Of a DNA stretch of 64,000 nucleotides, positions 1 through 64,000 are shown piece after piece. The translations under genes and the position numbers were made by a program. Location of the stretch: the IMG/VR virus record IMGVR_UViG_3300049855_000348, positions 1-64,000 of that record; one strand, written 5' to 3'. This stretch comes from a virus. The stretch's first letter is position 1, and every line of letters starts with the position of its first letter. The notes under the pieces are model-generated. The model searched no databases and was not told where the DNA came from. It was given only the letters and a program-made list of their open reading frames with translations.

Positions 1-170
1 TCAAGCTCAAGCTCGTCAAGCTCAAGCTCGTCAAGCTCAAGCTCGTCAAGCTCAAGCTCGTCAAGCTCAAGCTCGTCAAGCTCAAGCTCGTCAAGCTCAA
101 GCTCGTCAAGCTCAAGCTCGTCAAGCTCTTCTTCGTCCTCAAGCTCAAGCTCAAGTTCTTCGTCTTCTGA
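1..170. repeat. Perfect 15-bp tandem repeat (TCAAGCTCAAGCTCG x8, nt 1-120) decaying into imperfect Ser codons to about nt 170; continues off the window's left edge
   Basis: Read directly. The period of 15 nt equals 5 Ser codons, in frame with the 1..435 ORF. Confidence 0.95.
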
Positions 171-435
171 TTGCACCTTGCCTAGTATGATTAGTGATAG
201 TACCGCATATGGTACACAGGGTGTGCCGTTTAGCTTCTTCTTGGTATTCTCACCGGGTCCTATTACTTCTTATTCATACTCACCAATGCCACCGGGTCTT
301 TCCTTGAATAGCTCTACCGGTGAAATCTCTGGTACACCATCAGCTACGACAGTAAGTGCTGGTCTTGCGAGTGCGAATAATAGTTGTGGTAACGGTTATG
401 ACGGACTTACCATTATTATTAGTGGTGGATCCTAA
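1..435 (+). CDS. 3' part of a surface/fiber-like protein: poly-Ser linker followed by a putative Ig (He_PIG-like) domain (5' partial)
   Basis: Frame 1 is open from nt 1 to TAA 433-435. About 57 consecutive Ser are followed by ...PMPPGLSLNSSTGEISGTPSATT..., a signature typical of putative Ig domains. Codon usage is AT-richer than in neighbouring genes. Confidence 0.6.
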   Translation, partial: SSSSSSSSSSSSSSSSSSSSSSSSSSSSSSSSSSSSSSSSSSSSSSSSSSSSSSSSDCTLPSMISDSTAYGTQGVPFSFFLVFSPGPITSYSYSPMPPGLSLNSSTGEISGTPSATTVSAGLASANNSCGNGYDGLTIIISGGS

Positions 436-438
436 CAA

Positions 439-1506
439 CTAATCGCAGCAGTTTACTTCACACTGATATTTGATCATCGGAACACCGCTGAGCAGTCCGC
501 GATTGTTGAACAGTTTGATCCAACCAGAAAGCTGTTCGGTATTCACACGAACGCCAGCAATGGCAATTTCGCTGAGCAGCGAGTTGGTGAGGAAGAGTTC
601 ACCGCACTGCCCCTGAACATGCAGGGCATAGTCCGCATTCTCGAATGAGCAGCGATCGATACAGACGCTGTGGTGAACGGCATCGGTAACGGTGATCAGT
701 GCGGGATTGTTGACTGCGCTGCCAAGCGTCAAACGACGGTAGAGACCGCCGTAATGAATGTTCAGCAATGGCTGACCGTTGATGGCTTTGGTGAAGTTGA
801 TGCGATCGAGCAGGCAGCCGATGCGCTCGAAGTATTGACGGCTCAGACTGCTTGGAGGGTAAGCGGTGGTCTCTTTGTAAGAAACCAGACTGTACTCGAT
901 GTCCAGACATGGAATGCAGTTCGTGATGCTCGCCGGCTTGTTGGTTTCCACGTTTCCAAGACGAGCACGATCAACGATGAGCGACATGCGATTCAGCGTG
1001 GTATCGAGACCGTCAGCGGTATTGGCAGCAGTGAGTTCGTTGCCGCTCATCTCGATATCGAGAGGAACACCCTGAATCTTCTTGAGCGTTACTTGACCAT
1101 TACCACACAGTAAGAGTTTGCCGTAGCCTTCGGTGACGATGCCGTTGAATTCAACGTCATTTTCCGGCGAGCGGAAGAAGATACCCTGTGCCGCAATGGT
1201 GACACCGGCGAAGTAGAATTTGCACTGACCAACCGCACTGAAGTAGAGGAAGTATTGGCTGGTCATCACCAGACGAGCCTGCAACCACCCCTGATCGCTG
1301 GTGGTGATGGTGATAACGCTGTTCACCTGACGCAGGATGCTCAGGAAGATGTTCGCCACTTCATGATCACCGGGTCCGAGTAAAATGCGGTAATTCTCGG
1401 TATCCGAAACGATGTAGTTGTTGAAATCGGAGACGATCTGAAGCAGACACAGATTCAGTGTCGGGAAATCACCAGAGCCATCGACGTTGATGTGGTAGGT
1501 GATCAT
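439..1506 (-). CDS. hypothetical protein (beta-rich, fiber/spike-module neighbour)
   Basis: 355-aa ORF. Its ATG overlaps the stop of the upstream 1503..3110 gene (ATGA). Confidence 0.55.
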   Translation of the reverse strand: MITYHINVDGSGDFPTLNLCLLQIVSDFNNYIVSDTENYRILLGPGDHEVANIFLSILRQVNSVITITTSDQGWLQARLVMTSQYFLYFSAVGQCKFYFAGVTIAAQGIFFRSPENDVEFNGIVTEGYGKLLLCGNGQVTLKKIQGVPLDIEMSGNELTAANTADGLDTTLNRMSLIVDRARLGNVETNKPASITNCIPCLDIEYSLVSYKETTAYPPSSLSRQYFERIGCLLDRINFTKAINGQPLLNIHYGGLYRRLTLGSAVNNPALITVTDAVHHSVCIDRCSFENADYALHVQGQCGELFLTNSLLSEIAIAGVRVNTEQLSGWIKLFNNRGLLSGVPMIKYQCEVNCCD

Positions 1507-3110
1507 GGGTAGCTCAGCGGATTGTCTTTGAGGAGGCCGTTCTTATCGCATGGGCCACACCACGTGCGCAGTTGGAACTTGGCTCCCGCCTCGTTGTAAA
1601 CCATCAGGTTCGACCAACCGTCTTCACCGGCCTGACTATGCACGTGCTGGATGAACACTGGCAGCGATGGATCGCAAGTCTCCATACCCAGTGGTTCGAG
1701 GCAGAAGAGGAAGCGAGCGCAGCATGGGCCACCGATCACGTTATTGATGGCGTAGCTGTTGAGGTCGGTGTACTTGGTGACGTTGGCGTAGACATCCGGA
1801 TTCGTCGGATCAGCCAGACGAGAGTGGAGATCTTGACCGAGCTTCTGCCACTCGCTGAGCGTCATGTACTCTGGCATTCCAAATGGACCACTGATCCAGT
1901 GGACAACCGGCTGTGAAGCGAGTTGATAGAAGACGTTGTAGTCAGAGTAGACGTGGTTGAGGTCGATCTGACCGACGATGGTGATCGGTACTTCATAGTT
2001 CTCGACGACAACGGGAACCACCGCTGGAATCGTCACGAGAGCGCCGGCAGCGACCATCGACGAAGGGTTGAGGAACACCAGACGCTCAAGTGCGATGTCG
2101 GCGAGTTCCTTTTTCGAGTTGGCGAAACGGAACAGTGAGAAACGACCGAGCCATTCATAACCGCCTGCGGCAGCATTGGCGAAGGTCATCGGAGTTTCAG
2201 TGTTGAGACCGGAGTTGATGTTGGCGAGATCGGTCGTGGCCAGGACAGAATCGAAGTAGACCTTCAAACCGTCAGCAGCCAGAACGATTCCGATGTGATG
2301 CCAGCCGAGATCACCAAGTGCTGGAACCAGGGTGTCTGTTACGAGAGCCCCGTTGACGACACGAAGCGTGAGTGGACCGAAACTGTCTTGGCTGATCAGT
2401 ACCTGAAATTTCTGTGGGCTGGTCAGATCAATCGACGAAATCAACGCAGAGAAACCGGAACCAGGGTTGGCTGCATGTTTGATCCAACCAGTGATGGAGA
2501 ACGAGTCCTCCATGCGTACCTGTGGGAAGTTGATCTTGGTCGCAATTGTGATCTTGCCGCATGGCAGACCGTTGAGTCCAGCCTCTTCGGTAACTGCTCC
2601 CAGGATGATCACGCCATCGTTGTTGGCGGGGGTCAGGTCATGAACGTAGGAGCCATCAACTTCGCCGAGAGTAACGATGTCTTCATCGATCGCCCAGGTA
2701 GCACTTGGTTCGGGCTGGGCGGGGTCACTTTGGGTACGACCGCAGTACAGGTAGATCAGGGTGTCTGCTACGCTGCTGATGACTGGGATCTTCACCCATA
2801 CCATCAGGTGACCGGTGACCGGATCGTAGACTTGGACCTTGCAGGGGATGTGGTCGATCTGATTGGAGTCGGTGAAGGCGATATCACTGCCATCACTGTT
2901 GACGACGTTGCCGCCATTGGCGATCGTCCGTAGACCGGCGTCGGTGATATCCACCAAGATGACGTAGTTGGTGCGATCAACTAAGAAATTCACCGAATCG
3001 ATGGTGATCGGCATACGGTGGGTGTAGCCACCGAGCAGATACCCTGCGGGGTTCGAGATCGTCTTCCTGTGGGGGAGGAAGGCGTGGTTCTTGATCGTTA
3101 CGTCGGGCAC
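1503..3110 (-). CDS. DUF2341 plus LamG/concanavalin-like lectin domain protein (receptor-binding/tail-fiber candidate)
   Basis: 535-aa ORF. The N-terminus (ITIDS..NFLV..DGSDIAFTD..VWVKIP..LYLYCG) resembles DUF2341. The central part (FSITGWIK...WHHIGIVL...KVYFDS) resembles LamG. The GTG start is preceded by CTGCTAGATAAGGC. Confidence 0.6.
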   Translation of the reverse strand: MPDVTIKNHAFLPHRKTISNPAGYLLGGYTHRMPITIDSVNFLVDRTNYVILVDITDAGLRTIANGGNVVNSDGSDIAFTDSNQIDHIPCKVQVYDPVTGHLMVWVKIPVISSVADTLIYLYCGRTQSDPAQPEPSATWAIDEDIVTLGEVDGSYVHDLTPANNDGVIILGAVTEEAGLNGLPCGKITIATKINFPQVRMEDSFSITGWIKHAANPGSGFSALISSIDLTSPQKFQVLISQDSFGPLTLRVVNGALVTDTLVPALGDLGWHHIGIVLAADGLKVYFDSVLATTDLANINSGLNTETPMTFANAAAGGYEWLGRFSLFRFANSKKELADIALERLVFLNPSSMVAAGALVTIPAVVPVVVENYEVPITIVGQIDLNHVYSDYNVFYQLASQPVVHWISGPFGMPEYMTLSEWQKLGQDLHSRLADPTNPDVYANVTKYTDLNSYAINNVIGGPCCARFLFCLEPLGMETCDPSLPVFIQHVHSQAGEDGWSNLMVYNEAGAKFQLRTWCGPCDKNGLLKDNPLSYP

Positions 3111-3113
3111 GCC

Positions 3114-3121
3114 TTATCTAG
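3114..3121 (-). promoter_or_regulatory. CTAGATAA start-proximal box (class II motif)
   Basis: Minus strand reads ctgCTAGATAAggcGTG, ending at the GTG start at 3110. Confidence 0.45.
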
Positions 3122-3128
3122 CAGTCAA

Positions 3129-3698
3129 TCAACCAAAACGGCAAACGGGAGTCAGTTCACAGGAGCTTTGCGTGGTGGCCTTACGAGCCTGTTCCTGGGT
3201 ATGCAGTGCCTGAGAGACCTCTTCGGCTTGCAAACGCTGGTTGTTGACCAGTGAATGGGTAGACACCCGAGCGACGAAGTCGGCCAGATCAAGCTCAATA
3301 CGGTTGAAGACTTCGGCCTTGATGTGAGCCTTGTCCAGGCACTCCTGCGCACCGGCAGGATCCTGGGTGTAGACGGTCAGGAAGGCAGAGGGGTCGAGGT
3401 CGGTGATGTTCAGCAGGAGGTTGAGGGCGGTACCATCCATCTCAACCCGGTCGATCATCTCCAGGTATTTGTACTCGTTCGATTCCGGATCAGTCGTCCA
3501 CCAGGAGGTCACGACGATGCGCGGGCGGATGCCAGCCTTGAAGAGACGCCAGTAGAGTCCGATAGCTTCGACTTGTGAGTCAGAGGTGTGTACCGTGGCT
3601 CCAAGCCCTTCAAACATTCGTGTGAGGGCTTTGGAGGTTCTTTTATCACTCATCAACAGCAGGACATGAGCATCATGCAGGATAGAGATGGTATTCAT
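3129..3698 (-). CDS. CheY-like receiver-fold protein with a degenerate phospho-acceptor site
   Basis: 189 aa. HVLLLMSDKRTSKAL...RPRIVVTSWW...EMDGTALNLLLNI follows the receiver-domain pattern, but SD replaces DD and TS replaces the phospho-Asp. AAGGTGA lies upstream of the ATG. Confidence 0.4.
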   Translation of the reverse strand: MNTISILHDAHVLLLMSDKRTSKALTRMFEGLGATVHTSDSQVEAIGLYWRLFKAGIRPRIVVTSWWTTDPESNEYKYLEMIDRVEMDGTALNLLLNITDLDPSAFLTVYTQDPAGAQECLDKAHIKAEVFNRIELDLADFVARVSTHSLVNNQRLQAEEVSQALHTQEQARKATTQSSCELTPVCRFG

Positions 3699-3704
3699 GA
3701 GGTT

Positions 3705-4262
3705 TCACCTTGGCCGTTTTTGGAAATGCGAAACTTCAGCTTCGAGTCTGGCGATGTCTTGCAGAGCGCCATCGTTTTTATCAACGAGGTTCTGCAATGT
3801 ACTCTTCAGGTTCGAGATCTCATTGGTGGTTGTGGCCTCACTGCGTAAAAGACTGCGAACATCGTCTCTCAACGTGTCCCAGTCTTGACGCTGTGTTTGC
3901 AAACCAGAGATGAGAATCTGAAGACGTGATTCAAGATTCTGTTGCTGTGCGAAATGATTCTGTTGTTCAATGGCACGATCATCAAGACGTTGGTGGATAC
4001 GAGTGATCGCAGCATTGAATTCATTACGAATTATTTCTGAAACATCATCATTACTCTCATTCAGATCGACCTTCACCTGATTGAGATGTTCTTTGACGAT
4101 AGAAGAGATCTTCTCTTCGTGTGGATTTGCTTCCTGATATTTCAGGATCTGTTCGAGCTTGGTGTTGACCTCGCCTTTCCAGATGCCGGCCTGAAAGATC
4201 CAGACAACACATCCACCGCCAGTGATCAGGGCGATGATCGAGATAACGAGGTTCCAGTCCAT
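3705..4262 (-). CDS. N-terminally membrane-anchored coiled-coil protein
   Basis: 185 aa with a hydrophobic N-terminus (WNLVISIIALITGGGCVVWIF) followed by heptad-like Q/E/L-rich sequence. Confidence 0.5.
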   Translation of the reverse strand: MDWNLVISIIALITGGGCVVWIFQAGIWKGEVNTKLEQILKYQEANPHEEKISSIVKEHLNQVKVDLNESNDDVSEIIRNEFNAAITRIHQRLDDRAIEQQNHFAQQQNLESRLQILISGLQTQRQDWDTLRDDVRSLLRSEATTTNEISNLKSTLQNLVDKNDGALQDIARLEAEVSHFQKRPR

Positions 4263-4272
4263 GACCTATGTA

Positions 4273-5031
4273 TCAGATCACTGTGTCGAATCTGGTGACA
4301 TATGCGACCCATCCGGTCGACAGAGCAGTGAGGACCAATGTGAAGTTGGGAGCGTTGTAGACCACAGAAGCAGACACATCAAAAGTGCCACCGGAATCCG
4401 GATGATTGAGGTAATCACTGATCAGGTATGAGAACTGATTGGCCGCACGCATGATGAGGGTCAGTTTGTAGCTTTCCATCACGCCATCTTTTCGCAGGAT
4501 GATGTCGTAGACGGTCTTGTGCAGGGTTCCTTCGGCGATCGAATCGATGTAATTTTCACCAACAGAAAGCGGTACTGGTGCCGGTGTCGCATTTCCGATC
4601 GGCAACACAGACCGCTCTGTCAGTACCTTGATTCCAGTGCCGATGAGCGGGTAGATCATCCCGCCTTCGCCAATCACGTAGAAGTGTAGATCGCTAGATC
4701 CATTGGGGGTGAACGGCAACACCGCCTCATAGACTCGGCCCACCACGAAGCCAGCAGGCATGACCTCTCTACTGCCAGACTTCCTTGGCAGGACGATGCA
4801 CTGACCGATAGCACGGATGGCGACGATCTTCACAGCGTCGTAGCGCAGTGGGTAGATCATCCCAGCTTCGCCGACCACGTAGAAGTGCAGGTCGCTGGAG
4901 CCGTTTGGGGTGAATGATCCGACGATCGGGTAACGGGTACCAATCTTGAAACCAGCCGGCAGCACCGTCCGTGTCCCCGACTTCCGGGGCAGTACCATAC
5001 AGAGCCCGCTGATTGTCGTGTTTACATCCAC
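4273..5031 (-). CDS. hypothetical protein with an internal tandem duplication of about 57 aa
   Basis: 252 aa. The two repeats are LPRKSGTRTVLPAGF..FTPNGSSDLHFYVVGEAGMIYPL and LPRKSGSREVMPAGF..FTPNGSSDLHFYVIGEGGMIYPL. The GTG start is preceded by a CTAGATAG box. Confidence 0.55.
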   Translation of the reverse strand: MDVNTTISGLCMVLPRKSGTRTVLPAGFKIGTRYPIVGSFTPNGSSDLHFYVVGEAGMIYPLRYDAVKIVAIRAIGQCIVLPRKSGSREVMPAGFVVGRVYEAVLPFTPNGSSDLHFYVIGEGGMIYPLIGTGIKVLTERSVLPIGNATPAPVPLSVGENYIDSIAEGTLHKTVYDIILRKDGVMESYKLTLIMRAANQFSYLISDYLNHPDSGGTFDVSASVVYNAPNFTLVLTALSTGWVAYVTRFDTVI

Positions 5032-5034
5032 GAT

Positions 5035-5042
5035 CTATCTAG
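5035..5042 (-). promoter_or_regulatory. CTAGATAG start-proximal box (class II motif)
   Basis: Minus strand reads aagCTAGATAGatcGTG, ending at the start at 5031. The TAG is also the stop of the 5035..5310 ORF. Confidence 0.4.
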
Positions 5043-5310
5043 CTTTCAATTTGCCACAGCCGCAGGACTTGGAACGACCAGAATAGAGATTTCCCGACAA
5101 AATCAGCACTTCTTTTCCGCAGTCACACCGGCATGCCCAGGCGCGGGAACGTGGGTGGTGCATCGTCACTGGAGCCAGGGCGACCAGCTTTCCGAAGCGT
5201 TGGCCTGTCACATCTTTGGCTCTCACACAACTATGTATGTTGGTTCCGTAGATAAGAATCCCAAGCCTCCACATCCTCCTGAAGGAAAGTCCCATGACCG
5301 AAACCACCAA
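5035..5310 (-). CDS. small Cys-rich (zinc-ribbon-like) protein; start uncertain
   Basis: GQRFGKLVAL...WACRCDCGKEV...SKSCGCGK follows the pattern of a common small phage/bacterial Cys-cluster protein. An alternative GTG start at 5211 would avoid overlap with the divergent 5294 gene. Confidence 0.4.
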   Translation of the reverse strand: MVVSVMGLSFRRMWRLGILIYGTNIHSCVRAKDVTGQRFGKLVALAPVTMHHPRSRAWACRCDCGKEVLILSGNLYSGRSKSCGCGKLKAR

Positions 5311-5722
5311 TGCCTACTACACCGACAAGACGCCGCCGCTCATCAAGATGACGGCGTTCACGGATCTGAGCGAGCAGGAAGTCGCCAAGATGCGCTCCTT
5401 CCGCACGGTGTCCGACCCCCTGATCCAGCCCGGTGAAGTGTTCTTCTACATGCCCAACAGTGGCGGTGCGAAGAACATCGAGGGTGATGATCGCTTCTGG
5501 GAGTCGAACAAGCGCATCAGCGCGGCCTTCCTCAACGAAGCGAATCCGATGAACCGTCGTAAGGTCGAAACCCTCCAGTCCAACGGTTCTTCGGTCACCG
5601 AGTTCCGTGAACTCGCTGCCACTGCCGCCCATGCCAACGATCAGCGTTGCATCAAGGTCATGTGGCTCAACCCGGTCACCAGCCCGGACTCCTTTGTCCA
5701 GGTCCGTGTCAACCTGAAGTGA
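5294..5722 (+). CDS. hypothetical protein (first gene of the plus-strand virion/tail block)
   Basis: 142-aa ORF with GAAGGAAAG upstream of the ATG. It is followed by a 12-bp stem-loop. Confidence 0.55.
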   Translation: MTETTNAYYTDKTPPLIKMTAFTDLSEQEVAKMRSFRTVSDPLIQPGEVFFYMPNSGGAKNIEGDDRFWESNKRISAAFLNEANPMNRRKVETLQSNGSSVTEFRELAATAAHANDQRCIKVMWLNPVTSPDSFVQVRVNLK

Positions 5723-5729
5723 TCCCTGT

Positions 5730-5762
5730 CTCGGGCGGTGGTTCTAACAGCCACCGCCCGAG
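5730..5762 (+). other. intergenic stem-loop (12-bp perfect stem, 9-nt loop) without a T-tract
   Basis: CTCGGGCGGTGG-ttctaacag-CCACCGCCCGAG, read directly. It abuts the GTAGATAA box of the next gene. Confidence 0.7.
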
Positions 5763-5770
5763 GTAGATAA
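5763..5770 (+). promoter_or_regulatory. GTAGATAA start-proximal box (class II motif)
   Basis: gGTAGATAAaccATG, ending at the start at 5774. Confidence 0.4.
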
Positions 5771-5773
5771 ACC

Positions 5774-6520
5774 ATGCCGATTTTCCCACGCGACAACGCC
5801 CGTTACGGTGATCCTGTGCGTCTCAACGCACAGTTCTTCAGTGGCGGTGTCTTGTTTGATCCGCCCATTCTTGAACGGGTCGAGATCTATCGTGGCGGAG
5901 ACGGTACCGAGAATGGTGGTGTCCTGGTCGATACGGTCGACAGCGCCAACATTTTCCAGACCGATGTGGGTCTCTACTACATCATCCTCGATCTGCTCTA
6001 CCATGCGTCGCCTTCGCCGGCACCGCTCTCGCCTGAAGATCCCGCTGCCATCATTCCGCAGATGCGGTACTATGATCGCTGGATCTACCGTGAAGAGGTT
6101 GACGGTCCCGAAGTCCACAGCGTTGGTCTGAGCTTCTACCTCTATCCGAGTGGTTCATTCGTCTGTGATGACACCTCGAAGTGGCGCTTCGAGATGAAGC
6201 CCGATCGCAAGCGTATCGTCAAGGGCGAGAACCTGGACATTCGTTTGCAGATCATCCCGGTACCGCTCTACCGCAGCCGCCGCGAGCCGATCGTCGACTA
6301 CCTGATGCCCATCAGCACGATGCGGTACCGGCTGATTGACGTTCAGAACAATCAACTGGTCGACTGGACCACGATTGCATTCACTGGCAAGGAAGGCATC
6401 CTGCCAACCAACATCTTCGCCGCCCTGCAACTCGGCGAGTACCACGTCATTGCCGAACTCACCCTTCCAAACGGTCAGTCAGTCAGATACCCACGTCTCC
6501 CCGTGATGCTTGTCGACTGA
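5774..6520 (+). CDS. hypothetical virion-module protein
   Basis: 248-aa ORF, tightly spaced in a co-oriented block. Confidence 0.6.
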   Translation: MPIFPRDNARYGDPVRLNAQFFSGGVLFDPPILERVEIYRGGDGTENGGVLVDTVDSANIFQTDVGLYYIILDLLYHASPSPAPLSPEDPAAIIPQMRYYDRWIYREEVDGPEVHSVGLSFYLYPSGSFVCDDTSKWRFEMKPDRKRIVKGENLDIRLQIIPVPLYRSRREPIVDYLMPISTMRYRLIDVQNNQLVDWTTIAFTGKEGILPTNIFAALQLGEYHVIAELTLPNGQSVRYPRLPVMLVD

Positions 6521-6524
6521 CACC

Positions 6525-6532
6525 CTAGATAA
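6525..6532 (+). promoter_or_regulatory. CTAGATAA box (class II motif), here 21 nt upstream of the ATG with an intervening GAGAGG Shine-Dalgarno
   Basis: cCTAGATAAaacatcGAGAGGccaaagccATG (start 6553). Confidence 0.4.
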
Positions 6533-6552
6533 AACATCGAGAGGCCAAAGCC

Positions 6553-7596
6553 ATGCCGACCAAATCTATCATCCACGAGAGCGTCGTCAGCGTCCTGAAG
6601 GAAGCTGGTGTCAAGCCCAAGGGAAGCGGCATCGCCCCCTCGAACCATCGCGGTCTGCTCGCTGAGAGCGGTCGTGCGGAACTGCTCGACAAGAAGTCGG
6701 TGGCAGTCATCAAGATGCAGTCGCATCCGAAGCTGTCGGACTGCTCTTGGGAAGCCAAGACCGTCGCCGAAGCCAAGACCCAGGCGTTCGCCGCCTGCAA
6801 GAAGGCTGGCGGGTTCGCCATCTTCGAGTCGTGCAAGGACGGCGTGCTGACCTGCCGCTTCACCCGCGACGCCGCCAAGGCGACCGTCAAGGATGAGGCC
6901 ACCCTGGCTGCCAGCATCAAGGAAGACGACGAGACCGACGGCACCGGTGAACCGACCGGCGACACCAAGACCGATGTCGAAGCCAAGAACGACAAGGGCG
7001 TCTCCCTCAAGACCGATGTCCAGGTCGACAACAAGGGCGAGAATCTGGCCGAAGGCGAGAACGAAGTCGAGACCAAGAAGATCTTCGTGAACAAAGAGAA
7101 GCTGGCCAAATACAAGGAACTGATGGCCAAGAAGGCGGAAGCCGCCAAGAAGAAGCCGGCCACTGCCGAAGAGAAGAAGGAAGTCGCCGAGCAGATCGCC
7201 GCCATCGACGCCGAACTCGATCAGATCAGCGAAGAGTTCTACAGCACCCGCTCGAAGACCATCACCTTCGTACTCTACGAAGGTGGCGTTGCTGAAGTCC
7301 ACGGCCTCAACGAAGATGAACTGGCTCCGTTCGGCGGCACCGCCCCGGCGATGCCCGTCCGCTACGCCAAGAAGGCCAAGGATGCTGGTCCGAACAGCAA
7401 GGTCGACATGGGCGTGTTCTCGCTCCAGAAGATCGAAGGCATGGCCGCCCAGTCGGCGACCATCCTCACCGGCAAGGACTTCAAGGCCAATGGCTGGGGA
7501 ACCCCGGGCAAGGGCACCGGCAAGCAGGGCAAGTGGTCGGATACGGGCAAGCACCCGCTCGACTCGGCCAAGAAGCTCAAAGCCGGCCAGGAGTGA
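6553..7596 (+). CDS. Lys/Glu/Ala-rich hypothetical protein (scaffold-like composition), probably highly expressed
   Basis: 347-aa ORF with a Shine-Dalgarno sequence. A strong intrinsic terminator follows immediately. Confidence 0.6.
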   Translation: MPTKSIIHESVVSVLKEAGVKPKGSGIAPSNHRGLLAESGRAELLDKKSVAVIKMQSHPKLSDCSWEAKTVAEAKTQAFAACKKAGGFAIFESCKDGVLTCRFTRDAAKATVKDEATLAASIKEDDETDGTGEPTGDTKTDVEAKNDKGVSLKTDVQVDNKGENLAEGENEVETKKIFVNKEKLAKYKELMAKKAEAAKKKPATAEEKKEVAEQIAAIDAELDQISEEFYSTRSKTITFVLYEGGVAEVHGLNEDELAPFGGTAPAMPVRYAKKAKDAGPNSKVDMGVFSLQKIEGMAAQSATILTGKDFKANGWGTPGKGTGKQGKWSDTGKHPLDSAKKLKAGQE

Positions 7597-7604
7597 GCCG
7601 ATCA

Positions 7605-7630
7605 AACCCCGGGTTGCCCCGGGGTTTTTT
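7605..7630 (+). terminator. rho-independent terminator
   Basis: AAACCCCGGG-ttg-CCCCGGGGTTTTTT, 9 nt after the stop of the 6553..7596 gene. Confidence 0.85.
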
Positions 7631-7650
7631 CATGCCTATCGATAAGGGTG

Positions 7651-7678
7651 TTGACTTAGACTAAAGTGTCGCTATACT
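7651..7678 (+). promoter_or_regulatory. class I promoter (TTGACT-N16-TATACT with TAGAC and GTCGC spacer blocks)
   Basis: TTGACTTAGACtaaagtGTCGCTATACT. The downstream gene has an 18-nt leader with GGAG. Confidence 0.75.
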
Positions 7679-7702
7679 GTGCTCATCAACCAAGGAGCAC
7701 TT

Positions 7703-8575
7703 ATGGCCGTCACCGTCAAAGCCTCGTCCGACCTCCAACTCTCGCTGCGCCTGGACAGCAAGCTCGGAGCCGAGAATCCCGCCGCCTTCGGCGTGAAGCG
7801 CGGCTATGACGGTGCCGATCGCTTCTTCCTCAAGCCGGGTGAGACCTACTTCGCCGGTCGCGTGGTACGGGTTCGCAGTCATACGGTGCAGGTGATGTCT
7901 GACGTGTGGGCTGATGAGACCTTGGTTGAGGTGGCTCTGCCCAACGGTCAGGTCGAAGAGATCATCCTCGGCTACAGCGGTGATGCTGAGGTCACGGTTG
8001 ACGCCACTCCAGCGGTGCTCTCGAAGGTCGAGACCTACAAGAACGTCGCCATGAAGCTCGAACAGGCGCTCTCCAAAGCCCAGGCCGAAGTCGACCGTTT
8101 GAAGCCGGCCCTGCGCAAGGGTGGCAAGGCGCTGGCCTTCAAGGGTCGCAAGGTGAAGGTCGGTACCGAGGTCGAGATCTTCTGGTCCGGCACCGTCCGC
8201 AACAAGTTCAACGGCTGCAACGAGCACCGTCTGGGTGTGATCCTGCCCAACGGAGACAAGACCTGGGTCTCGGCTGACAACTTCGAGCCCCTGCCCACCC
8301 CGGCAGAAGTCGCCGCCTACGGGTACGCCCTGAAGTTCCTGGATCTCGCCACGGTCGCCTCCCTGGAAGGTCCGAAGGATGTTGGCGACCTGGGCAACTA
8401 CGAGGAGGCCAAGCTCGCCAACCGTGAAGCTGAAGAGGACCTGCGTCGTCTGATGCCGGCCCGGGTCCGGGCTCGGGAGTTCGTCCGTGGGCAGGATGGC
8501 GATGAGGCTGCAAGCGAGCACGAGCGCCTGTACGCAGCCGAAAGCCGTCAGGAGGTGCAGATGGGGGACTACTGA
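7703..8575 (+). CDS. hypothetical virion-module protein
   Basis: ATG at 7703 preceded by GGAGCAC. The ORF track's GTG at 7679 lies inside the promoter -10 region and was rejected. Confidence 0.6.
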   Translation: MAVTVKASSDLQLSLRLDSKLGAENPAAFGVKRGYDGADRFFLKPGETYFAGRVVRVRSHTVQVMSDVWADETLVEVALPNGQVEEIILGYSGDAEVTVDATPAVLSKVETYKNVAMKLEQALSKAQAEVDRLKPALRKGGKALAFKGRKVKVGTEVEIFWSGTVRNKFNGCNEHRLGVILPNGDKTWVSADNFEPLPTPAEVAAYGYALKFLDLATVASLEGPKDVGDLGNYEEAKLANREAEEDLRRLMPARVRAREFVRGQDGDEAASEHERLYAAESRQEVQMGDY

Positions 8576-8614
8576 GAAAGTCCCGCAAATCGACCGCAAA
8601 GGGGGTTGGCGCTG

Positions 8615-8622
8615 CTAGATAA
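8615..8622 (+). promoter_or_regulatory. CTAGATAA start-proximal box (class II motif)
   Basis: ctgCTAGATAAgccGTG, ending at the start at 8626. Confidence 0.45.
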
Positions 8623-8625
8623 GCC

Positions 8626-9813
8626 GTGCCAACCCAGTTCGCATCCAATGTCAAAATCGGCCAGGACATCTTCGTCAACGATCTGGCGGTGTTGTATCTG
8701 TCGTACCGGATGCTCTGGGATAAGGGCAGCCGGCTCGATCTGTTGATCTTCGACCCTGACTGCAAGTTCCACCGGAGCCTGGAAGGCTTGGGTGGGGCAC
8801 CGTCGCCGGCAGTCGAGTTCCAGCTTGAGTACGAACCGTCTGAGGGGGCGCTCTACAAGAACAAGGGCACCAAGCACACCCTCTACCTGATCAAAGCTGG
8901 TCAGGTGCTGACCCCGCTCGGTCTCTGCCTGCGGCTGAAGGCCGTCGACAAGGCCAGCATGCTCCTGCGTGGCACTTCGCTCAACCACAACGCCAACGGG
9001 GTGAAGGCCGGCAAGTTCGTCGAGGCTCTGGCCGGTCGTGTCGGCATCACCGCCAAGATCCCCGACACCGGGGACAACGCCGGCTCTCACCGGGCGGTAC
9101 GTGCCAAGCCGATTGACGCCATCCGCTACGAACTGGACCGAGTGCTCTCCGGTGGTGGCAAGCCCATCAGTCTTCAGTTCGACGACCGTACCGATCAGCA
9201 GGTCCTGACCGGTTTCGAGGAACTGTACGACGCTCAGACTCAGCTACTCACCGACTCTCTCACCGGTGGCACCTACAGCTACGGCGTTGGCATCAAAGAG
9301 AACAATGGAGATTCGGTTTCTTACGGTAACGCCATCTACCATTGGGAACTCGATCAAGACTATCGTCCGGCCATCTGGGGTCACAAGGTCAGCATCGACC
9401 ACCTGAACTCGAAGGGCGAGCAGGTCACCGGTGAGATCTCGGCGAAGCTCTCGAAGAAGCTCGGCATCCAGGGTGACATCCTCGATGCTGGTTCGTCTCG
9501 CCTGCACCTGCCGATGAATGGTCCGGACTCAGCCACCTCAGACGACTACTACGCCAAGGCGGTGATGGTGAACTCAGTCTTCCAGACTGAGATGGCAGTG
9601 ACCAGTGGATGGATGCTGATCGACTCGGATTACAAAGCCTACGACGATCCTACTATTCTGAACCGGAAGCATGTAGTCGTTGCTCTAACAGGCGGAACCA
9701 ACGAGAAGAGTGGGAATGCGATCATTCCCAAGCAGGCGGTGATCATGGGCTTCGAGCATCGTATGACACGCAAGTCGGCCTATACCAGGGTCCACCTGCG
9801 TCGGGGTAGCTAA
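8626..9813 (+). CDS. hypothetical tail-module protein (immediately upstream of the tape measure gene)
   Basis: 395-aa ORF with a GTG start. Confidence 0.6.
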   Translation: MPTQFASNVKIGQDIFVNDLAVLYLSYRMLWDKGSRLDLLIFDPDCKFHRSLEGLGGAPSPAVEFQLEYEPSEGALYKNKGTKHTLYLIKAGQVLTPLGLCLRLKAVDKASMLLRGTSLNHNANGVKAGKFVEALAGRVGITAKIPDTGDNAGSHRAVRAKPIDAIRYELDRVLSGGGKPISLQFDDRTDQQVLTGFEELYDAQTQLLTDSLTGGTYSYGVGIKENNGDSVSYGNAIYHWELDQDYRPAIWGHKVSIDHLNSKGEQVTGEISAKLSKKLGIQGDILDAGSSRLHLPMNGPDSATSDDYYAKAVMVNSVFQTEMAVTSGWMLIDSDYKAYDDPTILNRKHVVVALTGGTNEKSGNAIIPKQAVIMGFEHRMTRKSAYTRVHLRRGS

Positions 9814-9814
9814 G
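9807..9814 (+). promoter_or_regulatory. TAGCTAAG variant of the class II box
   Basis: ggTAGCTAAGccATG, ending at the start at 9817. It contains the TAA stop of the upstream gene. Confidence 0.35.
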
Positions 9815-9816
9815 CC

Positions 9817-12360
9817 ATGGCCGAACCGATCATGCAGGAGGATGTTCTCGTCAACTTCATGGTTGGCGATGAAAAGGTTGTTGCCATGGCCAAGCGGCTG
9901 GCTGAGAACATCAATGGCGTCCGTGGTGCCTCTGAGCAACTGTCCAGTGGTCGTCATTTCATGAAGATGGCTGATGAAATCTTACACCTGGGAAAGGTGA
10001 TGGAGGCCATCAACTTCAACAAAATTCTCGACACCGCCTCCAGTGCGACCAACGATATGTTGAAGAACATGAGGGCTATCAGTGCCAGTGCCGGCATGAC
10101 GAGTAAACAGTTCGCAGAGTTGAATTCTGGCATCGTTGATGCGGCAGCACAGACCGGTGCAGAATTCGGGAACATCGCAGCGAGTGCTCGTGATCTTTTC
10201 GGCAGCACCGGTCTGAAAGAAGGTCTTGGTAAGTCCGTACTCGACGCTGAGCGTCTTGGTATGGTCTTCGACACGAGTTCTGGTTCTTTCGCCAAACTCA
10301 CTGCCAGCATGATCCAGTTCGGTGATGGCGCTGTTGATGCCAACGATGTGATGAAGTCGTTCGACAAGGTTACCGGCATCACCGGTAAGCGTATGGACGA
10401 TCTGTTGGAGTCGGTCACTGACATCAGCAAGACCATGCGGAATGCTGTCGGTAGTGGTAAGCAGTTCGGTGAAAACATGAAAGCCGTTTTGACTAATACG
10501 GCTCAGATCTCAGCACAGTTTACCGAGATGGGTGGCAGCGGTGCCTCTCTCAACGAACTGATGCAGGGTGTGATGGATCCCAACAAGTGGGGTGATATCG
10601 CACAGAAAATGCCGGGCATGGCTGGTCACTTGTTTGAGATGCAGCAGGCGATGGCGGCAGGAAACATGGATGCCTTCAACGCTGCGTTGAAGCAGGGTGC
10701 TGAAGATACCGCTGCGATGGGTGCCAACATGCCGGCCATCGCTCGTGTGGCATCAGGTATTGATTTCACCTCAGCAGAAATTCTTGGAAAGATTGATTTC
10801 AAGAAGGTCGGTACAGAGGCCGAGGGTACGAACGATGTGATGACTCGTTTTGCTGAGTTGTCACATGACCTTGGCACACGATGGGCTCAGTTCTCAAACA
10901 CGCTCTCGAAGAATCTGATGCCGGTTCTGAACATGATCATCGGTGGTATTTCCAAGCTGATGGGTTGGATCAACTTTGCCATGGATAGCCTTGGTCCAGT
11001 TGGTGGCCAGTTCCTTGCTTGGGGAATCGTCATCACAGGTGCAATGGTCAGCCTTCTTGCCGCAACGAAGATGTTCGCCAAGGGAGCGATCAAAGCAGTT
11101 TCCGAGACCGCTGCTGAAGCTGGTCATGGTGTTGGTAAAGCTGCCGGTTCAGTGGTTGGTGGCTTCATGGAAGCGATTGGCAAGGCTGCCTCATCGATTG
11201 CCAAGTATGCCGTTCCGATGTTGGTTATCTCTGCCGCCCTGCTCGTCTTCGCCGCAGCGGTCTACGTGCTCGCCAAGTCCTTCCAGGTCCTCGATAGTGT
11301 TGATCTCGGTCACGTTGCTCTGGGTCTGTTGTTGGTCATTGGTGCCTTCGCCGTATTCGCTATCGCAGCAGTCCTATTGGCACCGGTAGCGCCGGCTCTG
11401 ATCGTGGTTGGCTTGGCCTTCCTGGTCTTCGCCGCAAGCGTCTATGTGATGGCAGCCGCCTCGACCATCCTGGTGGCCTCCGCCATGGCTATGGGTGAAG
11501 TCCCATGGTCGGTACTCGCCGCTGGCTTCATGGAACTGGCACCAGCCCTGCTGGCTCTGTTCATCGCTGCTATGCCATGGGCGTCGCCGGTTGGCTGGCT
11601 GGTCTCTGCCGGTCTGGCTCTTCTCGGTACGTCGCTGGAAGGCGTCGCTGCATCCGCTCAGCAACTCGGCATGGGCTCGCTCAATGCAGCCAAGGGTCTC
11701 AAGGGAATCACTGACTCAGCAGACAAGATCAGTGCTCTGTCGGGGCTGGACTTCACTGGCCTGGAGAAGCTGGGCAACGCCGTCTCTGCCTACAACGTTC
11801 AGGTCACCACCAGCATCAGTGGCAAGACCACCGGTGGCAATGCTGTGCTCAAGGGTATCCAAGAGTCGATCGCCTCGGTGGTCAACACCGTCAAGTCGAT
11901 GCAGGACTTCTCGGTCGATGGTACCCAGGCCATCCTCGATCCGATTCGTGAGATGACTGCCATGGGTACACTGTTCGCCTCCGGCAAGGACAAAGATCTG
12001 CTCTACTTCGCTGCTACGCTCACTGCCTTCATGGGCATGATGCACAATGCCGCTGGCTCCTTCAGCGAAGGTGACTTCGACAAGCTCGGCATCGCAGCTA
12101 GCAAGCTGGAGAACGTGCAGGCAGCTATCAGTCATGACGTGAAGATCAGCACCAAAACTGGCGCTGAGTTGGCTCTCGAAGACCACACCGCTGCTACCGC
12201 TGAACACCAGAAGAACGTCGAGACCCTGTTGGCTGATATCCGTGATGGCATTGATCGCATCAATGGTGGCCCTGGCTCTAAGCAGGTTGCTGAGTACAAC
12301 GGAGGAACCCCAAGCTGGCGTCCTGAAAGTCTGTTCTCGTCTGAGGGAGAGAGCTTCTAA
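9817..12360 (+). CDS. tail tape measure protein
   Basis: 847 aa. The N-terminal region has TMP-core character (Ala/Gly/Ser/Met-rich helical repeats such as ...AGMTSKQFAELNSGIVDAAAQTGAEFGNIAASARDLF...). A central run holds several hydrophobic segments. Confidence 0.8.
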   Translation: MAEPIMQEDVLVNFMVGDEKVVAMAKRLAENINGVRGASEQLSSGRHFMKMADEILHLGKVMEAINFNKILDTASSATNDMLKNMRAISASAGMTSKQFAELNSGIVDAAAQTGAEFGNIAASARDLFGSTGLKEGLGKSVLDAERLGMVFDTSSGSFAKLTASMIQFGDGAVDANDVMKSFDKVTGITGKRMDDLLESVTDISKTMRNAVGSGKQFGENMKAVLTNTAQISAQFTEMGGSGASLNELMQGVMDPNKWGDIAQKMPGMAGHLFEMQQAMAAGNMDAFNAALKQGAEDTAAMGANMPAIARVASGIDFTSAEILGKIDFKKVGTEAEGTNDVMTRFAELSHDLGTRWAQFSNTLSKNLMPVLNMIIGGISKLMGWINFAMDSLGPVGGQFLAWGIVITGAMVSLLAATKMFAKGAIKAVSETAAEAGHGVGKAAGSVVGGFMEAIGKAASSIAKYAVPMLVISAALLVFAAAVYVLAKSFQVLDSVDLGHVALGLLLVIGAFAVFAIAAVLLAPVAPALIVVGLAFLVFAASVYVMAAASTILVASAMAMGEVPWSVLAAGFMELAPALLALFIAAMPWASPVGWLVSAGLALLGTSLEGVAASAQQLGMGSLNAAKGLKGITDSADKISALSGLDFTGLEKLGNAVSAYNVQVTTSISGKTTGGNAVLKGIQESIASVVNTVKSMQDFSVDGTQAILDPIREMTAMGTLFASGKDKDLLYFAATLTAFMGMMHNAAGSFSEGDFDKLGIAASKLENVQAAISHDVKISTKTGAELALEDHTAATAEHQKNVETLLADIRDGIDRINGGPGSKQVAEYNGGTPSWRPESLFSSEGESF

Positions 12361-13733
12361 TGGCTAAAGAAAAAATTGGTGCAGCCGGCATGACCCGTGG
12401 CCCCGTTCAGGGTGCTGACGTTGGTGCCACTCGTAATTCTCCTCCGCTATCGGCACAGGAGCAGGAGGCGAATCGTCAGAGTGATGAAGTCAACATCGCT
12501 GACGCCAAGACCAACATTGCCAACAACAACATGCCGGCAGCCAACCAGAATGTGGCCAATATCCATGATCCGCAGAAACGCATTGAAATGCACAATCAGT
12601 TGGCTGCTGCTGGTGGTGCCGAGTCTCCGCCCGCGAGCCTGTTCAAAGATGGTAGCGGCGGACTCTCTGATCCGCTAGCTCTCTTCTTTATGATGGTGTT
12701 TTACCTCGACAAGGCTTCGCCGACATTCAACTGGAATGATGTGCTGAAGACCGCCAGCGATAATGGCGGGGACAACGTCAAATTCGGAACCATCAAGGTC
12801 GAGGATGGTTTCCTCCCACAACGCCGCTTCAGCGATTCCAACGTTCAGACACCACCAGTGGTTTCATCGAGTGCTGGAAACACCAGTCCAGAAACCACAC
12901 GTGAACTCAACACAAAGCAGACCGAGGTCGGTGCGCAGAAAGATGCCAACCCCAACCCGACAGCCGTCAGTCAGGGTCAGGGCACGTCTGAAAAGAAGGC
13001 CGGTAACGTCATTGTCTGGCCAACCCAGACTATGCCGATCATCTCTGGTGGTATGAACAAGAGTGTTGATTGGCCAAGTCAATCAGTGGCGACTTTGGCT
13101 GAACCAGTTCTCTCGCTCAACAAGGGTGCTTCACCTATCGAGATCGACATCGAGTTCGTCTATGCCGTTGGTACCTTCGGCATCGGTGATGGTGAGATCA
13201 GCGGCTACAGCAGTGTTGGTGACAAGGACCGTGGAGGTGAACCAGCCAGCACATCAGAGCCGCCTCTGACGAACCGCCAGAAGGGCTGGTGGACTGTTGA
13301 GGAGATCATGGGTGCGATGTATCTCGCCACCTCCCTAGTCTATCCATTCAAGAGCAGTCAGGTAGTATCCAAGGGAGTGAAGGACAAGGAGAGTGCTGGT
13401 GCTCAAGCGCAGTTCCCTGTGATCTTCATGCGGCATTACAGCCTCTTCCCCTTCCTGACGCCGTTCGTCGTCAAGGCGGTCAAGATCGAGCCAGATGAGG
13501 AACAGCCGCTCATCGTGACGGAACCACTCAACCTCAACAAGACCATGAAGTCTCACCTGACCTTCCCAGCCGTGCGTCAGGTCGTGAAGATCACCCTATC
13601 GATGATCTCGGCTCACTACTACCTGCCGGTCTTTGGTGGTAAGGACGAAGGCAATCAGATTCAGATTCAAACTTCAGGTGAGACCTATCTTGCCCTGGCT
13701 CAAAGTCTCTTGGGTAAAAGGTTAGAAAAATAA
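12360..13733 (+). CDS. hypothetical tail/baseplate-associated protein
   Basis: 457-aa ORF. Its ATG overlaps the TMP stop (TAATG). Confidence 0.6.
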   Translation: MAKEKIGAAGMTRGPVQGADVGATRNSPPLSAQEQEANRQSDEVNIADAKTNIANNNMPAANQNVANIHDPQKRIEMHNQLAAAGGAESPPASLFKDGSGGLSDPLALFFMMVFYLDKASPTFNWNDVLKTASDNGGDNVKFGTIKVEDGFLPQRRFSDSNVQTPPVVSSSAGNTSPETTRELNTKQTEVGAQKDANPNPTAVSQGQGTSEKKAGNVIVWPTQTMPIISGGMNKSVDWPSQSVATLAEPVLSLNKGASPIEIDIEFVYAVGTFGIGDGEISGYSSVGDKDRGGEPASTSEPPLTNRQKGWWTVEEIMGAMYLATSLVYPFKSSQVVSKGVKDKESAGAQAQFPVIFMRHYSLFPFLTPFVVKAVKIEPDEEQPLIVTEPLNLNKTMKSHLTFPAVRQVVKITLSMISAHYYLPVFGGKDEGNQIQIQTSGETYLALAQSLLGKRLEK

Positions 13734-13738
13734 ACCAT

Positions 13739-14059
13739 ATGCCTGACTATGGAAGTAACAGCCGTTTCAGCACAGACGACGAATTCAAGGTCGTCACCCG
13801 TAAAGGCGTGACCCTTGGTACAGTCACCATCATGCCAGTCCCCAACCGTGGGCCGGACGACTCGCAGTACATCGTACCGCTGAACTTCCAATACCGGTGG
13901 GATCTCCTGGCCAACGCATTGCTGGGTGATCCAAACGACAAGTGGATCCTGATGCGCCACAATCGCATTGAGGACCCGTTTACCGGTCCTTTGGCCGGTG
14001 ATCGTCTGCTGGTGCCTACGGCTGATCAGATCGCTTATTACAGGGGTCAGCAGAGCTAA
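13739..14059 (+). CDS. small tail-module protein (possibly tail-X/LysM-like)
   Basis: 106 aa. The C-terminal ...WDLLANALLGDPNDKWILMRHNRIEDPF..LAGDRLLVP pattern gives only a weak resemblance. Confidence 0.45.
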   Translation: MPDYGSNSRFSTDDEFKVVTRKGVTLGTVTIMPVPNRGPDDSQYIVPLNFQYRWDLLANALLGDPNDKWILMRHNRIEDPFTGPLAGDRLLVPTADQIAYYRGQQS

Positions 14060-14081
14060 GTGTTCGGTCCAGAGTGAACGG

Positions 14082-14109
14082 TTGACATAGATTGTGGTGT
14101 CGCTAATAA
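14082..14109 (+). promoter_or_regulatory. class I promoter, upstream member of a tandem pair
   Basis: TTGACATAGATtgtggtGTCGCTAATAA. Confidence 0.6.
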
Positions 14110-14134
14110 ATTGGCATGCGCCCACAACCAGTCG

Positions 14135-14162
14135 TTGACTTCGACCCTTTTGTCGCTATACT
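14135..14162 (+). promoter_or_regulatory. class I promoter with leaderless geometry
   Basis: TTGACTTCGACccttttGTCGCTATACT. The ATG at 14169 lies exactly 7 nt after the -10 hexamer. Confidence 0.75.
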
Positions 14163-14168
14163 GTGAGC

Positions 14169-14510
14169 ATGCAAAAGAAACTCATCACCCTGGAACTCGA
14201 AACTGAAGTCGGTGGCCCGGCGCGGATGCCCCGTGCGCCCCAACTGCCAGTCCCCGAAACCTACTTCGATACCCTGTGGATGGCGATCGAAGGGTGGTAC
14301 AACTACCTCAGCTTCAAAGGTGCGCAGAAGGGCTGGGGTGAGCCCGCGACCTTCCTGTCTGATCTGGATGTCAAGGTGATGTACGCCGGACAGACCCAGC
14401 AGTTCCTGATCCCCTACGTCAACGGCAAGGGCAGCCACGCCATGCTGATCACCATCTACAAGCGCGACGAAGGTCAGCGCGTGTACGAGGTCACCGCTTA
14501 CAACTCCTGA
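14169..14510 (+). CDS. hypothetical early protein (probably a leaderless mRNA)
   Basis: ATG at the predicted +1. The ORF track's GTG at 14163 would lie inside the -10/discriminator region. Confidence 0.55.
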   Translation: MQKKLITLELETEVGGPARMPRAPQLPVPETYFDTLWMAIEGWYNYLSFKGAQKGWGEPATFLSDLDVKVMYAGQTQQFLIPYVNGKGSHAMLITIYKRDEGQRVYEVTAYNS

Positions 14511-14516
14511 GGATTC

Positions 14517-15059
14517 ATGAGCCCACAAGAGATCATGCGAGCCTACCCAGTAGGCCGCATCCTTGAACTGTCACCTGAGGCGAAGCATCGCATCAAGTTC
14601 CTGGCAGTGTGCCTTGATAACATCGACCTCTGCCAGCGTAAATTGCAAGACAAGCTCGGTGGAATGCATGCAATCGGCCAGCCCGTCACCGGCGAGCAGA
14701 TCACCGAGGTGATCGACAACATGCTCGATGCCCAACCGTTCGAGGGGATGATCTCGCTCACCCTCGGCGAGGGATGGAATGGTCCGGAAGCGATCATCCA
14801 CGCCAAGAATTCGGCTCGATGCCTGCGCAAGGTCATCTGGTCGGTGATCTACGACGATGTCGTCGCCACCTACAGCATCACGTTCTCGGTCTGGAAGAAA
14901 CTCAAGTGCTCGCTGCTGGAGAATCCACCCGGTGGTGGCGTTCTCATTCGTGGCTACGAGTTCGCCGAGAAGGAACTCGGACACGAGGGTAAGTCGAACC
15001 GCCCTGATGTCTGTCCCGACTTCCCACCGATGGGTCTCATGGATGAGGATGAGGAATGA
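14517..15059 (+). CDS. hypothetical protein
   Basis: 180-aa ORF with GAGGA upstream of the ATG. Confidence 0.6.
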   Translation: MSPQEIMRAYPVGRILELSPEAKHRIKFLAVCLDNIDLCQRKLQDKLGGMHAIGQPVTGEQITEVIDNMLDAQPFEGMISLTLGEGWNGPEAIIHAKNSARCLRKVIWSVIYDDVVATYSITFSVWKKLKCSLLENPPGGGVLIRGYEFAEKELGHEGKSNRPDVCPDFPPMGLMDEDEE

Positions 15060-16957
15060 GCAACCTCAACCAAATCATGGAAGCGATCATGTGCTCGGAC
15101 ACCGGCGAGGAGGTCGACACCGACCCGATCGTTGGCCAGCTTGCCGGTGGAAACGCCGTCAGTTGGAAACCGTCTGACCAGATGCTTCAGGCTGCTGCCT
15201 CCCTCGGTTACGGCCAAGGCGTCTCACAGTTGAAGCCGATGATGACCCCCAAGGGTCGTCTGATCGGCTTCCCCTTCCCGACCCCACGTCCCTTTCAACT
15301 TGAAGCTGTGGATGCCGTGCTCGAAGAGTTCAAGGCCGGCAACAACGTTCTATTCGAGGCTGGTACCGGGTTCGGTAAGTCACCACTGGAGATCGGTGTC
15401 GTCTCGGCCTTCCAGTCCGCCTACCTGCTCATCGGTCGCAATGATCTGGTCGACCAATGGGAGCGTGACTTCGATCACTTCAGCAAGATCGGCTTCTACA
15501 AAGCTCGTGCTCGCTTCGACTGCACAGAGATCTCCGGCGATCGTGGCCCTCTCAACTGTTCCCAGGCCAAGACCCCCTGCGGCAAGAAGCGCCAGAGCAA
15601 AGACAACGACTGCCAAGCCTGCCCCTACGCCGTGAATCGTGATGTGGCGCTCGCCAAGCCCTACACCGTGATGACGCTGTCCCTGGGGATGACCATCTTC
15701 AAACACCTCCAGATGCACCCTGGCGTGACCAAGCGTGACGTGATGGTGATCGACGAGTGCTCAGAGCTTGAGTCTGAGATCATGAAGTTCTTCGAGTTCC
15801 AGGTGTCGACCAAGACGCTCTTCCGGGCAATTCAGAAGACGATCACCATGGGTCAGTTCTTCAGCGAAGGGGATGATTTCTATAGCCGCTGGCCGAACGT
15901 CACGCCCAGCACCAACTTCGCCATCGCCATCAACCAAATGCGCCCGATTTCAGACACCTCCGCCTGCTTCCGTTGGGCGATCGAGATCTCAGGCATTGCC
16001 CAGCAACGCATGAACTGGCTTGGTGCCGGCCAGAAGTCCGAGGAGGCTGAGAAGATCGCCGAAGCCTGCGAACAGATCATCCGCATGTGCAAGCAGGTGA
16101 TCGACGCCATCGGCGACAACGTGCCCTACTTCGGGGAGATGGTCCCAGATGAGGTTGATGGCACCTACAAGGTCCGCGTCTCCCCCCTGGAGGCTAAGGG
16201 CATGCTGAGGCGTCTCCTGGCCCCGTACGCGAAACATCTCCTGTTCGTGAGTGCTACGACCGGGTCAGCCGAGATGTTCGCTAGAACGCACTCCCTGCCC
16301 AAGGAAGCGCCTGTCGTCAAGGTGACCGCCCCGTCCGGCTTCCCGGTGGCCAATCGTATGGTCTACAACCTGCGTGCCGGCAACATGAGTAACAAGACCC
16401 AGGTGGCCGACTCCCCCTTGGTCCTGAAGATGCTGGTCGACCTCGCCACCCAACGCCAGTCAGAGCAGCCCCGGTTCGATCACATCAACCAGAAGGGCAT
16501 CATCCACACCTACAACAACAAGATCACGGACATGGTCCTGGAAGCCTTCCGGTCGGCTGGCCTTGGTCACCGGGTGATCCCTCTCAAGGGGTCTGGCAAG
16601 GCTCGTGAGCAGGCCATGGAGATCTTCACCAAGACCACCCAGCCGCTGATCCTGGTCAGTCCCTCGGCGATGCTCGGCCTGTCTCTGAATGACGATCTGG
16701 CCCGCTGGCAGGCCATCGTGAAGGTACCGTACCCGTACCTCGGGGATCAGAGCATTGCCCATCGCAAGGAGACAATCGCAGGCTGGTACGAGTGGCAGAC
16801 CGCCAAGGATCTGATCCAGACCTTCGGTCGCATCGTGCGCTCAGACAGCGACTGGGGATCCACCTACATCCTCGACGACGCCTTCACCGGGTTCTACTCC
16901 CGCAACAGTGATCTCTTTCCTGCGTTCATCCGCGAAGCCATCTGGCAGAAGCCGTGA
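15056..16957 (+). CDS. XPD/DinG-family (Rad3-like) ATP-dependent DNA helicase with a 4-Cys Fe-S-type insertion
   Basis: Walker A FEAGTGFGKS, a DEAH-like VIDECSE, and the Cys cluster C..C..C...C..C between motifs I and II. The C-terminal FGRIVRSDSDWGSTYILDDAF is typical of DinG/XPD. Confidence 0.75.
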   Translation: MSNLNQIMEAIMCSDTGEEVDTDPIVGQLAGGNAVSWKPSDQMLQAAASLGYGQGVSQLKPMMTPKGRLIGFPFPTPRPFQLEAVDAVLEEFKAGNNVLFEAGTGFGKSPLEIGVVSAFQSAYLLIGRNDLVDQWERDFDHFSKIGFYKARARFDCTEISGDRGPLNCSQAKTPCGKKRQSKDNDCQACPYAVNRDVALAKPYTVMTLSLGMTIFKHLQMHPGVTKRDVMVIDECSELESEIMKFFEFQVSTKTLFRAIQKTITMGQFFSEGDDFYSRWPNVTPSTNFAIAINQMRPISDTSACFRWAIEISGIAQQRMNWLGAGQKSEEAEKIAEACEQIIRMCKQVIDAIGDNVPYFGEMVPDEVDGTYKVRVSPLEAKGMLRRLLAPYAKHLLFVSATTGSAEMFARTHSLPKEAPVVKVTAPSGFPVANRMVYNLRAGNMSNKTQVADSPLVLKMLVDLATQRQSEQPRFDHINQKGIIHTYNNKITDMVLEAFRSAGLGHRVIPLKGSGKAREQAMEIFTKTTQPLILVSPSAMLGLSLNDDLARWQAIVKVPYPYLGDQSIAHRKETIAGWYEWQTAKDLIQTFGRIVRSDSDWGSTYILDDAFTGFYSRNSDLFPAFIREAIWQKP

Positions 16958-17145
16958 TCGAGATCCACATCGACGAAGTTACGTGGATGAGTGCTGATCC
17001 TGAAACACAGGAAGCAGCGAAACGTTCATGGCCTCCTGGCTATTTTCTTTTTCTACACGTGGTCGACCCAACGGGCCAGAAGCTCGGTCGCCATCGCTGG
17101 GATCGCCACTACCCATCTCTACCAAAGGAATCTTCATGTCCCTGA
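16954..17145 (+). CDS. small hypothetical protein
   Basis: 63 aa. The GTG overlaps the helicase stop (GTGA). Confidence 0.4.
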   Translation: MIEIHIDEVTWMSADPETQEAAKRSWPPGYFLFLHVVDPTGQKLGRHRWDRHYPSLPKESSCP

Positions 17146-17612
17146 CCAATCTCACTGAACACGCTCAGCGTGTTCTCTCCTTCATGCTCCGTGCGAAACA
17201 GAATTGCCCGGTTGTGCCGACCTTGCCTGATGAAAAGACGCGGATTCTACGGGCGAAGTTGATCTTTGAGGAGGCGATGGAACTCATCAAGGATGGTCTG
17301 GGAATCGATGTCAGCATCGAGACCGACAAGGAAGGGAATGCTGAGTACGCTTTCAAAATCGTCGGCCCTGGTGATCTCGTGCAGATCGCCGATGGCTTCG
17401 CTGATCTCTCGGTGGTGAACACCGGCACGGCGCTCGCCTGCGGCATGGAAGATGTTCGTCTGTTGGAGATCGTCGACCGCAACAACCTCGCCAAGTTCCG
17501 CCCTGGTCATTCATTCCGCGAGGATGGCAAGTTGATCAAGCCACCTGACCACCAGAAGCCGGACTTCAAATCTGAACTCATGCTTCAGGAACACGCAGCG
17601 AAACATGCCTGA
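17136..17612 (+). CDS. MazG-like/PRA-PH-like nucleotide pyrophosphohydrolase
   Basis: ATG at 17136 after AAGGAA. The helical protein carries LIFEEAMELI and IADGFADL acidic motifs. Confidence 0.55.
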   Translation: MSLTNLTEHAQRVLSFMLRAKQNCPVVPTLPDEKTRILRAKLIFEEAMELIKDGLGIDVSIETDKEGNAEYAFKIVGPGDLVQIADGFADLSVVNTGTALACGMEDVRLLEIVDRNNLAKFRPGHSFREDGKLIKPPDHQKPDFKSELMLQEHAAKHA

Positions 17613-17859
17613 AAAAGTTCCATTCGTCCAAGAACCAGACACGTTCATCACTGCAAAACCAGTCGAGAAAAAGGCTGGGAAGCAATGGGTCGTGAAGAAA
17701 GTTCACACCACTATCAAAATCATGGATCAAGATATTCCAATGAAAGATCCAGAAAGTGGTGTGGTTGGTTTTCTGCCAGTTCTGGATGATTATGAGAAAG
17801 CACTTCGTTTCGTAGATGGTGATAGAAGTCTTCTAGCCGGTATCGAACCGGTCACTTGA
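17605..17859 (+). CDS. small hypothetical protein
   Basis: 84 aa. It overlaps the upstream stop, and its own stop overlaps the 5' end of the first tRNA-like RNA. Confidence 0.5.
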   Translation: MPEKVPFVQEPDTFITAKPVEKKAGKQWVVKKVHTTIKIMDQDIPMKDPESGVVGFLPVLDDYEKALRFVDGDRSLLAGIEPVT

Positions 17860-18008
17860 CTCCTATGGTAGCCGTGAAAGCGCAAGGTGTAAAACCCCCA
17901 GGCGAGTAGAACGGAAGGAATCCGAAGTGGGTAGTTGACCAAGCTGTGGCCACAGCCGTCAGCGAGAGCGGAGGAGATAGGTGGGTTCGATTCCTGCCGG
18001 AGTCACCA
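17858..18008 (+). ncRNA. 151-nt tRNA-like RNA with an acceptor stem, T-arm and encoded CCA but a greatly expanded body
   Basis: 5' GACTCC pairs with 3' GGAGTC-A-CCA. The T-arm is GTGGG-TTCGATT-CCTGC. The body carries a copy of the CAAGG..CCCCCAG loop motif and a GCTGTGGCCACAGC palindrome. Confidence 0.5.
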
Positions 18009-18016
18009 AATGCTGT

Positions 18017-18055
18017 GTCCGTGATGGTTATTTTCTTCGGAAACCCATCACGGAC
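18017..18055 (+). other. 11-bp perfect hairpin
   Basis: GTCCGTGATGG-ttattttcttcggaaac-CCATCACGGAC, read directly. Confidence 0.7.
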
Positions 18056-18308
18056 AAGAACCTACGACACACTTGCCAAATTGTTCTTGCAACTGAAATC
18101 AGTCTTGCTACACCTCCACGTACCAGCCATGAGACCTCTCACCTCCATACCAGCCGTTCGCGCCACCAAGTGGCAAGCGAAGCCCATGACCAAAACGGTC
18201 AATGGCGCACAGGGTTGCTTTGGAGTGACAACTGAACGCAATCAGGCCGATCACATTCCGGAACCAGGGTTCATGTAGCAGACAAGGGTAAAACCTCCAA
18301 GCCACATG

Positions 18309-18350
18309 AACCCCGGGACCAAAAAGTCTCGGGGTTCTTCTTTTTCTGAT
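18309..18350 (+). terminator. terminator-like hairpin with a T-rich tail
   Basis: AACCCCGGGAC-caaaaa-GTCTCGGGGTT followed by CTTCTTTTT. Confidence 0.55.
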
Positions 18351-18490
18351 CCTCACGGATCTTGACAACTTTATAATCGTGGAAGCCAATGAGGGGAGAA
18401 ATCCCTTCATTCTTGGACCTACCATCCTGTTCTACTAGACAGGGAAGCCTGTGGGGAGAAATCCTCTAGCCGTGGTGGTGGTCCTGGTAT

Positions 18491-18565
18491 CGTCGAGTAT
18501 TTCAGCGGAAGAATATCTGCATGACATGCAGAAGGTCGGTGGTTCGATCCCACCCTCGACGACCA
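18491..18565 (+). tRNA. tRNA-Val(GAC)
   Basis: 75 nt. Acceptor cgtcgag/ctcgacg, T-arm ggtgg-ttcgatc-ccacc, anticodon arm tctgc-atGACat-gcaga, CCA encoded. Confidence 0.7.
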
Positions 18566-18570
18566 AACAA

Positions 18571-18648
18571 TGCGGAGTAACTGGAGATGGAACCAGCCCA
18601 GCCTCATAAGCTGAACAAACGTGTGTTCGAGTCACACCTCCGCAACCA
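18571..18648 (+). tRNA. tRNA-Met or Ile2 (CAT)
   Basis: 78 nt. Acceptor tgcggag/ctccgca, D-stem ctgg/ccag, anticodon loop ctCATaa, T-arm gtgtg-ttcgagt-cacac, CCA encoded. Confidence 0.7.
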
Positions 18649-18650
18649 TT

Positions 18651-18839
18651 TGCAAGGACCTCTCTGCCCACCATCTCGATCCTAAGAAGAAAGAAGACAA
18701 CATCGGTACGATGGTCAGAAGAAGAGTGGCTATCAAAACTTTGGAAATCGAACTGCAAAAGTGTCTCTGCGTGTGTGAGAACTGTCATCGCAAGATCCAT
18801 GCAGGTATCATCAAACCTTTTCTCAGTGCTGGATCATGA
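18651..18839 (+). pseudogene. HNH endonuclease remnant (HNH core only, no credible start)
   Basis: The frame reads ...SAHHLDPKKKEDNIG...CLCVCENCHRKIHAG.., the H-H...N...CxxCH..H core. There is no ATG upstream of the HH, and the ORF-track start lies inside the tRNA-Met. Confidence 0.5.
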
Positions 18840-18886
18840 CCGAACGCCTGTGGTCATTCCCTGGCGGGCACTCGGATTCTTCACAT

Positions 18887-18963
18887 GGTGGTCGTAGCTC
18901 AATGGATAGAGCACTGGACTGTGGCTCCAGCGGCTGTGGGTTCGACTCCCATCGATCACACCA
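18887..18963 (+). tRNA. tRNA-His(GTG)
   Basis: An extra 5' G (G-1), acceptor gtggtcg/cgatcac, D-arm gctc-aatggata-gagc, anticodon loop ctGTGgc, CCA encoded. Confidence 0.8.
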
Positions 18964-19047
18964 GTTCATTGTGCGGAGTACGCGCCTGACCCAGGCAAGA
19001 GGGTTTGCTCTAACCTCCCAGAGAAGAACGGGAGGTTGCTTCGGCAT

Positions 19048-19121
19048 GGCTTGGTCGCTCAACGGCAGGGCGCTGGTTTGAAAAACCAGAGACGAAGGTT
19101 CGACTCCTTCTCAAGCCACCA
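19048..19121 (+). tRNA. tRNA-Phe(GAA)
   Basis: 74 nt. Anticodon arm ctggt-ttGAAaa-accag, T-arm gaagg-ttcgact-ccttc, CCA encoded. Confidence 0.8.
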
Positions 19122-19133
19122 TCTCCTTCTCAC

Positions 19134-19211
19134 GGTCGGTTCACTGCATGGTGCAGTGTGCGCAAGGACAGTCCCCTAAGCACGGCGGTTCGATTCCCCG
19201 GCTGACCACCA
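19134..19211 (+). ncRNA. tRNA-like RNA A: normal acceptor, D-arm, T-loop and CCA but no canonical anticodon arm
   Basis: Acceptor ggtcggt/gctgacc and D-arm actg-catggtg-cagt. The 26 nt at the anticodon position form only gtgc/gcac around an 18-nt loop, gcAAGGacagtCCCCTAAgc. No 5-bp/7-nt arm is found in any register. Confidence 0.5.
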
Positions 19212-19221
19212 TTTTTTTCAT

Positions 19222-19294
19222 CGGCTGGAATAGGTGCGCGTAAGGCATCAGATCCCCTCAAGCGATGGAGGTTCGATTCCTCCCTGGCCGACCA
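19222..19294 (+). ncRNA. tRNA-like RNA B: 7-bp acceptor, T-arm and CCA with a 38-nt non-cloverleaf body
   Basis: Acceptor cggctgg/ctggccg and T-arm ggagg-ttcgatt-cctcc. The body contains cgc-GTAAGGcatcagatCCCCTCAA-gcg. Confidence 0.5.
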
Positions 19295-19407
19295 AGTACG
19301 ACTTCTCGGGTTCCGCAAGGAACGATCGTCCTACTGGCTACAACGGTGAAAATCCGGTGGATGCCAGAGGTGGTGGGATGGCTCACCAAATAAACTGAGA
19401 CTCATAA
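19295..19407 (+). ncRNA. structured spacer RNA (GNRA-capped helices), homologous at its 3' end to 19485..19592
   Basis: Helices gttcc-GCAA-ggaac, ctggc...gccag enclosing ccgg-tgaaaat-ccgg, and ggtg...cacc, followed by AAATAAACTGAGACT. Confidence 0.4.
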
Positions 19408-19484
19408 GCACCGATCGGCTGGTGGAAAAGCTACCTCCCTTTCAAGGAGATTCTTCGCGGGTTCGACTCCCGTTCGGTGTACCA
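19408..19484 (+). tRNA. tRNA-Glu(TTC)
   Basis: 77 nt. Acceptor gcaccga/tcggtgt, anticodon loop ctTTCaa, T-arm gcggg-ttcgact-cccgt, CCA encoded. Confidence 0.75.
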
Positions 19485-19592
19485 ACGACGGAGCACAGTG
19501 ATCGAAAGATCGACCGGCTAGGCAACTCGCAAGAGTGCTCGAAAGGGCGGAGTCTAGTGGGGTGTAAGCACCTCGAATAAACTGTGAGTTAT
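19485..19592 (+). ncRNA. structured spacer RNA (GAAA- and GCAA-capped helices)
   Basis: Helices gatc-GAAA-gatc, actc-GCAA-gagt, gagcac...gtgctc and ggtg-taag-cacc, followed by GAATAAACTGTGAGTT. Confidence 0.4.
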
Positions 19593-19666
19593 GGTCCTTT
19601 CTGTCAGTGGCAGGCAGCCTGATTCTCAGTCAGACAACGTCGGTTCGATTCCGACAAGGACTACCA
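19593..19666 (+). tRNA. tRNA-Glu(CTC)
   Basis: 74 nt. Acceptor ggtcctt/aaggact, D-arm tgtc-agtggca-ggca, anticodon loop ttCTCag, T-arm gtcgg-ttcgatt-ccgac, CCA encoded. Confidence 0.65.
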
Positions 19667-19670
19667 GCAA

Positions 19671-19766
19671 GAGCGGGACACTGGTTCGAGGCCAGTCATC
19701 GCAAGATGTAGCTCAGGGTGAAAACGTAAGGCATCAAACCCCCAAGTAATCCGGAAGAGCACGCTC
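19671..19766 (+). ncRNA. circularly permuted tRNA-like RNA X1 (T-arm, then GCAA-capped acceptor-like hairpin, then D-arm; the termini form the anticodon-like stem)
   Basis: GAGCG-ggac-ACTGG-ttcgagg-CCAGT-CATC-gcaa-GATG-ta-GCTC-[42-nt insert with GTAAGGcatcaaaCCCCCAAG]-GAGC-a-CGCTC. Every helix was read directly. Confidence 0.55.
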
Positions 19767-19771
19767 TATTT

Positions 19772-19849
19772 GTTCCTGAGGACTAACGGCTAGGTCACCT
19801 CCCTGTCACGGAGTCATTCAAGTGGGTTCAACTCCCATCAGGAACGCCA
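19772..19849 (+). tRNA. tRNA-Asp(GTC)
   Basis: 78 nt. Acceptor gttcctg/caggaac, anticodon loop ctGTCac, T-arm gtggg-ttcaact-cccat, CCA encoded. Confidence 0.75.
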
Positions 19850-19853
19850 ACAT

Positions 19854-19927
19854 CCACGCTTCGTCTAATGGCAGGGCACCGATCTGATACGTCGGATACC
19901 AAGGTTCGATTCCTTGAGCGTGGACCA
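19854..19927 (+). tRNA. tRNA-Ile(GAT)
   Basis: 74 nt. Acceptor ccacgct/agcgtgg, anticodon arm ccgat-ctGATac-gtcgg, T-arm caagg-ttcgatt-ccttg, CCA encoded. Confidence 0.75.
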
Positions 19928-19941
19928 CTTCAGTTTCACAT

Positions 19942-20016
19942 TGTGGGATGGCCTATGTGGTAGGGCACCCGGTTGTTACCCGGACTATACTGGTTCGACT
20001 CCAGTTCCCACAGCCA
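19942..20016 (+). tRNA. tRNA-Asn(GTT)
   Basis: 75 nt. Acceptor tgtggga/tcccaca, anticodon loop ttGTTac, T-arm actgg-ttcgact-ccagt, CCA encoded. Confidence 0.75.
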
Positions 20017-20021
20017 CTTTT

Positions 20022-20097
20022 GGGGTCGTAGCTCAATTGGCAGAGCACCTGTTTTGCACGCAGGATGTTAGCGGTTCAAGTCCGCTCGATTCCACCA
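20022..20097 (+). tRNA. tRNA-Ala(TGC)
   Basis: 76 nt. G3:T70 wobble present, anticodon arm cctgt-ttTGCac-gcagg, CCA encoded. Confidence 0.8.
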
Positions 20098-20167
20098 CGC
20101 GGGAGTAATCTGAGAAATCAGAGAGAATTACCAGCCTCACAGCCGGCAAGGAGTAGACTGTGGTTTT

Positions 20168-20243
20168 GGGGAGTTAGCTCATCTGGTAGAGCGCGAGCAT
20201 GGCATGTTCGAGGCGAGGAGTTCAAGTCTCCTACTCTCCACCA
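20168..20243 (+). tRNA. tRNA-Ala(GGC)
   Basis: 76 nt. G3:T70 wobble present, anticodon arm cgagc-atGGCat-gttcg, CCA encoded. Confidence 0.75.
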
Positions 20244-20602
20244 CTTTCAATCATACGGGCGGCGATATCTCAGAAGCGTAAGGATGATCCCCCAAGTTAT
20301 GAGAAAATCCTATGGGGTGAAAGCCCTCAACTGTCCACCACTCGATCGGAACGTCAGTCGCAGCGTAAGGCTTTTATCAAATCCCCAAGCTGTGCAGTAA
20401 CGCAACTGCTGGTGAAAGACCAGCCTGATCACTCTTCAAACGAAACCCTGGCGGTGAAAAACCGCTTCCTCGGCGCATCCCCTACGTTGGTCTACCTCTG
20501 AAGTTTATCGACCCAGGGCTTCGTGTTTCTGCTAGCTAGATTCATGGGTACCATCAGCGACATCGACGATCAACTCTACGTTCAGCACATCAAGTAACGC
20601 AT
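20244..20602 (+). ncRNA. about 360-nt non-tRNA structured region rich in GNRA-capped helices, with two copies of the GTAAGG..CCCCAAG loop motif
   Basis: Helices gggt-GAAA-gccc, gctggt-GAAA-gaccagc, gcggt-gaaaa-accgc, gcagt-aacgca-actgc and cagc-[GTAAGGcttttatcaaatCCCCAA]-gctg. The only ORFs are short and overlap tRNAs. Confidence 0.4.
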
Positions 20603-20677
20603 ACGTCGATAGCTCCAATGTAGAGCGACGGTTTCCAAAACCGTTGGTTGGGGGTTCAAGTCCCTCTCGACGTGCCA
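20603..20677 (+). tRNA. tRNA-Trp(CCA)
   Basis: 75 nt. Acceptor acgtcga/tcgacgt, anticodon arm acggt-ttCCAaa-accgt, CCA end encoded. Confidence 0.8.
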
Positions 20678-20682
20678 TTCAC

Positions 20683-20757
20683 TGAGAGATAGTTCAACGG
20701 TAGAACGCTGCCCTCTGGAGGCAGATGCTAGAGGTTCGAGTCCTCTTCTCTCAACCA
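20683..20757 (+). tRNA. tRNA-Gln(CTG)
   Basis: 75 nt. Anticodon arm ctgcc-ctCTGga-ggcag, T-arm agagg-ttcgagt-cctct, CCA encoded. Confidence 0.8.
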
Positions 20758-20760
20758 CAC

Positions 20761-20835
20761 TCAGGAATAGTTCAACGGTAGAACGCTGACCTTTGGAGTC
20801 AGTTGCTCCAGGTTCGAGTCCTGGTTCCTGAACCA
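20761..20835 (+). tRNA. tRNA-Gln(TTG)
   Basis: 75 nt. Anticodon arm ctgac-ctTTGga-gtcag, T-arm ccagg-ttcgagt-cctgg, CCA encoded. Confidence 0.8.
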
Positions 20836-20843
20836 TTTCACAT

Positions 20844-20922
20844 CTGCGTGTAGCTCAGCCTGGAACAGAGCACTTGCCTTGGGAGCAAGGGGTCGGAGGT
20901 TCAAATCCTCTCACGTAGACCA
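20844..20922 (+). tRNA. tRNA-Pro(TGG)
   Basis: 79 nt. Anticodon arm cttgc-ctTGGga-gcaag, T-arm ggagg-ttcaaat-cctct, CCA encoded. Confidence 0.8.
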
Positions 20923-20927
20923 TTCAT

Positions 20928-21009
20928 GACGGTCGAGTCGAAAGTCGGGCGCTCCGGCATCAGATTGCAACCCTGATGACAGGTGGTTGAACTCCACCGA
21001 TCGTCTCCA
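20928..21009 (+). tRNA. tRNA-Cys(GCA) with an enlarged (about 14-nt) D-loop
   Basis: 82 nt. Acceptor gacggtc/gatcgtc, D-stem gtcg/cggc, anticodon loop ttGCAac with an A:C at the 31:39 pair, T-arm ggtgg-ttgaact-ccacc, CCA encoded. Confidence 0.55.
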
Positions 21010-21014
21010 TTCAC

Positions 21015-21090
21015 GTGTGTGTATCTCAGTGGCTAGAGAGCTTCCTTGCCAAGGAAGAGGTCGCAGGTTCAAGTCCTGTCACACACTCCA
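21015..21090 (+). tRNA. tRNA-Gly(GCC)
   Basis: 76 nt. Anticodon arm cttcc-ttGCCaa-ggaag, CCA encoded. Confidence 0.8.
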
Positions 21091-21092
21091 AC

Positions 21093-21161
21093 AGGGGCAA
21101 ATGCGGGTTCAACTCCCGCTGCGACTTCGGTCGTATCGTCTAACCCGGTAGGACGGCCCCA
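21093..21161 (+). ncRNA. circularly permuted tRNA-like core X2 (T-arm, then UUCG-capped acceptor-like hairpin, then D-arm); further helices extend to about 21282
   Basis: aGGGG-caaat-GCGGG-ttcaact-CCCGC-t-GCGAC-ttcg-GTCGT-at-CGTC-taacccggtag-GACG-g-CCCC. Downstream helices are ccgtgcgg/ccgcacgg and ccgctc/gagcgg. Confidence 0.5.
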
Positions 21162-21282
21162 CCCCGTGCGGATTGGATACCCGCACGGAATCCGAAGTCC
21201 TCAGGTTCAAGCCAAGGCAACCGCTCGCCGAGCGGAATACAAAATGCGGCTAGAGCAGGGGAGCACGAACGTGGCCCCGTTT

Positions 21283-21356
21283 GCCGATGTAGGTCAATGG
21301 TAGATCTGCTGCCTTCCAAGCAGAGGACGCGGGTTCGATTCCCGCCATCGGCTCCA
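21283..21356 (+). tRNA. tRNA-Gly(TCC)
   Basis: 74 nt. Acceptor gccgatg/catcggc, anticodon loop ctTCCaa, T-arm gcggg-ttcgatt-cccgc, CCA encoded. Confidence 0.8.
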
Positions 21357-21360
21357 TCAT

Positions 21361-21436
21361 GTGTGCCTAGCTCAATGGATAGAGCATCTGACTACGGATC
21401 AGAAGGTTGAAGGTTCGAGTCCTTCGGTACACGCCA
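21361..21436 (+). tRNA. tRNA-Arg(ACG)
   Basis: 76 nt. Anticodon arm tctga-ctACGga-tcaga, T-arm gaagg-ttcgagt-ccttc, CCA encoded. Confidence 0.8.
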
Positions 21437-21469
21437 TTGCATAGCGATCTTTTTGGCTAGCATGTAACC

Positions 21470-21997
21470 ATGTCACTCAAAGATGCCCTCTTTCACTTTC
21501 GTGATCTTGGTTACTACGTTGATGATCAAGGAAATGTATTCAACCCAAGAGGAAAGATTCTTCGGTGTTCAACAAACAAAGATGGTTACAAAAGAATTAC
21601 CACAAGAATGAGAAATCATCCAGTTCATGGGGATTGGTGCCCTAAGGTTGAGGTTCACCGTCTTGCCGGTTATCAGAAGTTCGGAGACAAAATCTTCACC
21701 GAAGGACTTGAGATCTGTCACGATGATGGCGATAAGCGAAACAACGCCAAAGACAATCTGCGACTCGATACGCACAAAAGTAATATGATGGATGTTCCTC
21801 AAGAGGTAAGGATCAATAGAGCAAGACGTGCTGGTAGAGAACATGCCAAGCTAACAGATGAGCAGGTTGCTCACATTCGTTCATCTGGCATGACTCTGAA
21901 ACAGATCATGCAAACATACGGTATCAGTAAGTCTGGTGCCTCCTACGTCAGATCAGGAAAGACTTACGCCAGCCCGTGTATCCCCTCGCTTTCCTAA
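21470..21997 (+). CDS. HNH (HNH_3-type) homing endonuclease with a C-terminal HTH
   Basis: 175 aa with ...GYKRITT...EVHRLAGYQKFG...EICHDDGDKRNNAKDNLRLDTHKSN.. and LTDEQVAHIRSSGMTLKQIMQTYGISKSG. The gene is AT-richer than its surroundings and is embedded in the tRNA array. Confidence 0.75.
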   Translation: MSLKDALFHFRDLGYYVDDQGNVFNPRGKILRCSTNKDGYKRITTRMRNHPVHGDWCPKVEVHRLAGYQKFGDKIFTEGLEICHDDGDKRNNAKDNLRLDTHKSNMMDVPQEVRINRARRAGREHAKLTDEQVAHIRSSGMTLKQIMQTYGISKSGASYVRSGKTYASPCIPSLS

Positions 21998-22051
21998 AGC
22001 GGTGAAAGGGTAACTGGACACATGCAGGTTCAAATCCTGCCTCGGGTACCA
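21972..22051 (+). ncRNA. atypical tRNA-like RNA E1 (possible tRNA-Arg(CCT) lacking a D-arm)
   Basis: Acceptor gcccgtg/ctcgggt (one T:T mismatch), then 7 nt, then arm tcgct-ttCCTaa-agcgg, then 21 nt, then T-arm gcagg-ttcaaat-cctgc and A-CCA. Its 5' end overlaps the HNH gene's 3' end. Confidence 0.4.
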
Positions 22052-22054
22052 CAT

Positions 22055-22132
22055 CGGGGTCCTAGTACGGGAGTGTCTGCATACCATTCGGTCACTACAG
22101 CCTCGGCGGTTCAATCCCGCCAACCTCGACCA
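22055..22132 (+). ncRNA. tRNA-like RNA with acceptor, T-arm and CCA but a long hairpin in place of the D and anticodon arms
   Basis: Acceptor cggggtc/aacctcg (6 of 7 pairs) and T-arm ggcgg-ttcaatc-ccgcc. The body forms agtgtctg-cataccatt-cggtcact, an 8-bp stem with a T:T mismatch and a 9-nt loop. Confidence 0.4.
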
Positions 22133-22135
22133 CAT

Positions 22136-22211
22136 GCGATCGTATTTCAATTGGAAGAACACCACCCTCCGAAGGTGGAAGGTGCAGGTTCGAGTCCTGC
22201 CGATCGCGCCA
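22136..22211 (+). tRNA. tRNA-Arg(CCG)
   Basis: 76 nt. Anticodon arm ccacc-ctCCGaa-ggtgg, T-arm gcagg-ttcgagt-cctgc, CCA encoded. Confidence 0.8.
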
Positions 22212-22214
22212 TCT

Positions 22215-22290
22215 GGTGACGTAGCTCAATGGACAGAGCTTCCAGCTTCTACCTGGATGGTTGGAGGTTCGAGTCCTCCCGTCATCGCCA
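22215..22290 (+). tRNA. tRNA-Arg(TCT)
   Basis: 76 nt. Anticodon arm tccag-ctTCTac-ctgga, T-arm ggagg-ttcgagt-cctcc, CCA encoded. Confidence 0.8.
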
Positions 22291-22294
22291 TCAT

Positions 22295-22369
22295 GCTGCC
22301 ATAGCCGAGTGGTAAGGCACTTCATTCGTAACGAAGAGACCGGGTGTTCGATTCACCCTGGCAGCACCA
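22295..22369 (+). tRNA. tRNA-Thr(CGT)
   Basis: 75 nt. Acceptor gctgcca/tggcagc, anticodon loop ttCGTaa, T-arm gggtg-ttcgatt-caccc, CCA encoded. Confidence 0.7.
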
Positions 22370-22373
22370 TCAC

Positions 22374-22449
22374 GCCCCCATAGCTCAGTTGGTAGAGCAA
22401 CAGTTTTGTAAACTGTAGGTCGTCGGTTCGATCCCGACTGGTGGCTCCA
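22374..22449 (+). tRNA. tRNA-Thr(TGT)
   Basis: 76 nt. Anticodon arm acagt-ttTGTaa-actgt, T-arm gtcgg-ttcgatc-ccgac, CCA encoded. Confidence 0.8.
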
Positions 22450-22456
22450 TTTTCAC

Positions 22457-22530
22457 GCTGCTATAGTTCAGTGGTAAAACACGTCCTTGGTAAGGACGAG
22501 CCCCAGGTTCAATTCCTGGTAGCAGCACCA
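22457..22530 (+). tRNA. tRNA-Thr(GGT)
   Basis: 74 nt. Anticodon arm cgtcc-ttGGTaa-ggacg, T-arm ccagg-ttcaatt-cctgg, CCA encoded. Confidence 0.8.
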
Positions 22531-22535
22531 TTCAT

Positions 22536-22611
22536 CCATCAGTAGCGTAATTGGCAGCGCAGCGGGTTTTTACCCCGTGGGTTGTGAGTTCGACTCTCAC
22601 CTGATGGACCA
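22536..22611 (+). tRNA. tRNA-Lys(TTT)
   Basis: 76 nt. Anticodon arm gcggg-ttTTTac-cccgt, T-arm gtgag-ttcgact-ctcac, CCA encoded. Confidence 0.8.
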
Positions 22612-22617
22612 TCGCAT

Positions 22618-22693
22618 GCATCCATAGCTCAACTGGCAGAGCACTCGGTTCTTACCCAAGGGGTTGGAGGTTCAAATCCTCCTGGATGCACCA
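22618..22693 (+). tRNA. tRNA-Lys(CTT)
   Basis: 76 nt. Acceptor gcatcca/tggatgc, anticodon loop ttCTTac, T-arm ggagg-ttcaaat-cctcc, CCA encoded. Confidence 0.75.
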
Positions 22694-22707
22694 TCATTAC
22701 ATAAGTC

Positions 22708-22941
22708 ATGCCAGCATGGAAATGGATGATCCTGAAGTTCTGTACCAGAGCGCATTTCATGCGGCTCATAGCAACCTTGATCATCCTCATCGCAGGCTTT
22801 CAATCTCTCTACTACCAGAAGATTGAAGACACGTGGTTGATCCTGGTTGGTGCAGTGATGAACCACTACTTCAACCACAAAGAAGCTGCGAACGTCACGG
22901 AAGAAGACAAGAATCCGGACGACGAATGCAAGGTCGGTTAG
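22708..22941 (+). CDS. small two-TM membrane protein (hypothetical) inside the tRNA array
   Basis: 77-aa ORF with two hydrophobic segments (LIATLIILIAGF and WLILVGAVM). Its 3' end overlaps the next tRNA by 10 nt. Confidence 0.4.
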   Translation: MPAWKWMILKFCTRAHFMRLIATLIILIAGFQSLYYQKIEDTWLILVGAVMNHYFNHKEAANVTEEDKNPDDECKVG

Positions 22942-23006
22942 TTCAGCGGTAGAACGCTTCTCTTACACGGAAGATGTCGGGGGTTCGATCCCCTCACCGA
23001 CTACCA
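22932..23006 (+). tRNA. tRNA-Val(TAC)
   Basis: 75 nt. Acceptor ggtcggt/accgact, anticodon arm cttct-ctTACac-ggaag, T-arm ggggg-ttcgatc-ccctc, CCA encoded. Confidence 0.8.
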
Positions 23007-23011
23007 CTTGC

Positions 23012-23091
23012 CGGTCTGTATCGGCTCGGTCTTATAAGCCGTCGAAACCGTAATTGGTTACATGAGGGTTCGACTCCCTCCAGACCGACCA
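23012..23091 (+). ncRNA. atypical tRNA-like RNA E2 (possible tRNA-Ile(TAT) lacking a D-arm); same architecture as E1
   Basis: Perfect acceptor cggtctg/cagaccg, then 8 nt, then arm cggt-ctTATaa-gccg, then 22 nt with an aacc/ggtt hairpin, then T-arm gaggg-ttcgact-ccctc and A-CCA. It lies immediately upstream of an HNH gene. Confidence 0.4.
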
Positions 23092-23126
23092 CAAGGCTTC
23101 CACGATTCCCCTCCAAGGAGAACGCC

Positions 23127-23678
23127 ATGGCACCCGGTGCCTGCATAGTGCTGAACAACTCGTATGCCTTCCTCTCGATCAACAACTGGTTCGAGGCGAT
23201 GCGTCTCGTCGTCCGTGGCCGCGCCGTGCCGCTGGCAAACTACGAGACCAAGATCCGGGCAGAGCGTGAAGAGTTCGACGCACCAGCAGTCGTGATGCTG
23301 AAGCACCACGTGAACCTGGGGCGGAGAAGGCAACCTTTCACCCTGCCATCACATCGCAACATCTGGGTCCGTGATGGTGGGCACTGCGCCTACTGCAATC
23401 ACCCGCTGACGCTGCGGACAGTGACCAAGGAACACGTGATGCCCAGGTCACGCGGTGGAGAAGACAGCCTCTTGAACGTCGTGTCCGCCTGTGGCGACTG
23501 CAACGCCAAGAAGTCGAACCGCACGCCGGCAGAAGCCGGCATGAAGTTCCGTGACGGCATCGAACTGCGTCACCTCAACGATGAGGAGAAGCTGACGGTG
23601 CTGCTCAAGACCTCCCAGAGCCACGAACGGAAGACGTGGCTGGGGTTCCTCAAGAAGCAGGGTCTGACGCTGTTCTGA
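23127..23678 (+). CDS. HNH endonuclease (McrA-like)
   Basis: ATG at 23127 after AAGGAGAA. Motifs CAYCNH...EHVMPRSRGGEDSLLNVVSACGDCNAKKSN are present. The longer ORF-track start at 22974 runs through tRNAs and was rejected. Confidence 0.75.
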   Translation: MAPGACIVLNNSYAFLSINNWFEAMRLVVRGRAVPLANYETKIRAEREEFDAPAVVMLKHHVNLGRRRQPFTLPSHRNIWVRDGGHCAYCNHPLTLRTVTKEHVMPRSRGGEDSLLNVVSACGDCNAKKSNRTPAEAGMKFRDGIELRHLNDEEKLTVLLKTSQSHERKTWLGFLKKQGLTLF

Positions 23679-23844
23679 CGGATGTTGTGCCTCCGGCTCT
23701 GATCGCTTGATCACAGTCGGAGGCGAACCGTCGAACGGACTCCCGATCGTTCCAGTTGAAGGTCCATTCGTGAACCTCTCCGCTGGATGTGGTGATGGTT
23801 CCGATCACGAGTAGAGTGCCGGATGGATAGGGGCGTGCTGGCAT
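23650..23844 (-). CDS. small hypothetical protein
   Basis: 64-aa ORF downstream of the release-factor gene with no clear Shine-Dalgarno. Its 3' end overlaps the convergent HNH gene. Confidence 0.3.
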   Translation of the reverse strand: MPARPYPSGTLLVIGTITTSSGEVHEWTFNWNDRESVRRFASDCDQAIRAGGTTSVRTASDPAS

Positions 23845-23896
23845 ACCGGTGAAGTCTACAGACTAGCACCGATTGCAAGTCGTCTGGGTGTGAAGT

Positions 23897-24578
23897 TCAC
23901 TCCATCAAGCCGTCCAGGTCCCCCTTCATCCAAGCACGCACCGTGATGGATCGCCCTGTGCGGTGGTCCCTCACGTTGTCGTTCTGCACCTGGATGGTGC
24001 GGATCTTGTCACCACGCTCGCCGGAGCCTATCTGCTGCCGGCGATCGTCGTTTTGATCGGTATGGTGTTGGGTAGCGATGCCCCCCGCCAGACGCTCCTG
24101 TAACAGGGCCATGGCAGCATGCTTGTTCGACAACTGGTGGCGCTCTTTGTCGGCACGGACAGTCATGCCCGTCGGACGATGGGTGATCTGCACACCCGAC
24201 TCAGTCTTGTTGCGGTGCTGACCACCTGGGCCAGATCCACGGACGGTGATGATATCCAGGTCGCGTTCATCCAGCACGAACTTCTGCTGCTGGCTTCCAT
24301 CGATCACCGCCACGGTGACCGTCGAGCTATGGACACGACCCTTGCGCTCAGTGGGTGGAACCCGCTGCCAACGATGGCCGCCTGCTTCTTGGCTGAAGGC
24401 TTCTTTGGCTCCCTTACCAGTAACGGTGAGCCGCAGAAAGCCGTGAGACTCTTGATCCACTACAACTTCAAAGACCCCTCCGCGCTCCCCATTTGCGATA
24501 GATGGTGAGGTGTTCGCGCACGAGCAATCGTGCGTCCTCGCCGCCTTCAGCGGCTCTGATTTCGAGGTGGATAGTCAT
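23897..24578 (-). CDS. RF1-like peptide chain release factor lacking domain 1; needs a +1 ribosomal frameshift at CTT TGA: join(24578..24471, 24469..23897) on the minus strand
   Basis: Frame 0 reads MTIHLEIRAAEGGEDARLLVREHLTIYRKWGARRGL then TGA. The +1 frame continues EVVVDQESHGF...GGHRWQRVPPTERKGRVHSSTVTVAV...GSGPGGQHRNKTESGV (a PxT-like PPT and the GGQ motif). The slip site is cGGAGGGGT CTT TGA A. Confidence 0.8.
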
Positions 24579-24584
24579 GACGGG

Positions 24585-24612
24585 CTTGTAGCAGGTGGGT
24601 GACTAGATTCAA
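24585..24612 (-). promoter_or_regulatory. weak promoter-like element with leaderless geometry for the release-factor gene
   Basis: Minus strand reads TTGAAT-N16-TACAAG-cccgtc-ATG. The -10 is poor (it ends in G) but the spacing matches the class I promoters. Confidence 0.3.
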
Positions 24613-24619
24613 CGAGCAC

Positions 24620-24647
24620 TTGACATAGACCTTTTGGTCGCTAATAG
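24620..24647 (+). promoter_or_regulatory. class I promoter with leaderless geometry
   Basis: TTGACATAGACcttttgGTCGCTAATAG. The ATG at 24654 is 7 nt after the -10. Confidence 0.75.
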
Positions 24648-24653
24648 TAAGCC

Positions 24654-24872
24654 ATGGCAAGCGATCCGCAGCAGATCTCAATCGACAAACAGATCGAGCA
24701 ATCTCGCATCATCAAGAATCTGACTGCCAACAACAATCAGCTTCGCTCGGCGCTCAAGAAGTGCCTCAACGTGTTGAGTGGTGAGGATCTAAATAAGGAT
24801 TGTCTGATCAGGGCTTTAGAAGCCGGTCGAGACGCCTTGCAGAACCAAAAAACACAGAAGAAAAAATCATGA
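24654..24872 (+). CDS. hypothetical early protein
   Basis: 72-aa ORF starting at the predicted +1. Confidence 0.55.
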   Translation: MASDPQQISIDKQIEQSRIIKNLTANNNQLRSALKKCLNVLSGEDLNKDCLIRALEAGRDALQNQKTQKKKS

Positions 24873-25174
24873 ACGACACCCCCGAGCCCGCTCCTGTTCT
24901 CTTCACCCTCGAAAACATCAAGTCAATCGTCGACTGGCAGTTGGCTGGCTTCGTCCATCCGCTGACCTGTGGGAACGACAGTAGCCACCCCGATCTGTTG
25001 CCGACCATGGGAGAGGTTCTTCCATACGCACCCGGCAATGTGACCATGGCCCTGGTCTGTGTTCAGTGCGGCTACAAGCAGACGCACATCCCTGAAACCT
25101 GCATCACCAGCCCTCGTGACCCGGCGTGGTTGCAGATGCGTGATATGCTCAGCGGGAAGAGCAGTCCGGGATGA
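24869..25174 (+). CDS. hypothetical protein (Cys pairs suggest a zinc ribbon)
   Basis: ATGA overlap with the upstream stop. CGND...CVQCGY is present. Confidence 0.5.
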   Translation: MNDTPEPAPVLFTLENIKSIVDWQLAGFVHPLTCGNDSSHPDLLPTMGEVLPYAPGNVTMALVCVQCGYKQTHIPETCITSPRDPAWLQMRDMLSGKSSPG

Positions 25175-25995
25175 GCACCAAGATCTACAACGGCTACCGG
25201 ATCATGTCCTCGAATATCTTCGAGATCATGAGGCTGCTCGATGATGTTGGCAAAGCCTATGACAAGGCTGCCAAGGTCTACATGGCCACCCTGTCCGCCC
25301 ACGTGATGATCAATGCCTGGGATACGCTGACGTTGGCCGCACCACAGAGGATCGCACAGGATGAGGAGATGGAAGATCTCCTGGAGTATTCGGTCTCAAT
25401 CCACACCTACCAGTTTATCGCCAGTCGGCAGAAGAAGATCAAGGCGACGAACCGTCGTGACCCGGTCTATGACTTTCAACTCGACATCATCATCTTCCCA
25501 GAAGGCGGCTGGAGCGATACGCTGGCCATGGTCTACACTGAGAACGCCACGTTCAAAAAGGCGTTCGAGGAGCATCCGCTGGTGGAGGAGTTCGGCTATT
25601 GGGACAACTCTGATCGCCCCGAAGAAGTACCAGAGCACGCCTGGAACAGTCGTGGTGAGCGGTGGATGGCTCTGGTTGGTGATGATGTTCCGAGCCGCCG
25701 TGGCCTGACCAGACAGTACGAACGGCAGTACGGACCTGAAGTTCTCTACTCCGACATATTGCCGCTTTTCCCACTCATCGAGCATCGTGCTGAGCGGTGG
25801 GCAGAGGAGAGTTTGGTCAGTGAGTATGGCGAGAAAGTTGAGGCACCAGCCAAAGATGGGGTCTACTCATGGCTGACAAGAGCCAGGGCATGGGCCAAGG
25901 AAGGTACCCGGTTGAAAGACCGCATCGCCAAGATCCTGCCCTTGATGAGCAACCCAACCAAAGAACAGATCAGCAAGTTCCCCGAGAAGAAGTGA
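25171..25995 (+). CDS. hypothetical protein
   Basis: 274-aa ORF with an ATGA overlap. Confidence 0.6.
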   Translation: MSTKIYNGYRIMSSNIFEIMRLLDDVGKAYDKAAKVYMATLSAHVMINAWDTLTLAAPQRIAQDEEMEDLLEYSVSIHTYQFIASRQKKIKATNRRDPVYDFQLDIIIFPEGGWSDTLAMVYTENATFKKAFEEHPLVEEFGYWDNSDRPEEVPEHAWNSRGERWMALVGDDVPSRRGLTRQYERQYGPEVLYSDILPLFPLIEHRAERWAEESLVSEYGEKVEAPAKDGVYSWLTRARAWAKEGTRLKDRIAKILPLMSNPTKEQISKFPEKK

Positions 25996-26231
25996 TGCCG
26001 AAGCACCACACCTATCTGACCAGTCCACGGCTGGCTTTGCAGGAGATCCGGAAGCTCCGTCATGGTCCGAGTTCAATCGTCGATCCAAGAGGCTCGGATC
26101 CCATTGCCACACTGACACCAGCGCAGCGAGAGCAGATCAAGCGTGACTTCCATCTCTGGTGGGATTCGTGGGTCGCTCCTTGCCTGACCACGCTCGAACG
26201 TCGCCACAGCAAGACCAGGGTGAAGAAGTGA
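25995..26231 (+). CDS. hypothetical protein
   Basis: The ATG at 25995 overlaps the upstream TGA (GTGATG). 78 aa. Confidence 0.45.
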   Translation: MPKHHTYLTSPRLALQEIRKLRHGPSSIVDPRGSDPIATLTPAQREQIKRDFHLWWDSWVAPCLTTLERRHSKTRVKK

Positions 26232-26527
26232 ACAGACACGGCATCAAAACGACAACGAAGGAGGTTTTCTTTTTCTCCTTCAAGGGTGACTCTACCGTCA
26301 GTTCACTCGATCAGATCACCCTTCCCCCAGCAATGGGACTCAGTGATCAGATGTTTCACCGTTTTGGCGAATGGCTCAAGCGTGAGGGTCATGCCTGGGA
26401 ATACCTTTCAGAGGAACGACTCTGTCAGCTATCGATTGAGTTCTTCAACCTTGCTCTCATGCAGCATGAGAAGCCACGTCGCTTCGATCGGATGGCTACC
26501 AAGGAAGAGATCAAAGTAGGGTGTTGA
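26228..26527 (+). CDS. hypothetical protein (start uncertain)
   Basis: The GTG at 26228 overlaps the upstream stop. The gene's own stop is the TGA inside the TTGACT of the next promoter. Confidence 0.45.
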   Translation: MNRHGIKTTTKEVFFFSFKGDSTVSSLDQITLPPAMGLSDQMFHRFGEWLKREGHAWEYLSEERLCQLSIEFFNLALMQHEKPRRFDRMATKEEIKVGC

Positions 26528-26551
26528 CTTAGACTGAATGGTCGCTATACT
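26524..26551 (+). promoter_or_regulatory. class I promoter with leaderless geometry
   Basis: TTGACTTAGACtgaatgGTCGCTATACT followed by ctgggcATG. The ATG at 26558 is 7 nt after the -10. Confidence 0.8.
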
Positions 26552-26557
26552 CTGGGC

Positions 26558-27085
26558 ATGAGCAAGAACAAAGACGCCACCACTGATCCCGCCAACGCCG
26601 TCGAATCCGCCCGTGGCATCCTGGAAGAGTTGAGGGAAGAGTTGCAGGCGTGGTATGACAACCTCCCCGAGAACTTTCAGAACGGCAGCAAGGGTGAAAC
26701 CCTCCAGTCCGCCATTGATCAGTTGGAGTCGGCTGACGGGTACCTGGAAGAGCCGCCCACCTGCGCTGAACTGCTCACGGTCAACTACAGCTTCTCGACC
26801 AAGCGGAAGCAGTCCCGCGCCGACCGCTGTGCTGATGCGTGCAGTCTCCTGGCCGGCTGTGTCGATGCCGCCCGCGAGAAAGCCACCGAGCTTCAGGAAG
26901 CCCAGGCGCTCTCCTCCGAAGCCAACCAGGACCAGACCGGCCTGGATGAAGCCACCAAAGAGAAGATCGCCAAGGAAGCCAAGCAGGTTGAATCTGACAT
27001 CAGTGAACTGGAATCGTTCGCTGATGCCTGTGAGAGCGCCAAGGATGAAGCCGAAGCCACTGAGTTTCCAGGGATGTTCGGATGA
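26558..27085 (+). CDS. acidic hypothetical protein
   Basis: 175-aa ORF starting at the predicted +1. Confidence 0.6.
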   Translation: MSKNKDATTDPANAVESARGILEELREELQAWYDNLPENFQNGSKGETLQSAIDQLESADGYLEEPPTCAELLTVNYSFSTKRKQSRADRCADACSLLAGCVDAAREKATELQEAQALSSEANQDQTGLDEATKEKIAKEAKQVESDISELESFADACESAKDEAEATEFPGMFG

Positions 27086-27405
27086 ATGACCTGAACGATC
27101 CAAAACTCACCGGCCCCTGGTTCGCTGCCCGCCTTCAGGTCTACGTGACCGGCAAGTACAATGCCTTCAAGCACTGCGCCTCATCTGGCCTGCGCTGGGC
27201 TTGGGTGATCACCAATGGTGAGGTGGTTGAAGGCTCAGGCGACCCGATTGGCAGCGGGTGCTACTATCGCCGTTACGACACCAAGAAGGACGCAGCCGAA
27301 ATGGCTGCCAAGTACGACCCCAATCGTGGTGTCTACACTCCCAGGATCCTCAACGCTACCTGCCGGCAGCAGGTGGCCAAGTACGCCCCGAAAGGCACCC
27401 CATGA
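27082..27405 (+). CDS. hypothetical protein
   Basis: 107 aa with an ATGA overlap. Confidence 0.55.
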   Translation: MNDLNDPKLTGPWFAARLQVYVTGKYNAFKHCASSGLRWAWVITNGEVVEGSGDPIGSGCYYRRYDTKKDAAEMAAKYDPNRGVYTPRILNATCRQQVAKYAPKGTP

Positions 27406-27623
27406 GCACTCAGACCCAGGTTCGTGTCACCGTCCGCTTCTATGGCCGGCTCTCGGGAGCCTTGGGCATTGGTAGCGAGCATGTCGAGCGTCGCACCATC
27501 ACGGTGCCCAGCCCGTTCACCGAGGAGGAGGCGAAGGAAGCCGCCCGGGTGAATCTCTACGATCGCCAAGGCGACAGCTTGGCCTACGAACACGTCACCG
27601 TCAAATCCATCGCTTTCAACTGA
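27402..27623 (+). CDS. hypothetical protein
   Basis: The ATG at 27402 overlaps the upstream stop (ATGA). 73 aa. Confidence 0.5.
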   Translation: MSTQTQVRVTVRFYGRLSGALGIGSEHVERRTITVPSPFTEEEAKEAARVNLYDRQGDSLAYEHVTVKSIAFN

Positions 27624-27630
27624 GCACCCC

Positions 27631-28065
27631 ATGACCATCTCCAAAATGAACTGCATGCACTGCGGCAAACTCTTCACCGAGCAGGAGCCATCCTACCTCG
27701 GCCTGCTGCTGCACAGGATCTGCTACCAAGTGGTCGGTGGTCAGATAGACGAGCAGTTGCCGACCCTGTCATCCCACAGCAGCCACGGAGACCGGCAAAC
27801 CGACCTCCTGGCCCAGAAGGTCGCCTACCCTCCGACTGCCGACCTTCCTGGTCAGCGTGGTACTCACGGCTGCCAGTATCCGGCCCCGCCACTCGATACC
27901 GGCGAGATGTCCCTCAACGAGGTGCTGGTCCGCCTGGGCATCTCGAAGACCAAGATTCCCCTGTCGTTCGACAAGTACGACTTCGAGAAACGGGGTCATC
28001 GGATCTTCACTGGTGACTGCCAAGAGATCTGGGTGTGGCTGCGCGAGCAAAAACTCATCCTCTGA
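27631..28065 (+). CDS. hypothetical protein
   Basis: 144-aa ORF. Confidence 0.5.
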   Translation: MTISKMNCMHCGKLFTEQEPSYLGLLLHRICYQVVGGQIDEQLPTLSSHSSHGDRQTDLLAQKVAYPPTADLPGQRGTHGCQYPAPPLDTGEMSLNEVLVRLGISKTKIPLSFDKYDFEKRGHRIFTGDCQEIWVWLREQKLIL

Positions 28066-28094
28066 CAAGATCAGGAACCCGGTAGTTGAAACCC

Positions 28095-28112
28095 GTGTTC
28101 CACGTGGAACAC
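28095..28112. repeat. perfect 18-bp palindrome GTGTTCCACGTGGAACAC in a 137-bp intergenic gap
   Basis: Read directly. It could be an operator or an RNA hairpin. Confidence 0.8.
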
Positions 28113-28202
28113 TGGGGGCTCTCACAGCCTCGTACAGGCAAGATCTCCCACAAAGTGACCATGGCCAGCCAATGACCATCGTCTTCGCTCTGAGGGGTTT
28201 CT

Positions 28203-28484
28203 ATGACTCGCAAGCGCCTCCCTGGAACCTCGATCATGAGCCACGCCCTCGACATCACTCCGATCCTTGGGATACCAGTTCTTTTTGACCCATCAAAGCT
28301 GGTGATCCCGGTCAATGAGGCTCGGGTGATCACCAACCGGACCTACCACGAGCGGGATACCCGGTGGTCGGTCATCTGGCAGCGGGCCGATGGACGGGTG
28401 ACGGCGACTGGGTTCCTGACCGAGAAGGCTGCGCTGACCTGGGCATGCGCTCGGGCAGCGGTGACCCAGGTGCTGCCGGAATGA
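28203..28484 (+). CDS. hypothetical protein
   Basis: 93-aa ORF. Confidence 0.5.
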   Translation: MTRKRLPGTSIMSHALDITPILGIPVLFDPSKLVIPVNEARVITNRTYHERDTRWSVIWQRADGRVTATGFLTEKAALTWACARAAVTQVLPE

Positions 28485-28858
28485 ATGAGGTCCAGGTCTA
28501 CGATGGTGATGGTACCATTCCGCTGGTCGACTTCACGACGATTGAACCCATGCGTGGCGGTCAGCAGGTGAAGGTTCTCTTCTTCAACGATGACGACTCC
28601 ATCAAGCGTGCGTACGGGTTGGCAACGGTGAGGAAGCTCGAACACACTCTCTCGCTTGTCATCGGGAGCCGTTTACTGCCGGCCAACGAAGAACTCGGTA
28701 AGAGACTGACGAGTCTTCACGGCTCTTTCGAGAGGTTCAACCTGGAGATCCTTGGCGTCAGGTACGTCGATTGCCTTGTCGCCAACCTCATCTTCAACCC
28801 CAAGACCGAATACAGTTACATCCAGGTCAGATTCGCCAGAACCATTCAGAGGGATTAG
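28481..28858 (+). CDS. hypothetical protein (N-terminal EVQVYDGDG motif family)
   Basis: The ATG at 28481 overlaps the upstream stop (ATGA). 125 aa. Confidence 0.5.
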   Translation: MNEVQVYDGDGTIPLVDFTTIEPMRGGQQVKVLFFNDDDSIKRAYGLATVRKLEHTLSLVIGSRLLPANEELGKRLTSLHGSFERFNLEILGVRYVDCLVANLIFNPKTEYSYIQVRFARTIQRD

Positions 28859-28861
28859 GTG

Positions 28862-28889
28862 TTGACTTAGACCAAAAGGTCGCTAATAT
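28862..28889 (+). promoter_or_regulatory. class I promoter with leaderless geometry
   Basis: TTGACTTAGACcaaaagGTCGCTAATAT. The ATG at 28896 is 7 nt after the -10. Confidence 0.8.
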
Positions 28890-28895
28890 ACCGGC

Positions 28896-29165
28896 ATGAG
28901 CACTACCACTGAAGCCCCTGCCACCCTCATCCCTGCTTACAAGGTCCGCGTCCGTGATGACAAGGGCACCAACGTGGGCTGCCTGGGTCACAACGGCGAT
29001 GTCTGGCGACTGAGGGTCTACCACGGGCACTACACCAAGGAACAGGCCGATCGGTACGCTGCCGAGTTGACCAAGCAGAACCCTGGCTACGTCGCCACCG
29101 CCGAACGCTACGAGAAGGGCGACGGTTTCCTCAACGCCTTGCTCGCCAGCAACAAGAAGACCTGA
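28896..29165 (+). CDS. hypothetical protein
   Basis: 89-aa ORF starting at the predicted +1. Confidence 0.55.
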   Translation: MSTTTEAPATLIPAYKVRVRDDKGTNVGCLGHNGDVWRLRVYHGHYTKEQADRYAAELTKQNPGYVATAERYEKGDGFLNALLASNKKT

Positions 29166-29166
29166 C

Positions 29167-29343
29167 ATGGCCCACCAGTGGGTACATCGTCCCCATACCC
29201 TTGAGCACTTCCAGAAGCCGGAACAGCGGACGTGCTCCGTCTGTGGTGCTCAGCAGGAACTGGTTGTTGAACAGGCTTGGATGCGGGTTGTCTCTCGTCG
29301 CTGGCTGCCGCTGGCTGGCCGGTGCAAGATCAAGAAGTCTTGA
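29167..29343 (+). CDS. possible 58-aa Cys-containing protein (below the ORF-track cutoff)
   Basis: The ATG follows 1 nt after the upstream stop. The frame ends on the TGA inside the TTGACT of the next promoter, as seen for other genes. It competes with the 29201..29398 track ORF. Confidence 0.35.
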   Translation: MAHQWVHRPHTLEHFQKPEQRTCSVCGAQQELVVEQAWMRVVSRRWLPLAGRCKIKKS

Positions 29344-29367
29344 CTTAGATCAAAGAGTCGCTATACT
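29340..29367 (+). promoter_or_regulatory. class I promoter (leadered; the downstream gene has an AAGGAAG Shine-Dalgarno)
   Basis: TTGACTTAGATcaaagaGTCGCTATACT. Confidence 0.75.
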
Positions 29368-29394
29368 TCCCATGTCACCCAAGGAAGCCTGTCT

Positions 29395-29718
29395 ATGACC
29401 ATGTCTCTCGCCGAAGTCTGCACCTTGGTTCAAGATCTGCACGGTAAGAAGACTGGTAGCCGCGACATCTTTCGTCTGGTGATCAAGGCGCTCGTTGCGA
29501 GTGGGAAAGATACAATCGAGGCCGGTGACACCTTACTCGGTGTCGTGCCGGGTAGCCCACGTGAAAAAACCGCATGGCTCAAAGCCGATGCAGAGGTACT
29601 GGGCGGACGCTGGGTCAAGGGCCGTCAGGTCGTGACCGGACGTGGTCCTTTCGGTCGTTACGGTGGCGGGAGTGCTCGCAGTGGATACTACAGCGGTTAC
29701 TTCACCACCAGAATATAA
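29395..29718 (+). CDS. hypothetical protein
   Basis: 107-aa ORF with AAGGAAG upstream. Confidence 0.55.
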   Translation: MTMSLAEVCTLVQDLHGKKTGSRDIFRLVIKALVASGKDTIEAGDTLLGVVPGSPREKTAWLKADAEVLGGRWVKGRQVVTGRGPFGRYGGGSARSGYYSGYFTTRI

Positions 29719-29753
29719 TGCTTACTTCAAACCCATCACAAAGGAATCCCTTC

Positions 29754-30350
29754 ATGCGCTTCTTCCTCCTGCTCCTCCTGTCCTTCTCCACTCTGTTCGC
29801 CGGTGATCCTCCGGCTGCCGAGGCCAAGCTGCCTGCCGATGTGCAGAAGGTAGTCGATGAACGTGATGCTGCGGTGGCCAAGGCCAAGGCGGTCTTCGAT
29901 GCGGCTCAGGCCAAGGCGACGACCGAGGCTATCGCCAAGCTGGAGAAGGTGGTTGTCGCCATCACAAAAAAGGGCGATCTCGCCAACGCTACGGCTATCC
30001 AGAAGTTGGTCGACGAGTACAAGGCCGGGCTTCCGGATCTATTGGGTAAGAAACCAGAAACAAAAATCGATCTTGAGGAGGCGATTGTTGGTGTGAAGTG
30101 GAAATTTTACTGGCAAGGTCTTGGTGGTGAAAACAAGATCATGAGATTTGCCCGTAAGGGTGTCATTAGTGAAGGGTCCAACTTCGGTGAAAACAGTTAT
30201 CGCATCAAGGACGGTGTTCTACAACTTCTCAATCAGAATGGTGGAATACACAGCACTCTCACTCTGAGGGCTGATGGGAATCTTGAAAGTGGAGACACTT
30301 CTGAATCAACCTGGAAGGGGAAGTGCTTCTTGATCAAGGCCGAGAAATAA
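29754..30350 (+). CDS. secreted protein (signal-peptide-like N-terminus)
   Basis: ATG at 29754 after AAGGAA. The N-terminus MRFFLLLLLSFSTLFAGD is followed by an Ala/Lys-rich helix and a beta-rich C-terminus. Confidence 0.55.
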   Translation: MRFFLLLLLSFSTLFAGDPPAAEAKLPADVQKVVDERDAAVAKAKAVFDAAQAKATTEAIAKLEKVVVAITKKGDLANATAIQKLVDEYKAGLPDLLGKKPETKIDLEEAIVGVKWKFYWQGLGGENKIMRFARKGVISEGSNFGENSYRIKDGVLQLLNQNGGIHSTLTLRADGNLESGDTSESTWKGKCFLIKAEK

Positions 30351-31146
30351 TCCTGATCAGTTCGTTGTTTTTCACGTCCTGACAGAATGATGGGCGATCA
30401 ATAAGAAGGCTGTCGTTTTCAAATACGTCGATCGACAGCCTTTCAACTTCTGCCCATCTATAGAGAAAATGAAAGTGGTAGGAGTAGATCTCGAAGTCTG
30501 ACTCAACCTGAAGAAGTCGACCATCGATGTAGCGAACGGCTGGATGAATGCCTTTGTGATTCTGAAGAGAGTCGCGGCCAACGTGCTTGGCTCCAACTCG
30601 CTTCATCGCTATGGAAAACCACCGCTCATCAAGACAATGATGTTTTTCAGTATCGCAGATCTTTTGCCGAAAGTCCAGATCTTCTGAAAATTCTTTGAAC
30701 CACTTTTCTTGAGTAGAAGAAAAGTAGTCATTTTTGAACCATGTCCAATATCCTCCGATGCGATCATAATGACTGATTATTTCAACATCGTCAGAGATCA
30801 GATTTTTTACTAGATCGTAGTTTCCGTACATGGCATCCATGTCGGTCCACATAAAACAATCGTAATCTTTGATGATGTCGTTGAAGATCCAATAGAAGAG
30901 CGGTCGAAGATCACAAATTTTATAGGCATGCGGAAGACCCTTGAACTCTGGAATTATCTTTCTTACACGCTCGTTGATGTCCTCCATCGACATCTTTACG
31001 AATTCCATGTTAGGATACATCTTGGGAGGAGGTGTATCAGCAATAACGATGTACTTGTCGATTCCCTGCTTCGCACCTGAACGTCCAGTCAGGTGCCAGA
31101 TCTTAGGGTAAGGTCCCTGCCAAACGTTGAGCATGCAAGAACGCAT
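30334..31146 (-). CDS. putative glycosyltransferase (DUF6625-like pattern)
   Basis: 270 aa with YKICDLRPLFYWIF..DYDCFMWTDMDAMYGN. Last gene of the AT-rich minus-strand operon. Confidence 0.45.
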   Translation of the reverse strand: MRSCMLNVWQGPYPKIWHLTGRSGAKQGIDKYIVIADTPPPKMYPNMEFVKMSMEDINERVRKIIPEFKGLPHAYKICDLRPLFYWIFNDIIKDYDCFMWTDMDAMYGNYDLVKNLISDDVEIISHYDRIGGYWTWFKNDYFSSTQEKWFKEFSEDLDFRQKICDTEKHHCLDERWFSIAMKRVGAKHVGRDSLQNHKGIHPAVRYIDGRLLQVESDFEIYSYHFHFLYRWAEVERLSIDVFENDSLLIDRPSFCQDVKNNELIRIISRP

Positions 31147-31147
31147 C

Positions 31148-34009
31148 TTACCACCATGCCTTGAAGAAGCCGATACCGTCGGCGAAATATCTGAATGTAA
31201 CTGACATACCTTTTTTACGCAGGTAGGTAGAAAGACCTTCTATGGTATAATCAGAGATTGAATGACCACTCATCATACTTGCTGAGTATCGATTGTCTCC
31301 TTCCCTGAAGTTATGAAACTCACCGACAATCTTTTTTATTTTAGAAAGTTTTTTGGTGGTGTAGAGGATAGGGAACTCAGATCCTTCACAGTCAATCTTC
31401 AAAAGATCAACTTCATCTAAGATATCGTCTAGACCAATTACAGGGACACTTATTGTTCCACGCTCATAAATCACGTGTGCTCCTCCAAAGTTGTTTCCAA
31501 CGTTGGTGAGACTTGCTATTGATTTACGATATTCGTCTGATCTTCCTATAGCGGCTGTGATGACTTTGATAGATGGATATTTTTTTACATTTTGTGCAAG
31601 TATGAGGAGGTTGTCTAACATCGGCTCACAACATATCACTTCTTTTGCACCAAGTGAGGCGCACATGGCTGAGAATGCACCAATGTTGCCGCCGATGTCC
31701 AACACTGTTTTTCCGCTCACGTCAGATGGTTGTATCTCATACTCGTTTTCAATGACAACAGAGTGAATGACGCCCTGGTCAGTTGTATTTTCACGATAAA
31801 CGAGTTCGTTGGCGATGTTTTTTGCTTTGGCTTTACTGATAGGAAGTTTTGGAATAACTCTTTTGTGTGAATAGTATTCATCAAGCTGTGTTTGAGCAGT
31901 GATAAACTCAACAACATCGCCATGATAAAAACCAAGACCACCACTCTTCTTTATTTTGAAAAGATACAATGGTGTTCCACAACACATAGCCACATGCGCA
32001 ATACCTGAATCAACGGCAAACACAGCACGAGCCGACGAGATTTCGTCAAACAAGGCTTTCATGTCGGTGCCATGGTCTTTGAATGTTGCTAATGGGAAGG
32101 ATGCCTTCATCCATTCATCATGTGGTTGAAGGAAGACTATGTTATAGCCTTGCTCCGTGAATCGAGCGACCAATTGAACGATGTCGTCTTTAGAGATGTC
32201 GTAGTTGTTCGAGTAAGATCCCGACGAATGACCTACAAGGTGAAAAATGACATTGTTCCTTCCGGAATCACCACAAGAATATCCAAGATAGTCATGTGGA
32301 AAATCCAACGCATCAGCCGAACGGTCTTTATTACCGAATTTCATGACCTTGATGAAATTTGAAATAAAGTTAGAGCACTCGAAACTACTCCAGTGCTCGT
32401 GAACACAGTTGTCACTAGGAACTGGGATCCACCCTGTGAAATCCTCAGGTCCACCGTCAACTGGTCGAATCTTTGTTACAGGAATCTGCTCGATCCATTG
32501 ATCAATGTCTTGGTGTTCTATCCTGGCGATGTCTACAAACTCTCGCATCTTTTGATCAATGAGTTTGCTGTTACCGTAAAAGTAAAGTTTCTGCTTTGTA
32601 TGTTTAGCATACCAATAATACAAAGAGACATGCAATATAGCATCACCAAGACCTGACTTCCAGTTGATGTAAAGGAAGGGTTTTTCTTTCACCGCATTCT
32701 CCTTCCTATCAAACCACCGCTCAACCTTGTGTTCATCGTAGTTGAGCGTCCAGTCCCAGAAGGCTTCCTTGCTGCGGTAGACCCACATAGGAACACGCCA
32801 CCCTGCCGCGATGAAGCAGGGTCCGCTCTGGGGGGTGATCAACAGATCGAGCTTGCTGACCATGTCGACTATCCAGGAGATGTCGCCGTTGACCTGTCGC
32901 AGGTCTTCAACGCCCTCAGGAACGATTCTGTTGTCTCGGTTGCCTATCAGGAAGATCCGATGCTTTGGATAGCTTTGACGGGCTTCCTTGAGCATCTGGT
33001 CTAGGACTACAGGGTCGATATCTCCCTGGGTGTTGCTGTGGGTGATCAAACCGATGAGTCCGCCGTTTGGCCTTGGCTTTGGTCTGTTGAAGTGGATGTC
33101 AAAAGACTTTCCTGGAGTCATGGTCGGATCCATGAAACGGTAAAATCTCTTCACACCGTTCATCTGAGGCCATTCGTCTAAAGAAGGGTTACCACCGCAA
33201 TCGATCATGTCGGGAGTGCGTTCAGACCAGATCACCCCATCAAAAAACTCACAGGCAGCTTTGCGTTCTGGTTGAAACCAGACCAACACCGAGTGACCGG
33301 TTTTTATATGATAGAGATGAGCGGCAGCACAGAAACCTAACACATCACCGAGCATCTGGTGACCCATCCAGAATGATTTTTCGGCTTTCTTGACGTTGTG
33401 TGAATCGATAAGGAAATCGTCGTAGACGACCTTTTTCTTGAATCGAACGACTACCTTTTTTTCAATATCAGAGAAGTCATCAAGCTGGAAGGCATATCCC
33501 TCTACGGTGATTTTGACATTTAGATTACTTGCACGATAGAGATAATCGACACCTTCCTGCTTCAAAATCTCAACATTATATTTGAGAAAATCATAGGTCT
33601 TTTTTGGATCATTTACGGCATAAAATTGTGTGCCCCATGGAGCACCACTTTTGATGGTGAATAAGCCTTTTGTATCGAGAGGTAGTGTTGTTTCACTGTG
33701 AAAAAACAAAAGGTCGTAATCGTCACCTTCGTTCATGATACCATCAATATCAGACATGAGTCCACGACGAAAGAGAGCATCATCTTCACAGATGAAGATC
33801 TTCTTATGTCCAGCTTTTATCGCCATTTCTAGGACTTTGATATGACCGAGAGTACAAGCCAGTCGACGATTCTCGTTCACGACTCCGTCTACCACAACGT
33901 AGGTCGTGTTCATCTCTTCCATTTGCTTAGCAAAAATGGCACGTCGATCACTACGGCTGGGGAGACTCAGGACGTAGACCTGATCAACGTAATCATTCAA
34001 CGATGTCAT
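31148..34009 (-). CDS. 953-aa multidomain fusion: GT25-like glycosyltransferase, two GT9 (heptosyltransferase)-like modules and an FkbM-type methyltransferase
   Basis: The N-terminus (YVLSLPSRSDRR...GHIKVLEMA...IFICEDDALF) looks like GT25. The middle (LGDVLGFCAAAH..., LIGLITHSN..., ITPQSGPCFIAAGW...) looks like GT9. The C-terminus (VLDIGGNIGAFS...LLKIDCEGSEFPIL) looks like FkbM. Confidence 0.6.
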   Translation of the reverse strand: MTSLNDYVDQVYVLSLPSRSDRRAIFAKQMEEMNTTYVVVDGVVNENRRLACTLGHIKVLEMAIKAGHKKIFICEDDALFRRGLMSDIDGIMNEGDDYDLLFFHSETTLPLDTKGLFTIKSGAPWGTQFYAVNDPKKTYDFLKYNVEILKQEGVDYLYRASNLNVKITVEGYAFQLDDFSDIEKKVVVRFKKKVVYDDFLIDSHNVKKAEKSFWMGHQMLGDVLGFCAAAHLYHIKTGHSVLVWFQPERKAACEFFDGVIWSERTPDMIDCGGNPSLDEWPQMNGVKRFYRFMDPTMTPGKSFDIHFNRPKPRPNGGLIGLITHSNTQGDIDPVVLDQMLKEARQSYPKHRIFLIGNRDNRIVPEGVEDLRQVNGDISWIVDMVSKLDLLITPQSGPCFIAAGWRVPMWVYRSKEAFWDWTLNYDEHKVERWFDRKENAVKEKPFLYINWKSGLGDAILHVSLYYWYAKHTKQKLYFYGNSKLIDQKMREFVDIARIEHQDIDQWIEQIPVTKIRPVDGGPEDFTGWIPVPSDNCVHEHWSSFECSNFISNFIKVMKFGNKDRSADALDFPHDYLGYSCGDSGRNNVIFHLVGHSSGSYSNNYDISKDDIVQLVARFTEQGYNIVFLQPHDEWMKASFPLATFKDHGTDMKALFDEISSARAVFAVDSGIAHVAMCCGTPLYLFKIKKSGGLGFYHGDVVEFITAQTQLDEYYSHKRVIPKLPISKAKAKNIANELVYRENTTDQGVIHSVVIENEYEIQPSDVSGKTVLDIGGNIGAFSAMCASLGAKEVICCEPMLDNLLILAQNVKKYPSIKVITAAIGRSDEYRKSIASLTNVGNNFGGAHVIYERGTISVPVIGLDDILDEVDLLKIDCEGSEFPILYTTKKLSKIKKIVGEFHNFREGDNRYSASMMSGHSISDYTIEGLSTYLRKKGMSVTFRYFADGIGFFKAWW

Positions 34010-34026
34010 GAGATGGACGCCCTGTC

Positions 34027-34215
34027 TTATTGACGTTGCAGATTCAGTATTTCTAGCTCAAGGTCAATAAGCAAACGCGGAACGTCGCCTCCGTTTGGCT
34101 TACCCTCACGCTTCAGACGTTCATTGATCCAAACGTCGAGGTGTTCCTTCGGGGTATGCTTACGAAGGTGATCAACGACTCGTTGCAGTAGATCGATTTC
34201 ACGATTTTTTGACAA
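34027..34215 (-). CDS. small hypothetical protein
   Basis: 62-aa ORF within the operon. Confidence 0.4.
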   Translation of the reverse strand: MSKNREIDLLQRVVDHLRKHTPKEHLDVWINERLKREGKPNGGDVPRLLIDLELEILNLQRQ

Positions 34216-35050
34216 TGTTGAATCCTTTGATCAAGAGTTCTTTGGCACGCATCAAGTGGACAATAGCCGGACTGTTTTTGTTTTTCTCTCCGCTCATGTA
34301 GTCTTCAAATGTCCAAACCTCTCCCATAGGGAGCTTGTTTACATACTGACCAGTCCAATCAGAAGCCCAGTAGTTGTTGGTGTTTTTGTAGACGTTCAAC
34401 TTCCAGTCATTCACGAAATGACCGATATAGGCTAGAGCAACTTCCTCGGTGATATCAAGTAGGTGTAGCTCGTTACGACCAAACTCATAGAACTCAATGG
34501 CTTTATTGTAAAATTCGTCAATCGACTCACGACGCACAATCCAAAAGCCGGCGTTTGTGTTGTAGACAGGTTGGTCTTGAGGAACACCACGATAGTGTAG
34601 AAGAACCTTGTACCATTTTATCGGTACTCCCCACCAGTCATCACGCTTTACGAACTGACCTTCGCACTTGGATTCAAGCTGGACGAACCATTTGTTGTCG
34701 CGCAGTAGTTTGTCGAATGGACGTGGCTTGCGGACGAAGAAATTGTCAGCATCGAGCCAGACAAAGTAGGCGTAGTCGAGCTTGGAGACCTCTTCCTTCA
34801 GGTACTCGAACTTGAACAGGTAGTGATCGTTGCTCAATTCCTCAATATGGTGGAAGAAGACACCTGGATCGCCAAGGGTATCCCATGGCTCATCAGTCCA
34901 CACATGGAAGTCTTCAGTAACACCAACTCGCCGTGCTGAGATAATGCAGGTCCTGAACATTTTAGCGTGGTCACCGGTGGCAACCGACCAGTAACAGAAC
35001 TCACGATTCGTATTCGGTTGTACGTGGATCAATTCATTTACTTTGTTCAC
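34199..35050 (-). CDS. putative GT-A fold glycosyltransferase (DXD motif)
   Basis: 283 aa with YAYFVWLDADNFFV. Confidence 0.45.
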   Translation of the reverse strand: MNKVNELIHVQPNTNREFCYWSVATGDHAKMFRTCIISARRVGVTEDFHVWTDEPWDTLGDPGVFFHHIEELSNDHYLFKFEYLKEEVSKLDYAYFVWLDADNFFVRKPRPFDKLLRDNKWFVQLESKCEGQFVKRDDWWGVPIKWYKVLLHYRGVPQDQPVYNTNAGFWIVRRESIDEFYNKAIEFYEFGRNELHLLDITEEVALAYIGHFVNDWKLNVYKNTNNYWASDWTGQYVNKLPMGEVWTFEDYMSGEKNKNSPAIVHLMRAKELLIKGFNIVKKS

Positions 35051-35238
35051 GGGTTGTCCTTCGAGTAGGCTGCGTCGTCGATGATGCGATGAAGGCGCTT
35101 GACCTCCATCATCAGAATAACGATGTCCCAGTCGCTTGGTACGACCTGAACGATGTGGGGTAGCTCACACATGGTTTTGTGAGCGTGGTCCATGGCCTCT
35201 TTGAGTGTTCGATCTTTGATGGTCGCGTTCTTGGCCAT
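35047..35238 (-). CDS. small hypothetical protein
   Basis: 63-aa ORF that overlaps the downstream start. Confidence 0.4.
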   Translation of the reverse strand: MAKNATIKDRTLKEAMDHAHKTMCELPHIVQVVPSDWDIVILMMEVKRLHRIIDDAAYSKDNP

Positions 35239-35265
35239 GACGAATCTACCCAGGGGAAAGGTGAA

Positions 35266-35472
35266 TCAGGACGGGTCAGCCGGTGTGTAGCGGATGACCC
35301 CGCGACCCTTGGCAATCAGGGCAGCACTTTCGGCATCCCAGCCATCGGCGGTGTAGGTCACGAGGTGCTTCTCGTGGGAGTTGAACGCCAGGGACACCCA
35401 GTATTTGCCGGGCTCCTCAGGCTTCTTTCCCTTGATCCAGGGGCAGCGGTAGCCGTTGGGGGTGATGGTCAT
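35266..35472 (-). CDS. small hypothetical protein
   Basis: 68-aa ORF. Confidence 0.4.
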   Translation of the reverse strand: MTITPNGYRCPWIKGKKPEEPGKYWVSLAFNSHEKHLVTYTADGWDAESAALIAKGRGVIRYTPADPS

Positions 35473-35753
35473 GTTGGCCTCGGTTTGAACTGGCCGATGT
35501 CGTCGGCGAACTTGGCCCAGCGCAGGAGAGCTTTGGTGGCATCCTCCATGTTCCAGATCAGATCTCGGCCATTCTCTTTTCGAGTGGCTTCGCTGATGGC
35601 TGTGTAAAGCGGAAGGTTGCCTCTGATCAGATCCTCAGCGAAGAACTTCCGGCTCTCCTCCTCTTGCGAGTGTTTGCAGATGATCTCGACAGCGTCTGGG
35701 ACATTGTCTGGTGAGTCTGGTGGAGTGAGACCGCTGCCGACCTGGATGCTCAC
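35469..35753 (-). CDS. hypothetical protein
   Basis: 94-aa ORF with overlapping stop and start. Confidence 0.45.
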   Translation of the reverse strand: MSIQVGSGLTPPDSPDNVPDAVEIICKHSQEEESRKFFAEDLIRGNLPLYTAISEATRKENGRDLIWNMEDATKALLRWAKFADDIGQFKPRPT

Positions 35754-36337
35754 AGGCGACTCGCTGTGTTCCCGATTTGTTCGAGCTTGTCGAGGCGAGT
35801 ACCGAGTTGATATTTGGCATGCTCGGTGATGAGTTGGCCGAGGATTCTACCCTTCAACTGGTAGTCTGACAGGTTGTAGGCGATGGTGTTGAAATGCTGA
35901 TCTCCGCGCACACTATTGACGATGTCTCGGATGATCTCGCAGATGTTCTTGAGGGCGTTTTTCGCATCGTACTCACCACTGAAACCGGGCAAACTCTGAT
36001 CGTTGTCTTTGAGTAGCTGTTGTTCGATCTCGTTTAGCCTAACACTGAGAGATTCGACGAGCTTGGTAAAGTCGTTTTGATTGACGCTGTGAATAGCATT
36101 CAAAACCTTATTACCCTCATCGATGAGTTTTTTCAGGTCAGCAGCTTTGGCTTCGATATCGACGTAAACCTTCTTCGCCGCGACATCGATGATCGTCTCA
36201 ATCTCTTTCTTTGTGCTCTCTGAGATCTTGAGGCTTACTACCTTGATGGCCTCATCGATCGCACGCTGACGCATCTCTGGCGATGGCCAGAGAAAGGCTT
36301 CGTCCATCTGAACTGGCTCAGGAGCATCAACCATCAC
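35750..36337 (-). CDS. hypothetical helical protein
   Basis: 195-aa ORF. Confidence 0.5.
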   Translation of the reverse strand: MMVDAPEPVQMDEAFLWPSPEMRQRAIDEAIKVVSLKISESTKKEIETIIDVAAKKVYVDIEAKAADLKKLIDEGNKVLNAIHSVNQNDFTKLVESLSVRLNEIEQQLLKDNDQSLPGFSGEYDAKNALKNICEIIRDIVNSVRGDQHFNTIAYNLSDYQLKGRILGQLITEHAKYQLGTRLDKLEQIGNTASRL

Positions 36338-36732
36338 TTCGACTCGACGCGGGCACCACTCAGGGCGAGTGTACGGGCTAGGACGACCGCATCAGCCTCG
36401 GAGGAGCAGGGGATCCAGACGCCGAATTGCAGCGGTGGATTCATCGGAGGAACAGCCAGTTCCTTCTCGACCGGTTTGACACGGAAGCGGTTGATGATTT
36501 CAGTCAACTCTTGGAAGAGGACCTTGGAACGATCCTGGATCTCGACGCAGACCAGAACGGTACCTTTTTTGACATCTTCGCCGATAGGATACCGGGAGAC
36601 TCGGTGGTACTTTTTCTTCTTCAGACCGGAGTTGATCTTGTCGGTTCTCTTGTTGAAAGCGACGATTACTTTCGAGAACTCATTGAACCGATCGTGCTTG
36701 ATGGTGGCTTTGAGATCGTGTCCGCTGCTCAT
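36334..36732 (-). CDS. hypothetical protein, first gene of the glycosylation-island operon (leaderless)
   Basis: The ATG at 36732 is 7 nt after the -10 of promoter 36739..36766. Confidence 0.55.
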   Translation of the reverse strand: MSSGHDLKATIKHDRFNEFSKVIVAFNKRTDKINSGLKKKKYHRVSRYPIGEDVKKGTVLVCVEIQDRSKVLFQELTEIINRFRVKPVEKELAVPPMNPPLQFGVWIPCSSEADAVVLARTLALSGARVESK

Positions 36733-36738
36733 GCCGGA

Positions 36739-36766
36739 AGTATAGCGACCTTTTGGTAGCTGTCAA
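36739..36766 (-). promoter_or_regulatory. class I promoter with leaderless geometry
   Basis: Minus strand reads TTGACAGCTACcaaaagGTCGCTATACT followed by tccggcATG. Confidence 0.75.
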
Positions 36767-37077
36767 CCGTGATCCATGTCTGGTCTGCTGTTGACGAGAC
36801 GGATCTCGACGAACTCGGTGATCTCAACCTCCAACTTCAGGAAGTCCTCACTGTGGATGCTCCTGGACCCACCAGATGGCACCAGGATCCTGCCGGCGAC
36901 AGCCTCGTAGAGGATCTGTTCGAGAACCTGCACCGAGAGCCGTTTGTCCTTGATGGTGAATGACCAGCACCGTGGAGTGGAGACCAAGGAGGTCATGCCG
37001 GCGTTCTCACCCGACCTGATCATCCAGAGCACACCATCGCCATCCTGGTGAACATCGATCAGGTCGAGGAGCTTCAT
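36763..37077 (-). CDS. hypothetical protein
   Basis: 104-aa ORF. Confidence 0.45.
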   Translation of the reverse strand: MKLLDLIDVHQDGDGVLWMIRSGENAGMTSLVSTPRCWSFTIKDKRLSVQVLEQILYEAVAGRILVPSGGSRSIHSEDFLKLEVEITEFVEIRLVNSRPDMDHG

Positions 37078-37084
37078 GGCTTAG

Positions 37085-37411
37085 TTAGGCTTCGCCGTTG
37101 TTGGTGTCTTTCCATTTATTCCAATCCAATCCCATCATCACCTTTGTGGGATCGGTGTCTCTACCAGTGTGATAGGTATCACCTTCATCTTCTTCCATCG
37201 GTTGTGAGAGTAGACGATTGATGCCGTTGAATTTATCCCATAGAAATTCGTTTTGTTTACGAAGATCGGCTATGTCTGAATTTTTATATTCAGATTCTCT
37301 TTCAAGCTCTATGATACGTTGGCGTAGCCGTTCATTCTCCTCAATCAGCTTCTGAAGCTCTGGAGGAATCACGCCATCACCATCAAACACCTGCACTTCA
37401 GACAAGCCCAT
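37085..37411 (-). CDS. hypothetical coiled-coil protein (N-terminal SEVQVFDGDG motif family)
   Basis: 108-aa ORF. Confidence 0.5.
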   Translation of the reverse strand: MGLSEVQVFDGDGVIPPELQKLIEENERLRQRIIELERESEYKNSDIADLRKQNEFLWDKFNGINRLLSQPMEEDEGDTYHTGRDTDPTKVMMGLDWNKWKDTNNGEA

Positions 37412-38261
37412 CGGTCACCATGTCCTCTCTGTCGACATCTTCTCCGAGGTACTTCTTCTCGAAACGTTTTTCAGCGATCTCACAGTTTCTGATGAAGCAC
37501 TCCTGCTGTTTGGTGGTCCACTTTGCGGTGGTCACCTTGTAGGGCTGCTGGCCTTTGTTCGTCATCTGCGTCCGGTCACGAGTGTTACGAAGGCAGATGT
37601 AGAAGGCTTCCGAATCGTACTGTGACTGAACGATCCACATCACGGTCGTGTCTTTGAAAATGATGCGACGAGAGCCGACTACCACTATCAATGATTTCAG
37701 CTTGAATGGGTCGATGATGCCGATGAAGTTTTCTCTTGTCTCGTCGGTGATCTTCTTCACCTCAAGGACGATCGTATGTTGCGATCGAAAGAGATTGGCT
37801 TCGAGAGAACCGCATACGATGGTGTGTGAAGTCTGGTTCATCGCATTCTCGTACAGACAGCGATGCTTCTGACGAAGGGCGTCTATGTCGATCCGCAATC
37901 CAATGTTGGCCAGGAAAGCGCAGAGGTAGCCGTTGATGCGAACGAAGACATCTTCGTGTTTCTTATCTTCCCCTGTGAACTGGTAGAGACGCAGAGCCAG
38001 CACGTGCTCATCGAGCAGCAACTGTTGGAGCGACAACTGGTCACGGTCCTTCTCCGTGATGTTGTGATAGTCCATGACCTGACCTTTGCCGGAGATCAGG
38101 AAGCAGTAGAGCAGTCGACGGCAGGCGACGCCGACCCGGTCAGCGTAGCCGGCACGCTCCAGGATGAAGTTCCGGCAATCGCCTGGGATGTAACCCCAGT
38201 TGATCGGGTTCTCCCACTCAAGGGGGCCGCCAATGCCGTCACCGACCTGGATCGATCTCAC
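37398..38261 (-). CDS. hypothetical protein
   Basis: 287-aa ORF. Confidence 0.55.
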   Translation of the reverse strand: MRSIQVGDGIGGPLEWENPINWGYIPGDCRNFILERAGYADRVGVACRRLLYCFLISGKGQVMDYHNITEKDRDQLSLQQLLLDEHVLALRLYQFTGEDKKHEDVFVRINGYLCAFLANIGLRIDIDALRQKHRCLYENAMNQTSHTIVCGSLEANLFRSQHTIVLEVKKITDETRENFIGIIDPFKLKSLIVVVGSRRIIFKDTTVMWIVQSQYDSEAFYICLRNTRDRTQMTNKGQQPYKVTTAKWTTKQQECFIRNCEIAEKRFEKKYLGEDVDREDMVTDGLV

Positions 38262-39211
38262 TTGGCAGCTTTCGCCAGCTTGAGCTTTTCCTTGGCGTCC
38301 TTCACCGCTTGGCGGGTCTCTTTGACCATGACCTTGGCGCTGGCCAGGGTCGGCAGGAACTGAACCTCGGGGTTGTTGCCGAGCTTGGCCCAGTTCTTCT
38401 GGACGCTTTCCAGGTTGCCATTGGCCAGCACCCCGCCGTTGTACTTGGCGCAGTAGCTCAGGGTGCCGTAGAGGTCATCCCAGCAGCGTTTCCGGCGCTC
38501 CAGAGCCTCGATCTCGGTCTGAAGGGTCTCCAGGTGCGTCTTGCGATCAACCTTCGCCTGAGCGACCGCACGGTCGATCTCTGCCTGCCGGGCGACCACA
38601 TCGAAGCCCTCAGCCGACTCAACCAGGGTGGGCACCTGACGGTAGACGGTCATCTGACCATCGGCAGCGTTCTCGCCGTAGCGGTAGTTGGTCTTGAGGC
38701 TGGTTCTGAGGACCAGCTTCTTGTCGCCCAGGACCACAGTGCAGTAGCCGACCAGTTCCGAGTCCAGGCTGACGTTCAGGGTCACCTCACCATCACCACC
38801 GATCAGATCGGCCTTCTCGCCGACACGGGCGGCGAAGAACGCCTTGTTGTCTTCCCACTGCTGATCAGCCGCCTTCTCGATCGCGGCTTCATCCAAGGTC
38901 CAGCCGGCGATTTCCTTCTGGAGGTTGCGGAAGCGGAGGTCCTGATTCTGGTAGGTGGGGGTGGCCGGAGCGGCTTCCTTGTTCTTGTTGACCCAGGCGT
39001 GGCGGATGCGGCTGGCCGGGAAGCTCTTGTAGTCGTCCATGGAGCGGACGTGGACCGGCAGGCGCTCGCTGGGCACCCAAGCGGCGACCTCCTTCTGGGT
39101 GATCGCCAGCAGGCGCTTGGCCCAGTCCAGCATGTTGGCGCGGATCTTGTCGCGCACGACATCGAAGGCCGGGGTGTTCAGGGCAGCGAGGATGGCGGTG
39201 CTGTTGCTCAT
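38258..39211 (-). CDS. hypothetical protein (leaderless)
   Basis: The ATG at 39211 is 7 nt after the -10. The ORF-track ATG at 39217 abuts the -10 and was rejected. Confidence 0.55.
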   Translation of the reverse strand: MSNSTAILAALNTPAFDVVRDKIRANMLDWAKRLLAITQKEVAAWVPSERLPVHVRSMDDYKSFPASRIRHAWVNKNKEAAPATPTYQNQDLRFRNLQKEIAGWTLDEAAIEKAADQQWEDNKAFFAARVGEKADLIGGDGEVTLNVSLDSELVGYCTVVLGDKKLVLRTSLKTNYRYGENAADGQMTVYRQVPTLVESAEGFDVVARQAEIDRAVAQAKVDRKTHLETLQTEIEALERRKRCWDDLYGTLSYCAKYNGGVLANGNLESVQKNWAKLGNNPEVQFLPTLASAKVMVKETRQAVKDAKEKLKLAKAAK

Positions 39212-39217
39212 GCCCAT

Positions 39218-39245
39218 ATATTAGCGATCTTTTGGTCTAAGTCAA
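39218..39245 (-). promoter_or_regulatory. class I promoter with leaderless geometry
   Basis: Minus strand reads TTGACTTAGACcaaaagATCGCTAATAT followed by atgggcATG. Confidence 0.75.
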
Positions 39246-39253
39246 CACCTATC

Positions 39254-39841
39254 CTAGAACTTCCATCCAATCCCGAAGCTCACGTCCGACAGGTAGACGG
39301 AAAGCATGCCTAGAAACGGCCCGTTTTCCAACTCGGCCACCACCCCAACGTGGTCGCTGCGGCTGACGATGCTGTTCATGCAGTCAGAAAGCTGATCCCC
39401 ATACCAGTAGCGGTACCGGAGGATGAGGGAGCCACCGAAGGTCGGATCTCGCAAGGCTGGACCACCGAAGATCCAACCACCCTCAGCCCAGGATCTGGAC
39501 TCAAGGTCGAACCAGGGGTGATCGTAGTCAATGCCGATGAAAGGACGAACGGTCGTGTGCTCCTCTTCCCGAAGATTATACCTTTGGCTGCCGAAGGTGT
39601 CGTGAACGCTGTTCTGGATCTGCTTGCCATTGAGATCGCCGGAAAGCAACACACCAGCCCTGATGAATTCGTAGCGAACCGAAGTTGCCAGGATGTCTAC
39701 CCGGGAGTCGCCGTAGATGCGATCGGTGTAGAGTCGTCCGTCGATGGTCAGTTCTGTGGTCGCTTGTCGGAGTGTGAGAACAAGACCACCGGTCATGTAA
39801 TCATCACCACCGTCGTTGAGAAGGAGCAGTAGGAAATCCAT
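39254..39841 (-). CDS. hypothetical protein with an outer-membrane beta-barrel-like C-terminus (...GIGWKF)
   Basis: 195 aa with alternating aromatic/hydrophobic strands and a terminal Phe. No convincing signal peptide. The start is leaderless. Confidence 0.45.
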   Translation of the reverse strand: MDFLLLLLNDGGDDYMTGGLVLTLRQATTELTIDGRLYTDRIYGDSRVDILATSVRYEFIRAGVLLSGDLNGKQIQNSVHDTFGSQRYNLREEEHTTVRPFIGIDYDHPWFDLESRSWAEGGWIFGGPALRDPTFGGSLILRYRYWYGDQLSDCMNSIVSRSDHVGVVAELENGPFLGMLSVYLSDVSFGIGWKF

Positions 39842-39847
39842 CTTTCA

Positions 39848-39875
39848 AATATAGCGACTTTTTTATCTAAGTCAA
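39848..39875 (-). promoter_or_regulatory. class I promoter with leaderless geometry
   Basis: Minus strand reads TTGACTTAGATaaaaaaGTCGCTATATT followed by tgaaagATG. The ATG at 39841 is 7 nt after the -10. Confidence 0.75.
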
Positions 39876-39878
39876 GAA

Positions 39879-39967
39879 TGGCGGAAGTGGCACGAATCGA
39901 ACGTGCAAGACCCGTGAAGGTCTGTTGAGGTTCAAGCTCAGTCCCCTCGCCTATAGGGAGCACTTCC
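39879..39967 (-). tRNA. tRNA-Ser(TGA), class II
   Basis: 89 nt. Acceptor ggaagtg/cacttcc, anticodon loop ctTGAac, long variable arm agacc-ttcac-gggtct, T-arm gcacg-ttcgatt-cgtgc, CCA encoded. Confidence 0.75.
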
Positions 39968-39972
39968 ATGAA

Positions 39973-40064
39973 TGGCGGATACGGCAGGATTTGAACCTGC
40001 GGGTGACTTGCGCCACCTCCTAGTTTCGAGCTAGGTGCGATAAGCCGGGCTCTGCCACGTATCC
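39973..40064 (-). tRNA. tRNA-Ser(CGA), class II
   Basis: 92 nt. Anticodon arm cctag-ctCGAaa-ctagg, long variable arm, CCA encoded. Confidence 0.75.
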
Positions 40065-40069
40065 ATGAA

Positions 40070-40162
40070 TGGCGGATTGCTAGGGAGTCGGACCCTCAAC
40101 GTGTTTCCACGTTTCATCGCTTTCCAGGCGAGTACGGTTAGCCACCACCGTCAACACAATCC
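40070..40162 (-). tRNA. tRNA-Ser(GGA), class II
   Basis: 93 nt. Anticodon loop ctGGAaa, variable arm aacgtg-gaaa-cacgtt, T-loop tccgact, CCA encoded. Confidence 0.65.
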
Positions 40163-40167
40163 ATGAA

Positions 40168-40259
40168 TGGCGGAACGGGTGAGATTTGAACTCACGGGTG
40201 ACTTTCGCCACCTCTTCCTTAGCAAGGAAGTGCAATAGGCCAGACTCTGCCACCGTTCC
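40168..40259 (-). tRNA. tRNA-Ser(GCT), class II
   Basis: 92 nt. Anticodon arm cttcc-ttGCTaa-ggaag, long variable arm, CCA encoded. Confidence 0.75.
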
Positions 40260-40263
40260 ATGA

Positions 40264-40347
40264 TGGTCTCTGAGGTGGGACTCGAACCCACAAAGCTGCG
40301 ATGTTTAGGACCGCAAGGTGTGCCATTCCCTATGAAGCCACTCAGAG
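40264..40347 (-). tRNA. tRNA-Leu(TAA)-like, atypical (C at position 33, long D region, short variable loop)
   Basis: 84 nt. Acceptor ctctgag/ctcagag, anticodon arm gcggt-ccTAAac-atcgc, T-arm gtggg-ttcgagt-cccac, A73, CCA encoded. Confidence 0.5.
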
Positions 40348-40351
40348 AAGT

Positions 40352-40429
40352 TGGTGTCCCATGCAGGAGTCGAACCTGCAAAGATCTGCATTTTGAATGC
40401 AGCGCGTCTGCCAATTGCGCCAATGGGAC
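40352..40429 (-). tRNA. tRNA-Leu(CAA) with a short (6-nt) variable loop
   Basis: 78 nt. Leu-type D-arm tggcgcaattggcagacgcg, anticodon arm ctgca-ttCAAaa-tgcag, A73, CCA encoded. Confidence 0.65.
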
Positions 40430-40430
40430 G

Positions 40431-40507
40431 TGGTATCCACGAAGAGATTTGAACTCTTACTGTTCGGTGCCTAAGACCGATGCCTCTGCCGGTTGGGCTA
40501 CGTGGAC
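40431..40507 (-). tRNA. tRNA-Leu(TAG) with a short (5-nt) variable loop
   Basis: 77 nt. Anticodon arm tcggt-ctTAGgc-accga, T-arm aagag-ttcaaat-ctctt, A73, CCA encoded. Confidence 0.65.
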
Positions 40508-40513
40508 GTGAAA

Positions 40514-40599
40514 TGGTGGGATAGGCTGGAGTCGAACCAACAGTGGCGGTGAAGCGTCACGTTTACAGCGTGGTGAGCCTTCCAATGCTCAACTATCCC
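40514..40599 (-). tRNA. tRNA-Tyr(GTA), class II
   Basis: 86 nt. Acceptor gggatag/ctatccc, D-arm gagc/gctc, anticodon loop ctGTAaa, 15-nt variable arm, CCA encoded. Confidence 0.75.
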
Positions 40600-40609
40600 A
40601 GATGAAAAA

Positions 40610-40688
40610 TGGTACCCGTGACAGGAGTCGAACCTGCAATTTTACTACCACCTCAAGGTAGCGCGTCTGCCAATTTCGCCACACGGGC
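40610..40688 (-). tRNA. tRNA-Leu(GAG) with a short (7-nt) variable loop
   Basis: 79 nt. D-arm tggcgaaattggcagacgcg, anticodon arm ctacc-ttGAGgt-ggtag, A73, CCA encoded. Confidence 0.65.
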
Positions 40689-40691
40689 ATG

Positions 40692-40769
40692 TGGTACCGG
40701 GGGCGGGAGTCGAACCCGCAAAGAACATGGACCTGAACCATGCGCGTCTGCCTGTTTCGCCACCCCGGC
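40692..40769 (-). tRNA. tRNA-Leu(CAG) with a short (6-nt) variable loop
   Basis: 78 nt. D-arm tggcgaaacaggcagacgcg, anticodon arm catgg-ttCAGgt-ccatg, A73, CCA encoded. Confidence 0.65.
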
Positions 40770-40800
40770 GTGTATGAAGCGACCACGATCAGAAAGTTGT

Positions 40801-40834
40801 AAAAGAAAGAACCCCGGCTTTTTGGGCCGGGGTT
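40801..40834 (-). terminator. rho-independent terminator between the 40983..41564 gene and the minus-strand tRNA array
   Basis: Minus strand reads AACCCCGGC-ccaaaaa-GCCGGGGTT followed by CTTTCTTTT. Confidence 0.7.
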
Positions 40835-40982
40835 CGAGAGTTCGCTTTGGGCTTTTGTGCCTACTCCAGCGTGCTCCGAATCCCGGTCTCCGAATAGGAG
40901 AGGGACAACGACAGCAGACTGAGTGAGAGAGAACGGCGCATTGCGCTGCTCCTCATAGCGAGACTACTCCAGGTGGCAAGAA

Positions 40983-41564
40983 CTATTTCTTGTGGGTGCC
41001 CTCCACGCCACGAGCGACACGGTCCATGGTGCGCTTGTGCAGCCAGAGGCGAGCAGTGTCGAGATGGTTCAGTGCGACAGCATTGTCACGGCAGGAAAAT
41101 TCTCCCTTCATGAAGCCCTCCAAACGATCGATGAGGATGGCGAGCAGGGCTTCGTGGCTGTTGCCGTTGTAGCCGGCTTCTTTCACTGGGCCGTTCTGGA
41201 AGGTGATGCGCTGGACTTTGAAGGGGGTTTTGACTTTGAACCCAAGGGAACCCATGATTGGGATCTTCGCAAAGTTGAAATCGTCCAGAATAGTGAGGGT
41301 GGTTTCTTCGTTGATGTCGAATTCGGTTCGACTCGGGCCATCCTCTTCGTTGGAATCCAACAGAGCTACAACATCTTCCCATTCTTTGTGTTGTTTCCGA
41401 ATCACCGGATCTTCAGAATCCGGTTCAGGTTCGCCATAGGGGATCAACACGACATAGTCGTGGCAGGCACCACCACTTCCCGGCTTGTCCAACACGAAGA
41501 TGCGCAAAGCCTCGTTGAGGCCGTTGACGCGGTGGGCGGTGAGTTCACGGATATTAGGACGCAT
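40983..41564 (-). CDS. hypothetical protein (conserved-looking C-terminal helical region ending ...RGVEGTHKK)
   Basis: 193-aa ORF with GGAGAA upstream of the ATG. Confidence 0.55.
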   Translation of the reverse strand: MRPNIRELTAHRVNGLNEALRIFVLDKPGSGGACHDYVVLIPYGEPEPDSEDPVIRKQHKEWEDVVALLDSNEEDGPSRTEFDINEETTLTILDDFNFAKIPIMGSLGFKVKTPFKVQRITFQNGPVKEAGYNGNSHEALLAILIDRLEGFMKGEFSCRDNAVALNHLDTARLWLHKRTMDRVARGVEGTHKK

Positions 41565-41709
41565 GGCGTTCTCCAGACACGCCGCAGGCCGGGTGGGAAC
41601 AGAGTGTCCCCGGTGCCGTCGGCCACATATGGGCTTCAGGCGTGATGGATCGACCTGCGATCACTGTCGACCTCTGTCTACCTGCCGGCTAAATACGTCA
41701 AGCCCAGGC

Positions 41710-41737
41710 TTGACTTGGTCATGATAGCGACTACTAT
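41710..41737 (+). promoter_or_regulatory. class I-related promoter (TTGACT-N16-TACTAT), leadered
   Basis: TTGACTtggtcatgatagcgacTACTAT. The downstream ATG at 41756 is preceded by GAGGAAA. Confidence 0.55.
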
Positions 41738-41755
41738 GTCGCCAACGAGGAAACG

Positions 41756-42262
41756 ATGGCCTATCCTAACCGTGAACTCTACCTGCCGATCCTCCTAGAG
41801 GTCGAGGAGGCTGTCACCCGTCGCGGCGAGAACCGTCCACTGATCGTCGAGGCGGCCTACAAGAAGATCATCGCCGAGTGGGGTGCCAACCTCACCGAAG
41901 AGGAGCAGACCTCGCTGGGTGCCTTCCGCCTGATCATGGAGCAGTTCGCCCTGCGGAACCAGATCCAGGCCGAGGCGGCTGCGCAGATCGTCACCAAGTC
42001 GGCGGTACAGCGTTGGGGCGTCGACAACGTCCCGAACTGGGCCAACCTCACTACCATCCAGCAGACCGCTGCCCTCTTCACTCGTCTTAGCTCGAAGGCG
42101 AAAGAGATCGTCTACGAGGACATCATCTCGAAGGACGGCAAGCCACAGCCCGGCAGCACGCTGAAGTGGGATTTCCCCGATGTCGATGAGACACGGGCGA
42201 AGATCGCCAAGGTCTTCCTCGACGACATCATCGCTCAGGGTCAGGGTGCGGAGCAGCAGTGA
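41756..42262 (+). CDS. hypothetical protein
   Basis: 168-aa ORF with a Shine-Dalgarno sequence. Confidence 0.6.
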   Translation: MAYPNRELYLPILLEVEEAVTRRGENRPLIVEAAYKKIIAEWGANLTEEEQTSLGAFRLIMEQFALRNQIQAEAAAQIVTKSAVQRWGVDNVPNWANLTTIQQTAALFTRLSSKAKEIVYEDIISKDGKPQPGSTLKWDFPDVDETRAKIAKVFLDDIIAQGQGAEQQ

Positions 42263-43059
42263 AGAAGCCGATCAATCAATCCGTTGCCAAGATCATCACT
42301 GAAAACGACTGGGGTTCTTACCTCAAGTTGCCAGTTTCTGAAGATGATCTCCTGAACGAATCGCAGAATGATCGGCTCAAGCGGCTGCAACGCATTCTGA
42401 CCGCACGGCATTTCGGCATCATGAGCCCGCATCGTTCCTTCGCACATCATCAAGACATTCCTCAGAAGGGAATGCGTCCTGAAGGTGATCCTGCGATCTA
42501 TCGTGGTGATCAATCCGCCCTTCGCTTTGTCGGCGCTGACTTTCGTGGCGGCAAACAGGCGATGAAGATGACGCACAACGCCGCTGCATGGAGTCAACTC
42601 CGTCAGACCGTATCGCATCTTGGTTTCAAGCCGCTGCCGGTAACCGGAGCCTTCAAAGAGAAGGGGGGTGAACTGGGGGCGGAGGCTGCGCTGGTGATCC
42701 CAGGGACAGGTCACGGGAAAGTCCAACTTTCTCAAGCCGTCCTGGTCAACCTCGCTCGTCGCTACAACCAGGACAGCTTCATCTACGCCGGTCCCGAAAC
42801 GCAGGGCAAAGTACACCTGTTCGAGGTGTCGGCGCGAGGGAAGAGTGGCCTTCCAACCGCCTATGATCATCACTTCCCAATCGGCTCAGCAGAGACACCA
42901 TCTGATATCCGATCGCTAGTGCAGCGACTCTACAAAGCCGAAGACGATCCTCAGAAGATCCAAGGCTTGGCACAGCCACGTCGTCATGGTGAACAGCCAG
43001 TGAAACGTCCGACGTTTGGCACCCAACTCGGAAAGGGTAAGGGAATAACATTTACATGA
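42259..43059 (+). CDS. hypothetical protein
   Basis: 266-aa ORF with a GTGA overlap. Confidence 0.55.
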   Translation: MKKPINQSVAKIITENDWGSYLKLPVSEDDLLNESQNDRLKRLQRILTARHFGIMSPHRSFAHHQDIPQKGMRPEGDPAIYRGDQSALRFVGADFRGGKQAMKMTHNAAAWSQLRQTVSHLGFKPLPVTGAFKEKGGELGAEAALVIPGTGHGKVQLSQAVLVNLARRYNQDSFIYAGPETQGKVHLFEVSARGKSGLPTAYDHHFPIGSAETPSDIRSLVQRLYKAEDDPQKIQGLAQPRRHGEQPVKRPTFGTQLGKGKGITFT

Positions 43060-43589
43060 GCGAGATCCAGGTTCTTGACGGCATGCTCGACACCTCCCTG
43101 CACGATGAGCAGGGGAGAAAACATGGTGTTTTCAGACTGGTCGGGGATCCGTATAACTGGAACAAGGGCAACTGGACCTTGTTGGTTGAGTACGTTCGTG
43201 GAGTTCAACAGTTCCCGGTCAAATGGGAGTCTCCATCTGGTCGCATCGAACGCCGATCGAGAAGCTACTGGGTTGATGAGAAGGGTCTCGTTGGTCCTGA
43301 TGGATGGACTCGATACTACAGCACCAATCCAGATGCGATTCTTGAGGAAGGCTTCGCCGGCCCATCAACACCTGCCGAGCACATCTACTACAACAAGGAT
43401 GGCACAGAGGTTCTGTACCATAAGCGTTGGACGGCAAAACAGACACGTAAACGGAAGACCGAACCACCATCGCCGAACAAGTGGCCGAAGGTCTGGCCTG
43501 CCGAGAGTGTCAAGAAGCCCCGTCACCCCCGTTACATCGAGATCTCTGAATCAAACAACGTCACGCCAACCGATGTGATCTATAAGTAA
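43056..43589 (+). CDS. hypothetical protein (N-terminal SEIQVLDG motif family)
   Basis: 177-aa ORF with an ATGA overlap. Confidence 0.55.
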   Translation: MSEIQVLDGMLDTSLHDEQGRKHGVFRLVGDPYNWNKGNWTLLVEYVRGVQQFPVKWESPSGRIERRSRSYWVDEKGLVGPDGWTRYYSTNPDAILEEGFAGPSTPAEHIYYNKDGTEVLYHKRWTAKQTRKRKTEPPSPNKWPKVWPAESVKKPRHPRYIEISESNNVTPTDVIYK

Positions 43590-43592
43590 GTC

Positions 43593-44246
43593 ATGGACTT
43601 CATCGGCTTCGTCAATCGTCTGAACGAAGGTTTCGTCAGCGTCCCCAAGCAGCCATGGAAGACCAAGGAAGAAGCCCTGGCCCTGGCTGAGAAGGCGCTG
43701 CCGGCCTTCCGTCGTATCCTGATGAAGGCTGCGCCGGCTGATTCCGTGGTGAAGTACGCCATCAAGCCATCAGAGTCGATTGATGACAAACTCCAACGCT
43801 GGAAGCCTGCCGGTCGTGGTATCGACACCATGTTCGACATGCTGCGTGGTGCCATCCTGGTCCGTGACGGTGAGGAGATCCAGGACACCATTCATCGCCT
43901 GAGCCGTGGGCCAGTGGTCGCCAAGTTCGAGCACAAGGATGAGCCGAAGGATGCTCTGGGCTACTACGGCAGCTACCACATCGACCTGTACCTGCCTGAG
44001 TTCAAGGTGGTGGCTGAGGTCCAGGTGATGACCAAGAAACTCTGGGCGTACAAGAAAGAGGCGCACCGGATCTACAAGGAGCAGCGCGGTAAACCTCAGA
44101 TCGACCCTGCTGCTGCGAGCAAGTCACGGGAACTCTACCGTGTCGGCAACACGCCGAAGAAACTTACTGCGCAGAAGCCTGAGAAAGCCGATCGCGCAAT
44201 GCTGCAAGCTGCCCGTAGAGGCGAGCACCCGGACCTATCTGATTGA
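43593..44246 (+). CDS. RelA/SpoT-type small alarmone synthetase-like nucleotidyltransferase (SAS/toxSAS-like)
   Basis: 217 aa. It carries KPSESIDDKLQR, DMLRGAILV, GYYGSYHIDL and AEVQVMTKKLWAYKKEAHRIYK, in the order of the synthetase-domain motifs. Confidence 0.65.
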   Translation: MDFIGFVNRLNEGFVSVPKQPWKTKEEALALAEKALPAFRRILMKAAPADSVVKYAIKPSESIDDKLQRWKPAGRGIDTMFDMLRGAILVRDGEEIQDTIHRLSRGPVVAKFEHKDEPKDALGYYGSYHIDLYLPEFKVVAEVQVMTKKLWAYKKEAHRIYKEQRGKPQIDPAAASKSRELYRVGNTPKKLTAQKPEKADRAMLQAARRGEHPDLSD

Positions 44247-44757
44247 TGCCAGCCTTGCGGGATGCCAGCAGCAAAGCCTCGGCACCTTGAAGGTAGTTCT
44301 TCACCCATTCTGGCTTCATGGTCTTCGACCCGTCCAGTAGGTTGTCGTAGCGATCGGCGAGCTTGATCAGCACCGCATCCAACGACTTGCCCGAGAAGCC
44401 AGCGATGTAGGCGTTCTTGTCCTTGGTCCCCGGAGGCTTGGTCAGTTCACGCACCAGCTTTTGCACCCGTTCAGGGAACTCGGAGATGTCAGCCTTGGTG
44501 TCTTCGAGCACGTCGTGGAGGTAAGCCGCTGCCAGCACCTCTTTGTCCACCACACCAGCGTTCTGGAGGATCTTCACTACCCGTTCAGGGTGGACGATGT
44601 AGGGGTTCTTCCCATCCTTCCGGATCTGACCTTCGTGGGCGATGGTGGCGAATGAGCGAGCGTGTTCCAGCAGGTCGCGTTGACCATTGCCAGCGATGTG
44701 GTCCATCACATCGTGGTCATCGTTCGAGAGGGCTTCGCAGAGGATCTTCTTTTTCAT
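44164..44757 (-). CDS. HD-domain (p)ppGpp hydrolase-like protein (small alarmone hydrolase, Mesh1/SpoT-type)
   Basis: 197 aa with ATIAHEGQIRKDGKNPYIVHPERV and AAYLHDVLEDT. Its 3' end overlaps the convergent synthetase gene by 83 nt. Confidence 0.7.
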   Translation of the reverse strand: MKKKILCEALSNDDHDVMDHIAGNGQRDLLEHARSFATIAHEGQIRKDGKNPYIVHPERVVKILQNAGVVDKEVLAAAYLHDVLEDTKADISEFPERVQKLVRELTKPPGTKDKNAYIAGFSGKSLDAVLIKLADRYDNLLDGSKTMKPEWVKNYLQGAEALLLASRKAGINQIGPGARLYGQLAALRDRLSQASAQ

Positions 44758-44766
44758 GTTGTCCTT

Positions 44767-44794
44767 ATGATAGCGTTAGTTTTGTCTAAGTCAA
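44767..44794 (-). promoter_or_regulatory. class I promoter (3-nt leader)
   Basis: Minus strand reads TTGACTTAGACaaaactAACGCTATCAT, with the ATG at 44757. Confidence 0.65.
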
Positions 44795-44811
44795 CCTTTT
44801 GATCGACGTTC

Positions 44812-44838
44812 TTGCGTCTACCAAAATAGCGATAGAGT
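44812..44838 (+). promoter_or_regulatory. weaker divergent promoter for dnaE (TTGCGT-N15-TAGAGT)
   Basis: The ATG at 44846 is 8 nt after the -10. There is no Shine-Dalgarno. Confidence 0.4.
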
Positions 44839-44845
44839 GATCGCC

Positions 44846-47800
44846 ATGCCGACCCTTTCCTTGCATTCCCATACTGTCTACTCCCAACGTGACTCGATCG
44901 TAAAGCCTGATGCAATAGCTACCAAGATCAAAGCCAACGGCGGGACGCACTACGCCGTTACCGACCACGGCACTGCCCAGGGCTGGCTGGCCGTCCGTGA
45001 TGCCTGCAAGAAGGCCAAGTTGATCCCGATCTATGGGGTCGAGCTTTACGTCAACGACTTCATCCTCGTTTTCAAGGAGATCCAACGACTCCGTGATGCC
45101 GCCCCCAAGAAGGAAGCCCCACAGGTCGTATTGCAGGCGATCAGGGACAAGATCCTGCCTCTGATGTCCCCAGCACAGGCCACCTACTTCACGTCGAACC
45201 TGGACGATCCCAAGGACCCTGTCGCAACCGCCAAGCAACTGATGATGCGCCTGGGCTACGGCTACGAGCATCTGGTGGCTGTGGCCGTCACCGCCCAAGG
45301 CCGGGAGAACTTGATCCGCCTACACAACAAGGGGCAGACCGACGGCAACTACTTCAAGCCGCAGGTGACCACCGACCAATGCCTTGCCGCTGCTGAGGGC
45401 ATCATTTGGACGACCGCCTGCATGGGTGGTCCGATCGCCAAACGTTTCCGCTACGACCCGACTGGCCAGGAGGCGCTGAATTACCTCAACCGCTGGCAGG
45501 CACACAAGGCGAACTTCTACCTGGAGGTCCAGCCGCTCGACCTACTCGACCAACGCCGGAACAACAAGCGCCTGATCGCTGTCTCCAAGGTGACCGGCTT
45601 CCCGCTGGTCCTGTCACAGGACAACCACCACCTGAACGAAGAGGACTGGGTTGCTCACCGTGCGCTGATGCTCTCTCAGAACGACCGTACGATCGAACAG
45701 ATCGAAGAGACCTATGCCTACCAGGGGAGCCTTTTCACCTTCACCGAACTGAAGCGCAAGCTCGGCGTCTCCACCACGTGGCAAGCGCAGGAGATCATCG
45801 AGAACGAAAAGATCGAAGTGAGGATCCCGGCTGGTCACCACTACGGGGATGTGAAGCTCCACTGGCGTACCAATGACGATGTCCGCAAACAGTGTGAGAC
45901 CACCAACCCTGAGTTGATGCCGATCATCGACGAATGCTTCGCCACCACCGATCGACTCTGCCAGGAGATCAAAGAGATCCCCTGGTCAACCAAGCATCGC
46001 CTGACGCACTATGACGACGCCAGGGCACAAGCGTTGGCAATCTGCCATCAGCGTCTGAAGGACCTTGGCTTCGATCGTGAGACCGTCAACGATGGTACTG
46101 TGGTTGTCACTGAAGGTGAAAAGCCGTCAGAGATCAAGGCCAAGTATCTCGCTTGGTTGGAGAAGGAAGACAAGGTTATCACCGCCTGTGGATTCTGGGA
46201 TTACATCTGGACGCTCTATCGAGTGACCAAGGCTGTGCAGGACGAAGGTATCCCAGTCGGCTACGCTCGTGGCTCTGGCGGTGGTTGTCTCGTGATGTTC
46301 CTCCTTGGTATCATCCGTGTGAACCCAGTGAAGTATGGTCTGTACTTCGAGCGATTCCTGAACCCGGCTCGTCTCGGTTTGGATCCGAAAACCTTGAAGC
46401 GTGTGAAGGAGATGGCGTCCTGCCCTGACGCTGACCTGGACTTCTCATCGATCAGTCGCAAGCGGGTCATCGAGATCACCGAACAGATGTTCGGCAAGGA
46501 GTTCGTGGTTCCTGTTGGAACCGTCGGCGAAGCGAAACTCAAGACCGCCATGGCCGATCTGTGCCGCGTACTCAAGATCACGCAGGCTACCTACATGCCG
46601 GTCTCGAAGGAACTGCCTGAAGACATCAATGGCGTCATGACCTTCGAGGATGCGATGAAGGTGCCGGCATTCGCCGAGTTCATCGCCAAGCATGAACTCC
46701 TGTCCAAGCTGTTGGCTCCGCTCATCGGTGTGATCCGTTCTACTGGTCAACACGCTGGCGGTGTCTGCATCGCCGACGTTCCGGTTGCCAATGCTGTGCC
46801 GGTGATCCGTGCTGGTGCCAAGGATGGTGGCAACATTGTCACCGGCTTCGGTGAGTCTGGTGCTGAGCGTGCTCTTGAATCCATCGGCTTCGTGAAGTTC
46901 GACTTCTTGGCTACTGATACTGTCGACCATGTCTCTTTGTGTGCCCGTTCGCTCTACGAAGAACATCTGGCCAACGGCGGTCAGCCGTGGGTGAAGCCTG
47001 GGGAAATTCTGCTCTACCCTGAGCAAATCCCACACTTCACCGAGAACGATCCCAACGTGATGAAGGCGATCTTCCATACCGGCAACACCGACGGCATCTT
47101 CCAGATGGAAGAACAGATCGGTAAGCAGATGGTGCAGTTGGTGAAGCCAGACACCGTCGATGAAATCTCCGACATCAGCACCATGATCCGTCCTGGTTGT
47201 TTGCAGGCGCATTGTACGTGGTTCACCAATGCCACCGGTGCGGTTGAGAACAAAGTCGGCAGTGGTCTCCACTTCGCTTACGCTGCTCGTAAGTTCGAGC
47301 GTGAACTCAACCCACCACCAGATCTACCTCAGGAAATCTTGGAGGTCTTGAAGCCAACGCACTACTGCTGCATCTACCAGGAACAGATGATGTTCCTGAT
47401 TGAGATCGTCACTGGTGGCAAGATGTCACTCGGTGAAGGTGACATCTACCGTCGTGCCGTCGAGCACTCGGCGAAGGGTGTTCCGGCAGCAATCGAGACG
47501 CTGGCCAAGATGGAAGGCGAGATGAAGGCTGCCGGTGCCTACTCACCGGACATCGTCGAGACTGTCTGCACGATCATCAAGGGTGGTGCGGCCTACTCAT
47601 TCAATAAAGCACACTCGCTGTCCTACTCGCTCTTCAGCTACGGTCAGGCGTGGTTCAAGCATTACTACCCGCACATCTTCCTGGCCAGTCACGTGAGTCT
47701 GCTCGCAGCGAAGAACAAGCTGGAGAAGGCTCACAAGATCATCAACAACGGTCGCTCGATGGGTATCGAGATCAAAGCACCACACGTCCTCCACTCGAAA

Positions 47801-48601
47801 GAGAAGGCAACGTGGGGCGCAGACAAGAAGACAATCTTCCTTCCGTTCACCACCGTCAAAGGTGTGAAGGATGAAACCGCTCTGGCAATCCCTAGACTCG
47901 CTCAGGGCTGCACCACCGTTCTCGATTTCATGCTCAAGGCTCGGAAGGATCCGGCGATCAAGAAGAATCATCTGATCGACCTCGCTCGCATCGGCGGCTT
48001 CGATGGTATGGACAATGTTCCGCGCCTCAAAACGGTTGCTGCGATCACTTACTGTCTTGCTCGTGTGACGGCTAAACAAAGCGATCAGATCTTCACCGAG
48101 TTCTGGAATCAGGCTCTGGCATTCACGTGCCTTGGCGAGATCACCAACGAACGAAAGTCACAGATCGAAGTGGAGGTGTTCGGTTCGTTCATCAACGAGT
48201 CACCACTCGACCGTATGCTGCCATGGCTCCACGAGAACGGCTGGCAACCCATGTCCCAGATCGTGCCAGAGAAGGATCAGGAATTCCCGGTGTTCTTCCT
48301 CACCACCGGTGTGACGAAGAAGGTCCACAAGACCGGCAACAGCAAGGGTAAGGAATGGCTCAAGCTGACATGCTGGGATGGTGAGGGCGTCTGCGAACTC
48401 AACATCTGGGCTCATGACCTCCAGGGAACTCCCGAGGAGGGCATCGTCGGCTACCACGGAATCATCAAGCCGAACCAAGTCTATTTGGCCATCATCCAAG
48501 CCGACGGGGAGCGCCCGGTCTCCTTGGCTCGACGCAAGGTCTACAACGCACGGGTTCCTGAGATCCGGACGACATTGGCGATCAAAAACCTGGGTAGCTA
48601 G
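44846..48601 (+). CDS. dnaE: DNA polymerase III alpha subunit (DnaE-type)
   Basis: The PHP N-terminus is MPTLSLHSHTVYSQRDS. GSGGGCLVMFLLGIIRVNPVKYGLYFERFLNP and FNKAHSLSYSLFSYGQAWFKHYYP match conserved Pol IIIa motifs. The ATG at 44846 is preferred over the track's GTG at 44837. Confidence 0.9.
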   Translation: MPTLSLHSHTVYSQRDSIVKPDAIATKIKANGGTHYAVTDHGTAQGWLAVRDACKKAKLIPIYGVELYVNDFILVFKEIQRLRDAAPKKEAPQVVLQAIRDKILPLMSPAQATYFTSNLDDPKDPVATAKQLMMRLGYGYEHLVAVAVTAQGRENLIRLHNKGQTDGNYFKPQVTTDQCLAAAEGIIWTTACMGGPIAKRFRYDPTGQEALNYLNRWQAHKANFYLEVQPLDLLDQRRNNKRLIAVSKVTGFPLVLSQDNHHLNEEDWVAHRALMLSQNDRTIEQIEETYAYQGSLFTFTELKRKLGVSTTWQAQEIIENEKIEVRIPAGHHYGDVKLHWRTNDDVRKQCETTNPELMPIIDECFATTDRLCQEIKEIPWSTKHRLTHYDDARAQALAICHQRLKDLGFDRETVNDGTVVVTEGEKPSEIKAKYLAWLEKEDKVITACGFWDYIWTLYRVTKAVQDEGIPVGYARGSGGGCLVMFLLGIIRVNPVKYGLYFERFLNPARLGLDPKTLKRVKEMASCPDADLDFSSISRKRVIEITEQMFGKEFVVPVGTVGEAKLKTAMADLCRVLKITQATYMPVSKELPEDINGVMTFEDAMKVPAFAEFIAKHELLSKLLAPLIGVIRSTGQHAGGVCIADVPVANAVPVIRAGAKDGGNIVTGFGESGAERALESIGFVKFDFLATDTVDHVSLCARSLYEEHLANGGQPWVKPGEILLYPEQIPHFTENDPNVMKAIFHTGNTDGIFQMEEQIGKQMVQLVKPDTVDEISDISTMIRPGCLQAHCTWFTNATGAVENKVGSGLHFAYAARKFERELNPPPDLPQEILEVLKPTHYCCIYQEQMMFLIEIVTGGKMSLGEGDIYRRAVEHSAKGVPAAIETLAKMEGEMKAAGAYSPDIVETVCTIIKGGAAYSFNKAHSLSYSLFSYGQAWFKHYYPHIFLASHVSLLAAKNKLEKAHKIINNGRSMGIEIKAPHVLHSKEKATWGADKKTIFLPFTTVKGVKDETALAIPRLAQGCTTVLDFMLKARKDPAIKKNHLIDLARIGGFDGMDNVPRLKTVAAITYCLARVTAKQSDQIFTEFWNQALAFTCLGEITNERKSQIEVEVFGSFINESPLDRMLPWLHENGWQPMSQIVPEKDQEFPVFFLTTGVTKKVHKTGNSKGKEWLKLTCWDGEGVCELNIWAHDLQGTPEEGIVGYHGIIKPNQVYLAIIQADGERPVSLARRKVYNARVPEIRTTLAIKNLGS

Positions 48602-48602
48602 G
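48595..48602 (+). promoter_or_regulatory. TAGCTAGG variant of the class II box
   Basis: ggTAGCTAGGccATG, ending at the start at 48605. It contains the dnaE TAG stop. Confidence 0.35.
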
Positions 48603-48604
48603 CC

Positions 48605-48877
48605 ATGGGATTACCAGCCGCTCGCATCGGTGACACCTACGCCATGCACACCGACATGATCCTCACCGGATCACCGAACGTGTTGGTCAACGGCAGGGGT
48701 ATTCACCGGGTGATGGACATCTTCATGTGTCCGATCGTTGGCATCGGCATGACCGTTATGGGTTCGCAGACGGTCAAAGTGAACAACCAGTTTGCCGCCC
48801 GGGTGATGGGGGTCGGTATCTGTGCCGGCCAAAACCTCATTGCTACAGGGAGCCAAGACGTATCAATCGGAGGTTGA
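48605..48877 (+). CDS. PAAR-domain spike-tip protein
   Basis: 90 aa. AARIGD...GSPNVLVNGRGIHRVMD...GSQTVKVNN..AARV matches the PAAR repeat pattern. The stop is the TGA inside the next TTGACT. Confidence 0.75.
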   Translation: MGLPAARIGDTYAMHTDMILTGSPNVLVNGRGIHRVMDIFMCPIVGIGMTVMGSQTVKVNNQFAARVMGVGICAGQNLIATGSQDVSIGG

Positions 48878-48901
48878 CTTAGACCAGTTGGTCGCTATAC
48901 T
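48874..48901 (+). promoter_or_regulatory. class I promoter with leaderless geometry onto a GTG
   Basis: TTGACTTAGACcagttgGTCGCTATACT followed by ctgggcGTG. The GTG at 48908 is 7 nt after the -10. Confidence 0.75.
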
Positions 48902-48907
48902 CTGGGC

Positions 48908-49423
48908 GTGCTAAGATTCCACCCCATGATTGATCGAGCCATCGATCGCTTCGCCTTGGATGAGGAGTCCATTCATGGTCCTGCCCACTGGGCACGGGTC
49001 CTTGAAAACGGGATGCGAATCGCCCCCTTCACCGGTGGCGACAAGATTGTGGTGGGACTCTTCGCCATCTTCCATGACTGCTGCCGCCAGAATGACGGCA
49101 CAGACATCTACCACGGTCCCCGGGCTGCCAAGTGGGTAGCCGACATGGAGGACCTGGGTCTCGACCGGCATCAGAAGCTCGACCTGATCAAGGCGCTGGC
49201 AGGGCACACCAACAGCCTGCACACGCCCAATGTGACGGTTGCCACCTGCTGGGATGCGGATCGCCTGGACATCAGTCGCTGCGGCTTTCAGATCAACCCC
49301 ATGTTCCTGACCACGGATGCAGCCAAGAATCCCGACGTGATCGCCTGGGCTCAGAAGCGGGGCGAGTACGGTGAGGTCCCCAAGTTCGCCAACCCCTACG
49401 TTTTCAAAGGGAGCACCCCATGA
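48908..49423 (+). CDS. HD-domain metal-dependent phosphohydrolase
   Basis: HGPAHWARV...FAIFHDCCR...HG...CWDADRLD gives an H..HD..D pattern. An alternative ATG lies at 48926. Confidence 0.6.
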   Translation: MLRFHPMIDRAIDRFALDEESIHGPAHWARVLENGMRIAPFTGGDKIVVGLFAIFHDCCRQNDGTDIYHGPRAAKWVADMEDLGLDRHQKLDLIKALAGHTNSLHTPNVTVATCWDADRLDISRCGFQINPMFLTTDAAKNPDVIAWAQKRGEYGEVPKFANPYVFKGSTP

Positions 49424-49779
49424 GCTATAGCAACACCAACAGCGAGGGTACCAATTCGCTGGGCAACCTGCTGACCTACCTGATCACCGGCGTGGTGCTG
49501 GTCTACATCTGGAACGGCTTGGTCTGGCTCTTCTTCCGCCACTTCGGCTGGGGTTACGTGCCGATCAACCTCTGGACGCCCTTCCTCGGCTGGGTGATGC
49601 TGGTGGCCTTCGCTGCCCCCTCCCTCTTCGCCTTCCATGCCACCCTGATGCCCGATGCCATCGTAGGCTCCAGCAACCCTGCGACCTACTACGCTCACCC
49701 CAATGCATGGCTCTGGTCCTTCCTGACGGTACCCCTGATGCTGCTCTTCCTGCGGGCGTTTCCTAAAACCGATGAATGA
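49420..49779 (+). CDS. membrane protein (about 3 TM segments)
   Basis: 119 aa, hydrophobic, with an ATGA overlap. Confidence 0.55.
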   Translation: MSYSNTNSEGTNSLGNLLTYLITGVVLVYIWNGLVWLFFRHFGWGYVPINLWTPFLGWVMLVAFAAPSLFAFHATLMPDAIVGSSNPATYYAHPNAWLWSFLTVPLMLLFLRAFPKTDE

Positions 49780-49782
49780 CCA

Positions 49783-49790
49783 CTAGATCA
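49783..49790 (+). promoter_or_regulatory. CTAGATCA variant of the class II box
   Basis: caCTAGATCAgggtATG, ending at the start at 49795. Confidence 0.3.
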
Positions 49791-49794
49791 GGGT

Positions 49795-50148
49795 ATGAAT
49801 AACCAAGAGACCCTTCGTCACGACCCCAGCCTGGGTGAAGTCGATCCCCGCACCTATCATCTGGTTGGGTGCGTTCGCTTTGTCTGTGAGAAGATCGGCA
49901 GCAACGACCGCATCGCCCAGGCCAACCGGCTCATCTACGCCGTCGACAAGGCATGCGAGGCGTCAGGGGAGACCCGGGTAAGGGTCCACCTGACTTCGAC
50001 CCCTGGAATCGATCCCAAGGTCTCTGTGGAGGTCCGGATCCAGCCTCTGACCACCTCCGAGAAGGATGAGAAAGCCCTGTTCGAGAAGGTGGCCAAATTG
50101 TGGCCCGAGGTGCTGGCCAAGGGTGTTGGCCGTTGGGTAGCCGCCTAA
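49795..50148 (+). CDS. hypothetical protein
   Basis: 117-aa ORF. Confidence 0.55.
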   Translation: MNNQETLRHDPSLGEVDPRTYHLVGCVRFVCEKIGSNDRIAQANRLIYAVDKACEASGETRVRVHLTSTPGIDPKVSVEVRIQPLTTSEKDEKALFEKVAKLWPEVLAKGVGRWVAA

Positions 50149-50161
50149 GCCTCTGCCGGCG

Positions 50162-50169
50162 CTAGATAA
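50162..50169 (+). promoter_or_regulatory. CTAGATAA start-proximal box (class II motif)
   Basis: gCTAGATAAgcgcATG, ending at the start at 50174. Confidence 0.45.
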
Positions 50170-50173
50170 GCGC

Positions 50174-51796
50174 ATGGCTCTGGAAAACCCTCTCCACCGG
50201 ATCGACACGGCGAATATCGAGACCGAAGCCCCTGCCATCCCGTGGCAGAAGAGGGACTTCGACGGATATTCCCTCCGAAACGTACACGAACGGGCATTGG
50301 CAGATCGTGATGTGTGGTTGCTCGGTCTGATCAAGACCGTCAAGGATCACGGCGGGGCAAATGTCAGCCCACAGTTCCCGTTCACCGAGACGGCCACCAT
50401 GAAGCCGTCGCAGGCGGTGGCGCTCGACAACGTCGGCGACGTGATGGCCGGCTTCACCGTTGACCCGGCACCCCTCAAGCTCAGTACCAGCTTCCTGGCT
50501 GATCTCAAGTTGATCCTCAGCAACGAGTTCCGTGAGCCTTACATCTCAACGATGGTGCTGCGCAAGGCACTCGACACGAACACCTCCCTGGTGCAGATCT
50601 TCGTCGATCTGGAGATCAGCGCACGCTACACCGGTGACCAGCAGGACCACGTGATCCTGGCTCTCACCGGCAAAGCCTTCAACGACGTGCAGGACAACAC
50701 GAATCCGTCCTCCCGTGATGACATCGCTCTGACGTTGACCCCGCAGACCGTTGATGGTCGTGAATGGCTCAACTCCGGCGTCGTCCGCTTCGCCTTCATC
50801 GGCTCGGTTCAGAGTTCGCTCTCCACCTCATGGTCGGTTGGTCTCTACAACAACGCCATGGTCGAAGGCTTCTCGACGCTGCCGACGCTGGAACGCATCA
50901 CCTTCGCCTTCACCCGCCCGGCGACCGAACTGACGGAACTGGCCTACAACCTTCTCGGCGATCTTCAGAGCGCGGTGCCGTTCCTCGACAAGATCAAGAA
51001 CTACCCGTTCGACATCGGTGCGACGGCAGGTCAGATCCTCGCCAAGTACATCCTCGACATCAATGTCTCCGGCCCACCGGTTGCGCCGGTCTACATCAAG
51101 CGCATTCGTATCGATGGCAGCAATTACATTTTCCTGCTGGCCTACAACGAATACGATTCGCTCGGCAACTACCTCGGCACGGTGAACATCGGTGTCGCCA
51201 CGCTGACACCAACCTCGGCCAACAAGATCACTGTGTCGTCTCTGGGCTCGAACCGTGTTGCCGGCGTCTCGCCGACATGGCTCGATGAAGTCCCCACCAC
51301 CGGCACGACTGACAACTACGGCAACGGCACGCTGAAGGTAAAGTCGTACGCCGACATGGCATCGCTCTTTGCCGAACTCATCTCTGCGCCGGTGACCGTC
51401 GGAAGTCCAAGCCCAATCGATGTGAGCCCAGTCTCCCCTGAGCCGATCGTCGGTCTCTATGCTGATCCGACCATGATCGAAATGGTTGAGAGCAACAGCT
51501 ACCTCGACTCGTTGGCGCTCGACATCCAGGGAACACCAGTGTCGGTTTACAACCGGCCACTCAGTTCTTCCCATACGTCACCGAACGTTCAGGTCTCCAT
51601 CGGCGGTGTGCTGGTCAATCGCCGCACTTGCTACGGTCAAGAAGCCCTGATGCGTGACTTCTATGGCATCGCCTCGTCTGAGTCGCTGATCGACAACCCG
51701 AAGATCCCGTTGGAAGATCAATGGTATGACACCACATCAGCAACGCTGAAGGTGTACCAGTTCATCCAAGGTAAGCGTCGGTGGAGGACCCTGTGA
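50174..51796 (+). CDS. hypothetical virion structural protein (540 aa)
   Basis: Large ORF heading the co-oriented structural block. Confidence 0.6.
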   Translation: MALENPLHRIDTANIETEAPAIPWQKRDFDGYSLRNVHERALADRDVWLLGLIKTVKDHGGANVSPQFPFTETATMKPSQAVALDNVGDVMAGFTVDPAPLKLSTSFLADLKLILSNEFREPYISTMVLRKALDTNTSLVQIFVDLEISARYTGDQQDHVILALTGKAFNDVQDNTNPSSRDDIALTLTPQTVDGREWLNSGVVRFAFIGSVQSSLSTSWSVGLYNNAMVEGFSTLPTLERITFAFTRPATELTELAYNLLGDLQSAVPFLDKIKNYPFDIGATAGQILAKYILDINVSGPPVAPVYIKRIRIDGSNYIFLLAYNEYDSLGNYLGTVNIGVATLTPTSANKITVSSLGSNRVAGVSPTWLDEVPTTGTTDNYGNGTLKVKSYADMASLFAELISAPVTVGSPSPIDVSPVSPEPIVGLYADPTMIEMVESNSYLDSLALDIQGTPVSVYNRPLSSSHTSPNVQVSIGGVLVNRRTCYGQEALMRDFYGIASSESLIDNPKIPLEDQWYDTTSATLKVYQFIQGKRRWRTL

Positions 51797-52761
51797 GCGA
51801 TCTGAGTTCCCTACCGGAAGTCACCCCGCTGTCTTGTCAGCGGGAACTGTCTTTCACCGAGTTCAACCGCGTCATCAGTGAACTGATGGAGCGTGACCGT
51901 GTTCTCGAAGAAGCCGTGCTCGCCTTCACTGACGAGGCATTCCTTCAGAACACCGTCAAGATGCTTCAGGCCACCGAGATCATCCTTGGATCAGATCTGA
52001 TGCAGTCTGTCATCACTGCTGGCATTCTGCCGGTGGGTGTCGACAGCTACGAGAACTTCCAGGCCGATGTGAAGCAGCGTCTGGCCAATCTCGAATTGGA
52101 GACCACGGTCACCACCGGTGATCAGGCTCCACGTTCACTGAAGAGTGTGGTCGACGGACTGGTTACTACCACACAAGCCTTTGCCACTGAGCTTGCCACC
52201 TTCGCCACTCAGCTTGAAGAGATCAAGTCGCTGACTTCTGACATCGCCGAAGTGAAGGCGACGATGGACAGTCTGGATCGTCGTGTCACCGATCTCGAAT
52301 CGTTGACGGCTGATATCGCTGACGAACTTCGCAACGCTCGCAAGGAACTGGCTACCGATCCGAGCAAGCGTCTGGTCGACAAGATCGACGCCATGGATTC
52401 GGTCAGCCGTGCTCTGCGGCAGCGTGTGGATTCTCTCACCAAGGAGATCACCGACGCCCGTTCAGCAGATCGCTACGACACCCTAGCCCAACACATCGGT
52501 GCCATCGAGTCGAACGTCGAAGCACTCCAGGAAACCCTGGAGCGCATCAAGGGCAAGGGTGCGGTCTCCGGCATCAAGGCTGGCCGCTCGATCCTGCATG
52601 GTGATGTTGAACTCATCCCAGGCAGCAACATCAGCATCACCCGTGAGCGCAATGGATTCCGCTTCGATGTCGTTGAGATCGGCACTGTGGTCGACCTCGG
52701 TGCTCCAAGCATCGACCCGAACAACTGCTGTGGACCGGGCCGCCCGACCTTCGGGAACTGA
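51793..52761 (+). CDS. hypothetical structural protein with a central coiled coil
   Basis: The GTG at 51793 overlaps the upstream TGA (GTGA). An alternative GTG lies at 51781. Confidence 0.55.
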   Translation: MSDLSSLPEVTPLSCQRELSFTEFNRVISELMERDRVLEEAVLAFTDEAFLQNTVKMLQATEIILGSDLMQSVITAGILPVGVDSYENFQADVKQRLANLELETTVTTGDQAPRSLKSVVDGLVTTTQAFATELATFATQLEEIKSLTSDIAEVKATMDSLDRRVTDLESLTADIADELRNARKELATDPSKRLVDKIDAMDSVSRALRQRVDSLTKEITDARSADRYDTLAQHIGAIESNVEALQETLERIKGKGAVSGIKAGRSILHGDVELIPGSNISITRERNGFRFDVVEIGTVVDLGAPSIDPNNCCGPGRPTFGN

Positions 52762-52764
52762 TCT

Positions 52765-53856
52765 GTGCGCTTCCATCCGCAGGTGGCCAGGATCCTGAAG
52801 GAAGCCGTCGGTGAGACCAAACTCCCCGTCAAGGTCTACGCACCGAATCCAACCAGTGCTCGTGGCTTCTTCCCTGAACGCAATCACCCCAACCTGAGCA
52901 TCGAGTTCAAGCCGGTTGGCGGTGGTAAGCACATCGAGCTTGGTTCCGGTCGTGCCACCCACGTGCAGTATTCTGGTGAGCACTTCGGAGGCACTTCCAA
53001 CCAAGCCGAGTACGCCACCAAGAAGCGGTGCTTGATCATCTCAGCCATCGGCTCGAACTCTGGTGGCCGATACACGGCTGTGGCCCTCGATTACATCTCC
53101 AAGAACGGCGGCAAGCTGATGGGCGAAGGGTACTTCTCCTGGCAGGGCCAGCGGGCCAGCGGTGGTACCAACGACGAGATCATCGACCGCTTCTTCGCTA
53201 AGATGAACAGCCTGTTCGGGCTGCTCAACCATCGCATCCCAAATCGTAAGGCGGATGCTGACCTGTTCCGTGCTGCCGGTCTGGAGGTCGAGGAACAGCC
53301 CGCAGAGGCGATTCCAGACATCATCAAGGATCACCCCACCCTACTGCCAGCCACGAAGGTCCTGACGGCTCTGGGAGCCAAGCTGGACACTCCTCCTGGT
53401 ATCACCTTCGAGATCACCAAGATCCCGACTGACTTGGGCCACCAGCACGTCATCCAGAAGGCTCTGGATGACCTGAAGGATGCCAAGCTGCTCGACTACG
53501 ATCTGGCCTACCAGGGGCCGAAGATCTCGAAGATCACGATCATGAGGGAAGGTGTTGACTTAGACCGTAAGGTCGCTATAATCGAGAGCATGAGAAACCG
53601 CGACATTATCGCCACCGCCAACAAGGGAAAATACGGTAACGGTCTCAGGATCGTCTGTCAGGGCATCACCTTCGTGACGATCGAGGCGACCGATGGTAGC
53701 GGCTCGATCGCGGTGGCCGAGGGTGAGAAGGAGTTCTCGCTCTGCGACTACGAGAAGGGCGAGTTGGTCGACAAGATCCGCACGTTGGCCGGCAAGGTCA
53801 CTCGTCAGGGTATCACCGAGACTATCCGCGAGTACGCCAAGCCCATCAACGGGTGA
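52765..53856 (+). CDS. hypothetical structural protein; contains an in-frame class I promoter copy
   Basis: 363-aa ORF with a GTG start. The promoter is translated as ...GVDLDRKVAII... Confidence 0.55.
   Translation: MRFHPQVARILKEAVGETKLPVKVYAPNPTSARGFFPERNHPNLSIEFKPVGGGKHIELGSGRATHVQYSGEHFGGTSNQAEYATKKRCLIISAIGSNSGGRYTAVALDYISKNGGKLMGEGYFSWQGQRASGGTNDEIIDRFFAKMNSLFGLLNHRIPNRKADADLFRAAGLEVEEQPAEAIPDIIKDHPTLLPATKVLTALGAKLDTPPGITFEITKIPTDLGHQHVIQKALDDLKDAKLLDYDLAYQGPKISKITIMREGVDLDRKVAIIESMRNRDIIATANKGKYGNGLRIVCQGITFVTIEATDGSGSIAVAEGEKEFSLCDYEKGELVDKIRTLAGKVTRQGITETIREYAKPING
53555..53582 (+). promoter_or_regulatory. class I promoter embedded in frame within a coding sequence
   Basis: TTGACTTAGACcgtaagGTCGCTATAAT. 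The in-frame ATG at 53590 is 8 nt after the -10. Confidence 0.6.
53590..53856 (+). CDS. possible nested 88-aa product (C-terminal part of 52765..53856) from the internal promoter
   Basis: The in-frame ATG lies at leaderless distance from the embedded promoter. Confidence 0.35.
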   Translation: MRNRDIIATANKGKYGNGLRIVCQGITFVTIEATDGSGSIAVAEGEKEFSLCDYEKGELVDKIRTLAGKVTRQGITETIREYAKPING

Positions 53857-53859
53857 GCC

Positions 53860-54177
53860 ATGCAACAGGTCGTCGAAGTTCTTCCAGACGAGTCGATCCC
53901 GGTGACCGAGTGGGAGAGGGCGTTGGAAGGTTTCAACAGCTACCAGCAGGCTGAGATCCGAAATGCCATGGCCTACCATTCGCGGCTTGGCTGGTCACCC
54001 AAGTTGATCCAGCGTGACCGTCCAGGCAAGCCGAGCACCTTCGCGCTTCGTTCTGGCAGTTCGGCGACGCCAACAGACAAGCCTTTCGAGGTGCCGTTCG
54101 AGTTCTCGATCTGCAACGTCTGCCATACCGCTACCTGCGAGCACAAGGAAGGAAGACCGGACTGGCCTGCTAGATAA
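53860..54177 (+). CDS. hypothetical protein
   Basis: 105-aa ORF. Its TAA stop lies inside the next CTAGATAA box. Confidence 0.55.
   Translation: MQQVVEVLPDESIPVTEWERALEGFNSYQQAEIRNAMAYHSRLGWSPKLIQRDRPGKPSTFALRSGSSATPTDKPFEVPFEFSICNVCHTATCEHKEGRPDWPAR
54170..54177 (+). promoter_or_regulatory. CTAGATAA start-proximal box (class II motif)
   Basis: ctgCTAGATAAgccATG, ending at the start at 54181. Confidence 0.45.
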
Positions 54178-54180
54178 GCC

Positions 54181-55956
54181 ATGATCAGGGATCTCTACCA
54201 AAAGCTCACCGAAGAGGACAAGAAGGACTCTCCGAAGAAGAAGACTGATCGTCCTGAGAAGGAAGAGCCAGTTCTCATCATCAAGTTGGTTGATGGCAAG
54301 AAGATCCGTGACGGTGTCTGTGTCGATTTCATCGGTGGTGGTCACAACCTCGCCTATCCCGACATCATCCCCAAGGGTGAGATCTGGATCGAACAGGATC
54401 TGTCACCGGAAGAGCAGACCGACATCCTGGTGCATGAACTCGTCGAATTCGCGCTCATGTCGAAGGCCGACATGACCTACACGCCGGCCCACACCTTCGC
54501 CAACAAGATGGAGAAGGTGTTCCGTGGCTTCGAGGGTCGCTGGAAGATCCGTGGTGCTCCGGAGGCCGGTGAGGCGATCGTCAAGGGCAAGGAGAAGGCG
54601 GAGGTAGAAGAGAAGGAGAAGAAGGTCGCCGAGTCTCTGATCAACGAGACCTACACCAATGGTCTGATCTACTTTCTCAAGTACCTCGAAGCCGGCATCG
54701 ACGTGTACGACTTCGCTCATGAACTTGAAGCCTTCTTCGAGTCCAAGGGAATGGACCATCCGGAAACCTATGATCCCGATGAGCCATTCGAGTTCTTGGA
54801 GTCGAAAGAGTTTGAGTCATTGAAACCGAAGTTCCAGAAATACCTCGAAGAGAACATTCGTGCTGATGATGCTGCGTTGCCGACTTACCTCTACCTCGAC
54901 AGCGCCAAGCTGGTCCCACGCAACACGTGGTTGGTCCACTTCTCTGATGACGCTGATGACATTGCCACCAGTGGCTTCACCTATGGTGCTGAAGACTACA
55001 CCAAGATCGGCCTGACTACTCACTTCAGCGACAAGGTCCGCAAGAAGGGTCCTGGTTGGAACTTCGCCTTCAAGCTGGACAGTCGGTATTCAACTCGTGC
55101 AGCGGACAGTGGAAAATACGGCAAGCATGCCGTTCTCTTCCAGTGCGCTGGCGTTGAAGCTCATCATAGTGGTGACAGCGAAGATCAAGTCGTCTTCTGG
55201 GGTCCTGCTGCACACAATCGTTACCTGCTGATGAAGGATGGCGAAGGTAATTGGTGCGTTCGTCATGCACGCACGCACCGTGTTCTCTTTCAATCGGAAG
55301 AGTTCGATGATGTCGCTGTCTGGGTAACAAAGAACGAACATCAGTACCGCAAGGTCATCACCAACGACCTGCCGCAGAAACCAATCTTCCCGACGCCGGT
55401 CAAAGACCGTGCTCGGATGCAAGCCAAGCCTTCGGTACCGATGCCGAAGTCGATTCAAGAAGCCAAGAAGTGGGACACCAAAGGTGGACGCTTCATCACT
55501 CCAGAAGAAAAGAATGACAAAAAGAAAAAGCGCCCGTCCTACAAAATCTACAAGGGCATCCCGACCAATCCGCCGCAGGCTATTCAAGTAGCACAGGGCA
55601 TCTCCGAGAGCGAAGAGAACCAGTCACTGCTGGTGATCGTCAACAAGTATGCCTCGAACAAGCATCCTGATGACCATGTGCCAGAGGACTACGACTGGGC
55701 TCGTGACAAGGCGTTCAACGTCAGCAGCCTGGAGCACATGATGCCCGGTGGCATAGCTGGCTGGAAGTCTTGGCTCGCCGATGAGGTGAAAGGTGTTCCA
55801 GGTCAGTGGGACAAGCTCGCCACGACAAAGAAGATCGATGACCCAGTCATCATCTCCCCAGGCCACATCTGGGATGGCTGGCATCGCATCGCTGCTGCCA
55901 TCGTCAATGGACACGCAACCATTCCGGCGATCGTAGGAAGACTCCATGCTCGGTAA
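54181..55956 (+). CDS. large hypothetical protein with a C-terminal ParB/sulfiredoxin-like nuclease-fold motif
   Basis: 591 aa. The C-terminus reads ...IWDGWHRIAAAIVNGHATIPAIVG, a DGxHR...IP pattern. Confidence 0.5.
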   Translation: MIRDLYQKLTEEDKKDSPKKKTDRPEKEEPVLIIKLVDGKKIRDGVCVDFIGGGHNLAYPDIIPKGEIWIEQDLSPEEQTDILVHELVEFALMSKADMTYTPAHTFANKMEKVFRGFEGRWKIRGAPEAGEAIVKGKEKAEVEEKEKKVAESLINETYTNGLIYFLKYLEAGIDVYDFAHELEAFFESKGMDHPETYDPDEPFEFLESKEFESLKPKFQKYLEENIRADDAALPTYLYLDSAKLVPRNTWLVHFSDDADDIATSGFTYGAEDYTKIGLTTHFSDKVRKKGPGWNFAFKLDSRYSTRAADSGKYGKHAVLFQCAGVEAHHSGDSEDQVVFWGPAAHNRYLLMKDGEGNWCVRHARTHRVLFQSEEFDDVAVWVTKNEHQYRKVITNDLPQKPIFPTPVKDRARMQAKPSVPMPKSIQEAKKWDTKGGRFITPEEKNDKKKKRPSYKIYKGIPTNPPQAIQVAQGISESEENQSLLVIVNKYASNKHPDDHVPEDYDWARDKAFNVSSLEHMMPGGIAGWKSWLADEVKGVPGQWDKLATTKKIDDPVIISPGHIWDGWHRIAAAIVNGHATIPAIVGRLHAR

Positions 55957-56683
55957 GCCATGGCTGGAGATCTTGACGGAGTCGCACGATCCAGAACCCG
56001 AGGTGACTTGGGTACCATGCGAAGCCTGGGAAGATGACTGCCTCGTCTTGCCGGCTGTCGCCGATGAACAGATCATCACCGAGGGCAATGCTGCCGACGT
56101 GCTCAAGAAGCTGCGTGCTGACGGTTGGTCAACCTCTGGTCGTTCCCTGTCCAGAATCCTCAAGGAAGTCGACCCACGCTTCATCAACCACGCTGAGCAC
56201 TTGAAACGCCTCACGCAGGGCGGTGTGCGCCCCGATGGGACACCTTTCCCTGGTGGTGGTGGTCTGCGGTGGGGTGGACTGCTGATCTCGGCCAAGGAAG
56301 CCCTGCTGCGCGTCCTGGGCTCGTATGAATACAACGACACTCAGGAGCAGTACCAGCAGACCATCCGCTTCGCCAACTTCCACAAGATCGCCAAGGCTCG
56401 TGGAGTGAACTGGACCGAGAAGGCTCGGATGCTGATGAACGACCGGATCAAGGTCCACTGCGACTGCCCGGCCTTCCGGTACTTCTACGCCTACACCGCC
56501 ACCAAGAAGGGCTTCGGCCTGTACCCGGAACTGCGACCCAGCGAGAAGACCAACAAGCAGAAGAACGGCGGTATCTGCAAGCACCTGAATCTGGTCTTGG
56601 CCCACCTGCCTTCCCAGGCACAGAGCATCGCCGGTGAGATGAAGAGCCACTTCGGGGTGAAGATCAAGAAGAAGACCAAGTAG
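55946..56683 (+). CDS. SWIM zinc-finger protein
   Basis: 245 aa with VHCDCPAFRYF...GGICKHLNLVL, a CxC...CxH pattern. Confidence 0.55.
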   Translation: MLGKPWLEILTESHDPEPEVTWVPCEAWEDDCLVLPAVADEQIITEGNAADVLKKLRADGWSTSGRSLSRILKEVDPRFINHAEHLKRLTQGGVRPDGTPFPGGGGLRWGGLLISAKEALLRVLGSYEYNDTQEQYQQTIRFANFHKIAKARGVNWTEKARMLMNDRIKVHCDCPAFRYFYAYTATKKGFGLYPELRPSEKTNKQKNGGICKHLNLVLAHLPSQAQSIAGEMKSHFGVKIKKKTK

Positions 56684-56686
56684 GTG

Positions 56687-56714
56687 TTGACTTAGACTGA
56701 AAGGTCGCTATAAT
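56687..56714 (+). promoter_or_regulatory. class I promoter with leaderless geometry
   Basis: TTGACTTAGACtgaaagGTCGCTATAAT followed by ctgggcATG. The ATG at 56721 is 7 nt after the -10. Confidence 0.8.
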
Positions 56715-56720
56715 CTGGGC

Positions 56721-56894
56721 ATGAACGAAGCGAAGAAAATCACCTTCCTGCCCATCCGCACGACGCTCTCTGGTCGTGACTCGACCTGCGGCAAGATCCG
56801 CGAGTGGTTGGTCCTCGAAGGTGGTGTGCAGATCAGCCGCCGCTACTCTCTCAAGGACTGCAAGCGTGACTACCCGACGGGAGTGAAGGCATGA
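56721..56894 (+). CDS. 57-aa hypothetical protein (below the ORF-track cutoff)
   Basis: The ATG sits at the predicted +1. The frame (MNEAKKITFLPIRTT...) ends in an ATGA overlap with the next gene. Confidence 0.5.
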   Translation: MNEAKKITFLPIRTTLSGRDSTCGKIREWLVLEGGVQISRRYSLKDCKRDYPTGVKA

Positions 56895-57139
56895 CCAACT
56901 CCGAGACCATCGCTCAAGCCCTCCGTGAGTTCGCCAATTTACTGGGCGAGGAGGTCAAGAAGTCCGAAACTCCTGAAGATCAGGAGAAATGGATGGAACT
57001 GAGCGTCCTGATGCGTCGTTTCGCTCGCTTGGCGGCTGCGATGCCGTTCGAGGCGGCCAAGGAACTGGTCAAAGAGTTCGAGGAAGAGGACCGCAGCATC
57101 ATCATGGACTTGCTGGGTAAGAAGGGGATCTTCTTCTAA
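56891..57139 (+). CDS. hypothetical protein
   Basis: 82-aa ORF. Confidence 0.5.
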   Translation: MTNSETIAQALREFANLLGEEVKKSETPEDQEKWMELSVLMRRFARLAAAMPFEAAKELVKEFEEEDRSIIMDLLGKKGIFF

Positions 57140-57158
57140 GTCCCGTCTAAATAGGTGC

Positions 57159-58070
57159 ATGCCTGATGGACCTGGACGTGCAACACGCCGAGATGTAGCC
57201 AGCCACAACAGCAACCCGCTGGGTTTTCAGGGGTTGTGGAGTGGTGTTGTCGTTGACGATCTCGATCCGCTGAAAATTGGTCGTGTTCGTCTGCGCATCT
57301 TCGACCTGCACGATGAAGAGACCCCGGTGGCAGAACTGCCCTGGGCGTTGCCGTGCTTCCCCTCAGCCTTCATGAACGCCACCGATCCGACCAAGTCGGG
57401 TGGTTTCTTCCAGGTGCCGCCGATCGACGCCATGGTCCACGTGATGTTCCAGAAGGGAGATCCAGAGTTCCCTGTTTGGATGGGTGGCTGGTTCCCCAAG
57501 GAACCCGGCATCATCGGTCGTGAGAAGTACACCTCGAACGACAATCGCAAGGCGCTCTACAACGGCGAAGGTCGACCAGCTTGCCCATCGTGGCGGTCAT
57601 TGCGTGGTCACGTCATCGAACTCGATGATGAGGTTCCCGAACTTCGCATCACCTCCACCAATGGTCACAAGATCACGATGTCGGATGGTGCTGGTGAGCA
57701 GGGCGACTGCATCAAGCTCGAAGATCATGCCGGCAATTACATCTGGATGGATACCGGTCGCGGTCTCTTGTCGATTCGTTGGGACGGTGATGTGAAGGAA
57801 CACATCACTGGCAATAAACAAATCATCATCGACGGCAATCTTCAGATGACCGTCGGTGGTAACCACGAGACATCAGCCGACGGTAACATCACGCACCTCG
57901 CTTCTGGTCAGATGTCTCTCGACTCGCCAATGATCAATCTCAACGGAGGCATTGCTCAAGAGCCTTCCATCAGCGAAGCTGCGCAGGGTGCGGAATCCGC
58001 TGGCGACTCTGTCGGCGAAGTTCTGAAACGCCTCGGCAACACCATCCGCAAGATCCTGACAGGAAAGTAA
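57159..58070 (+). CDS. baseplate central spike/hub protein (gpV / gp5 OB-fold-like)
   Basis: GVVVDDLDPLKIGRVRLRIF...LPWALPCFP...GGFFQVPPIDAMVHVMFQKGDPEFPVWMGGWF, followed by beta-helix-like repeats. Confidence 0.75.
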   Translation: MPDGPGRATRRDVASHNSNPLGFQGLWSGVVVDDLDPLKIGRVRLRIFDLHDEETPVAELPWALPCFPSAFMNATDPTKSGGFFQVPPIDAMVHVMFQKGDPEFPVWMGGWFPKEPGIIGREKYTSNDNRKALYNGEGRPACPSWRSLRGHVIELDDEVPELRITSTNGHKITMSDGAGEQGDCIKLEDHAGNYIWMDTGRGLLSIRWDGDVKEHITGNKQIIIDGNLQMTVGGNHETSADGNITHLASGQMSLDSPMINLNGGIAQEPSISEAAQGAESAGDSVGEVLKRLGNTIRKILTGK

Positions 58071-58071
58071 C

Positions 58072-59787
58072 ATGGCCATCTGCACCGATCCGGTTGATCT
58101 CTGCGGCGTAAAGATCCCTCACGCTGGCTGCAACATCGACTCGTATGAGAACGGCCTTGGACCCGGCATGCAGCACATCATCCAGTTGAACTGGATCACT
58201 GTGCCTAGCGAAGAGGCGACGATCCCCGAGGTGTGGGTGTTCGTCGATGGCTACAAGCCGCTCCGCCTCGGCAATTTCGCTGATGGTCAATACTACTCCA
58301 TTTCGTGGGATCTTCGTAAGACGATGCAATCAGGCACCGTCCGTATTGGTCTCCAGTTCCCGCCGACGGAAGATGAGAAGATCCAGGGCAAGCAAGGTGC
58401 GCTGGTCTTCAGCACGGTCACCAACTACTTCGAGAACCGCATCGAACTGACCTTCGATCACAACGTCAGCGGTGCGGCATCTGAGACCTTCGCTGAAGTC
58501 CAGGCTGTTCCCGGTTCTCAAGAGGTCTGCGGTACCGACAGCAGCTATGGTGTCTGCATCTTCGATTGCTGCCCTCAGAACTGCACGAAGCCCTACGACA
58601 ACAACGTCTTCTGCTGGGAGACTCACAACGAGTCAGCCTTCGCCGTTCGTGATGCCATCGATCCCGGTCTCGCCAAGCAGGTCTTCGTTGCTTCCGAATC
58701 TGGTGTCATGCCCATCCGTGGTGTGGCTCTGACACGTTCCGGTGACGCCTACGACCAGGACACGAAGCTCCTCTACGCCAGCCAGCAATGGGTCATGGTG
58801 TGGGACTTTGAGCAGGGTCGCTTGATGGATTTCTTCCCCAAGGAATGGCTGCGCTACGGCGCTGCGTTCTATTATCAGAACCAGACCCTACGGAAGGAGA
58901 TCAAGGCCGGCTTCTCGAACCGCAAGCCGTACTACATCGAGATCGTCGATCTCGGCTTGGTGAACAACCCTCAGGGTGCCTACAACCTCGACCTCGACTC
59001 CAGCGGTCAGCATGCGCAGAACTGGGATGTCCCATCCCGCATCCTGGCTCTGCACCGTGAAGGTCAGCAGCGTCCCGCTCCCGGCTGGGGCAAGCCGAAA
59101 CCAGTGGGCGCTGAAGCCCTCTACACCGAGTTCAATCACCTCAGTGTCGACACTTACCGTCAGGTCTCGAATGAGGCTGCGCCGGCCCTGCGTCAGCGTT
59201 TCTTCGAGGACCGTAAGCTGTTCCTCGAACACACCACCAAGCAGCGCCACCACGATCAGATCATGTTCCTGACCAAGGAGGTCGCCGAGCGTACCCTTCG
59301 TGCCTTGCAGGATGTGGTGGAGAATGGTCGCCATCTGGTCGATACGTTGAACCCCGAAAGCCAGAACGGCTTCGGCTATTACATGATCACCATCCTGAAC
59401 ATCATCAGCCAGAAGATGCTGAAGGCGAAGGCTGACATCAAGATGCAGCAGTTTGGTGACTTCAAGCTCGAAGCCGATGAAGAGACGGCTGCTGACTGGT
59501 CTCGTTACATCTACGGCGAGCTACGCCGTCTGGTGGAGATCACCAAGATCGAGAAGAAGGACTTCCAGGCCACCATGCTGGAAGCTCTGAAGACGGCTGA
59601 TCCGGCTGACCCGACCAGCCTGCTCAAGAAGATCCAGGAACTGATCGACCCGGCCCTGCTCAAGCAGCAGTACGACATCGCCGCCAACGGTCGAATCAAT
59701 GCCGGTGGTGGTCTCAACGATCCGGATACCGCCACTGAAAATCAGATCCGTGGCATCCCAACTGCGAAGACCATCAAGTCGACGTAA
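58072..59787 (+). CDS. hypothetical baseplate-module protein
   Basis: 571-aa ORF. Confidence 0.6.
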   Translation: MAICTDPVDLCGVKIPHAGCNIDSYENGLGPGMQHIIQLNWITVPSEEATIPEVWVFVDGYKPLRLGNFADGQYYSISWDLRKTMQSGTVRIGLQFPPTEDEKIQGKQGALVFSTVTNYFENRIELTFDHNVSGAASETFAEVQAVPGSQEVCGTDSSYGVCIFDCCPQNCTKPYDNNVFCWETHNESAFAVRDAIDPGLAKQVFVASESGVMPIRGVALTRSGDAYDQDTKLLYASQQWVMVWDFEQGRLMDFFPKEWLRYGAAFYYQNQTLRKEIKAGFSNRKPYYIEIVDLGLVNNPQGAYNLDLDSSGQHAQNWDVPSRILALHREGQQRPAPGWGKPKPVGAEALYTEFNHLSVDTYRQVSNEAAPALRQRFFEDRKLFLEHTTKQRHHDQIMFLTKEVAERTLRALQDVVENGRHLVDTLNPESQNGFGYYMITILNIISQKMLKAKADIKMQQFGDFKLEADEETAADWSRYIYGELRRLVEITKIEKKDFQATMLEALKTADPADPTSLLKKIQELIDPALLKQQYDIAANGRINAGGGLNDPDTATENQIRGIPTAKTIKST

Positions 59788-59790
59788 CTG

Positions 59791-59798
59791 CTAGATAG
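59791..59798 (+). promoter_or_regulatory. CTAGATAG start-proximal box (class II motif)
   Basis: ctgCTAGATAGgaacaccATG, ending at the start at 59806. Confidence 0.4.
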
Positions 59799-59805
59799 GA
59801 ACACC

Positions 59806-60642
59806 ATGAGCGCACCATCTGGAGCAGGAATCAGCGACCCACGAGCCAAGCACCGTCCGGTGAATTATGGCCGTCCGTCGACCAATCAGCCGCTGCGCCT
59901 GCCACGTGATACTAACTCACCGGTGGCACGCATCTCCTCGAACCCGCTGTCACGTTCGGCTAGCCAGAGTTCGACCTTCAGCAGCAATGCCATTCAGGTC
60001 GGCCAGCCCGTCGATACCTCGAACAGCACTGCCCGTATGGTGGCGTTCACGGTGGACAACCAGACCAATGCCGGCGCATCACAACTGACGGCTGCTGAAC
60101 AGGCTCGCAACCTGGAAGCTGTCAACGCTCGCAAGTCGGGCGTGCTTGGTTGCATCGGTAAGAGCCCGTCGAATCCGAACCCTGGCTGTGCCACGCCGTG
60201 CGACACGATCGACTGCTTGGAGAAGATGCTGGTGGGCAACCTGCTCGACCTGGATGCCAAGAAGCTCCTGTGCGATGCAGTCACTGCCACCGAGCGTGCC
60301 ATCAAGCGTGATGTCGACTCGGCTGGTGATCAGCTTCTCGGAGCCGCCAAGGCACTGACCGACATCAGCGTCATCAATGCCCCGCTGCGTGTGGTGAACA
60401 ACTTCATCGGCAAGATCGACCCTGGTCAGGTGGCCAACTGCTTGGGTGCCCAAGCGGTGAAGGACAACATCCAGGGCAAGCTGCGCAAAGCTCAGAACAC
60501 GGTCAAGAAGTTCCAGAAGGGCTACCAAGACAAGATCGCCAAGAAATTCAACGATGGCACGGCTGCCCTCCAGCAGTTCAGCCTTGCACCTGATCAGTGC
60601 AACCGCCCGAAACCAGCTAGCCTCAGTGGAATCCTGGTGTGA
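59806..60642 (+). CDS. hypothetical baseplate-module protein
   Basis: 278-aa ORF. Confidence 0.55.
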   Translation: MSAPSGAGISDPRAKHRPVNYGRPSTNQPLRLPRDTNSPVARISSNPLSRSASQSSTFSSNAIQVGQPVDTSNSTARMVAFTVDNQTNAGASQLTAAEQARNLEAVNARKSGVLGCIGKSPSNPNPGCATPCDTIDCLEKMLVGNLLDLDAKKLLCDAVTATERAIKRDVDSAGDQLLGAAKALTDISVINAPLRVVNNFIGKIDPGQVANCLGAQAVKDNIQGKLRKAQNTVKKFQKGYQDKIAKKFNDGTAALQQFSLAPDQCNRPKPASLSGILV

Positions 60643-61085
60643 TCGACATCGTCAAACCGGTGCGGCCTCCGAATGTGACGGGAAGTTCAATCTTCTCGTC
60701 CGGGTTCGGTTTCAACACCTTCACACCGCAGCGTAAACAGTTCGCGTTGCTGGCCAACTTCGATTCGATCAGGGACAATATCCGTAACATCATCTTCTTC
60801 CGCAAGGGTGACTACCCGGACAATCCTGACTTCGGCATCGGCCTGCAAGACTATCTCTTCGAGCAAGCTGACGAAGTCATGCGTATCGCTCTGAATCAAG
60901 AGACACGCCGTCAGATCTCTCGCTACGAGCCACGTGTCGTCATTCGCTCCATCAGCGTCAGCACCCCATCGTGGGCTGATGATGCGGTGGTGCTGGATAT
61001 CGATCTGCTGGTGAACAACATCCAACTCTCAGGCGCGGCATCTGCCAGTGGCGGCTTCTCCATCAACCCAACAGGTTCAGCATGA
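60639..61085 (+). CDS. baseplate wedge protein, GPW/gp25-like
   Basis: IRDNIRNIIFFRKGDYPDNPDFGIGLQDYLFEQ...ISRYEPRV matches the gp25-family pattern. Confidence 0.75.
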   Translation: MIDIVKPVRPPNVTGSSIFSSGFGFNTFTPQRKQFALLANFDSIRDNIRNIIFFRKGDYPDNPDFGIGLQDYLFEQADEVMRIALNQETRRQISRYEPRVVIRSISVSTPSWADDAVVLDIDLLVNNIQLSGAASASGGFSINPTGSA

Positions 61086-63040
61086 GCACAGAAGTCGAAG
61101 TCGGCCTCATCCCACGTGGACGCAAGTCCTACTCCCAGGTCGAATACTCGTCACTGGACCGTGAGACCATCGAACAGTCGTTGATCGACTACGTTCGTGC
61201 CACGTTCCCTGAGCAGCGCGACTACGTCGAGTCGGCTGGCTTCCGCATCGTCACTCGTGAGATCTCCTACGTTGCTGACCTGCTCAGCTACCGCGCCGAC
61301 TACCTCGCCAACAACAACTACCTGCCGACTGCCACCAACCTGCGTGCGCTCGACAACCTGTTGGCTTTGATCGGCTACCGTCGCTCCTCGGTGCAGCCTG
61401 CTGCTACCGACGTGATCATCGTTCCGCAGCAGACCATCGGCAATCCAGACATTCCGGCTGAAGCTGCCAACACTGTCCGCATCCCGGCCAAGACCGTCAT
61501 CACCGGCGTCGGCAAGATGGGCAACCCGGTCAGCTTCGAGTTGTTCGCTGGCCCCACCAACATCTTCGACGACATTGAGATCCCAGCCGGTCAGGCGAAC
61601 GTCGCCGCCTATGCTGTTGAAGGCATCAGCAAGACCATCGTCGTCAAGAGTAACGGCGAACGCTTCCAGCAGATCTACCTGTCGGACATCAGCATCATCC
61701 AGGATACCATCCGCATCAATGCCGGTGTCTACGACTCCACTGATCCCAGCGTCGGCACGACCTACAATCCGAACCTCCCACAATGGGAGCGTGTCGACTA
61801 CATCGTCACCCATCGTGCTGAGAACGTCTTCGAGGCTCGCCTTCGTCCTGATGGTCTGACGCTGATCAGCTTCGGTGATGGCACCTTCGGCAATACCATC
61901 CCCCTCGGCCAAGACATCATCATCAACTACCGTCAAGGCGGTGGTGAGAACGGTAACGTCCTGCCCGGTGGTCTGACCGGCAATGGCAACTTCCCGATCT
62001 ACAACGGTGGTCTGCGTACGCCGAACTCGGTCGGCTGCGCCATGACCAACGTCGCTCGTGGCGTGGGTGGCCGCGACGAGGAAGGCATCGAAGAGGCCAA
62101 GTTCCTCGCTCCGCTGGTCTACCAAGCCCAGAGCCGTGCCGTCAAGGATATCGACTTCACCGCCCTGGCGCTGAAGCACCCCAAGGTCAGCAAGTGCGTT
62201 GCGGTGTCCCGTCAGGACATCGTCGTCGACAGCTTTGAGGATCCTGCCGAGTGGACCTTCCCATTGGCCGCCACTCAGCCGTACACCATCAACATCAACG
62301 TTCACCGTCTCGACCTGCGTACCTCGCAGAACTACACCGCCAACGTTCGCCCATCGAAAACCGTCTACACCGACATCAACGAGTTGGTGATCGAGTTGAA
62401 TGCGCTGCTCGGCTGGTCGTACGATGAAGCCTCGTTGAGTTTCTATCCGACGGTACTCAACAAACAGTTCATCGGTCGCTTCGATGTCTCCATCCAGGGC
62501 TACATCGAGTTCTGGGTCACCCCAGGCAGCTACCAAGCACGCCTGAGCATCAACACCGGTGGCAATGCCTTGCTGCCGCGCCTGTTCATCCCGGCTGGTG
62601 ATTACGGTCGTGTCGATGCCAACTACGTCGACCTGCACATCCTCACCTACGCCGATGACGGCAACGTGGCAGTCCCCAATGTCGCCCTGGTCAACGATCT
62701 GCGCACCTACTTCGACAAATACCGTGAGATCCAGACCGAGATCGTCATCCGTCGTGGCTTCATCCAGCGTGTCGACATCGACGGCAACGTCTACATCGAC
62801 AAGACCGCAGATCCCATCCAGATCCGCAACAAGGTCGATCAAGCCATCAAGGATCTGTTCTCTGCCAGCAAGCGTGAACTGGGTGAGCCGTTCTACGTCT
62901 CGAAGCTCTTCGAGGCCATCGAAGCTATCAGCGGTGTCGCCTACGTTGACGAGTTCAAGCCCGCACAGAATGTCTTCCCAGACTCCCGCACGCTTCTTCA
63001 ACTGGGCACGGTCAACGTCGTGTTCTATGAGGCCAAGTAA
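61082..63040 (+). CDS. baseplate J-like protein (gp6/gpJ family)
   Basis: 652 aa. It follows the gp25-like gene with an ATGA overlap. GGRDEEGIEEAKFLAP... and the C-terminal region are typical of baseplate J. Confidence 0.75.
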   Translation: MSTEVEVGLIPRGRKSYSQVEYSSLDRETIEQSLIDYVRATFPEQRDYVESAGFRIVTREISYVADLLSYRADYLANNNYLPTATNLRALDNLLALIGYRRSSVQPAATDVIIVPQQTIGNPDIPAEAANTVRIPAKTVITGVGKMGNPVSFELFAGPTNIFDDIEIPAGQANVAAYAVEGISKTIVVKSNGERFQQIYLSDISIIQDTIRINAGVYDSTDPSVGTTYNPNLPQWERVDYIVTHRAENVFEARLRPDGLTLISFGDGTFGNTIPLGQDIIINYRQGGGENGNVLPGGLTGNGNFPIYNGGLRTPNSVGCAMTNVARGVGGRDEEGIEEAKFLAPLVYQAQSRAVKDIDFTALALKHPKVSKCVAVSRQDIVVDSFEDPAEWTFPLAATQPYTININVHRLDLRTSQNYTANVRPSKTVYTDINELVIELNALLGWSYDEASLSFYPTVLNKQFIGRFDVSIQGYIEFWVTPGSYQARLSINTGGNALLPRLFIPAGDYGRVDANYVDLHILTYADDGNVAVPNVALVNDLRTYFDKYREIQTEIVIRRGFIQRVDIDGNVYIDKTADPIQIRNKVDQAIKDLFSASKRELGEPFYVSKLFEAIEAISGVAYVDEFKPAQNVFPDSRTLLQLGTVNVVFYEAK

Positions 63041-64000
63041 TGTCTCTTCAGGCGAACATCAATGTCCCTGGCCTGATCACGCTGAACTACCCCTACCAAG
63101 GGCAGTCCATCACCAGCCACGTTCGCTTGGCCGGCAACGTCATCATCCCGGACAAGGACAGCCTGCCCGCTGGTACCGATTACCTGATGGAGCAGTTGTC
63201 TCCTGGTGATCAATTGTTGGTCCTGCCGAGCCACGCTCTCTACGGCAAGACCTACAACATCAAGGACATCACCTACTACATGGACGGTGTTGCGGTTCGT
63301 CAGGTGGACTACACCGAAGACGAGATCCGCACCTACCGTTTCAACGATGACTACCTCTCGGTGTTCTACGGTGATGAGATCTCTGAAGGCAATCACGTCT
63401 ACACCATCGTGGTGACGGCCTACTCATCGCAGAACCCTGGCATCATCATCTACGACAGCCTCGAATTGAATTTCGTCTACGATCTGGCCAGCAACAGCAT
63501 CAAGACGATGCTCGATGCCATCACGCCTCAGCCATTCCTTGGTGCTGATGATCACCAGACGATCATGTACGCTTTGGACTACGTCCTCACGAAGCGCACT
63601 GAAGGCTCGCTGAAGACTGACATCGACTTCCTCGGCAGTCTCTACGATCTCGACAAAATCCCCGACTACCTGATCCCGTTCCTCGCCAAGACCATCGGCT
63701 ACGACTACTTCGCTGGTCTCCTCGGCAACGGTGACAGCATTCGTGAAGAACTGCGTTTCCTGCCTGACTGGCAGAAGTCTGTCGGTACCAAGGAAAGCAT
63801 CCTGGTCCTACTGCGTGCCCTGGCCATCTCAGGTAACATCGTTCCGCTCTACCTTGATCTCCAGAACAAGACTTTGGTCACTGGTGCCAAGCAGCGGTAC
63901 TTGCAGACCGACAGCACCAGCTTCCCAGCACAGACCAAACAAGCTCGTTGGACCATTCCACTCGTCCAACAGAACTTCGTCACCACGTCGATCAATCACA
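63040..64000 (+). CDS. tail/baseplate protein I-like (gpI family), 3' partial
   Basis: Not in the ORF track. The ATG at 63040 overlaps the TAA (TAATG) and the frame stays open to the window end. It contains ...IPFLAKTIGYDYF...LRFLPDWQKSVGTKESILVLLRAL... Confidence 0.65.
   Translation, partial: MSLQANINVPGLITLNYPYQGQSITSHVRLAGNVIIPDKDSLPAGTDYLMEQLSPGDQLLVLPSHALYGKTYNIKDITYYMDGVAVRQVDYTEDEIRTYRFNDDYLSVFYGDEISEGNHVYTIVVTAYSSQNPGIIIYDSLELNFVYDLASNSIKTMLDAITPQPFLGADDHQTIMYALDYVLTKRTEGSLKTDIDFLGSLYDLDKIPDYLIPFLAKTIGYDYFAGLLGNGDSIREELRFLPDWQKSVGTKESILVLLRALAISGNIVPLYLDLQNKTLVTGAKQRYLQTDSTSFPAQTKQARWTIPLVQQNFVTTSINH

Follow-up and report, generated by a model that had tools for sequence, protein, structure and literature searches.

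A permuted tRNA-like RNA with a separate 3' domain in the tRNA array of a jumbo phage

The question raised by this locus is what occupies the 192 bases between two tRNA-Gly genes of an uncultured jumbo phage, in an array where the gap between most neighbouring tRNAs is 3-10 nt (ARAGORN). The window, by which we mean the whole 64,000-nucleotide stretch of DNA analysed here, carries on its plus strand, as it does all features of X2 described below, a tRNA-Gly(GCC) at 21015-21090 whose encoded CCA ends at 21090, and a tRNA-Gly(UCC) at 21283-21356. Both were found by ARAGORN and by the Rfam tRNA model (67.3 and 65.8 bits). The region between them, which we call X2, is a conserved non-coding RNA region. 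Our best explanation, held with about even confidence, is that X2 is a selected non-coding RNA of about 190 nt belonging to the tRNA operon, in which a permuted tRNA body is joined to a 3' domain and which would serve as a Y-RNA-like adaptor or decoy.

The ARAGORN count for the phage is 33 tRNAs, additional tRNA-like RNAs exist, and an RF-1/PCRF-domain protein is also encoded. Terminator-like sites on the plus strand occur only at 18308 and 24540, flanking the array on both sides. X2 would be excised from the polycistronic transcript of this operon by the enzymes that mature its neighbours. Since it is embedded between tRNA genes its ends would come from tRNA-processing enzymes, the 5' end being set through 3' processing of tRNA-Gly(GCC) and the 3' end through RNase P cleavage at the 5' end of tRNA-Gly(UCC). 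The tRNA cluster of phage T4 yields stable, function-unassigned non-tRNA RNAs (species 1 and 2, RNA C and D) that are co-transcribed and released by tRNA processing. X2 would resemble these as a non-tRNA RNA within a phage tRNA operon, and to our knowledge they have not been described as permuted cloverleaves. A protein-coding role for X2 was rejected, as it contains no conserved ORF and just short ORFs that overlap the tRNAs. The indels that distinguish the window from the homologue in a related phage, L003, are 1 and 22 nt long and not multiples of three, so the reading frames differ between the two.

The permuted tRNA body

Positions 21094-21160 of the window form a mismatch-free circularly permuted cloverleaf, in which the helices follow the order anticodon-stem 3' strand, variable loop, T arm, UUCG-closed acceptor, D arm and anticodon-stem 5' strand. 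This is the permuted, tRNA-like order proposed by the initial annotation, and all the elements it listed for X2 are found in the sequence. Direct reading gives a leader ACA (21091-21093; CC in L003), and these three nucleotides leave no space for the 5' strand of a terminal stem of the Y-RNA type. GGGGC (21094-21098) is assigned by comparison to L003 as the 3' strand of the anticodon stem (tRNA positions 39-43), with its partner at 21156-21160. The variable loop that follows, AAAU (21099-21102, direct reading), has 4 nt and a U48 able to form a Levitt pair with A15; the loop reads AACU in L003, where A15 and U48 are kept. Alignment to the YrlA model then places the T arm GCGGG-UUCAACU-CCCGC (21103-21119) with a canonical T loop (T54, psi55, C56, R57, A58), the 6-bp acceptor equivalent UGCGAC-UUCG-GUCGUA (21120-21135) with its C(UUCG)G cap, and the linker UC (21136-21137), which corresponds to tRNA positions 8-9 with U8 and is UA in L003. 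A free CCA end is absent from the acceptor equivalent of the window copy. The D arm GUCU-AACCCGGUA-GGAC (21138-21154) has A14, A15, G18, G19 and A21 in place, based on both the YrlA alignment and L003. The L003 comparison also assigns the equivalent of G26 (21155) and the GCCCC that follows it, the 5' strand of the anticodon stem (positions 27-31; together 21155-21160). Finally, the linker ACC (21161-21163) and the first bases of the next hairpin give the block ACCCCG, which is invariant in L003 and located where an anticodon loop would start.

This register differs from the earlier one in two respects. The anticodon-like stem and variable loop that had been described both exist, but the stem has 5 bp (GGGGC/GCCCC) and the loop 4 nt instead of 5. 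Similarly, the acceptor and D-arm helices exist, but a better register is the 6-bp helix UGCGAC/GUCGUA, the linker UC and the D stem GUCU/GGAC. The L003 homologue supports both corrections, as does the Rfam alignment to YrlA, and the revised register makes A14, A15, G18, G19 and A21 canonical and allows the A15:U48 Levitt pair. All the standard tRNA tertiary-contact nucleotides are present in both phages (read as U8, A14, A15:U48, G18 G19 and a UUCAA T loop), and X2 contains the contact set of YrlA (U8:A14, 15:48 Levitt, G18/G19 with psi55/C56, T54:A58). The tRNA body of X2 is L-shaped, with an acceptor end sealed by UUCG and an open anticodon end, which is the design of the 'effector-binding' module of YrlA.

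The minimum free energy fold of the isolated module is the permuted four-way junction in the window and L003 alike. Taken as a whole, the 192-nt region shows only a modest gain in folding over shuffled sequences (z = -2.5), and its minimum free energy structure closes the module with a distal GCCCC at 21273-21277. We rejected this closure because it is not kept in L003 and the proximal pairing covaries. The helix order is shared with X1, a module at 19671-19766 of the window, as had been noted initially. The D loop of X1 carries a 42-nt insertion, and X1 has a covarying homologue at its own syntenic site in another phage contig (L004, 5731-5824). 'Gaps' in large phage tRNA arrays can harbour conserved structured RNAs that are missed by tRNA finders. 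Since tRNA-processing sites flank such RNAs, their ends can be predicted, and Northern blots or RNA-seq could readily test them.

Structural conservation and expectation by chance

The 191-kb contig L003, from a related phage, carries its copy of X2 in the syntenic position, flanked by tRNA-Gly(GCC) and tRNA-Gly(UCC). Conservation in related phages had been set beforehand as the test of the initial annotation, and the element is conserved. The two alignable sequences, the window and L003, offer 39 comparable pairs, and the counts that follow rest on this one comparison: 21 pairs are unchanged, 3 have single changes, 15 have double compensatory changes and none is broken, while slid-alignment controls break 22-30 pairs. 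These were scored on a structure-guided hand alignment. The anticodon stem has 2 double and 1 single compensatory changes relative to GAGGG/CUCUC in L003, the T stem 2 double compensatory changes (GGAGG/CCUCC in L003) and the D stem 1 double and 1 single change (GUUC/GAAC). In L003 the acceptor is a 7-bp helix, CUGGGGC/GCCCCGG, with the loop A-CCA-U, and both sides have changed in 5 of the 6 comparable pairs. The earlier claim of a selected structure is thus supported by the covariation with L003, which runs across six helices and argues against neutral decay, suggesting that X2 is kept under structural selection.

One alternative is that X2 is a cis-acting spacer or the decaying relic of a tandem tRNA duplication, at most a folding insulator or processing aid with no function in trans. 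The tRNA operon is rich in odd tRNA derivatives, the modest folding z-score of the whole region fits such a reading, and the 3' extension is not kept in L262, a more distant jumbo phage with a module at the same position. Identity of X2 to L003 is also low, at 59% overall and not above that of the least conserved syntenic tRNAs. However, a relic would not be expected to show the 15 double compensatory changes with no broken pair, nor to retain all the tertiary-contact nucleotides in both phages. A role as spacer does not explain the conserved single-stranded blocks AAGUCCU, GGCAA, AUAC.AAAU and GGCUAG, and the short gaps between most neighbouring tRNAs indicate that no spacer is needed. We therefore consider this reading unlikely.

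Chance assembly of the fold was assessed by a Python scan with a strict descriptor, which asked for a perfect T arm, a closed acceptor of at least 6 bp, a 4-bp D stem with GG in its loop and a 5-bp closing stem. X2 is its sole match in the real array. Over 5000 shuffles that preserved all 31 perfect T arms there were 7 matches, or 0.0014 expected per array. With a looser descriptor allowing at most one mismatch, a scan of 1.26 Mb gave X2 and its L003 homologue as the only mismatch-free sites (X2 was matched in L002 too, a Logan copy of the same contig), and the single extra site, with one mismatch, is a tRNA-tRNA junction.

Wider searches returned no further homologue. Megablast and blastn of X2 against INPHARED phages found none. 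Three DNA patterns were run on IMG/VR, two of which had no match while the third gave 2, both tRNA-Met junction artefacts. One pattern run on JGI metagenome contigs gave 63 matches, all of them chance, in a collection that evidently lacks both source contigs, and one loose pattern with 20 specified bases gave no true match in GTDB genomes among the matches listed (at least 120). A search of IMG/VR with the helicase as a single protein found no relative, and a helicase-profile search only relatives of 23-26%. Among the contigs with helicase relatives, L004, L010 and L141 end before the Gly tRNAs, and L005-L007 have no tRNA array past the helicase.

The 3' domain

The tRNA body takes up the 5' two-fifths of X2, and the 3' three-fifths, about 120 nt, make up a separate domain. 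It begins with hairpin H1, CCGUGCGG-AUUGGAUAC-CCGCACGG (21164-21188), whose 8 bp show 4 double compensatory changes relative to the L003 strands CCGAUCAC/GUGAUCGG. A linker AAUCCG and a predicted hairpin H2 follow (21189-21220), based on RNAalifold applied to the structure-guided alignment. In H2 the G[U]CCU of AAGUCCU is predicted to pair with AGGC, in the conserved GGCAA, a pairing that is invariant between the window and L003, as are the AAGUCCU and GGCAA blocks as a whole. Inside H2 lies a further hairpin of variable length (14 nt in the window, 36 nt in L003). Hairpin H3, CCGCUC-GCC-GAGCGG (21221-21235, 6 bp), has 1 double and 1 single compensatory change relative to CCGCUU/AGGCGG in L003. 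The 8-bp and 6-bp helices that the initial annotation had placed in an extension of X2 are H1 and H3, so both are present and both covary. Next comes a conserved single-stranded block, AAUACAAAAU plus GC (21236-21247; GAUACUAAAU plus AAU in L003), and then a putative hairpin H4, GGCUA...UGGCC, with the 3' tail CCGUUU (21248-21282), which stops at the RNase P site of tRNA-Gly(UCC). The strands of H4 are invariant in L003 and its loop has 19 nt in the window and 3 nt in L003. We therefore describe the domain as four consecutive hairpins with conserved single-stranded blocks, in which H1 and H3 are supported by covariation and H2 and H4 are predicted. An H-type pseudoknot between the H1 loop and a downstream AUCCGA could form in the window but was rejected, as L003 has no counterpart. 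The 3' domain has no match in Rfam and is not alignable to the extension of the L262 module.

The conserved blocks raise a further alternative, in which the 3' domain would be a small catalytic core of the RNase P type, tethered to its tRNA-like substrate or guide, with AAGUCC and ACAAAAUGCGGCUAG corresponding to CR-I and CR-V (P4 with its bulged U). Set against ACAGAACCCGGCUUA of E. coli M1 RNA, ACAAAAUGCGGCUAG agrees at 10 of 15 positions without any shift of register. Additionally, AAG(U)CC/GGCU can make a P4-like helix with a bulged U, and the AAGUCC and ACAAAAUGCGGCUAG blocks are invariant between the phages. The motifs are short, though, and were noticed post hoc, their spacing differs by 1 nt in L003, and a local hairpin of AAGUCCU with the neighbouring GGC(AA) is the simpler pairing. 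No Rfam RNase P or MRP hit was obtained at E <= 10 in the window or L003, permissive searches of small regions included, and the covariance models do not find the core of CR-I to CR-V with the P4 pseudoknot, which leaves a short motif resemblance. We regard a catalytic core here as very improbable.

Relation to YrlA and to other tRNA-like RNAs

The sole Rfam match of X2 is a local one to YrlA (RF02553) at model positions 30-81 of 114 (27.3 bits, E = 7e-4), and the sole match of L003 covers the same positions (26.1 bits, E = 9e-4); both fall short of the gathering threshold of 69 bits, and adjacent-tRNA junctions within the same array give similar scores with this model. The tRNA-tRNA junction caveat has also been raised by Chen et al. 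(PMC4201824). YrlA RNAs, the tRNA-like ligands of Ro60/Rsr in bacteria (Chen et al. 2014, PMC4201824; Wang et al. 2018, doi 10.1101/312249), share with X2 the permuted helix order, the conserved tertiary-contact nucleotides including the alternative A15:U48 Levitt pair, and an acceptor of about 6 bp. Modification by TruB and DusA is a further feature of YrlA. X2 differs in several ways. Its two ends form no Ro60-binding terminal stem, a regex search of X2 did not find the GNCGAAN0-1G motif that YrlA has near its 5' end, and X2 is not beside rsr but sits between tRNA genes. Unlike in YrlA, a plain 5-bp helix serves as the anticodon-like stem and lies flush with the 5' end of the RNA, and the non-tRNA module is the four-hairpin 3' domain. 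X2 is probably a variant of the YrlA class among tRNA mimics, one that would probably bind protein as an adaptor or decoy. A protein that recognises tRNAs would dock on its T/D 'elbow', and a second partner on the 3' domain. One Ro-motif match, GUCGAAAG, was seen in a neighbouring divergent tRNA-Cys and is probably due to chance, as the sequence is a C(GAAA)G tetraloop.

TROVE proteins were looked for in three ways. A Pfam scan of the window's 50 largest ORFs found none, tblastn queries with two TROVE proteins from phages had no match in the 64-kb window or in 21 kb of L003, and among the 120 phage-TROVE homologue clusters listed none is on a contig with the length of the window's source contig (220,489 bp) or of that of L003 (191,330 bp). 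The partner of X2 in this phage would need to be a host Rsr or another protein. More distant jumbo phages with similar tRNA arrays have a TROVE gene of their own. In L262 it lies within the tRNA array (12868-14394) together with permuted modules at 11939-11996, 12326-12383 and 12531-12586; the first of these follows a tRNA-Gly(CCC) and so has the position of X2, and the last matches YrlA with 36.1 bits. In L264 the TROVE gene (10001-11653) is accompanied by a full-length YrlA match at 7526-7627 (35.7 bits), whose acceptor, as in X2, has 6 bp and UUCG. Because distant jumbo phages put a TROVE/Ro60 gene in the array beside several such modules, we consider Ro60 and RNA quality control and repair, by analogy, the leading candidate for the context of X2. 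The link to Rsr-like proteins suggested in the initial annotation is apt, given the YrlA-design fold and the TROVE genes found among such modules in distant phages. In the lineage studied here the module is clearly maintained by structural selection; the Ro60-binding stem has been lost, apparently together with the Ro60 gene, and another conserved domain has been attached. In more distant jumbo phages a TROVE/Ro60 gene and several RNAs of this kind sit together in one tRNA array. This natural series splits the halves of a Y RNA and so gives access to the function of the tRNA mimic by itself.

With its acceptor sealed and its anticodon end open, X2 resembles a tRNA nicked in the anticodon loop, and it could be a Ro60-independent decoy or mimic in a tRNA-centred arms race, sequestering a host factor involved in the sensing, cleavage or modification of tRNAs or their halves. 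Candidates could be anticodon-nuclease-linked defences, RtcR-type sensors or acceptor-end-modifying toxins, or else phage RNA-repair enzymes could be recruited. X2 is structurally selected in two phages apparently without TROVE, and its phage invests heavily in tRNA-related functions (the 33 tRNAs, the further tRNA-like RNAs and the RF-1/PCRF-domain protein). Additionally, L262 has a module in the X2 position as well as a separate YrlA-like RNA beside TROVE, which suggests that the two types are non-redundant, and the rtc-rsr repair operon of Salmonella is reportedly signalled by nicked tRNAs and tRNA halves. The topology is however the sole basis of this proposal, no defence or sensor partner was found, and a mimic lacking an anticodon loop would be unable to compete for the anticodon nucleases themselves. 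We see the proposal as a tentative one, well behind the adaptor or decoy of the YrlA class. Equally tentative is its extension, in which X2-type RNAs, with a 5'-flush permuted body and a private 3' domain, would be a distinct Ro60-independent class that mimics anticodon-nicked tRNA and intercepts or recruits a tRNA-sensing, repair or tRNA-targeting defence factor. Some of these (L003, and L262 at 12326-12383) would be split by RNase P at A-CCA-U into two-piece CCA-ended RNAs.

The acceptor loop of L003 suggests one further possibility, that X2 is a permuted gene derived from tRNA-Gly(CCC), whose product would be cut in the acceptor loop to give an RNA of two pieces with a CCA end, perhaps aminoacylated. 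The cut, by RNase P, would fall 5' of G1, and the CCA would be repaired; religation into a decoding tRNA is less likely. The L003 acceptor has 7 bp and a loop of exactly A-CCA-U, a putative RNase P site before G1 with an encoded CCA, and N7-A-CCA-U-N7 is seen again in L262 at 12326-12383. This resembles the YrlA of Mycobacterium smegmatis, whose 7-bp acceptor is cleaved by RNase P and supplied with CCA (PMC4201824). X2 is also located among Gly isoacceptors, the examined sequence of either phage has no tRNA-Gly(CCC), and when de-permuted in silico X2 and L003 are both called tRNA-Gly(CCC), anticodon CCC, by ARAGORN. However, the window copy has 6 bp, a stable UUCG cap and no CCA, so that X2 must be able to do without a free acceptor end, and RNase P is predicted to act poorly on this copy. 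U33 is missing from the loop ACCCCGU/A, which was assembled by us from the 7 nt after the stem, and a leader of 2-3 nt leaves no length for a bulge-helix-bulge or joining helix. Directly upstream of its module in the X2 position L262 has a true tRNA-Gly(CCC), and X2 shows no G3:U70 or other clear identity set and no similarity to any particular tRNA in either array. Derivation from tRNA-Gly(CCC) therefore seems to us slightly more doubtful still than the spacer or relic.

X2 has neither a contiguous cloverleaf nor a closed 7-nt anticodon loop. Neither ARAGORN nor Rfam calls a tRNA on it, and ARAGORN does so only on the artificially de-permuted sequence. As in the permuted tRNA genes of Cyanidioschyzon merolae and other algae, and in two-piece tmRNA genes, the 3' half lies upstream of the 5' half, and in L003 the halves are linked through A-CCA plus 1 nt, a short spacer at the acceptor ends like that of permuted tRNA genes. 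Unlike the C. merolae type, the termini of X2 have no bulge-helix-bulge or joining element, the acceptor of the window copy is capped by UUCG on 6 bp, and no plausible processing would leave an intact anticodon loop. No tmRNA is found on X2 by ARAGORN or by the Rfam tmRNA_permuted model. A tmRNA-like tag was rejected because the frames are not conserved, and X2 differs from permuted tmRNA in having no tag reading frame and no G3:U70 (position 3:70 is U:A in the window and C:G in L003), as well as no CCA in the window copy. Among eukaryotic systems, mascRNA/MALAT1 and the tRNA-miRNA TMERs of MHV68 combine a tRNA-shaped module with hairpins and have ends made by RNase P or RNase Z. Their modules have the normal helix order and an open acceptor, whereas X2 is permuted and its acceptor is sealed.

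Fold and conservation of X2

The permuted tRNA-like element X2 takes up the full 192-nt gap from tRNA-Gly(GCC), whose encoded CCA ends at 21090, to the start of tRNA-Gly(UCC) at 21283. The gap is overlapped by no ORF of note. All the helices listed in the initial annotation were found in the sequence, although its register was off by one base when compared with the Rfam YrlA alignment and the register backed by a homologue. In the adopted register, a leader (ACA) is followed by the anticodon-stem strand GGGGC (tRNA positions 39-43), the variable loop AAAU, the T arm GCGGG-UUCAACU-CCCGC, a tetraloop-closed acceptor helix UGCGAC-UUCG-GUCGUA, the linker UC (positions 8-9), the D arm GUCU-AACCCGGUA-GGAC, a G at position 26 and the other anticodon-stem strand GCCCC (positions 27-31). 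With this register U8, A14, A15, G18, G19, A21, U48 and the T-loop bases fall on tertiary-contact positions of real tRNA. The minimum free energy structure of the 67-nt module alone is the permuted four-way junction.

A 215-nt homologue lies in L003, a 191,330-bp contig of a related phage with a syntenic tRNA array and a helicase 59% identical to that of the window (15056-16957), and it is likewise flanked by tRNA-Gly(GCC) and tRNA-Gly(UCC). The alignment was made by hand with the helices in mind and comprises only these two sequences, thus the counts are descriptive and not a probability: among 39 base pairs compared, 21 are unchanged, 3 are changed on one side with pairing kept, 15 are changed on both sides with pairing kept and none is broken. 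When the 3' partners were slid by 1-3 columns as a control, 22-30 pairs were broken. Every helix that varies has double changes, with 5 in the acceptor, 2 each in the anticodon-like stem and the T stem, 1 in the D stem, and 4 and 1 in the 8-bp and 6-bp helices (H1 and H3) that the initial annotation had placed in an extension. Given that overall identity is merely 59%, not above that of the least conserved syntenic tRNAs, while pairing holds, it is the fold and not the sequence that has been preserved. This supports the earlier proposal that X2 is a permuted tRNA-like structure kept by selection and followed by a helical extension, and we hold the structure of X2 with high confidence; a mere spacer or relic is a less likely account of this conserved gap.

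Chance formation was assessed with a strict descriptor (a mismatch-free T arm whose loop fits TTCRANY, an acceptor closed over 6 bp or more, a D stem of 4 bp whose loop contains GG, and a closing stem of 5 bp). X2 is its sole match in the real array, and 5000 shuffles in which the 31 perfect T arms were left untouched gave 7 matches, or about 0.0014 per array. A looser descriptor allowing one mismatch gave 87 matches in 500 such shuffles and is not stringent, so the argument here relies on the strict descriptor and on conservation. The only mismatch-free sites of the looser descriptor across 1.26 Mb of DNA were X2, which recurs in the Logan copy of this same contig (L002), and the L003 homologue; one further site, with one mismatch, is a tRNA-tRNA junction.

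Run on the hand-made alignment, RNAalifold predicts four consecutive hairpins, H1-H4, in the 3' domain. In the predicted H2 the invariant AAGUCCU, in the form G[U]CCU, would pair with AGGC from the invariant GGCAA, enclosing a hairpin of 14 nt in the window and 36 nt in L003, and the predicted H4 is GGCUA/UGGCC with both strands invariant. Covariation is therefore uninformative on both. The blocks ACC(CCG), AUAC.AAAU and GGCUAG are conserved and unpaired in both phages. Rfam searches, including permissive ones on small regions, gave no family match to the 3' domain of either copy.

Resemblance to YrlA and the acceptor loop

In both phages Rfam gives one match only: the T arm, closed acceptor stem and D arm align locally to positions 30-81 of the model of YrlA (RF02553), a tRNA-like Y RNA bound by the TROVE-domain protein Ro60/Rsr in bacteria. 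The scores (27.3 bits for X2 and 26.1 bits for L003, against a gathering score of 69) prove little by themselves, since junctions of adjacent tRNAs score similarly and Chen et al. warn of such matches in YrlA-like searches (PMC4201824). Unlike a tRNA junction, X2 has acceptor strands that pair mutually and outer strands that pair mutually, and neither half is in a complete tRNA. It also differs from YrlA: too little sequence precedes the module to supply the 5' side of the terminal stem that binds Ro60, the YrlA motif GNCGAAN0-1G is absent, and no TROVE gene was found in the window by a Pfam scan of 50 ORFs or by tblastn with two phage TROVE proteins. X2 is therefore not filed as YrlA; we place it instead as a novel variant among YrlA-class tRNA mimics, with which it shares the tRNA-mimic module.

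The acceptor loop bears on origin. In L003 a 7-bp helix carries the loop A-CCA-U, then G1, and the format N7-A-CCA-U-N7 is shared by a module at 12326-83 of L262, a more distant jumbo phage. Judged from sequence, this loop points to a probable origin by tandem tRNA duplication, 3' half then 5' half. By analogy it could also be a site for RNase P, whose cleavage has been shown for M. smegmatis YrlA with a 7-bp acceptor (PMC4201824). In the window the acceptor is 6 bp with a C(UUCG)G cap, so a free CCA end is not required for the role of X2 in this phage; a processed two-piece RNA is among the less likely readings. When X2 or the L003 copy is de-permuted in silico, ARAGORN calls tRNA-Gly(CCC), a call that hinges on the 7 nt after the stem being taken as a loop, one without U33. 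A real tRNA-Gly(CCC) adjoins an L262 module. The Gly(CCC) link is taken as a hint to the origin of X2, not its function.

Ro60-bearing phages and the possible role of X2

L262, part of a 159,747-bp contig, was reached via a homologue of the window's HNH endonuclease at 21470-21997. Its tRNA array, similar in gene order, includes the gene for a TROVE protein of 508 aa (12868-14394), with a YrlA match (12523-12592, 36.1 bits) about 280 nt upstream. A descriptor of T arm, closed hairpin and D arm picked out three modules in the 1 kb preceding TROVE, at 11939-96, 12326-83 and 12531-86. The first occupies the X2 position, after the genuine tRNA-Gly(CCC) and before tRNA-Gly(GCC); it starts 2 nt past a CCA and has a multi-hairpin extension of about 135 nt, not alignable with that of X2. 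L264, a second TROVE-bearing phage of about 150 kb found in three samples, has a full-length YrlA match (7526-7627, 35.7 bits) whose acceptor CAGCGC-UUCG-GCGCUG has the same 6-bp-plus-UUCG design as X2, and the descriptor found further modules at 9595-9650 and 13504-56.

Among the matches listed, homologues of the L262 TROVE protein include a clade at 49-73% identity, regarded here as phage-encoded; bacterial Rsr proteins, chiefly of Opitutaceae and other Verrucomicrobiota, match it at about 45%. No cluster among the 120 listed lies on a contig of 220,489 or 191,330 bp, the lengths of the source contigs of the window and of L003, indirect evidence that both phages lack TROVE. Permuted tRNA mimics thus recur in jumbo-phage tRNA arrays of this kind, and in some lineages adjoin a phage Ro60 gene; X2 represents a subtype in which the tRNA mimic has persisted with neither a Ro stem nor a Ro60 gene close by.

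The + strand has just two terminator-like sites, 18308-18337 and 24540-24554, one on either side of the array, and the same scan gave no promoter-like site ahead of it. Because the terminator-like sites bracket the array, the simplest reading is that X2 belongs to the transcript of the tRNA operon. Its 5' end would come from 3' maturation of tRNA-Gly(GCC) and its 3' end from RNase P at tRNA-Gly(UCC). As proposed for YrlA, the L-shaped body may be recognised by a protein reading the T/D elbow, and the 3' domain may bind a second partner. Given the context in L262 and L264, Ro60, here the host Rsr, is by analogy the leading candidate partner. Nothing resembling a Ro site was found in the X2 sequence, and the main alternative is a Ro-independent decoy mimicking an anticodon-nicked tRNA; an RNase P-like core is less likely. 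The Ro60 reading, like any function for X2, is a reasoned guess, and we regard structure and function taken together as evenly balanced between right and wrong.

Other RNAs and genes of the arrays

The window has no close match among GenBank phages. Its helicase is identical to a protein encoded on a 220,489-bp JGI contig, and genes for baseplate proteins, a DnaE-type polymerase and a protein with RF-1/PCRF domains are also present, so that the source is an uncultured jumbo phage (55% G+C). ARAGORN finds 33 tRNAs, in a main array (18491-23006, +; ARAGORN/Rfam) and a second one (39879-40769, -; ARAGORN); a tRNA with anticodon GUC (19772-19846, read as Asp) was called by Rfam (42.9 bits) and missed by ARAGORN. 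In 18308-18375, ahead of the main array, lies a strong terminator-like hairpin with 12 bp and a U run. TTGACA and TATAAT follow it only 4 nt apart, a spacing that rules out a standard sigma-70 promoter.

X1 (19671-19766; GAGCG/GGAC/ACUGG-UUCGAGG-CCAGU/CAUC-GCAA-GAUG/UA/GCUC...GAGC/A/CGCUC) is a second permuted tRNA-like module, with a 42-nt D-loop insertion carrying a GUAAGG..CCCCCAAG motif. A covarying homologue lies at the equivalent site (Glu-CUC, X1, Asp) of L004 (5731-5824), a contig with a helicase sharing 83% identity with that of the window; in L003 the syntenic site lacks X1. Further gap RNAs with an acceptor stem, T arm and encoded (A)CCA lie at about 19134-19211, 19221-19294, 19723, 20276 and 20364, and in L003 at 13129-13338, 13417-13517, 14509-14600 and 14677-14913. 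In place of the D and anticodon arms they share a core in which a short helix flanks G(Y)AAGG, a stretch of 5-12 nt and CCC(C)(U)(C)AAG, in that order. ARAGORN gives no call for them; from their sequences they look like a recurrent family of "armless" tRNA-like RNAs in both phages. A divergent tRNA-Cys(GCA)-like gene (20929-21009) has a 7-bp acceptor, T arm and UCCA end, but its D region is oddly expanded and its anticodon loop is closed by A.C; it has no ARAGORN call and only 18 bits with Rfam tRNA, and the syntenic site in L003 holds a normal tRNA-Cys. Past the HNH gene are two tRNA-like RNAs, one (21972-22048) whose Rfam tRNA score of 28 bits falls just short of the threshold, and one (about 22054-22135) with an acceptor, T arm GGCGG-UUCAAUC-CCGCC, CCA end and long anticodon-like arm CUGCA..UGCAG, near-identical to L003 15903-15984.

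In L262 the YrlA-like RNA adjoining TROVE (12531-12586) has an 8-bp acceptor helix and loop CCACAU, and its sequence can be read as a G-1:C73 pair then CCA, a putative tRNA-His-like end. The motif GCAGCAA(G/A) occurs upstream of YrlA-like RNAs and immediately 5' of TROVE start codons (GGAGCAGCAAACAUG; GGUGCAGCAACCCAUG) in L262 (12483-12870) and L264 (7500-7860 and 9990-10003), and may be a phage promoter, processing signal or translation signal. L264 also has a tmRNA (7876-8266, tag ADDHVDYAVAKAA), a tRNA-Ile(UAU) (16902-16978) and an anticodon-UCA tRNA (16822-16896, called SeC), a possible opal suppressor.

HNH_3 (21470-21997) and HNH_5 (22974-23678) endonuclease genes are inserted in the main array, and HNH genes lie at varied array positions in L003, L262 and L264, which suggests homing endonucleases shuffling array content. 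Directly after the array, a 187-aa ORF (23897-24460, -; 138 aa as called in the Logan copy) has an RF-1 (GGQ) domain and a PCRF-domain fragment and is, by its sequence, probably a truncated release-factor or ArfB-like protein. A 217-aa ORF (43593-44246) matches the RelA/SpoT nucleotidyltransferase family below threshold (23 bits against a cut-off of 27, E = 9e-5) and may encode a small alarmone-synthetase or toxSAS-like protein.

Follow-up and report, generated by a model that had tools for sequence, protein, structure and literature searches.

A short RF1-type release factor gene with a putative prfB-like +1 frameshift site in a viral genome and its phage and Myxococcota relatives

Introduction

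A release factor gene divided between two reading frames lies on the minus strand of the window, the 64,000-nt stretch of viral DNA analyzed here (IMG/VR record IMGVR_UViG_3300049855_000348, positions 1 to 64,000). The junction of the two frames resembles that of bacterial prfB, a gene which is reportedly autoregulated by a +1 frameshift and serves as the textbook example of a gene sensing its own product. The question raised by the locus is whether its two parts form one gene expressed by recoding of the same kind and, if so, what its stop codon senses. No description of a frameshift-gated short RF1-type factor was found in the literature, and a blastn query of 1.8 kb spanning the gene had no match among deposited phages. 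Public annotation holds only the post-shift fragment of about 187–188 aa (e.g., RefSeq WP_375772009).

Results

Gene anatomy and junction

The gene has the anatomy ascribed to it by a sequence-only reading of the locus (Table 1): an ATG at 24578 opens 36 codons (ORF0), TGA 24470..24468 closes them, and the +1 frame opens at GAA 24469..24467 and runs to 23897. The product of this two-frame gene (join 24578..24471, 24469..23897; minus strand) comprises 226 aa, with GLEVVVDQESHGFLR as the expected junction peptide. The junction sequence, cgGGAGGggtCTTTGAagt, has the order GGAGG-GGT-CTT-TGA, in which GGT is the spacer and the internal GGAGG is a putative frameshift stimulator. The base after the sensor stop is A (TGA A), and the weak context of a stop followed by C is absent here. 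Transcriptional slippage was rejected as the source of the second frame because the T run is only 3 nt long.

No Shine–Dalgarno sequence precedes the ATG of ORF0, and no in-frame start was found upstream of it; a divergent gene begins 76 nt upstream of the release factor gene. The start codons of the window gene and of almost all its short relatives are located within a few codons of the point where the homology begins.

Table 1. Positions of the gene parts, the recoding signals, and the functional motifs in the window
Feature	Position	Strand	Description
ORF0	24471..24578	-	ATG at 24578 and 35 further codons, 36 in all; MTIHLEIRAAEGGEDARLLVREHLTIYRKWGARRGL
Internal Shine–Dalgarno-like GGAGG	24477..24481	-	Made by the Arg-Arg codons CGG AGG; 3 nt 5′ of CTT
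Shift site CTT TGA	24468..24473	-	P-site Leu codon CTT 24473..24471; sensor TGA 24470..24468
+1-frame ORF	23897..24469	-	190 codons and terminator TGA 23899..23897
Codon-recognition tripeptide P74-P75-T76	24350..24358	-	In QRV-PPT-E...GRVHSS; RF1-type PxT reading head
GGQ peptidyl-tRNA hydrolysis motif G118-G119-Q120	24218..24226	-	In GPGGQHRNKTES; GPGGQ

Identity and predicted structure of the product

ORF0 alone matched RF1 model positions 106–138 (E=1.7e-4) and Pfam PCRF positions 102–134, in agreement with the earlier proposal that these codons are the beginning of release factor domain 2; they encode strand beta-1 and the long helix of that domain, with the helix start at E11-G12-G13. The +1 frame encodes what remains of domain 2, followed by domain 3 with GGQ and by domain 4. 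When the joined product was aligned to the RF1 profile, it was colinear with positions 106–335 of 347 (E=1.2e-59); domains 2-3-4 were complete, and domain 1 was absent, the match beginning at model position 106. The shift position, codon 36, corresponds to about RF1 model position 139, which places it in domain 2 and not at the prfB position, as had been claimed. The score of the joined product was 202 bits versus an NCBIfam RF1 equivalog cut-off of 400. The Pfam RF-1 domain matched residues 99–206 (E=2.1e-26), the GGQ region, and GGQ was invariant in a 50-sequence alignment.

The AF2 model of the joined protein had a pLDDT of 90.2 (94–97 across the junction) and superimposed on ribosome-bound RF1 with a TM score of 0.92 and an rmsd of 1.8 Å. 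It contains a strand of residues 2–11 and a helix of residues 14–33, both at pLDDT 94–97. Judged from this model, ORF0 is structurally required, supplying strand beta-1 and the EGG helix.

The family profile scored 248 bits with RF1 in the PDB versus 162 bits with RF2; in its sequence, the product is thus a predicted RF1-type and not an RF2-type factor, and the earlier assignment of the reading head holds. Likeness to PrfH had also been suggested from the loss of domain 1. The loss is real, while every other point of comparison failed, and PrfH identity was rejected: TIGR03072 scored 87.6 versus a cut-off of 166.65, PrfH in the PDB scored 87 bits versus 248 for RF1, and the PPT tripeptide of the window protein is followed by Glu, not by the Arg of PrfH. 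ArfB/ICT1, which has a GGQ domain and a basic C-terminal tail but no codon-recognition domain, was rejected as well because the match was limited to residues 97–132, whereas the codon-recognition domain 2 and domain 4 are present in the joined product.

Conservation and selection on the cassette

We analyzed 137 non-redundant +1-shift relatives from phages, metagenomes, and Myxococcota chromosomes, extending down to about 40% protein identity; since the loci were ranked by similarity to a frameshift-type query, the frameshift clade is over-represented in the sample. CTT stood directly before the stop in 136 of the 137 loci, a recurrence well outside what chance would give. The sensor stop was TGA in 102 loci, TAG in 30, and TAA in 5 (74%, 22%, and 4%, respectively). 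The junction sought in related loci was found unchanged in L027 and L028; these two independent assemblies, of about 85% DNA identity, keep GCGCGGAGGGGTCTTTGA together with the frame structure.

GGAGG at 3-nt spacing was present in 69/137 loci and GGAG at 3–4 nt in 20 more (about 89 in total). The Arg codons that build this element are strongly biased: AGG was used at codon −2 in 74/77 cases (96%) compared with 7.7% elsewhere, and CGG at codon −3 in 94/107 (88%) compared with 19% elsewhere. To judge from this codon usage, the biased Arg codons hold the Shine–Dalgarno-like element in place, that is, they are under selection at the nucleotide level. The prfB-style arrangement proposed for the window (Shine–Dalgarno-like element, 3-nt spacer, CTT, stop) is thus upheld by the relatives and by the codon bias.

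Two details of the cassette vary and do not favor frameshifting. A C follows the sensor stop in 107/137 loci (78%), the close relative L028 included, and not in the window, where the base is A; in about 29 shift-type relatives, the Shine–Dalgarno-like element was unrecognizable.

Conservation within the gene is highest in ORF0, which has 97–99% nucleotide identity to two relatives versus 76–92% elsewhere. RNA structure was rejected as the cause of this conservation: the fold of the ultra-conserved first 111 nt was no better than that of shuffled sequences (z = -0.45). The Myxococcota relatives, among them the cultured Archangium and Minicystis, are located in ordinary chromosomal contexts, including complete chromosomes of cultured strains; the release factor family is not limited to phages.

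Sister clades and the reading head

In three loci (L019, L153, and L184), the shift site is at codon 46, and sister clades (e.g., L051 and L003) carry early in-frame stops instead of a shift, at no fewer than five positions; readthrough of the TGA at codon 35 would be expected to insert Trp. TGA and TAG occur together, 8 codons apart, in three relatives, such as L052, and the type of sensor stop switches about 30 times on the family tree. Within the family, the recoding device has been shifted or invented anew, and this, together with its replacement by in-frame stops, suggests selection for 'a stop to get past' and not for one sequence. Short relatives without any interruption also exist, so gating is not indispensable.

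Each recoding class of the family had PPT as its most frequent tripeptide, and about 30% of the members had N, S, or G in place of the Thr of PxT. No link between the sensor stop and the reading-head tripeptide was found across the family: the head (Q-R-V/I, PPT-E, R-V-H/Q-T-S) was alike whatever the sensor stop. As proposed in the sequence-only reading, a UGA sensor on an RF1-type protein would report RF2 and not the protein itself, which fits these sequences.

Selenocysteine at the in-frame TGAs was rejected because these positions vary, have no catalytic role, and are also found with TAG. A tRNA-Trp gene lies 10 nt downstream of the release factor gene in L012; tRNA-Trp was found beside in-frame-TGA genes in 3/54 loci versus 3/137, counts too small to support anything.

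Genomic context and genetic code

The window encodes 34 tRNAs (33 identified by ARAGORN and 1 by Rfam), fewer than the roughly 40 reported in the sequence-only reading; a gap of 891 nt separates the 3′ end of the release factor gene from the end of the nearest tRNA gene. Neither ARAGORN nor Rfam revealed a suppressor tRNA among the 34, and no tRNA with a UCA anticodon was found in the window or in any relative locus. The neighbors in the window are an HNH endonuclease gene and genes of unknown function. No conserved partner gene, such as RtcB, was found in about 220 loci, the best neighbor family occurring in 10 of them, and no RtcB-like cluster was among the neighbor families listed for these loci.

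TGA is a real terminator in the window: it ends 31/52 long ORFs, more than any other stop codon, as well as the release factor gene. Comparing the coverage by ORFs under codes 11, 4, and 15 gave no useful answer, since in GC-rich DNA the loss of TGA as a stop lengthens ORFs throughout. A refined test, restricted to loci with GC ≤ 0.50 and run with Mycoplasma and Gracilibacteria controls, worked better; its frameshift-class negative controls were noisy (0.96–3.44), and the in-frame-TGA loci L263, L091, and L054 were ambiguous.

Discussion

Proposed mechanism

The gene is probably expressed by programmed +1 ribosomal frameshifting, with a lower termination capacity at the sensor stop leading to more of the 226-aa RF1-type factor; slow termination there is the most likely trigger of synthesis. 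Ribosomes would initiate at ATG 24578 and read 36 codons until CUU (Leu) occupies the P site and UGA the A site, at which point GGAGG 3 nt upstream would pair with the anti-Shine–Dalgarno sequence of 16S rRNA. If RF2 were slow to recognize UGA, peptidyl-tRNA-Leu would re-pair from CUU to UUU, and translation would continue in the +1 frame to give the 226-aa factor; if RF2 came first, a 36-residue peptide would be released and no factor would be made. The product, devoid of the domain that interacts with RF3 and the L11 stalk (domain 1), is expected to act in peptide release at UAA and UAG independently of RF3 recycling.

UAA is a target of RF1-type as well as RF2-type factors. An additional supply of RF1-type activity would therefore leave more RF2 available for UGA and reduce frameshifting, which would close an indirect feedback loop. 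A similar 'communicating vessels' logic has been proposed for prfB in section 14 of PMC7530605. Should the factor be confined to UAA and UAG, the UGA sensor would not be a direct autoregulator, and a phage whose genes are mostly terminated by TGA would gain no obvious benefit.

Alternative explanations

The sensor may instead be direct, as in prfB: the short factor itself would read UGA, and possibly all three stops, and so sense its own level. The occurrence of all three sensor stops with their frequent switches on the tree, the TGA and TAG pairs of three relatives, and the replacement of the PxT Thr, the second-base discriminator of RF1, in about 30% of the members are consistent with such a factor. 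Among the prfB sensors of 8,164 genomes, TGA accounts for 98.6%, the rest are TAA, and TAG never occurs (PMC12421855); with all three stops present here, sensor and specificity seem to be linked in another way. However, the reading head is otherwise of the RF1 type and does not change with the sensor stop, the family profile favors RF1 over RF2 by 248 to 162 bits, and factors evolved experimentally toward omnipotence brought toxic termination at UGG (PMC7530605). We consider direct autoregulation unlikely.

Translation without any frameshift is very unlikely. The downstream ORF would then start at the internal GTG 24460 and yield 187 aa, with GGAGG as its ribosome-binding site and the 36-codon ORF as a leader peptide or decayed remnant. 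Such an ORF does exist, GGAGG is upstream of its GTG, and annotation pipelines call this very product, WP_375772009 being one example. However, ORF0 retains RF1 homology and the highest conservation in the gene, and the near-invariant CTT before the stop (136/137 loci) has no role in re-initiation. The gap between GGAGG and GTG is 16 nt, which is too far for a ribosome-binding site, and in the 187-aa product the reading head would be missing its strand beta-1 and EGG helix.

One extra T in the CTTT run, arising as a sequencing or assembly indel or in a decaying pseudogene, would give the same pattern, and prfA 'pseudogenes' in bacterial surveys have been judged likely errors. Conservation in the relatives already refutes this explanation, which we regard as hardly credible: independent assemblies that share 85% DNA identity keep the junction, as do 136 more loci, some with a protein identity as low as about 40% and some on complete chromosomes of cultured Myxococcota; other disruptions are absent, and both parts of the gene are under purifying constraint.

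The least credible explanation, that TGA is a sense codon in the phage or its host (code 4, code 25, or late-gene recoding) and the gene is simply read through, draws on the release factors of stop-codon-recoded phages and on the in-frame TGA variants among the relatives, but it is refuted for the window, where frame 0 beyond the TGA reaches a stop after 17 unrelated codons, only the +1 frame carries the homology onward, TGA ends most long ORFs, and a UCA-anticodon tRNA is lacking, as it is in the relative loci.

Implications

Programmed frameshifting that responds to slow termination remains the preferred reading, and a wider one can be attached to it tentatively, though we hold it to be rather doubtful. 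The family may represent a termination-stress-inducible back-up release factor, RF3-independent and turned on by failed termination through either frameshifting or near-cognate readthrough, which large phages and Myxococcota would use when host release factors are depleted or attacked; in its strongest form, the PPT/PPN head would read all three stops, and all sensors would be self-sensors. If true in either form, these would be the first readthrough-regulated release factor genes of bacteria or phages, an arrangement hypothesized decades ago and recorded in a 2016 review as unknown in bacteria.

The cassette of prfB has evolved again in this family, here in a paralogue of the RF1 type, at another position, and with all three stop codons. 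This provides a natural experiment on whether the sensor measures the factor itself or the total termination capacity, whether a domain-1-less RF1 terminates in vivo, and for what purpose large tRNA-rich phages and Myxococcota maintain a further release factor under such gating. Because cultured Myxococcota belong to the family, these questions are directly testable. For annotation, the consequence is practical: pipelines deposit a truncated 188-aa product for genes of this family.

Comparison with known systems

The release factors of stop-codon-recoded phages are assumed to be full-length. As presented in the relevant part of bioRxiv 10.1101/2021.08.26.457843, these phages encode RF1 or RF2, often near tRNA genes, and are proposed to manipulate termination with them; the genes described there use the standard code and sit with suppressor tRNAs, and that part makes no mention of frameshifting. 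The window differs in showing neither recoding of other genes nor a suppressor tRNA. The eRF1 of giant viruses (cited in PMC5009743) is likewise a virus-encoded class-I factor that requires recoding at stop codons, being made via readthrough and frameshifting; it is of the eukaryotic/archaeal type, has an unrelated fold, belongs to viruses of amoebae, and relies on other recoding signals.

PrfH (RFH; Baranov et al. 2006, PMC1586002), known from the RtcB2-PrfH rescue module, shares with the family a length of about 200–230 aa, the class-I homology without domain 1, and a sporadic, horizontally mobile distribution. Unlike PrfH, which has RtcB immediately upstream on the same strand, the family has no RtcB neighbor in about 220 loci; its reading head is RF1-like with Glu instead of Arg after the tripeptide, TIGR03072 remains at 87.6 of the required 166.65, and the TM score is 0.64 with PrfH versus 0.92 with RF1.

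RF1 (PrfA) is the best match (248 bits, TM 0.92) and shares the PxT-type head, GGQ, and domains 2–4. In contrast to RF1, the family protein lacks domain 1, is about 105 residues shorter, and reaches 202 bits versus the cut-off of 400; its tripeptide is almost always PPT, with another residue in place of Thr in about 30% of the members, and its expression is predicted to be recoded. For prfA, neither feedback control nor a frameshift is known (PMC12421855, PMC7530605), and the survey PMC12421855 (2025, >12,000 bacterial genomes) has nothing equivalent in prfA and no TAG sensor.

The closest parallel is prfB (Craigen and Caskey 1986; Baranov et al. 2002; surveyed in PMC12421855), which shares the cassette itself: a Shine–Dalgarno-like element, a 3-nt spacer, CUU, an in-frame stop usually followed by C, and continuation in the +1 frame. 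Both products are class-I release factors, so in both genes the output would be coupled to termination capacity. In contrast to prfB, the family sensors are TGA in 74%, TAG in 22%, and TAA in 4%, the commonest of them, UGA, is predicted not to be cognate to the encoded factor, and sister clades use in-frame stops in place of the shift. The family cassette is also found in another paralogue, of the RF1 type without domain 1, and at codon 36 in domain 2, whereas that of prfB is at codon ~26 in domain 1 of RF2; this difference in paralogue and position shows that the family cassette originated independently, with the conserved Arg-Arg of RF1 as its basis.

Gene anatomy and the joined product

The short release factor (RF) gene on the minus strand (24578..23897) is one member of a family of RF1-type factors without domain 1 that is widespread and occurs in large phages and Myxococcota, and the finding reaches beyond one gene to this whole family. 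Synthesis of these factors is predicted to depend on passing an early stop codon, most often by what appears to be a convergently evolved prfB-type +1 frameshift. The sequence-only reading, a domain-1-less RF1-type gene with a prfB-style shift site, was confirmed as an observation and supported in its interpretation; all elements of the two-frame structure and its junction were found in the window.

Positions of the RF gene, its surroundings in the window and its relatives in two complete chromosomes
Feature	Position	Strand	Remarks
Upstream ORF	ATG 24578 to TGA 24470..24468	minus	36 codons, MTIHLEIRAAEGGEDARLLVREHLTIYRKWGARRGL
+1-frame ORF	from 24469, terminator TGA 23899..23897	minus	190 codons, open throughout
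Junction CGG AGG GGT CTT TGA A	GGAGG 24481..24477, CTT 24473..24471	minus	spacer 3 nt, stop directly after CTT
tRNA array	18491-23006	plus	26 genes
tRNA array	39879-40769	minus	8 genes
Two HNH endonuclease genes (Pfam HNH_3 and HNH_5)	21470-21997 and 22974-23678	plus	inside / at end of tRNA array
L117, Archangium gephyra NZ_CP102578	5001-5679		deposited as 188-aa WP_375772009, start after shift site
L125, Minicystis rosea CP016211	4998-5661		deposited as 188-aa APR79142, start after shift site

No in-frame start was present upstream of ATG 24578, and a divergently oriented ORF (24654..24872) starts 76 nt from the RF gene; thus, there is no room for RF domain 1, the domain interacting with RF3 and the L11 stalk. 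Among the RF1, RF2 and PrfH models, PrfH being another domain-1-less RF homologue, the joined product of 226 aa gave its best match to the NCBIfam RF1 model, in colinear alignment with positions 106–335 of 347 (E=1.2e-59; RF2, 6e-38; PrfH, 8e-25), each score being under the full-length cut-off. The start of this match, together with the lack of an upstream start, bears out the absence of domain 1, and the 36 upstream codons, said to resemble RF domain 2, indeed matched RF1 positions 106–138 by themselves (E=1.7e-4). Pfam domains PCRF and RF-1 were located at residues 3–89 and 99–206, respectively.

The AlphaFold2 model of the joined sequence, made with a 50-sequence alignment, had a mean pLDDT of 90.2 (94–97 over the junction) and a TM-score of 0.92 (rmsd 1.8 Å) to ribosome-bound RF1 domains 2–4 (9mtr, 4v63), versus only 0.64 to PrfH (9mor). 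The reading head was of RF1 type (Q-R-V, P-P-T-E, G-R-V-H-S-S), with the GGQ motif intact. Both the PPT-E head and the family profile scores (248 bits for RF1 chains, 162 for RF2, and 87 for PrfH) agree with the RF1-like rather than RF2-like codon recognition noticed earlier. Strand β1 and the helix starting at E11-G12-G13 were encoded by the 36 upstream codons; therefore, the 187-aa product of the gene caller would miss part of the reading head. In RF1–ribosome structures, the tip of the equivalent helix touches the first base of the stop codon.

The opening 111 nt of the RF gene (24468–24578, minus strand), from ATG through the shift site, had 97–99% identity among the window and its closest relatives, loci L027 and L028, while later 111-nt blocks had 76–92% each. 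Nucleotide-level constraint on this stretch exceeds that on the rest of the gene; its predicted RNA fold was no better than shuffles (z = −0.45). No Shine–Dalgarno (SD) sequence preceded ATG 24578; a conserved GCTACAAGC was located about 8 nt upstream. The intergenic region (24579–24653) contained a block, TATTAGCGACCAAAAGGTCTATGTCAA, kept in both relatives, with a sigma-70-like TTGACA-17-AATAGT on the plus strand (24620..24648).

The window derives from a tailed phage, encoding DNA polymerase (phrog_405, E=3.5e-172), helicase, and baseplate wedge proteins; the best INPHARED matches were huge phages of Al-Shayeb et al. No suppressor tRNA was found among its 34 tRNA genes, and the set contained tRNA-Leu(GAG), decoder of the shift-site CUU. 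One tRNA (19772..19846), missed by ARAGORN, was detected by Rfam at 42.9 bits; its anticodon loop was read as CUGUCAC, indicating tRNA-Asp(GUC). The second HNH gene sits between the tRNA array and the RF gene, and six other loci, e.g., L131, have a related HNH gene as neighbour of their RF gene.

Conservation of the shift cassette

Loci were drawn from IMG/VR (80 kept of 406 relatives), from JGI metagenomes, and from GTDB genomes at one per species, and 239 non-redundant genes were classified by recoding type. Because the sample was ordered by similarity to a frameshift-type query, its proportions, such as the recoded share of about 90% among short genes, do not amount to a census; a large protein search revealed many uninterrupted short relatives.

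A +1 shift was required in 137 genes, with CTT directly before the stop in 136. This early stop (the sensor) was TGA in 102, TAG in 30, and TAA in 5; it was followed by C in 107 and located at codon 36–39 in 128. GGAGG stood exactly 3 nt before CTT in 69 genes, and GGAG at 3–4 nt in a further 20. The SD-like element is formed here by an Arg-Arg dipeptide common to RF1 proteins (ARRW in E. coli). Arg codon −2 was AGG in 74 of 77 cases and codon −3 was CGG in 94 of 107, versus 7.7% and 19%, respectively, of the Arg codons at other positions of these genes; this bias, holding the element in place, argues that selection acts on the RNA sequence beyond the protein.

L027 and L028 came from separate sequencing runs (ERR3494970 and SRR26786767, respectively) and had about 85% DNA identity to the window with many substitutions; GCGCGGAGGGGTCTTTGA and the two-frame structure were unchanged in both. 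In locus L024 (3001–5606), of the CTT TAG shift type, an apparent interruption of about 2.1 kb between query residues ~104 and ~101–152 could be an inserted element, intron, intein, or rearrangement. Loci L089 and L124 were classed as uninterrupted, yet had an intact cassette out of frame (GGAGGGGTCTTTGAC and GGAGGGAGCTTTGAC), pointing to a second upstream indel that restored a single frame or to assembly error.

Relatives with in-frame stops

An early in-frame stop replaced the shift in 59 genes, at no fewer than five positions between codons 33 and 50; about seven were ordinary full-length prfA genes of code-4 or code-25 organisms, and the rest were short. Several lines of evidence indicate that in most of the short genes the stop is peculiar to the RF gene itself. 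The conserved GGHRWQR position, when Trp, was always TGG and never TGA, and the terminator was also TGA in seven genes (L006, L008, L098, L100, L107, L212, L225). At most loci with GC ≤ 0.50, flanking ORFs were not longer with TGA as sense (ratio 1.0–1.7; controls, 1.1–1.3 for the standard code and 2.5–5.3 for Mycoplasma and Gracilibacteria). No UCA-anticodon tRNA was found near these RF genes.

TGA at codon 35 aligns with Trp of E. coli RF1 and of the uninterrupted relative L214 (TGG), so a near-cognate tRNA-Trp reading this TGA would bring back the ancestral residue. One subclade had paired early stops spaced 8 codons apart: TGA then TAG in L052, L221, and L246, which no single reassigned code explains, and TGA then TGA in L044, L081, L197, L198, L201, and L205; in all nine, the conserved Trp codon was TGG and the terminator TAA.

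tRNA-Trp(CCA) adjoined the RF gene in L012 (1511–1587, 10 nt downstream), L006 (4981–5054), L212 (2129–2204), and L184 (4866–4941); three of these four RF genes had an in-frame TGA, numbers too few for an association. CUA-anticodon (amber-reading) tRNAs, labelled tRNA-Pyl by ARAGORN, were found in L231 (2158–2232) and L139 (6554–6626) no more than a few kb from RF genes with a TGA sensor.

Distribution and evolution

Cellular assemblies contributed 46 shift-type genes, mostly, by record title, from Myxococcota (about 38). Among these, Archangium gephyra and Minicystis rosea are represented by complete chromosomes, whose annotation omits both the frameshift and the upstream ORF of 36 codons. 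The myxobacterial neighbours were ordinary cellular genes (glycosyltransferase, DUF1569, ECF sigma factor, GDSL lipase, radical SAM enzyme); by contrast, a Thiobacillus scaffold had a phage-like array of 31 tRNAs. Neither a conserved neighbouring gene nor RtcB was found across the loci, and 45% of IMG/VR loci had tRNA genes at a distance of up to 2.8 kb from the RF gene. TAG sensors occurred in 14 of 46 cellular versus 4 of 47 viral contigs.

A neighbour-joining tree (a quick distance method), with full-length prfA as the root, placed the short genes in one clade, with phage and myxobacterial sequences interleaved. Within this clade, genes changed between the shift, in-frame-stop, and uninterrupted states about 18 times, and the sensor stop switched about 30 times more. 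In L019, L153, and L184, a CTT TGA shift was located at codon 46, where sister genes have an in-frame TGA. Median GC was 0.61 for frameshift types and 0.44 for readthrough types.

Proposed mechanism and alternatives

The gene is probably expressed by programmed +1 frameshift: since the cassette agrees with that of prfB point for point, the prfB mechanism is the economical reading. From anatomy and conservation, we infer that the ribosome would pause when its P site is occupied by CUU and its A site by the stop; pairing of the SD-like element, 3 nt upstream, with the anti-SD would move peptidyl-tRNA-Leu from CUU to UUU, and competition with the release factor reading the sensor would decide the outcome. 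The sequence predicts a product that reads UAA and UAG, UGA accounts for three quarters of the sensors, and the choice of sensor is unrelated to the reading head; thus, the window sensor should report host RF2. The loop may close indirectly: UAA being common to both types, more RF1-type activity would free RF2 for UGA and lessen frameshifting at the UGA sensor. Such a 'communicating vessels' argument was made for prfB (PMC7530605).

The main rival, a factor of broadened specificity that senses itself directly, is unlikely. It would fit sensors that switch freely between all three stops, genes in which TGA and TAG sensors are paired, and a PxT threonine that about 30% of members have lost, but the RF1-type head is conserved, and UGG toxicity arose when RF2 was evolved toward omnipotence (PMC7530605). 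Internal initiation at GTG 24460 with no frameshift is very improbable given the 111-nt conservation and the near-invariant CTT. Still less credible is a sequencing error or pseudogene, as the junction is kept in both divergent relatives and across the shift loci. TGA as a sense codon can practically be dismissed, being contradicted by the window data; RF homology continues in the +1 frame.

Comparison with known systems

Entries in RefSeq and GenBank were limited to the 188-aa ORF after the shift ('peptide chain release factor-like protein', 'Peptide chain release factor 1'), and none of the joined products was present among about 15 billion collected proteins. A literature search, covering few subscription journals, found no description of a frameshift-gated short RF1-type gene. 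Where searched by term, Baranov et al. 2006 (PMC1586002) and Burroughs and Aravind 2019 mention neither phages nor a frameshift outside prfB. Al-Shayeb et al. count RF1 and RF2 with the translation genes of phages but, in the text searched, give nothing on their expression; a recoded-phage paper describes RF genes and never mentions a frameshift (bioRxiv 10.1101/2021.08.26.457843). According to Atkins et al. 2016 (PMC5009743), no RF2 gene had been found in which the reading frame simply runs on past an early in-frame UGA, the UAG counterpart in RF1 genes 'is also unknown', and the sole viral case cited is giant-virus eRF1.

Identity with PrfH was rejected on the lack of RtcB, the RF1-like head, and the score under the cut-off; PrfH has Arg after the tripeptide, whereas the short RF1-type gene has Glu. 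A 2025 survey covering over 12,000 genomes reported no convincing prfA frameshift and TAG in 0 of 8,164 prfB motifs (PMC12421855). The short RF1 genes share with prfB the cassette and, presumably, its working; they differ in paralogue and position and, unlike prfB, include TAG sensors and usually have a sensor predicted to be non-cognate.
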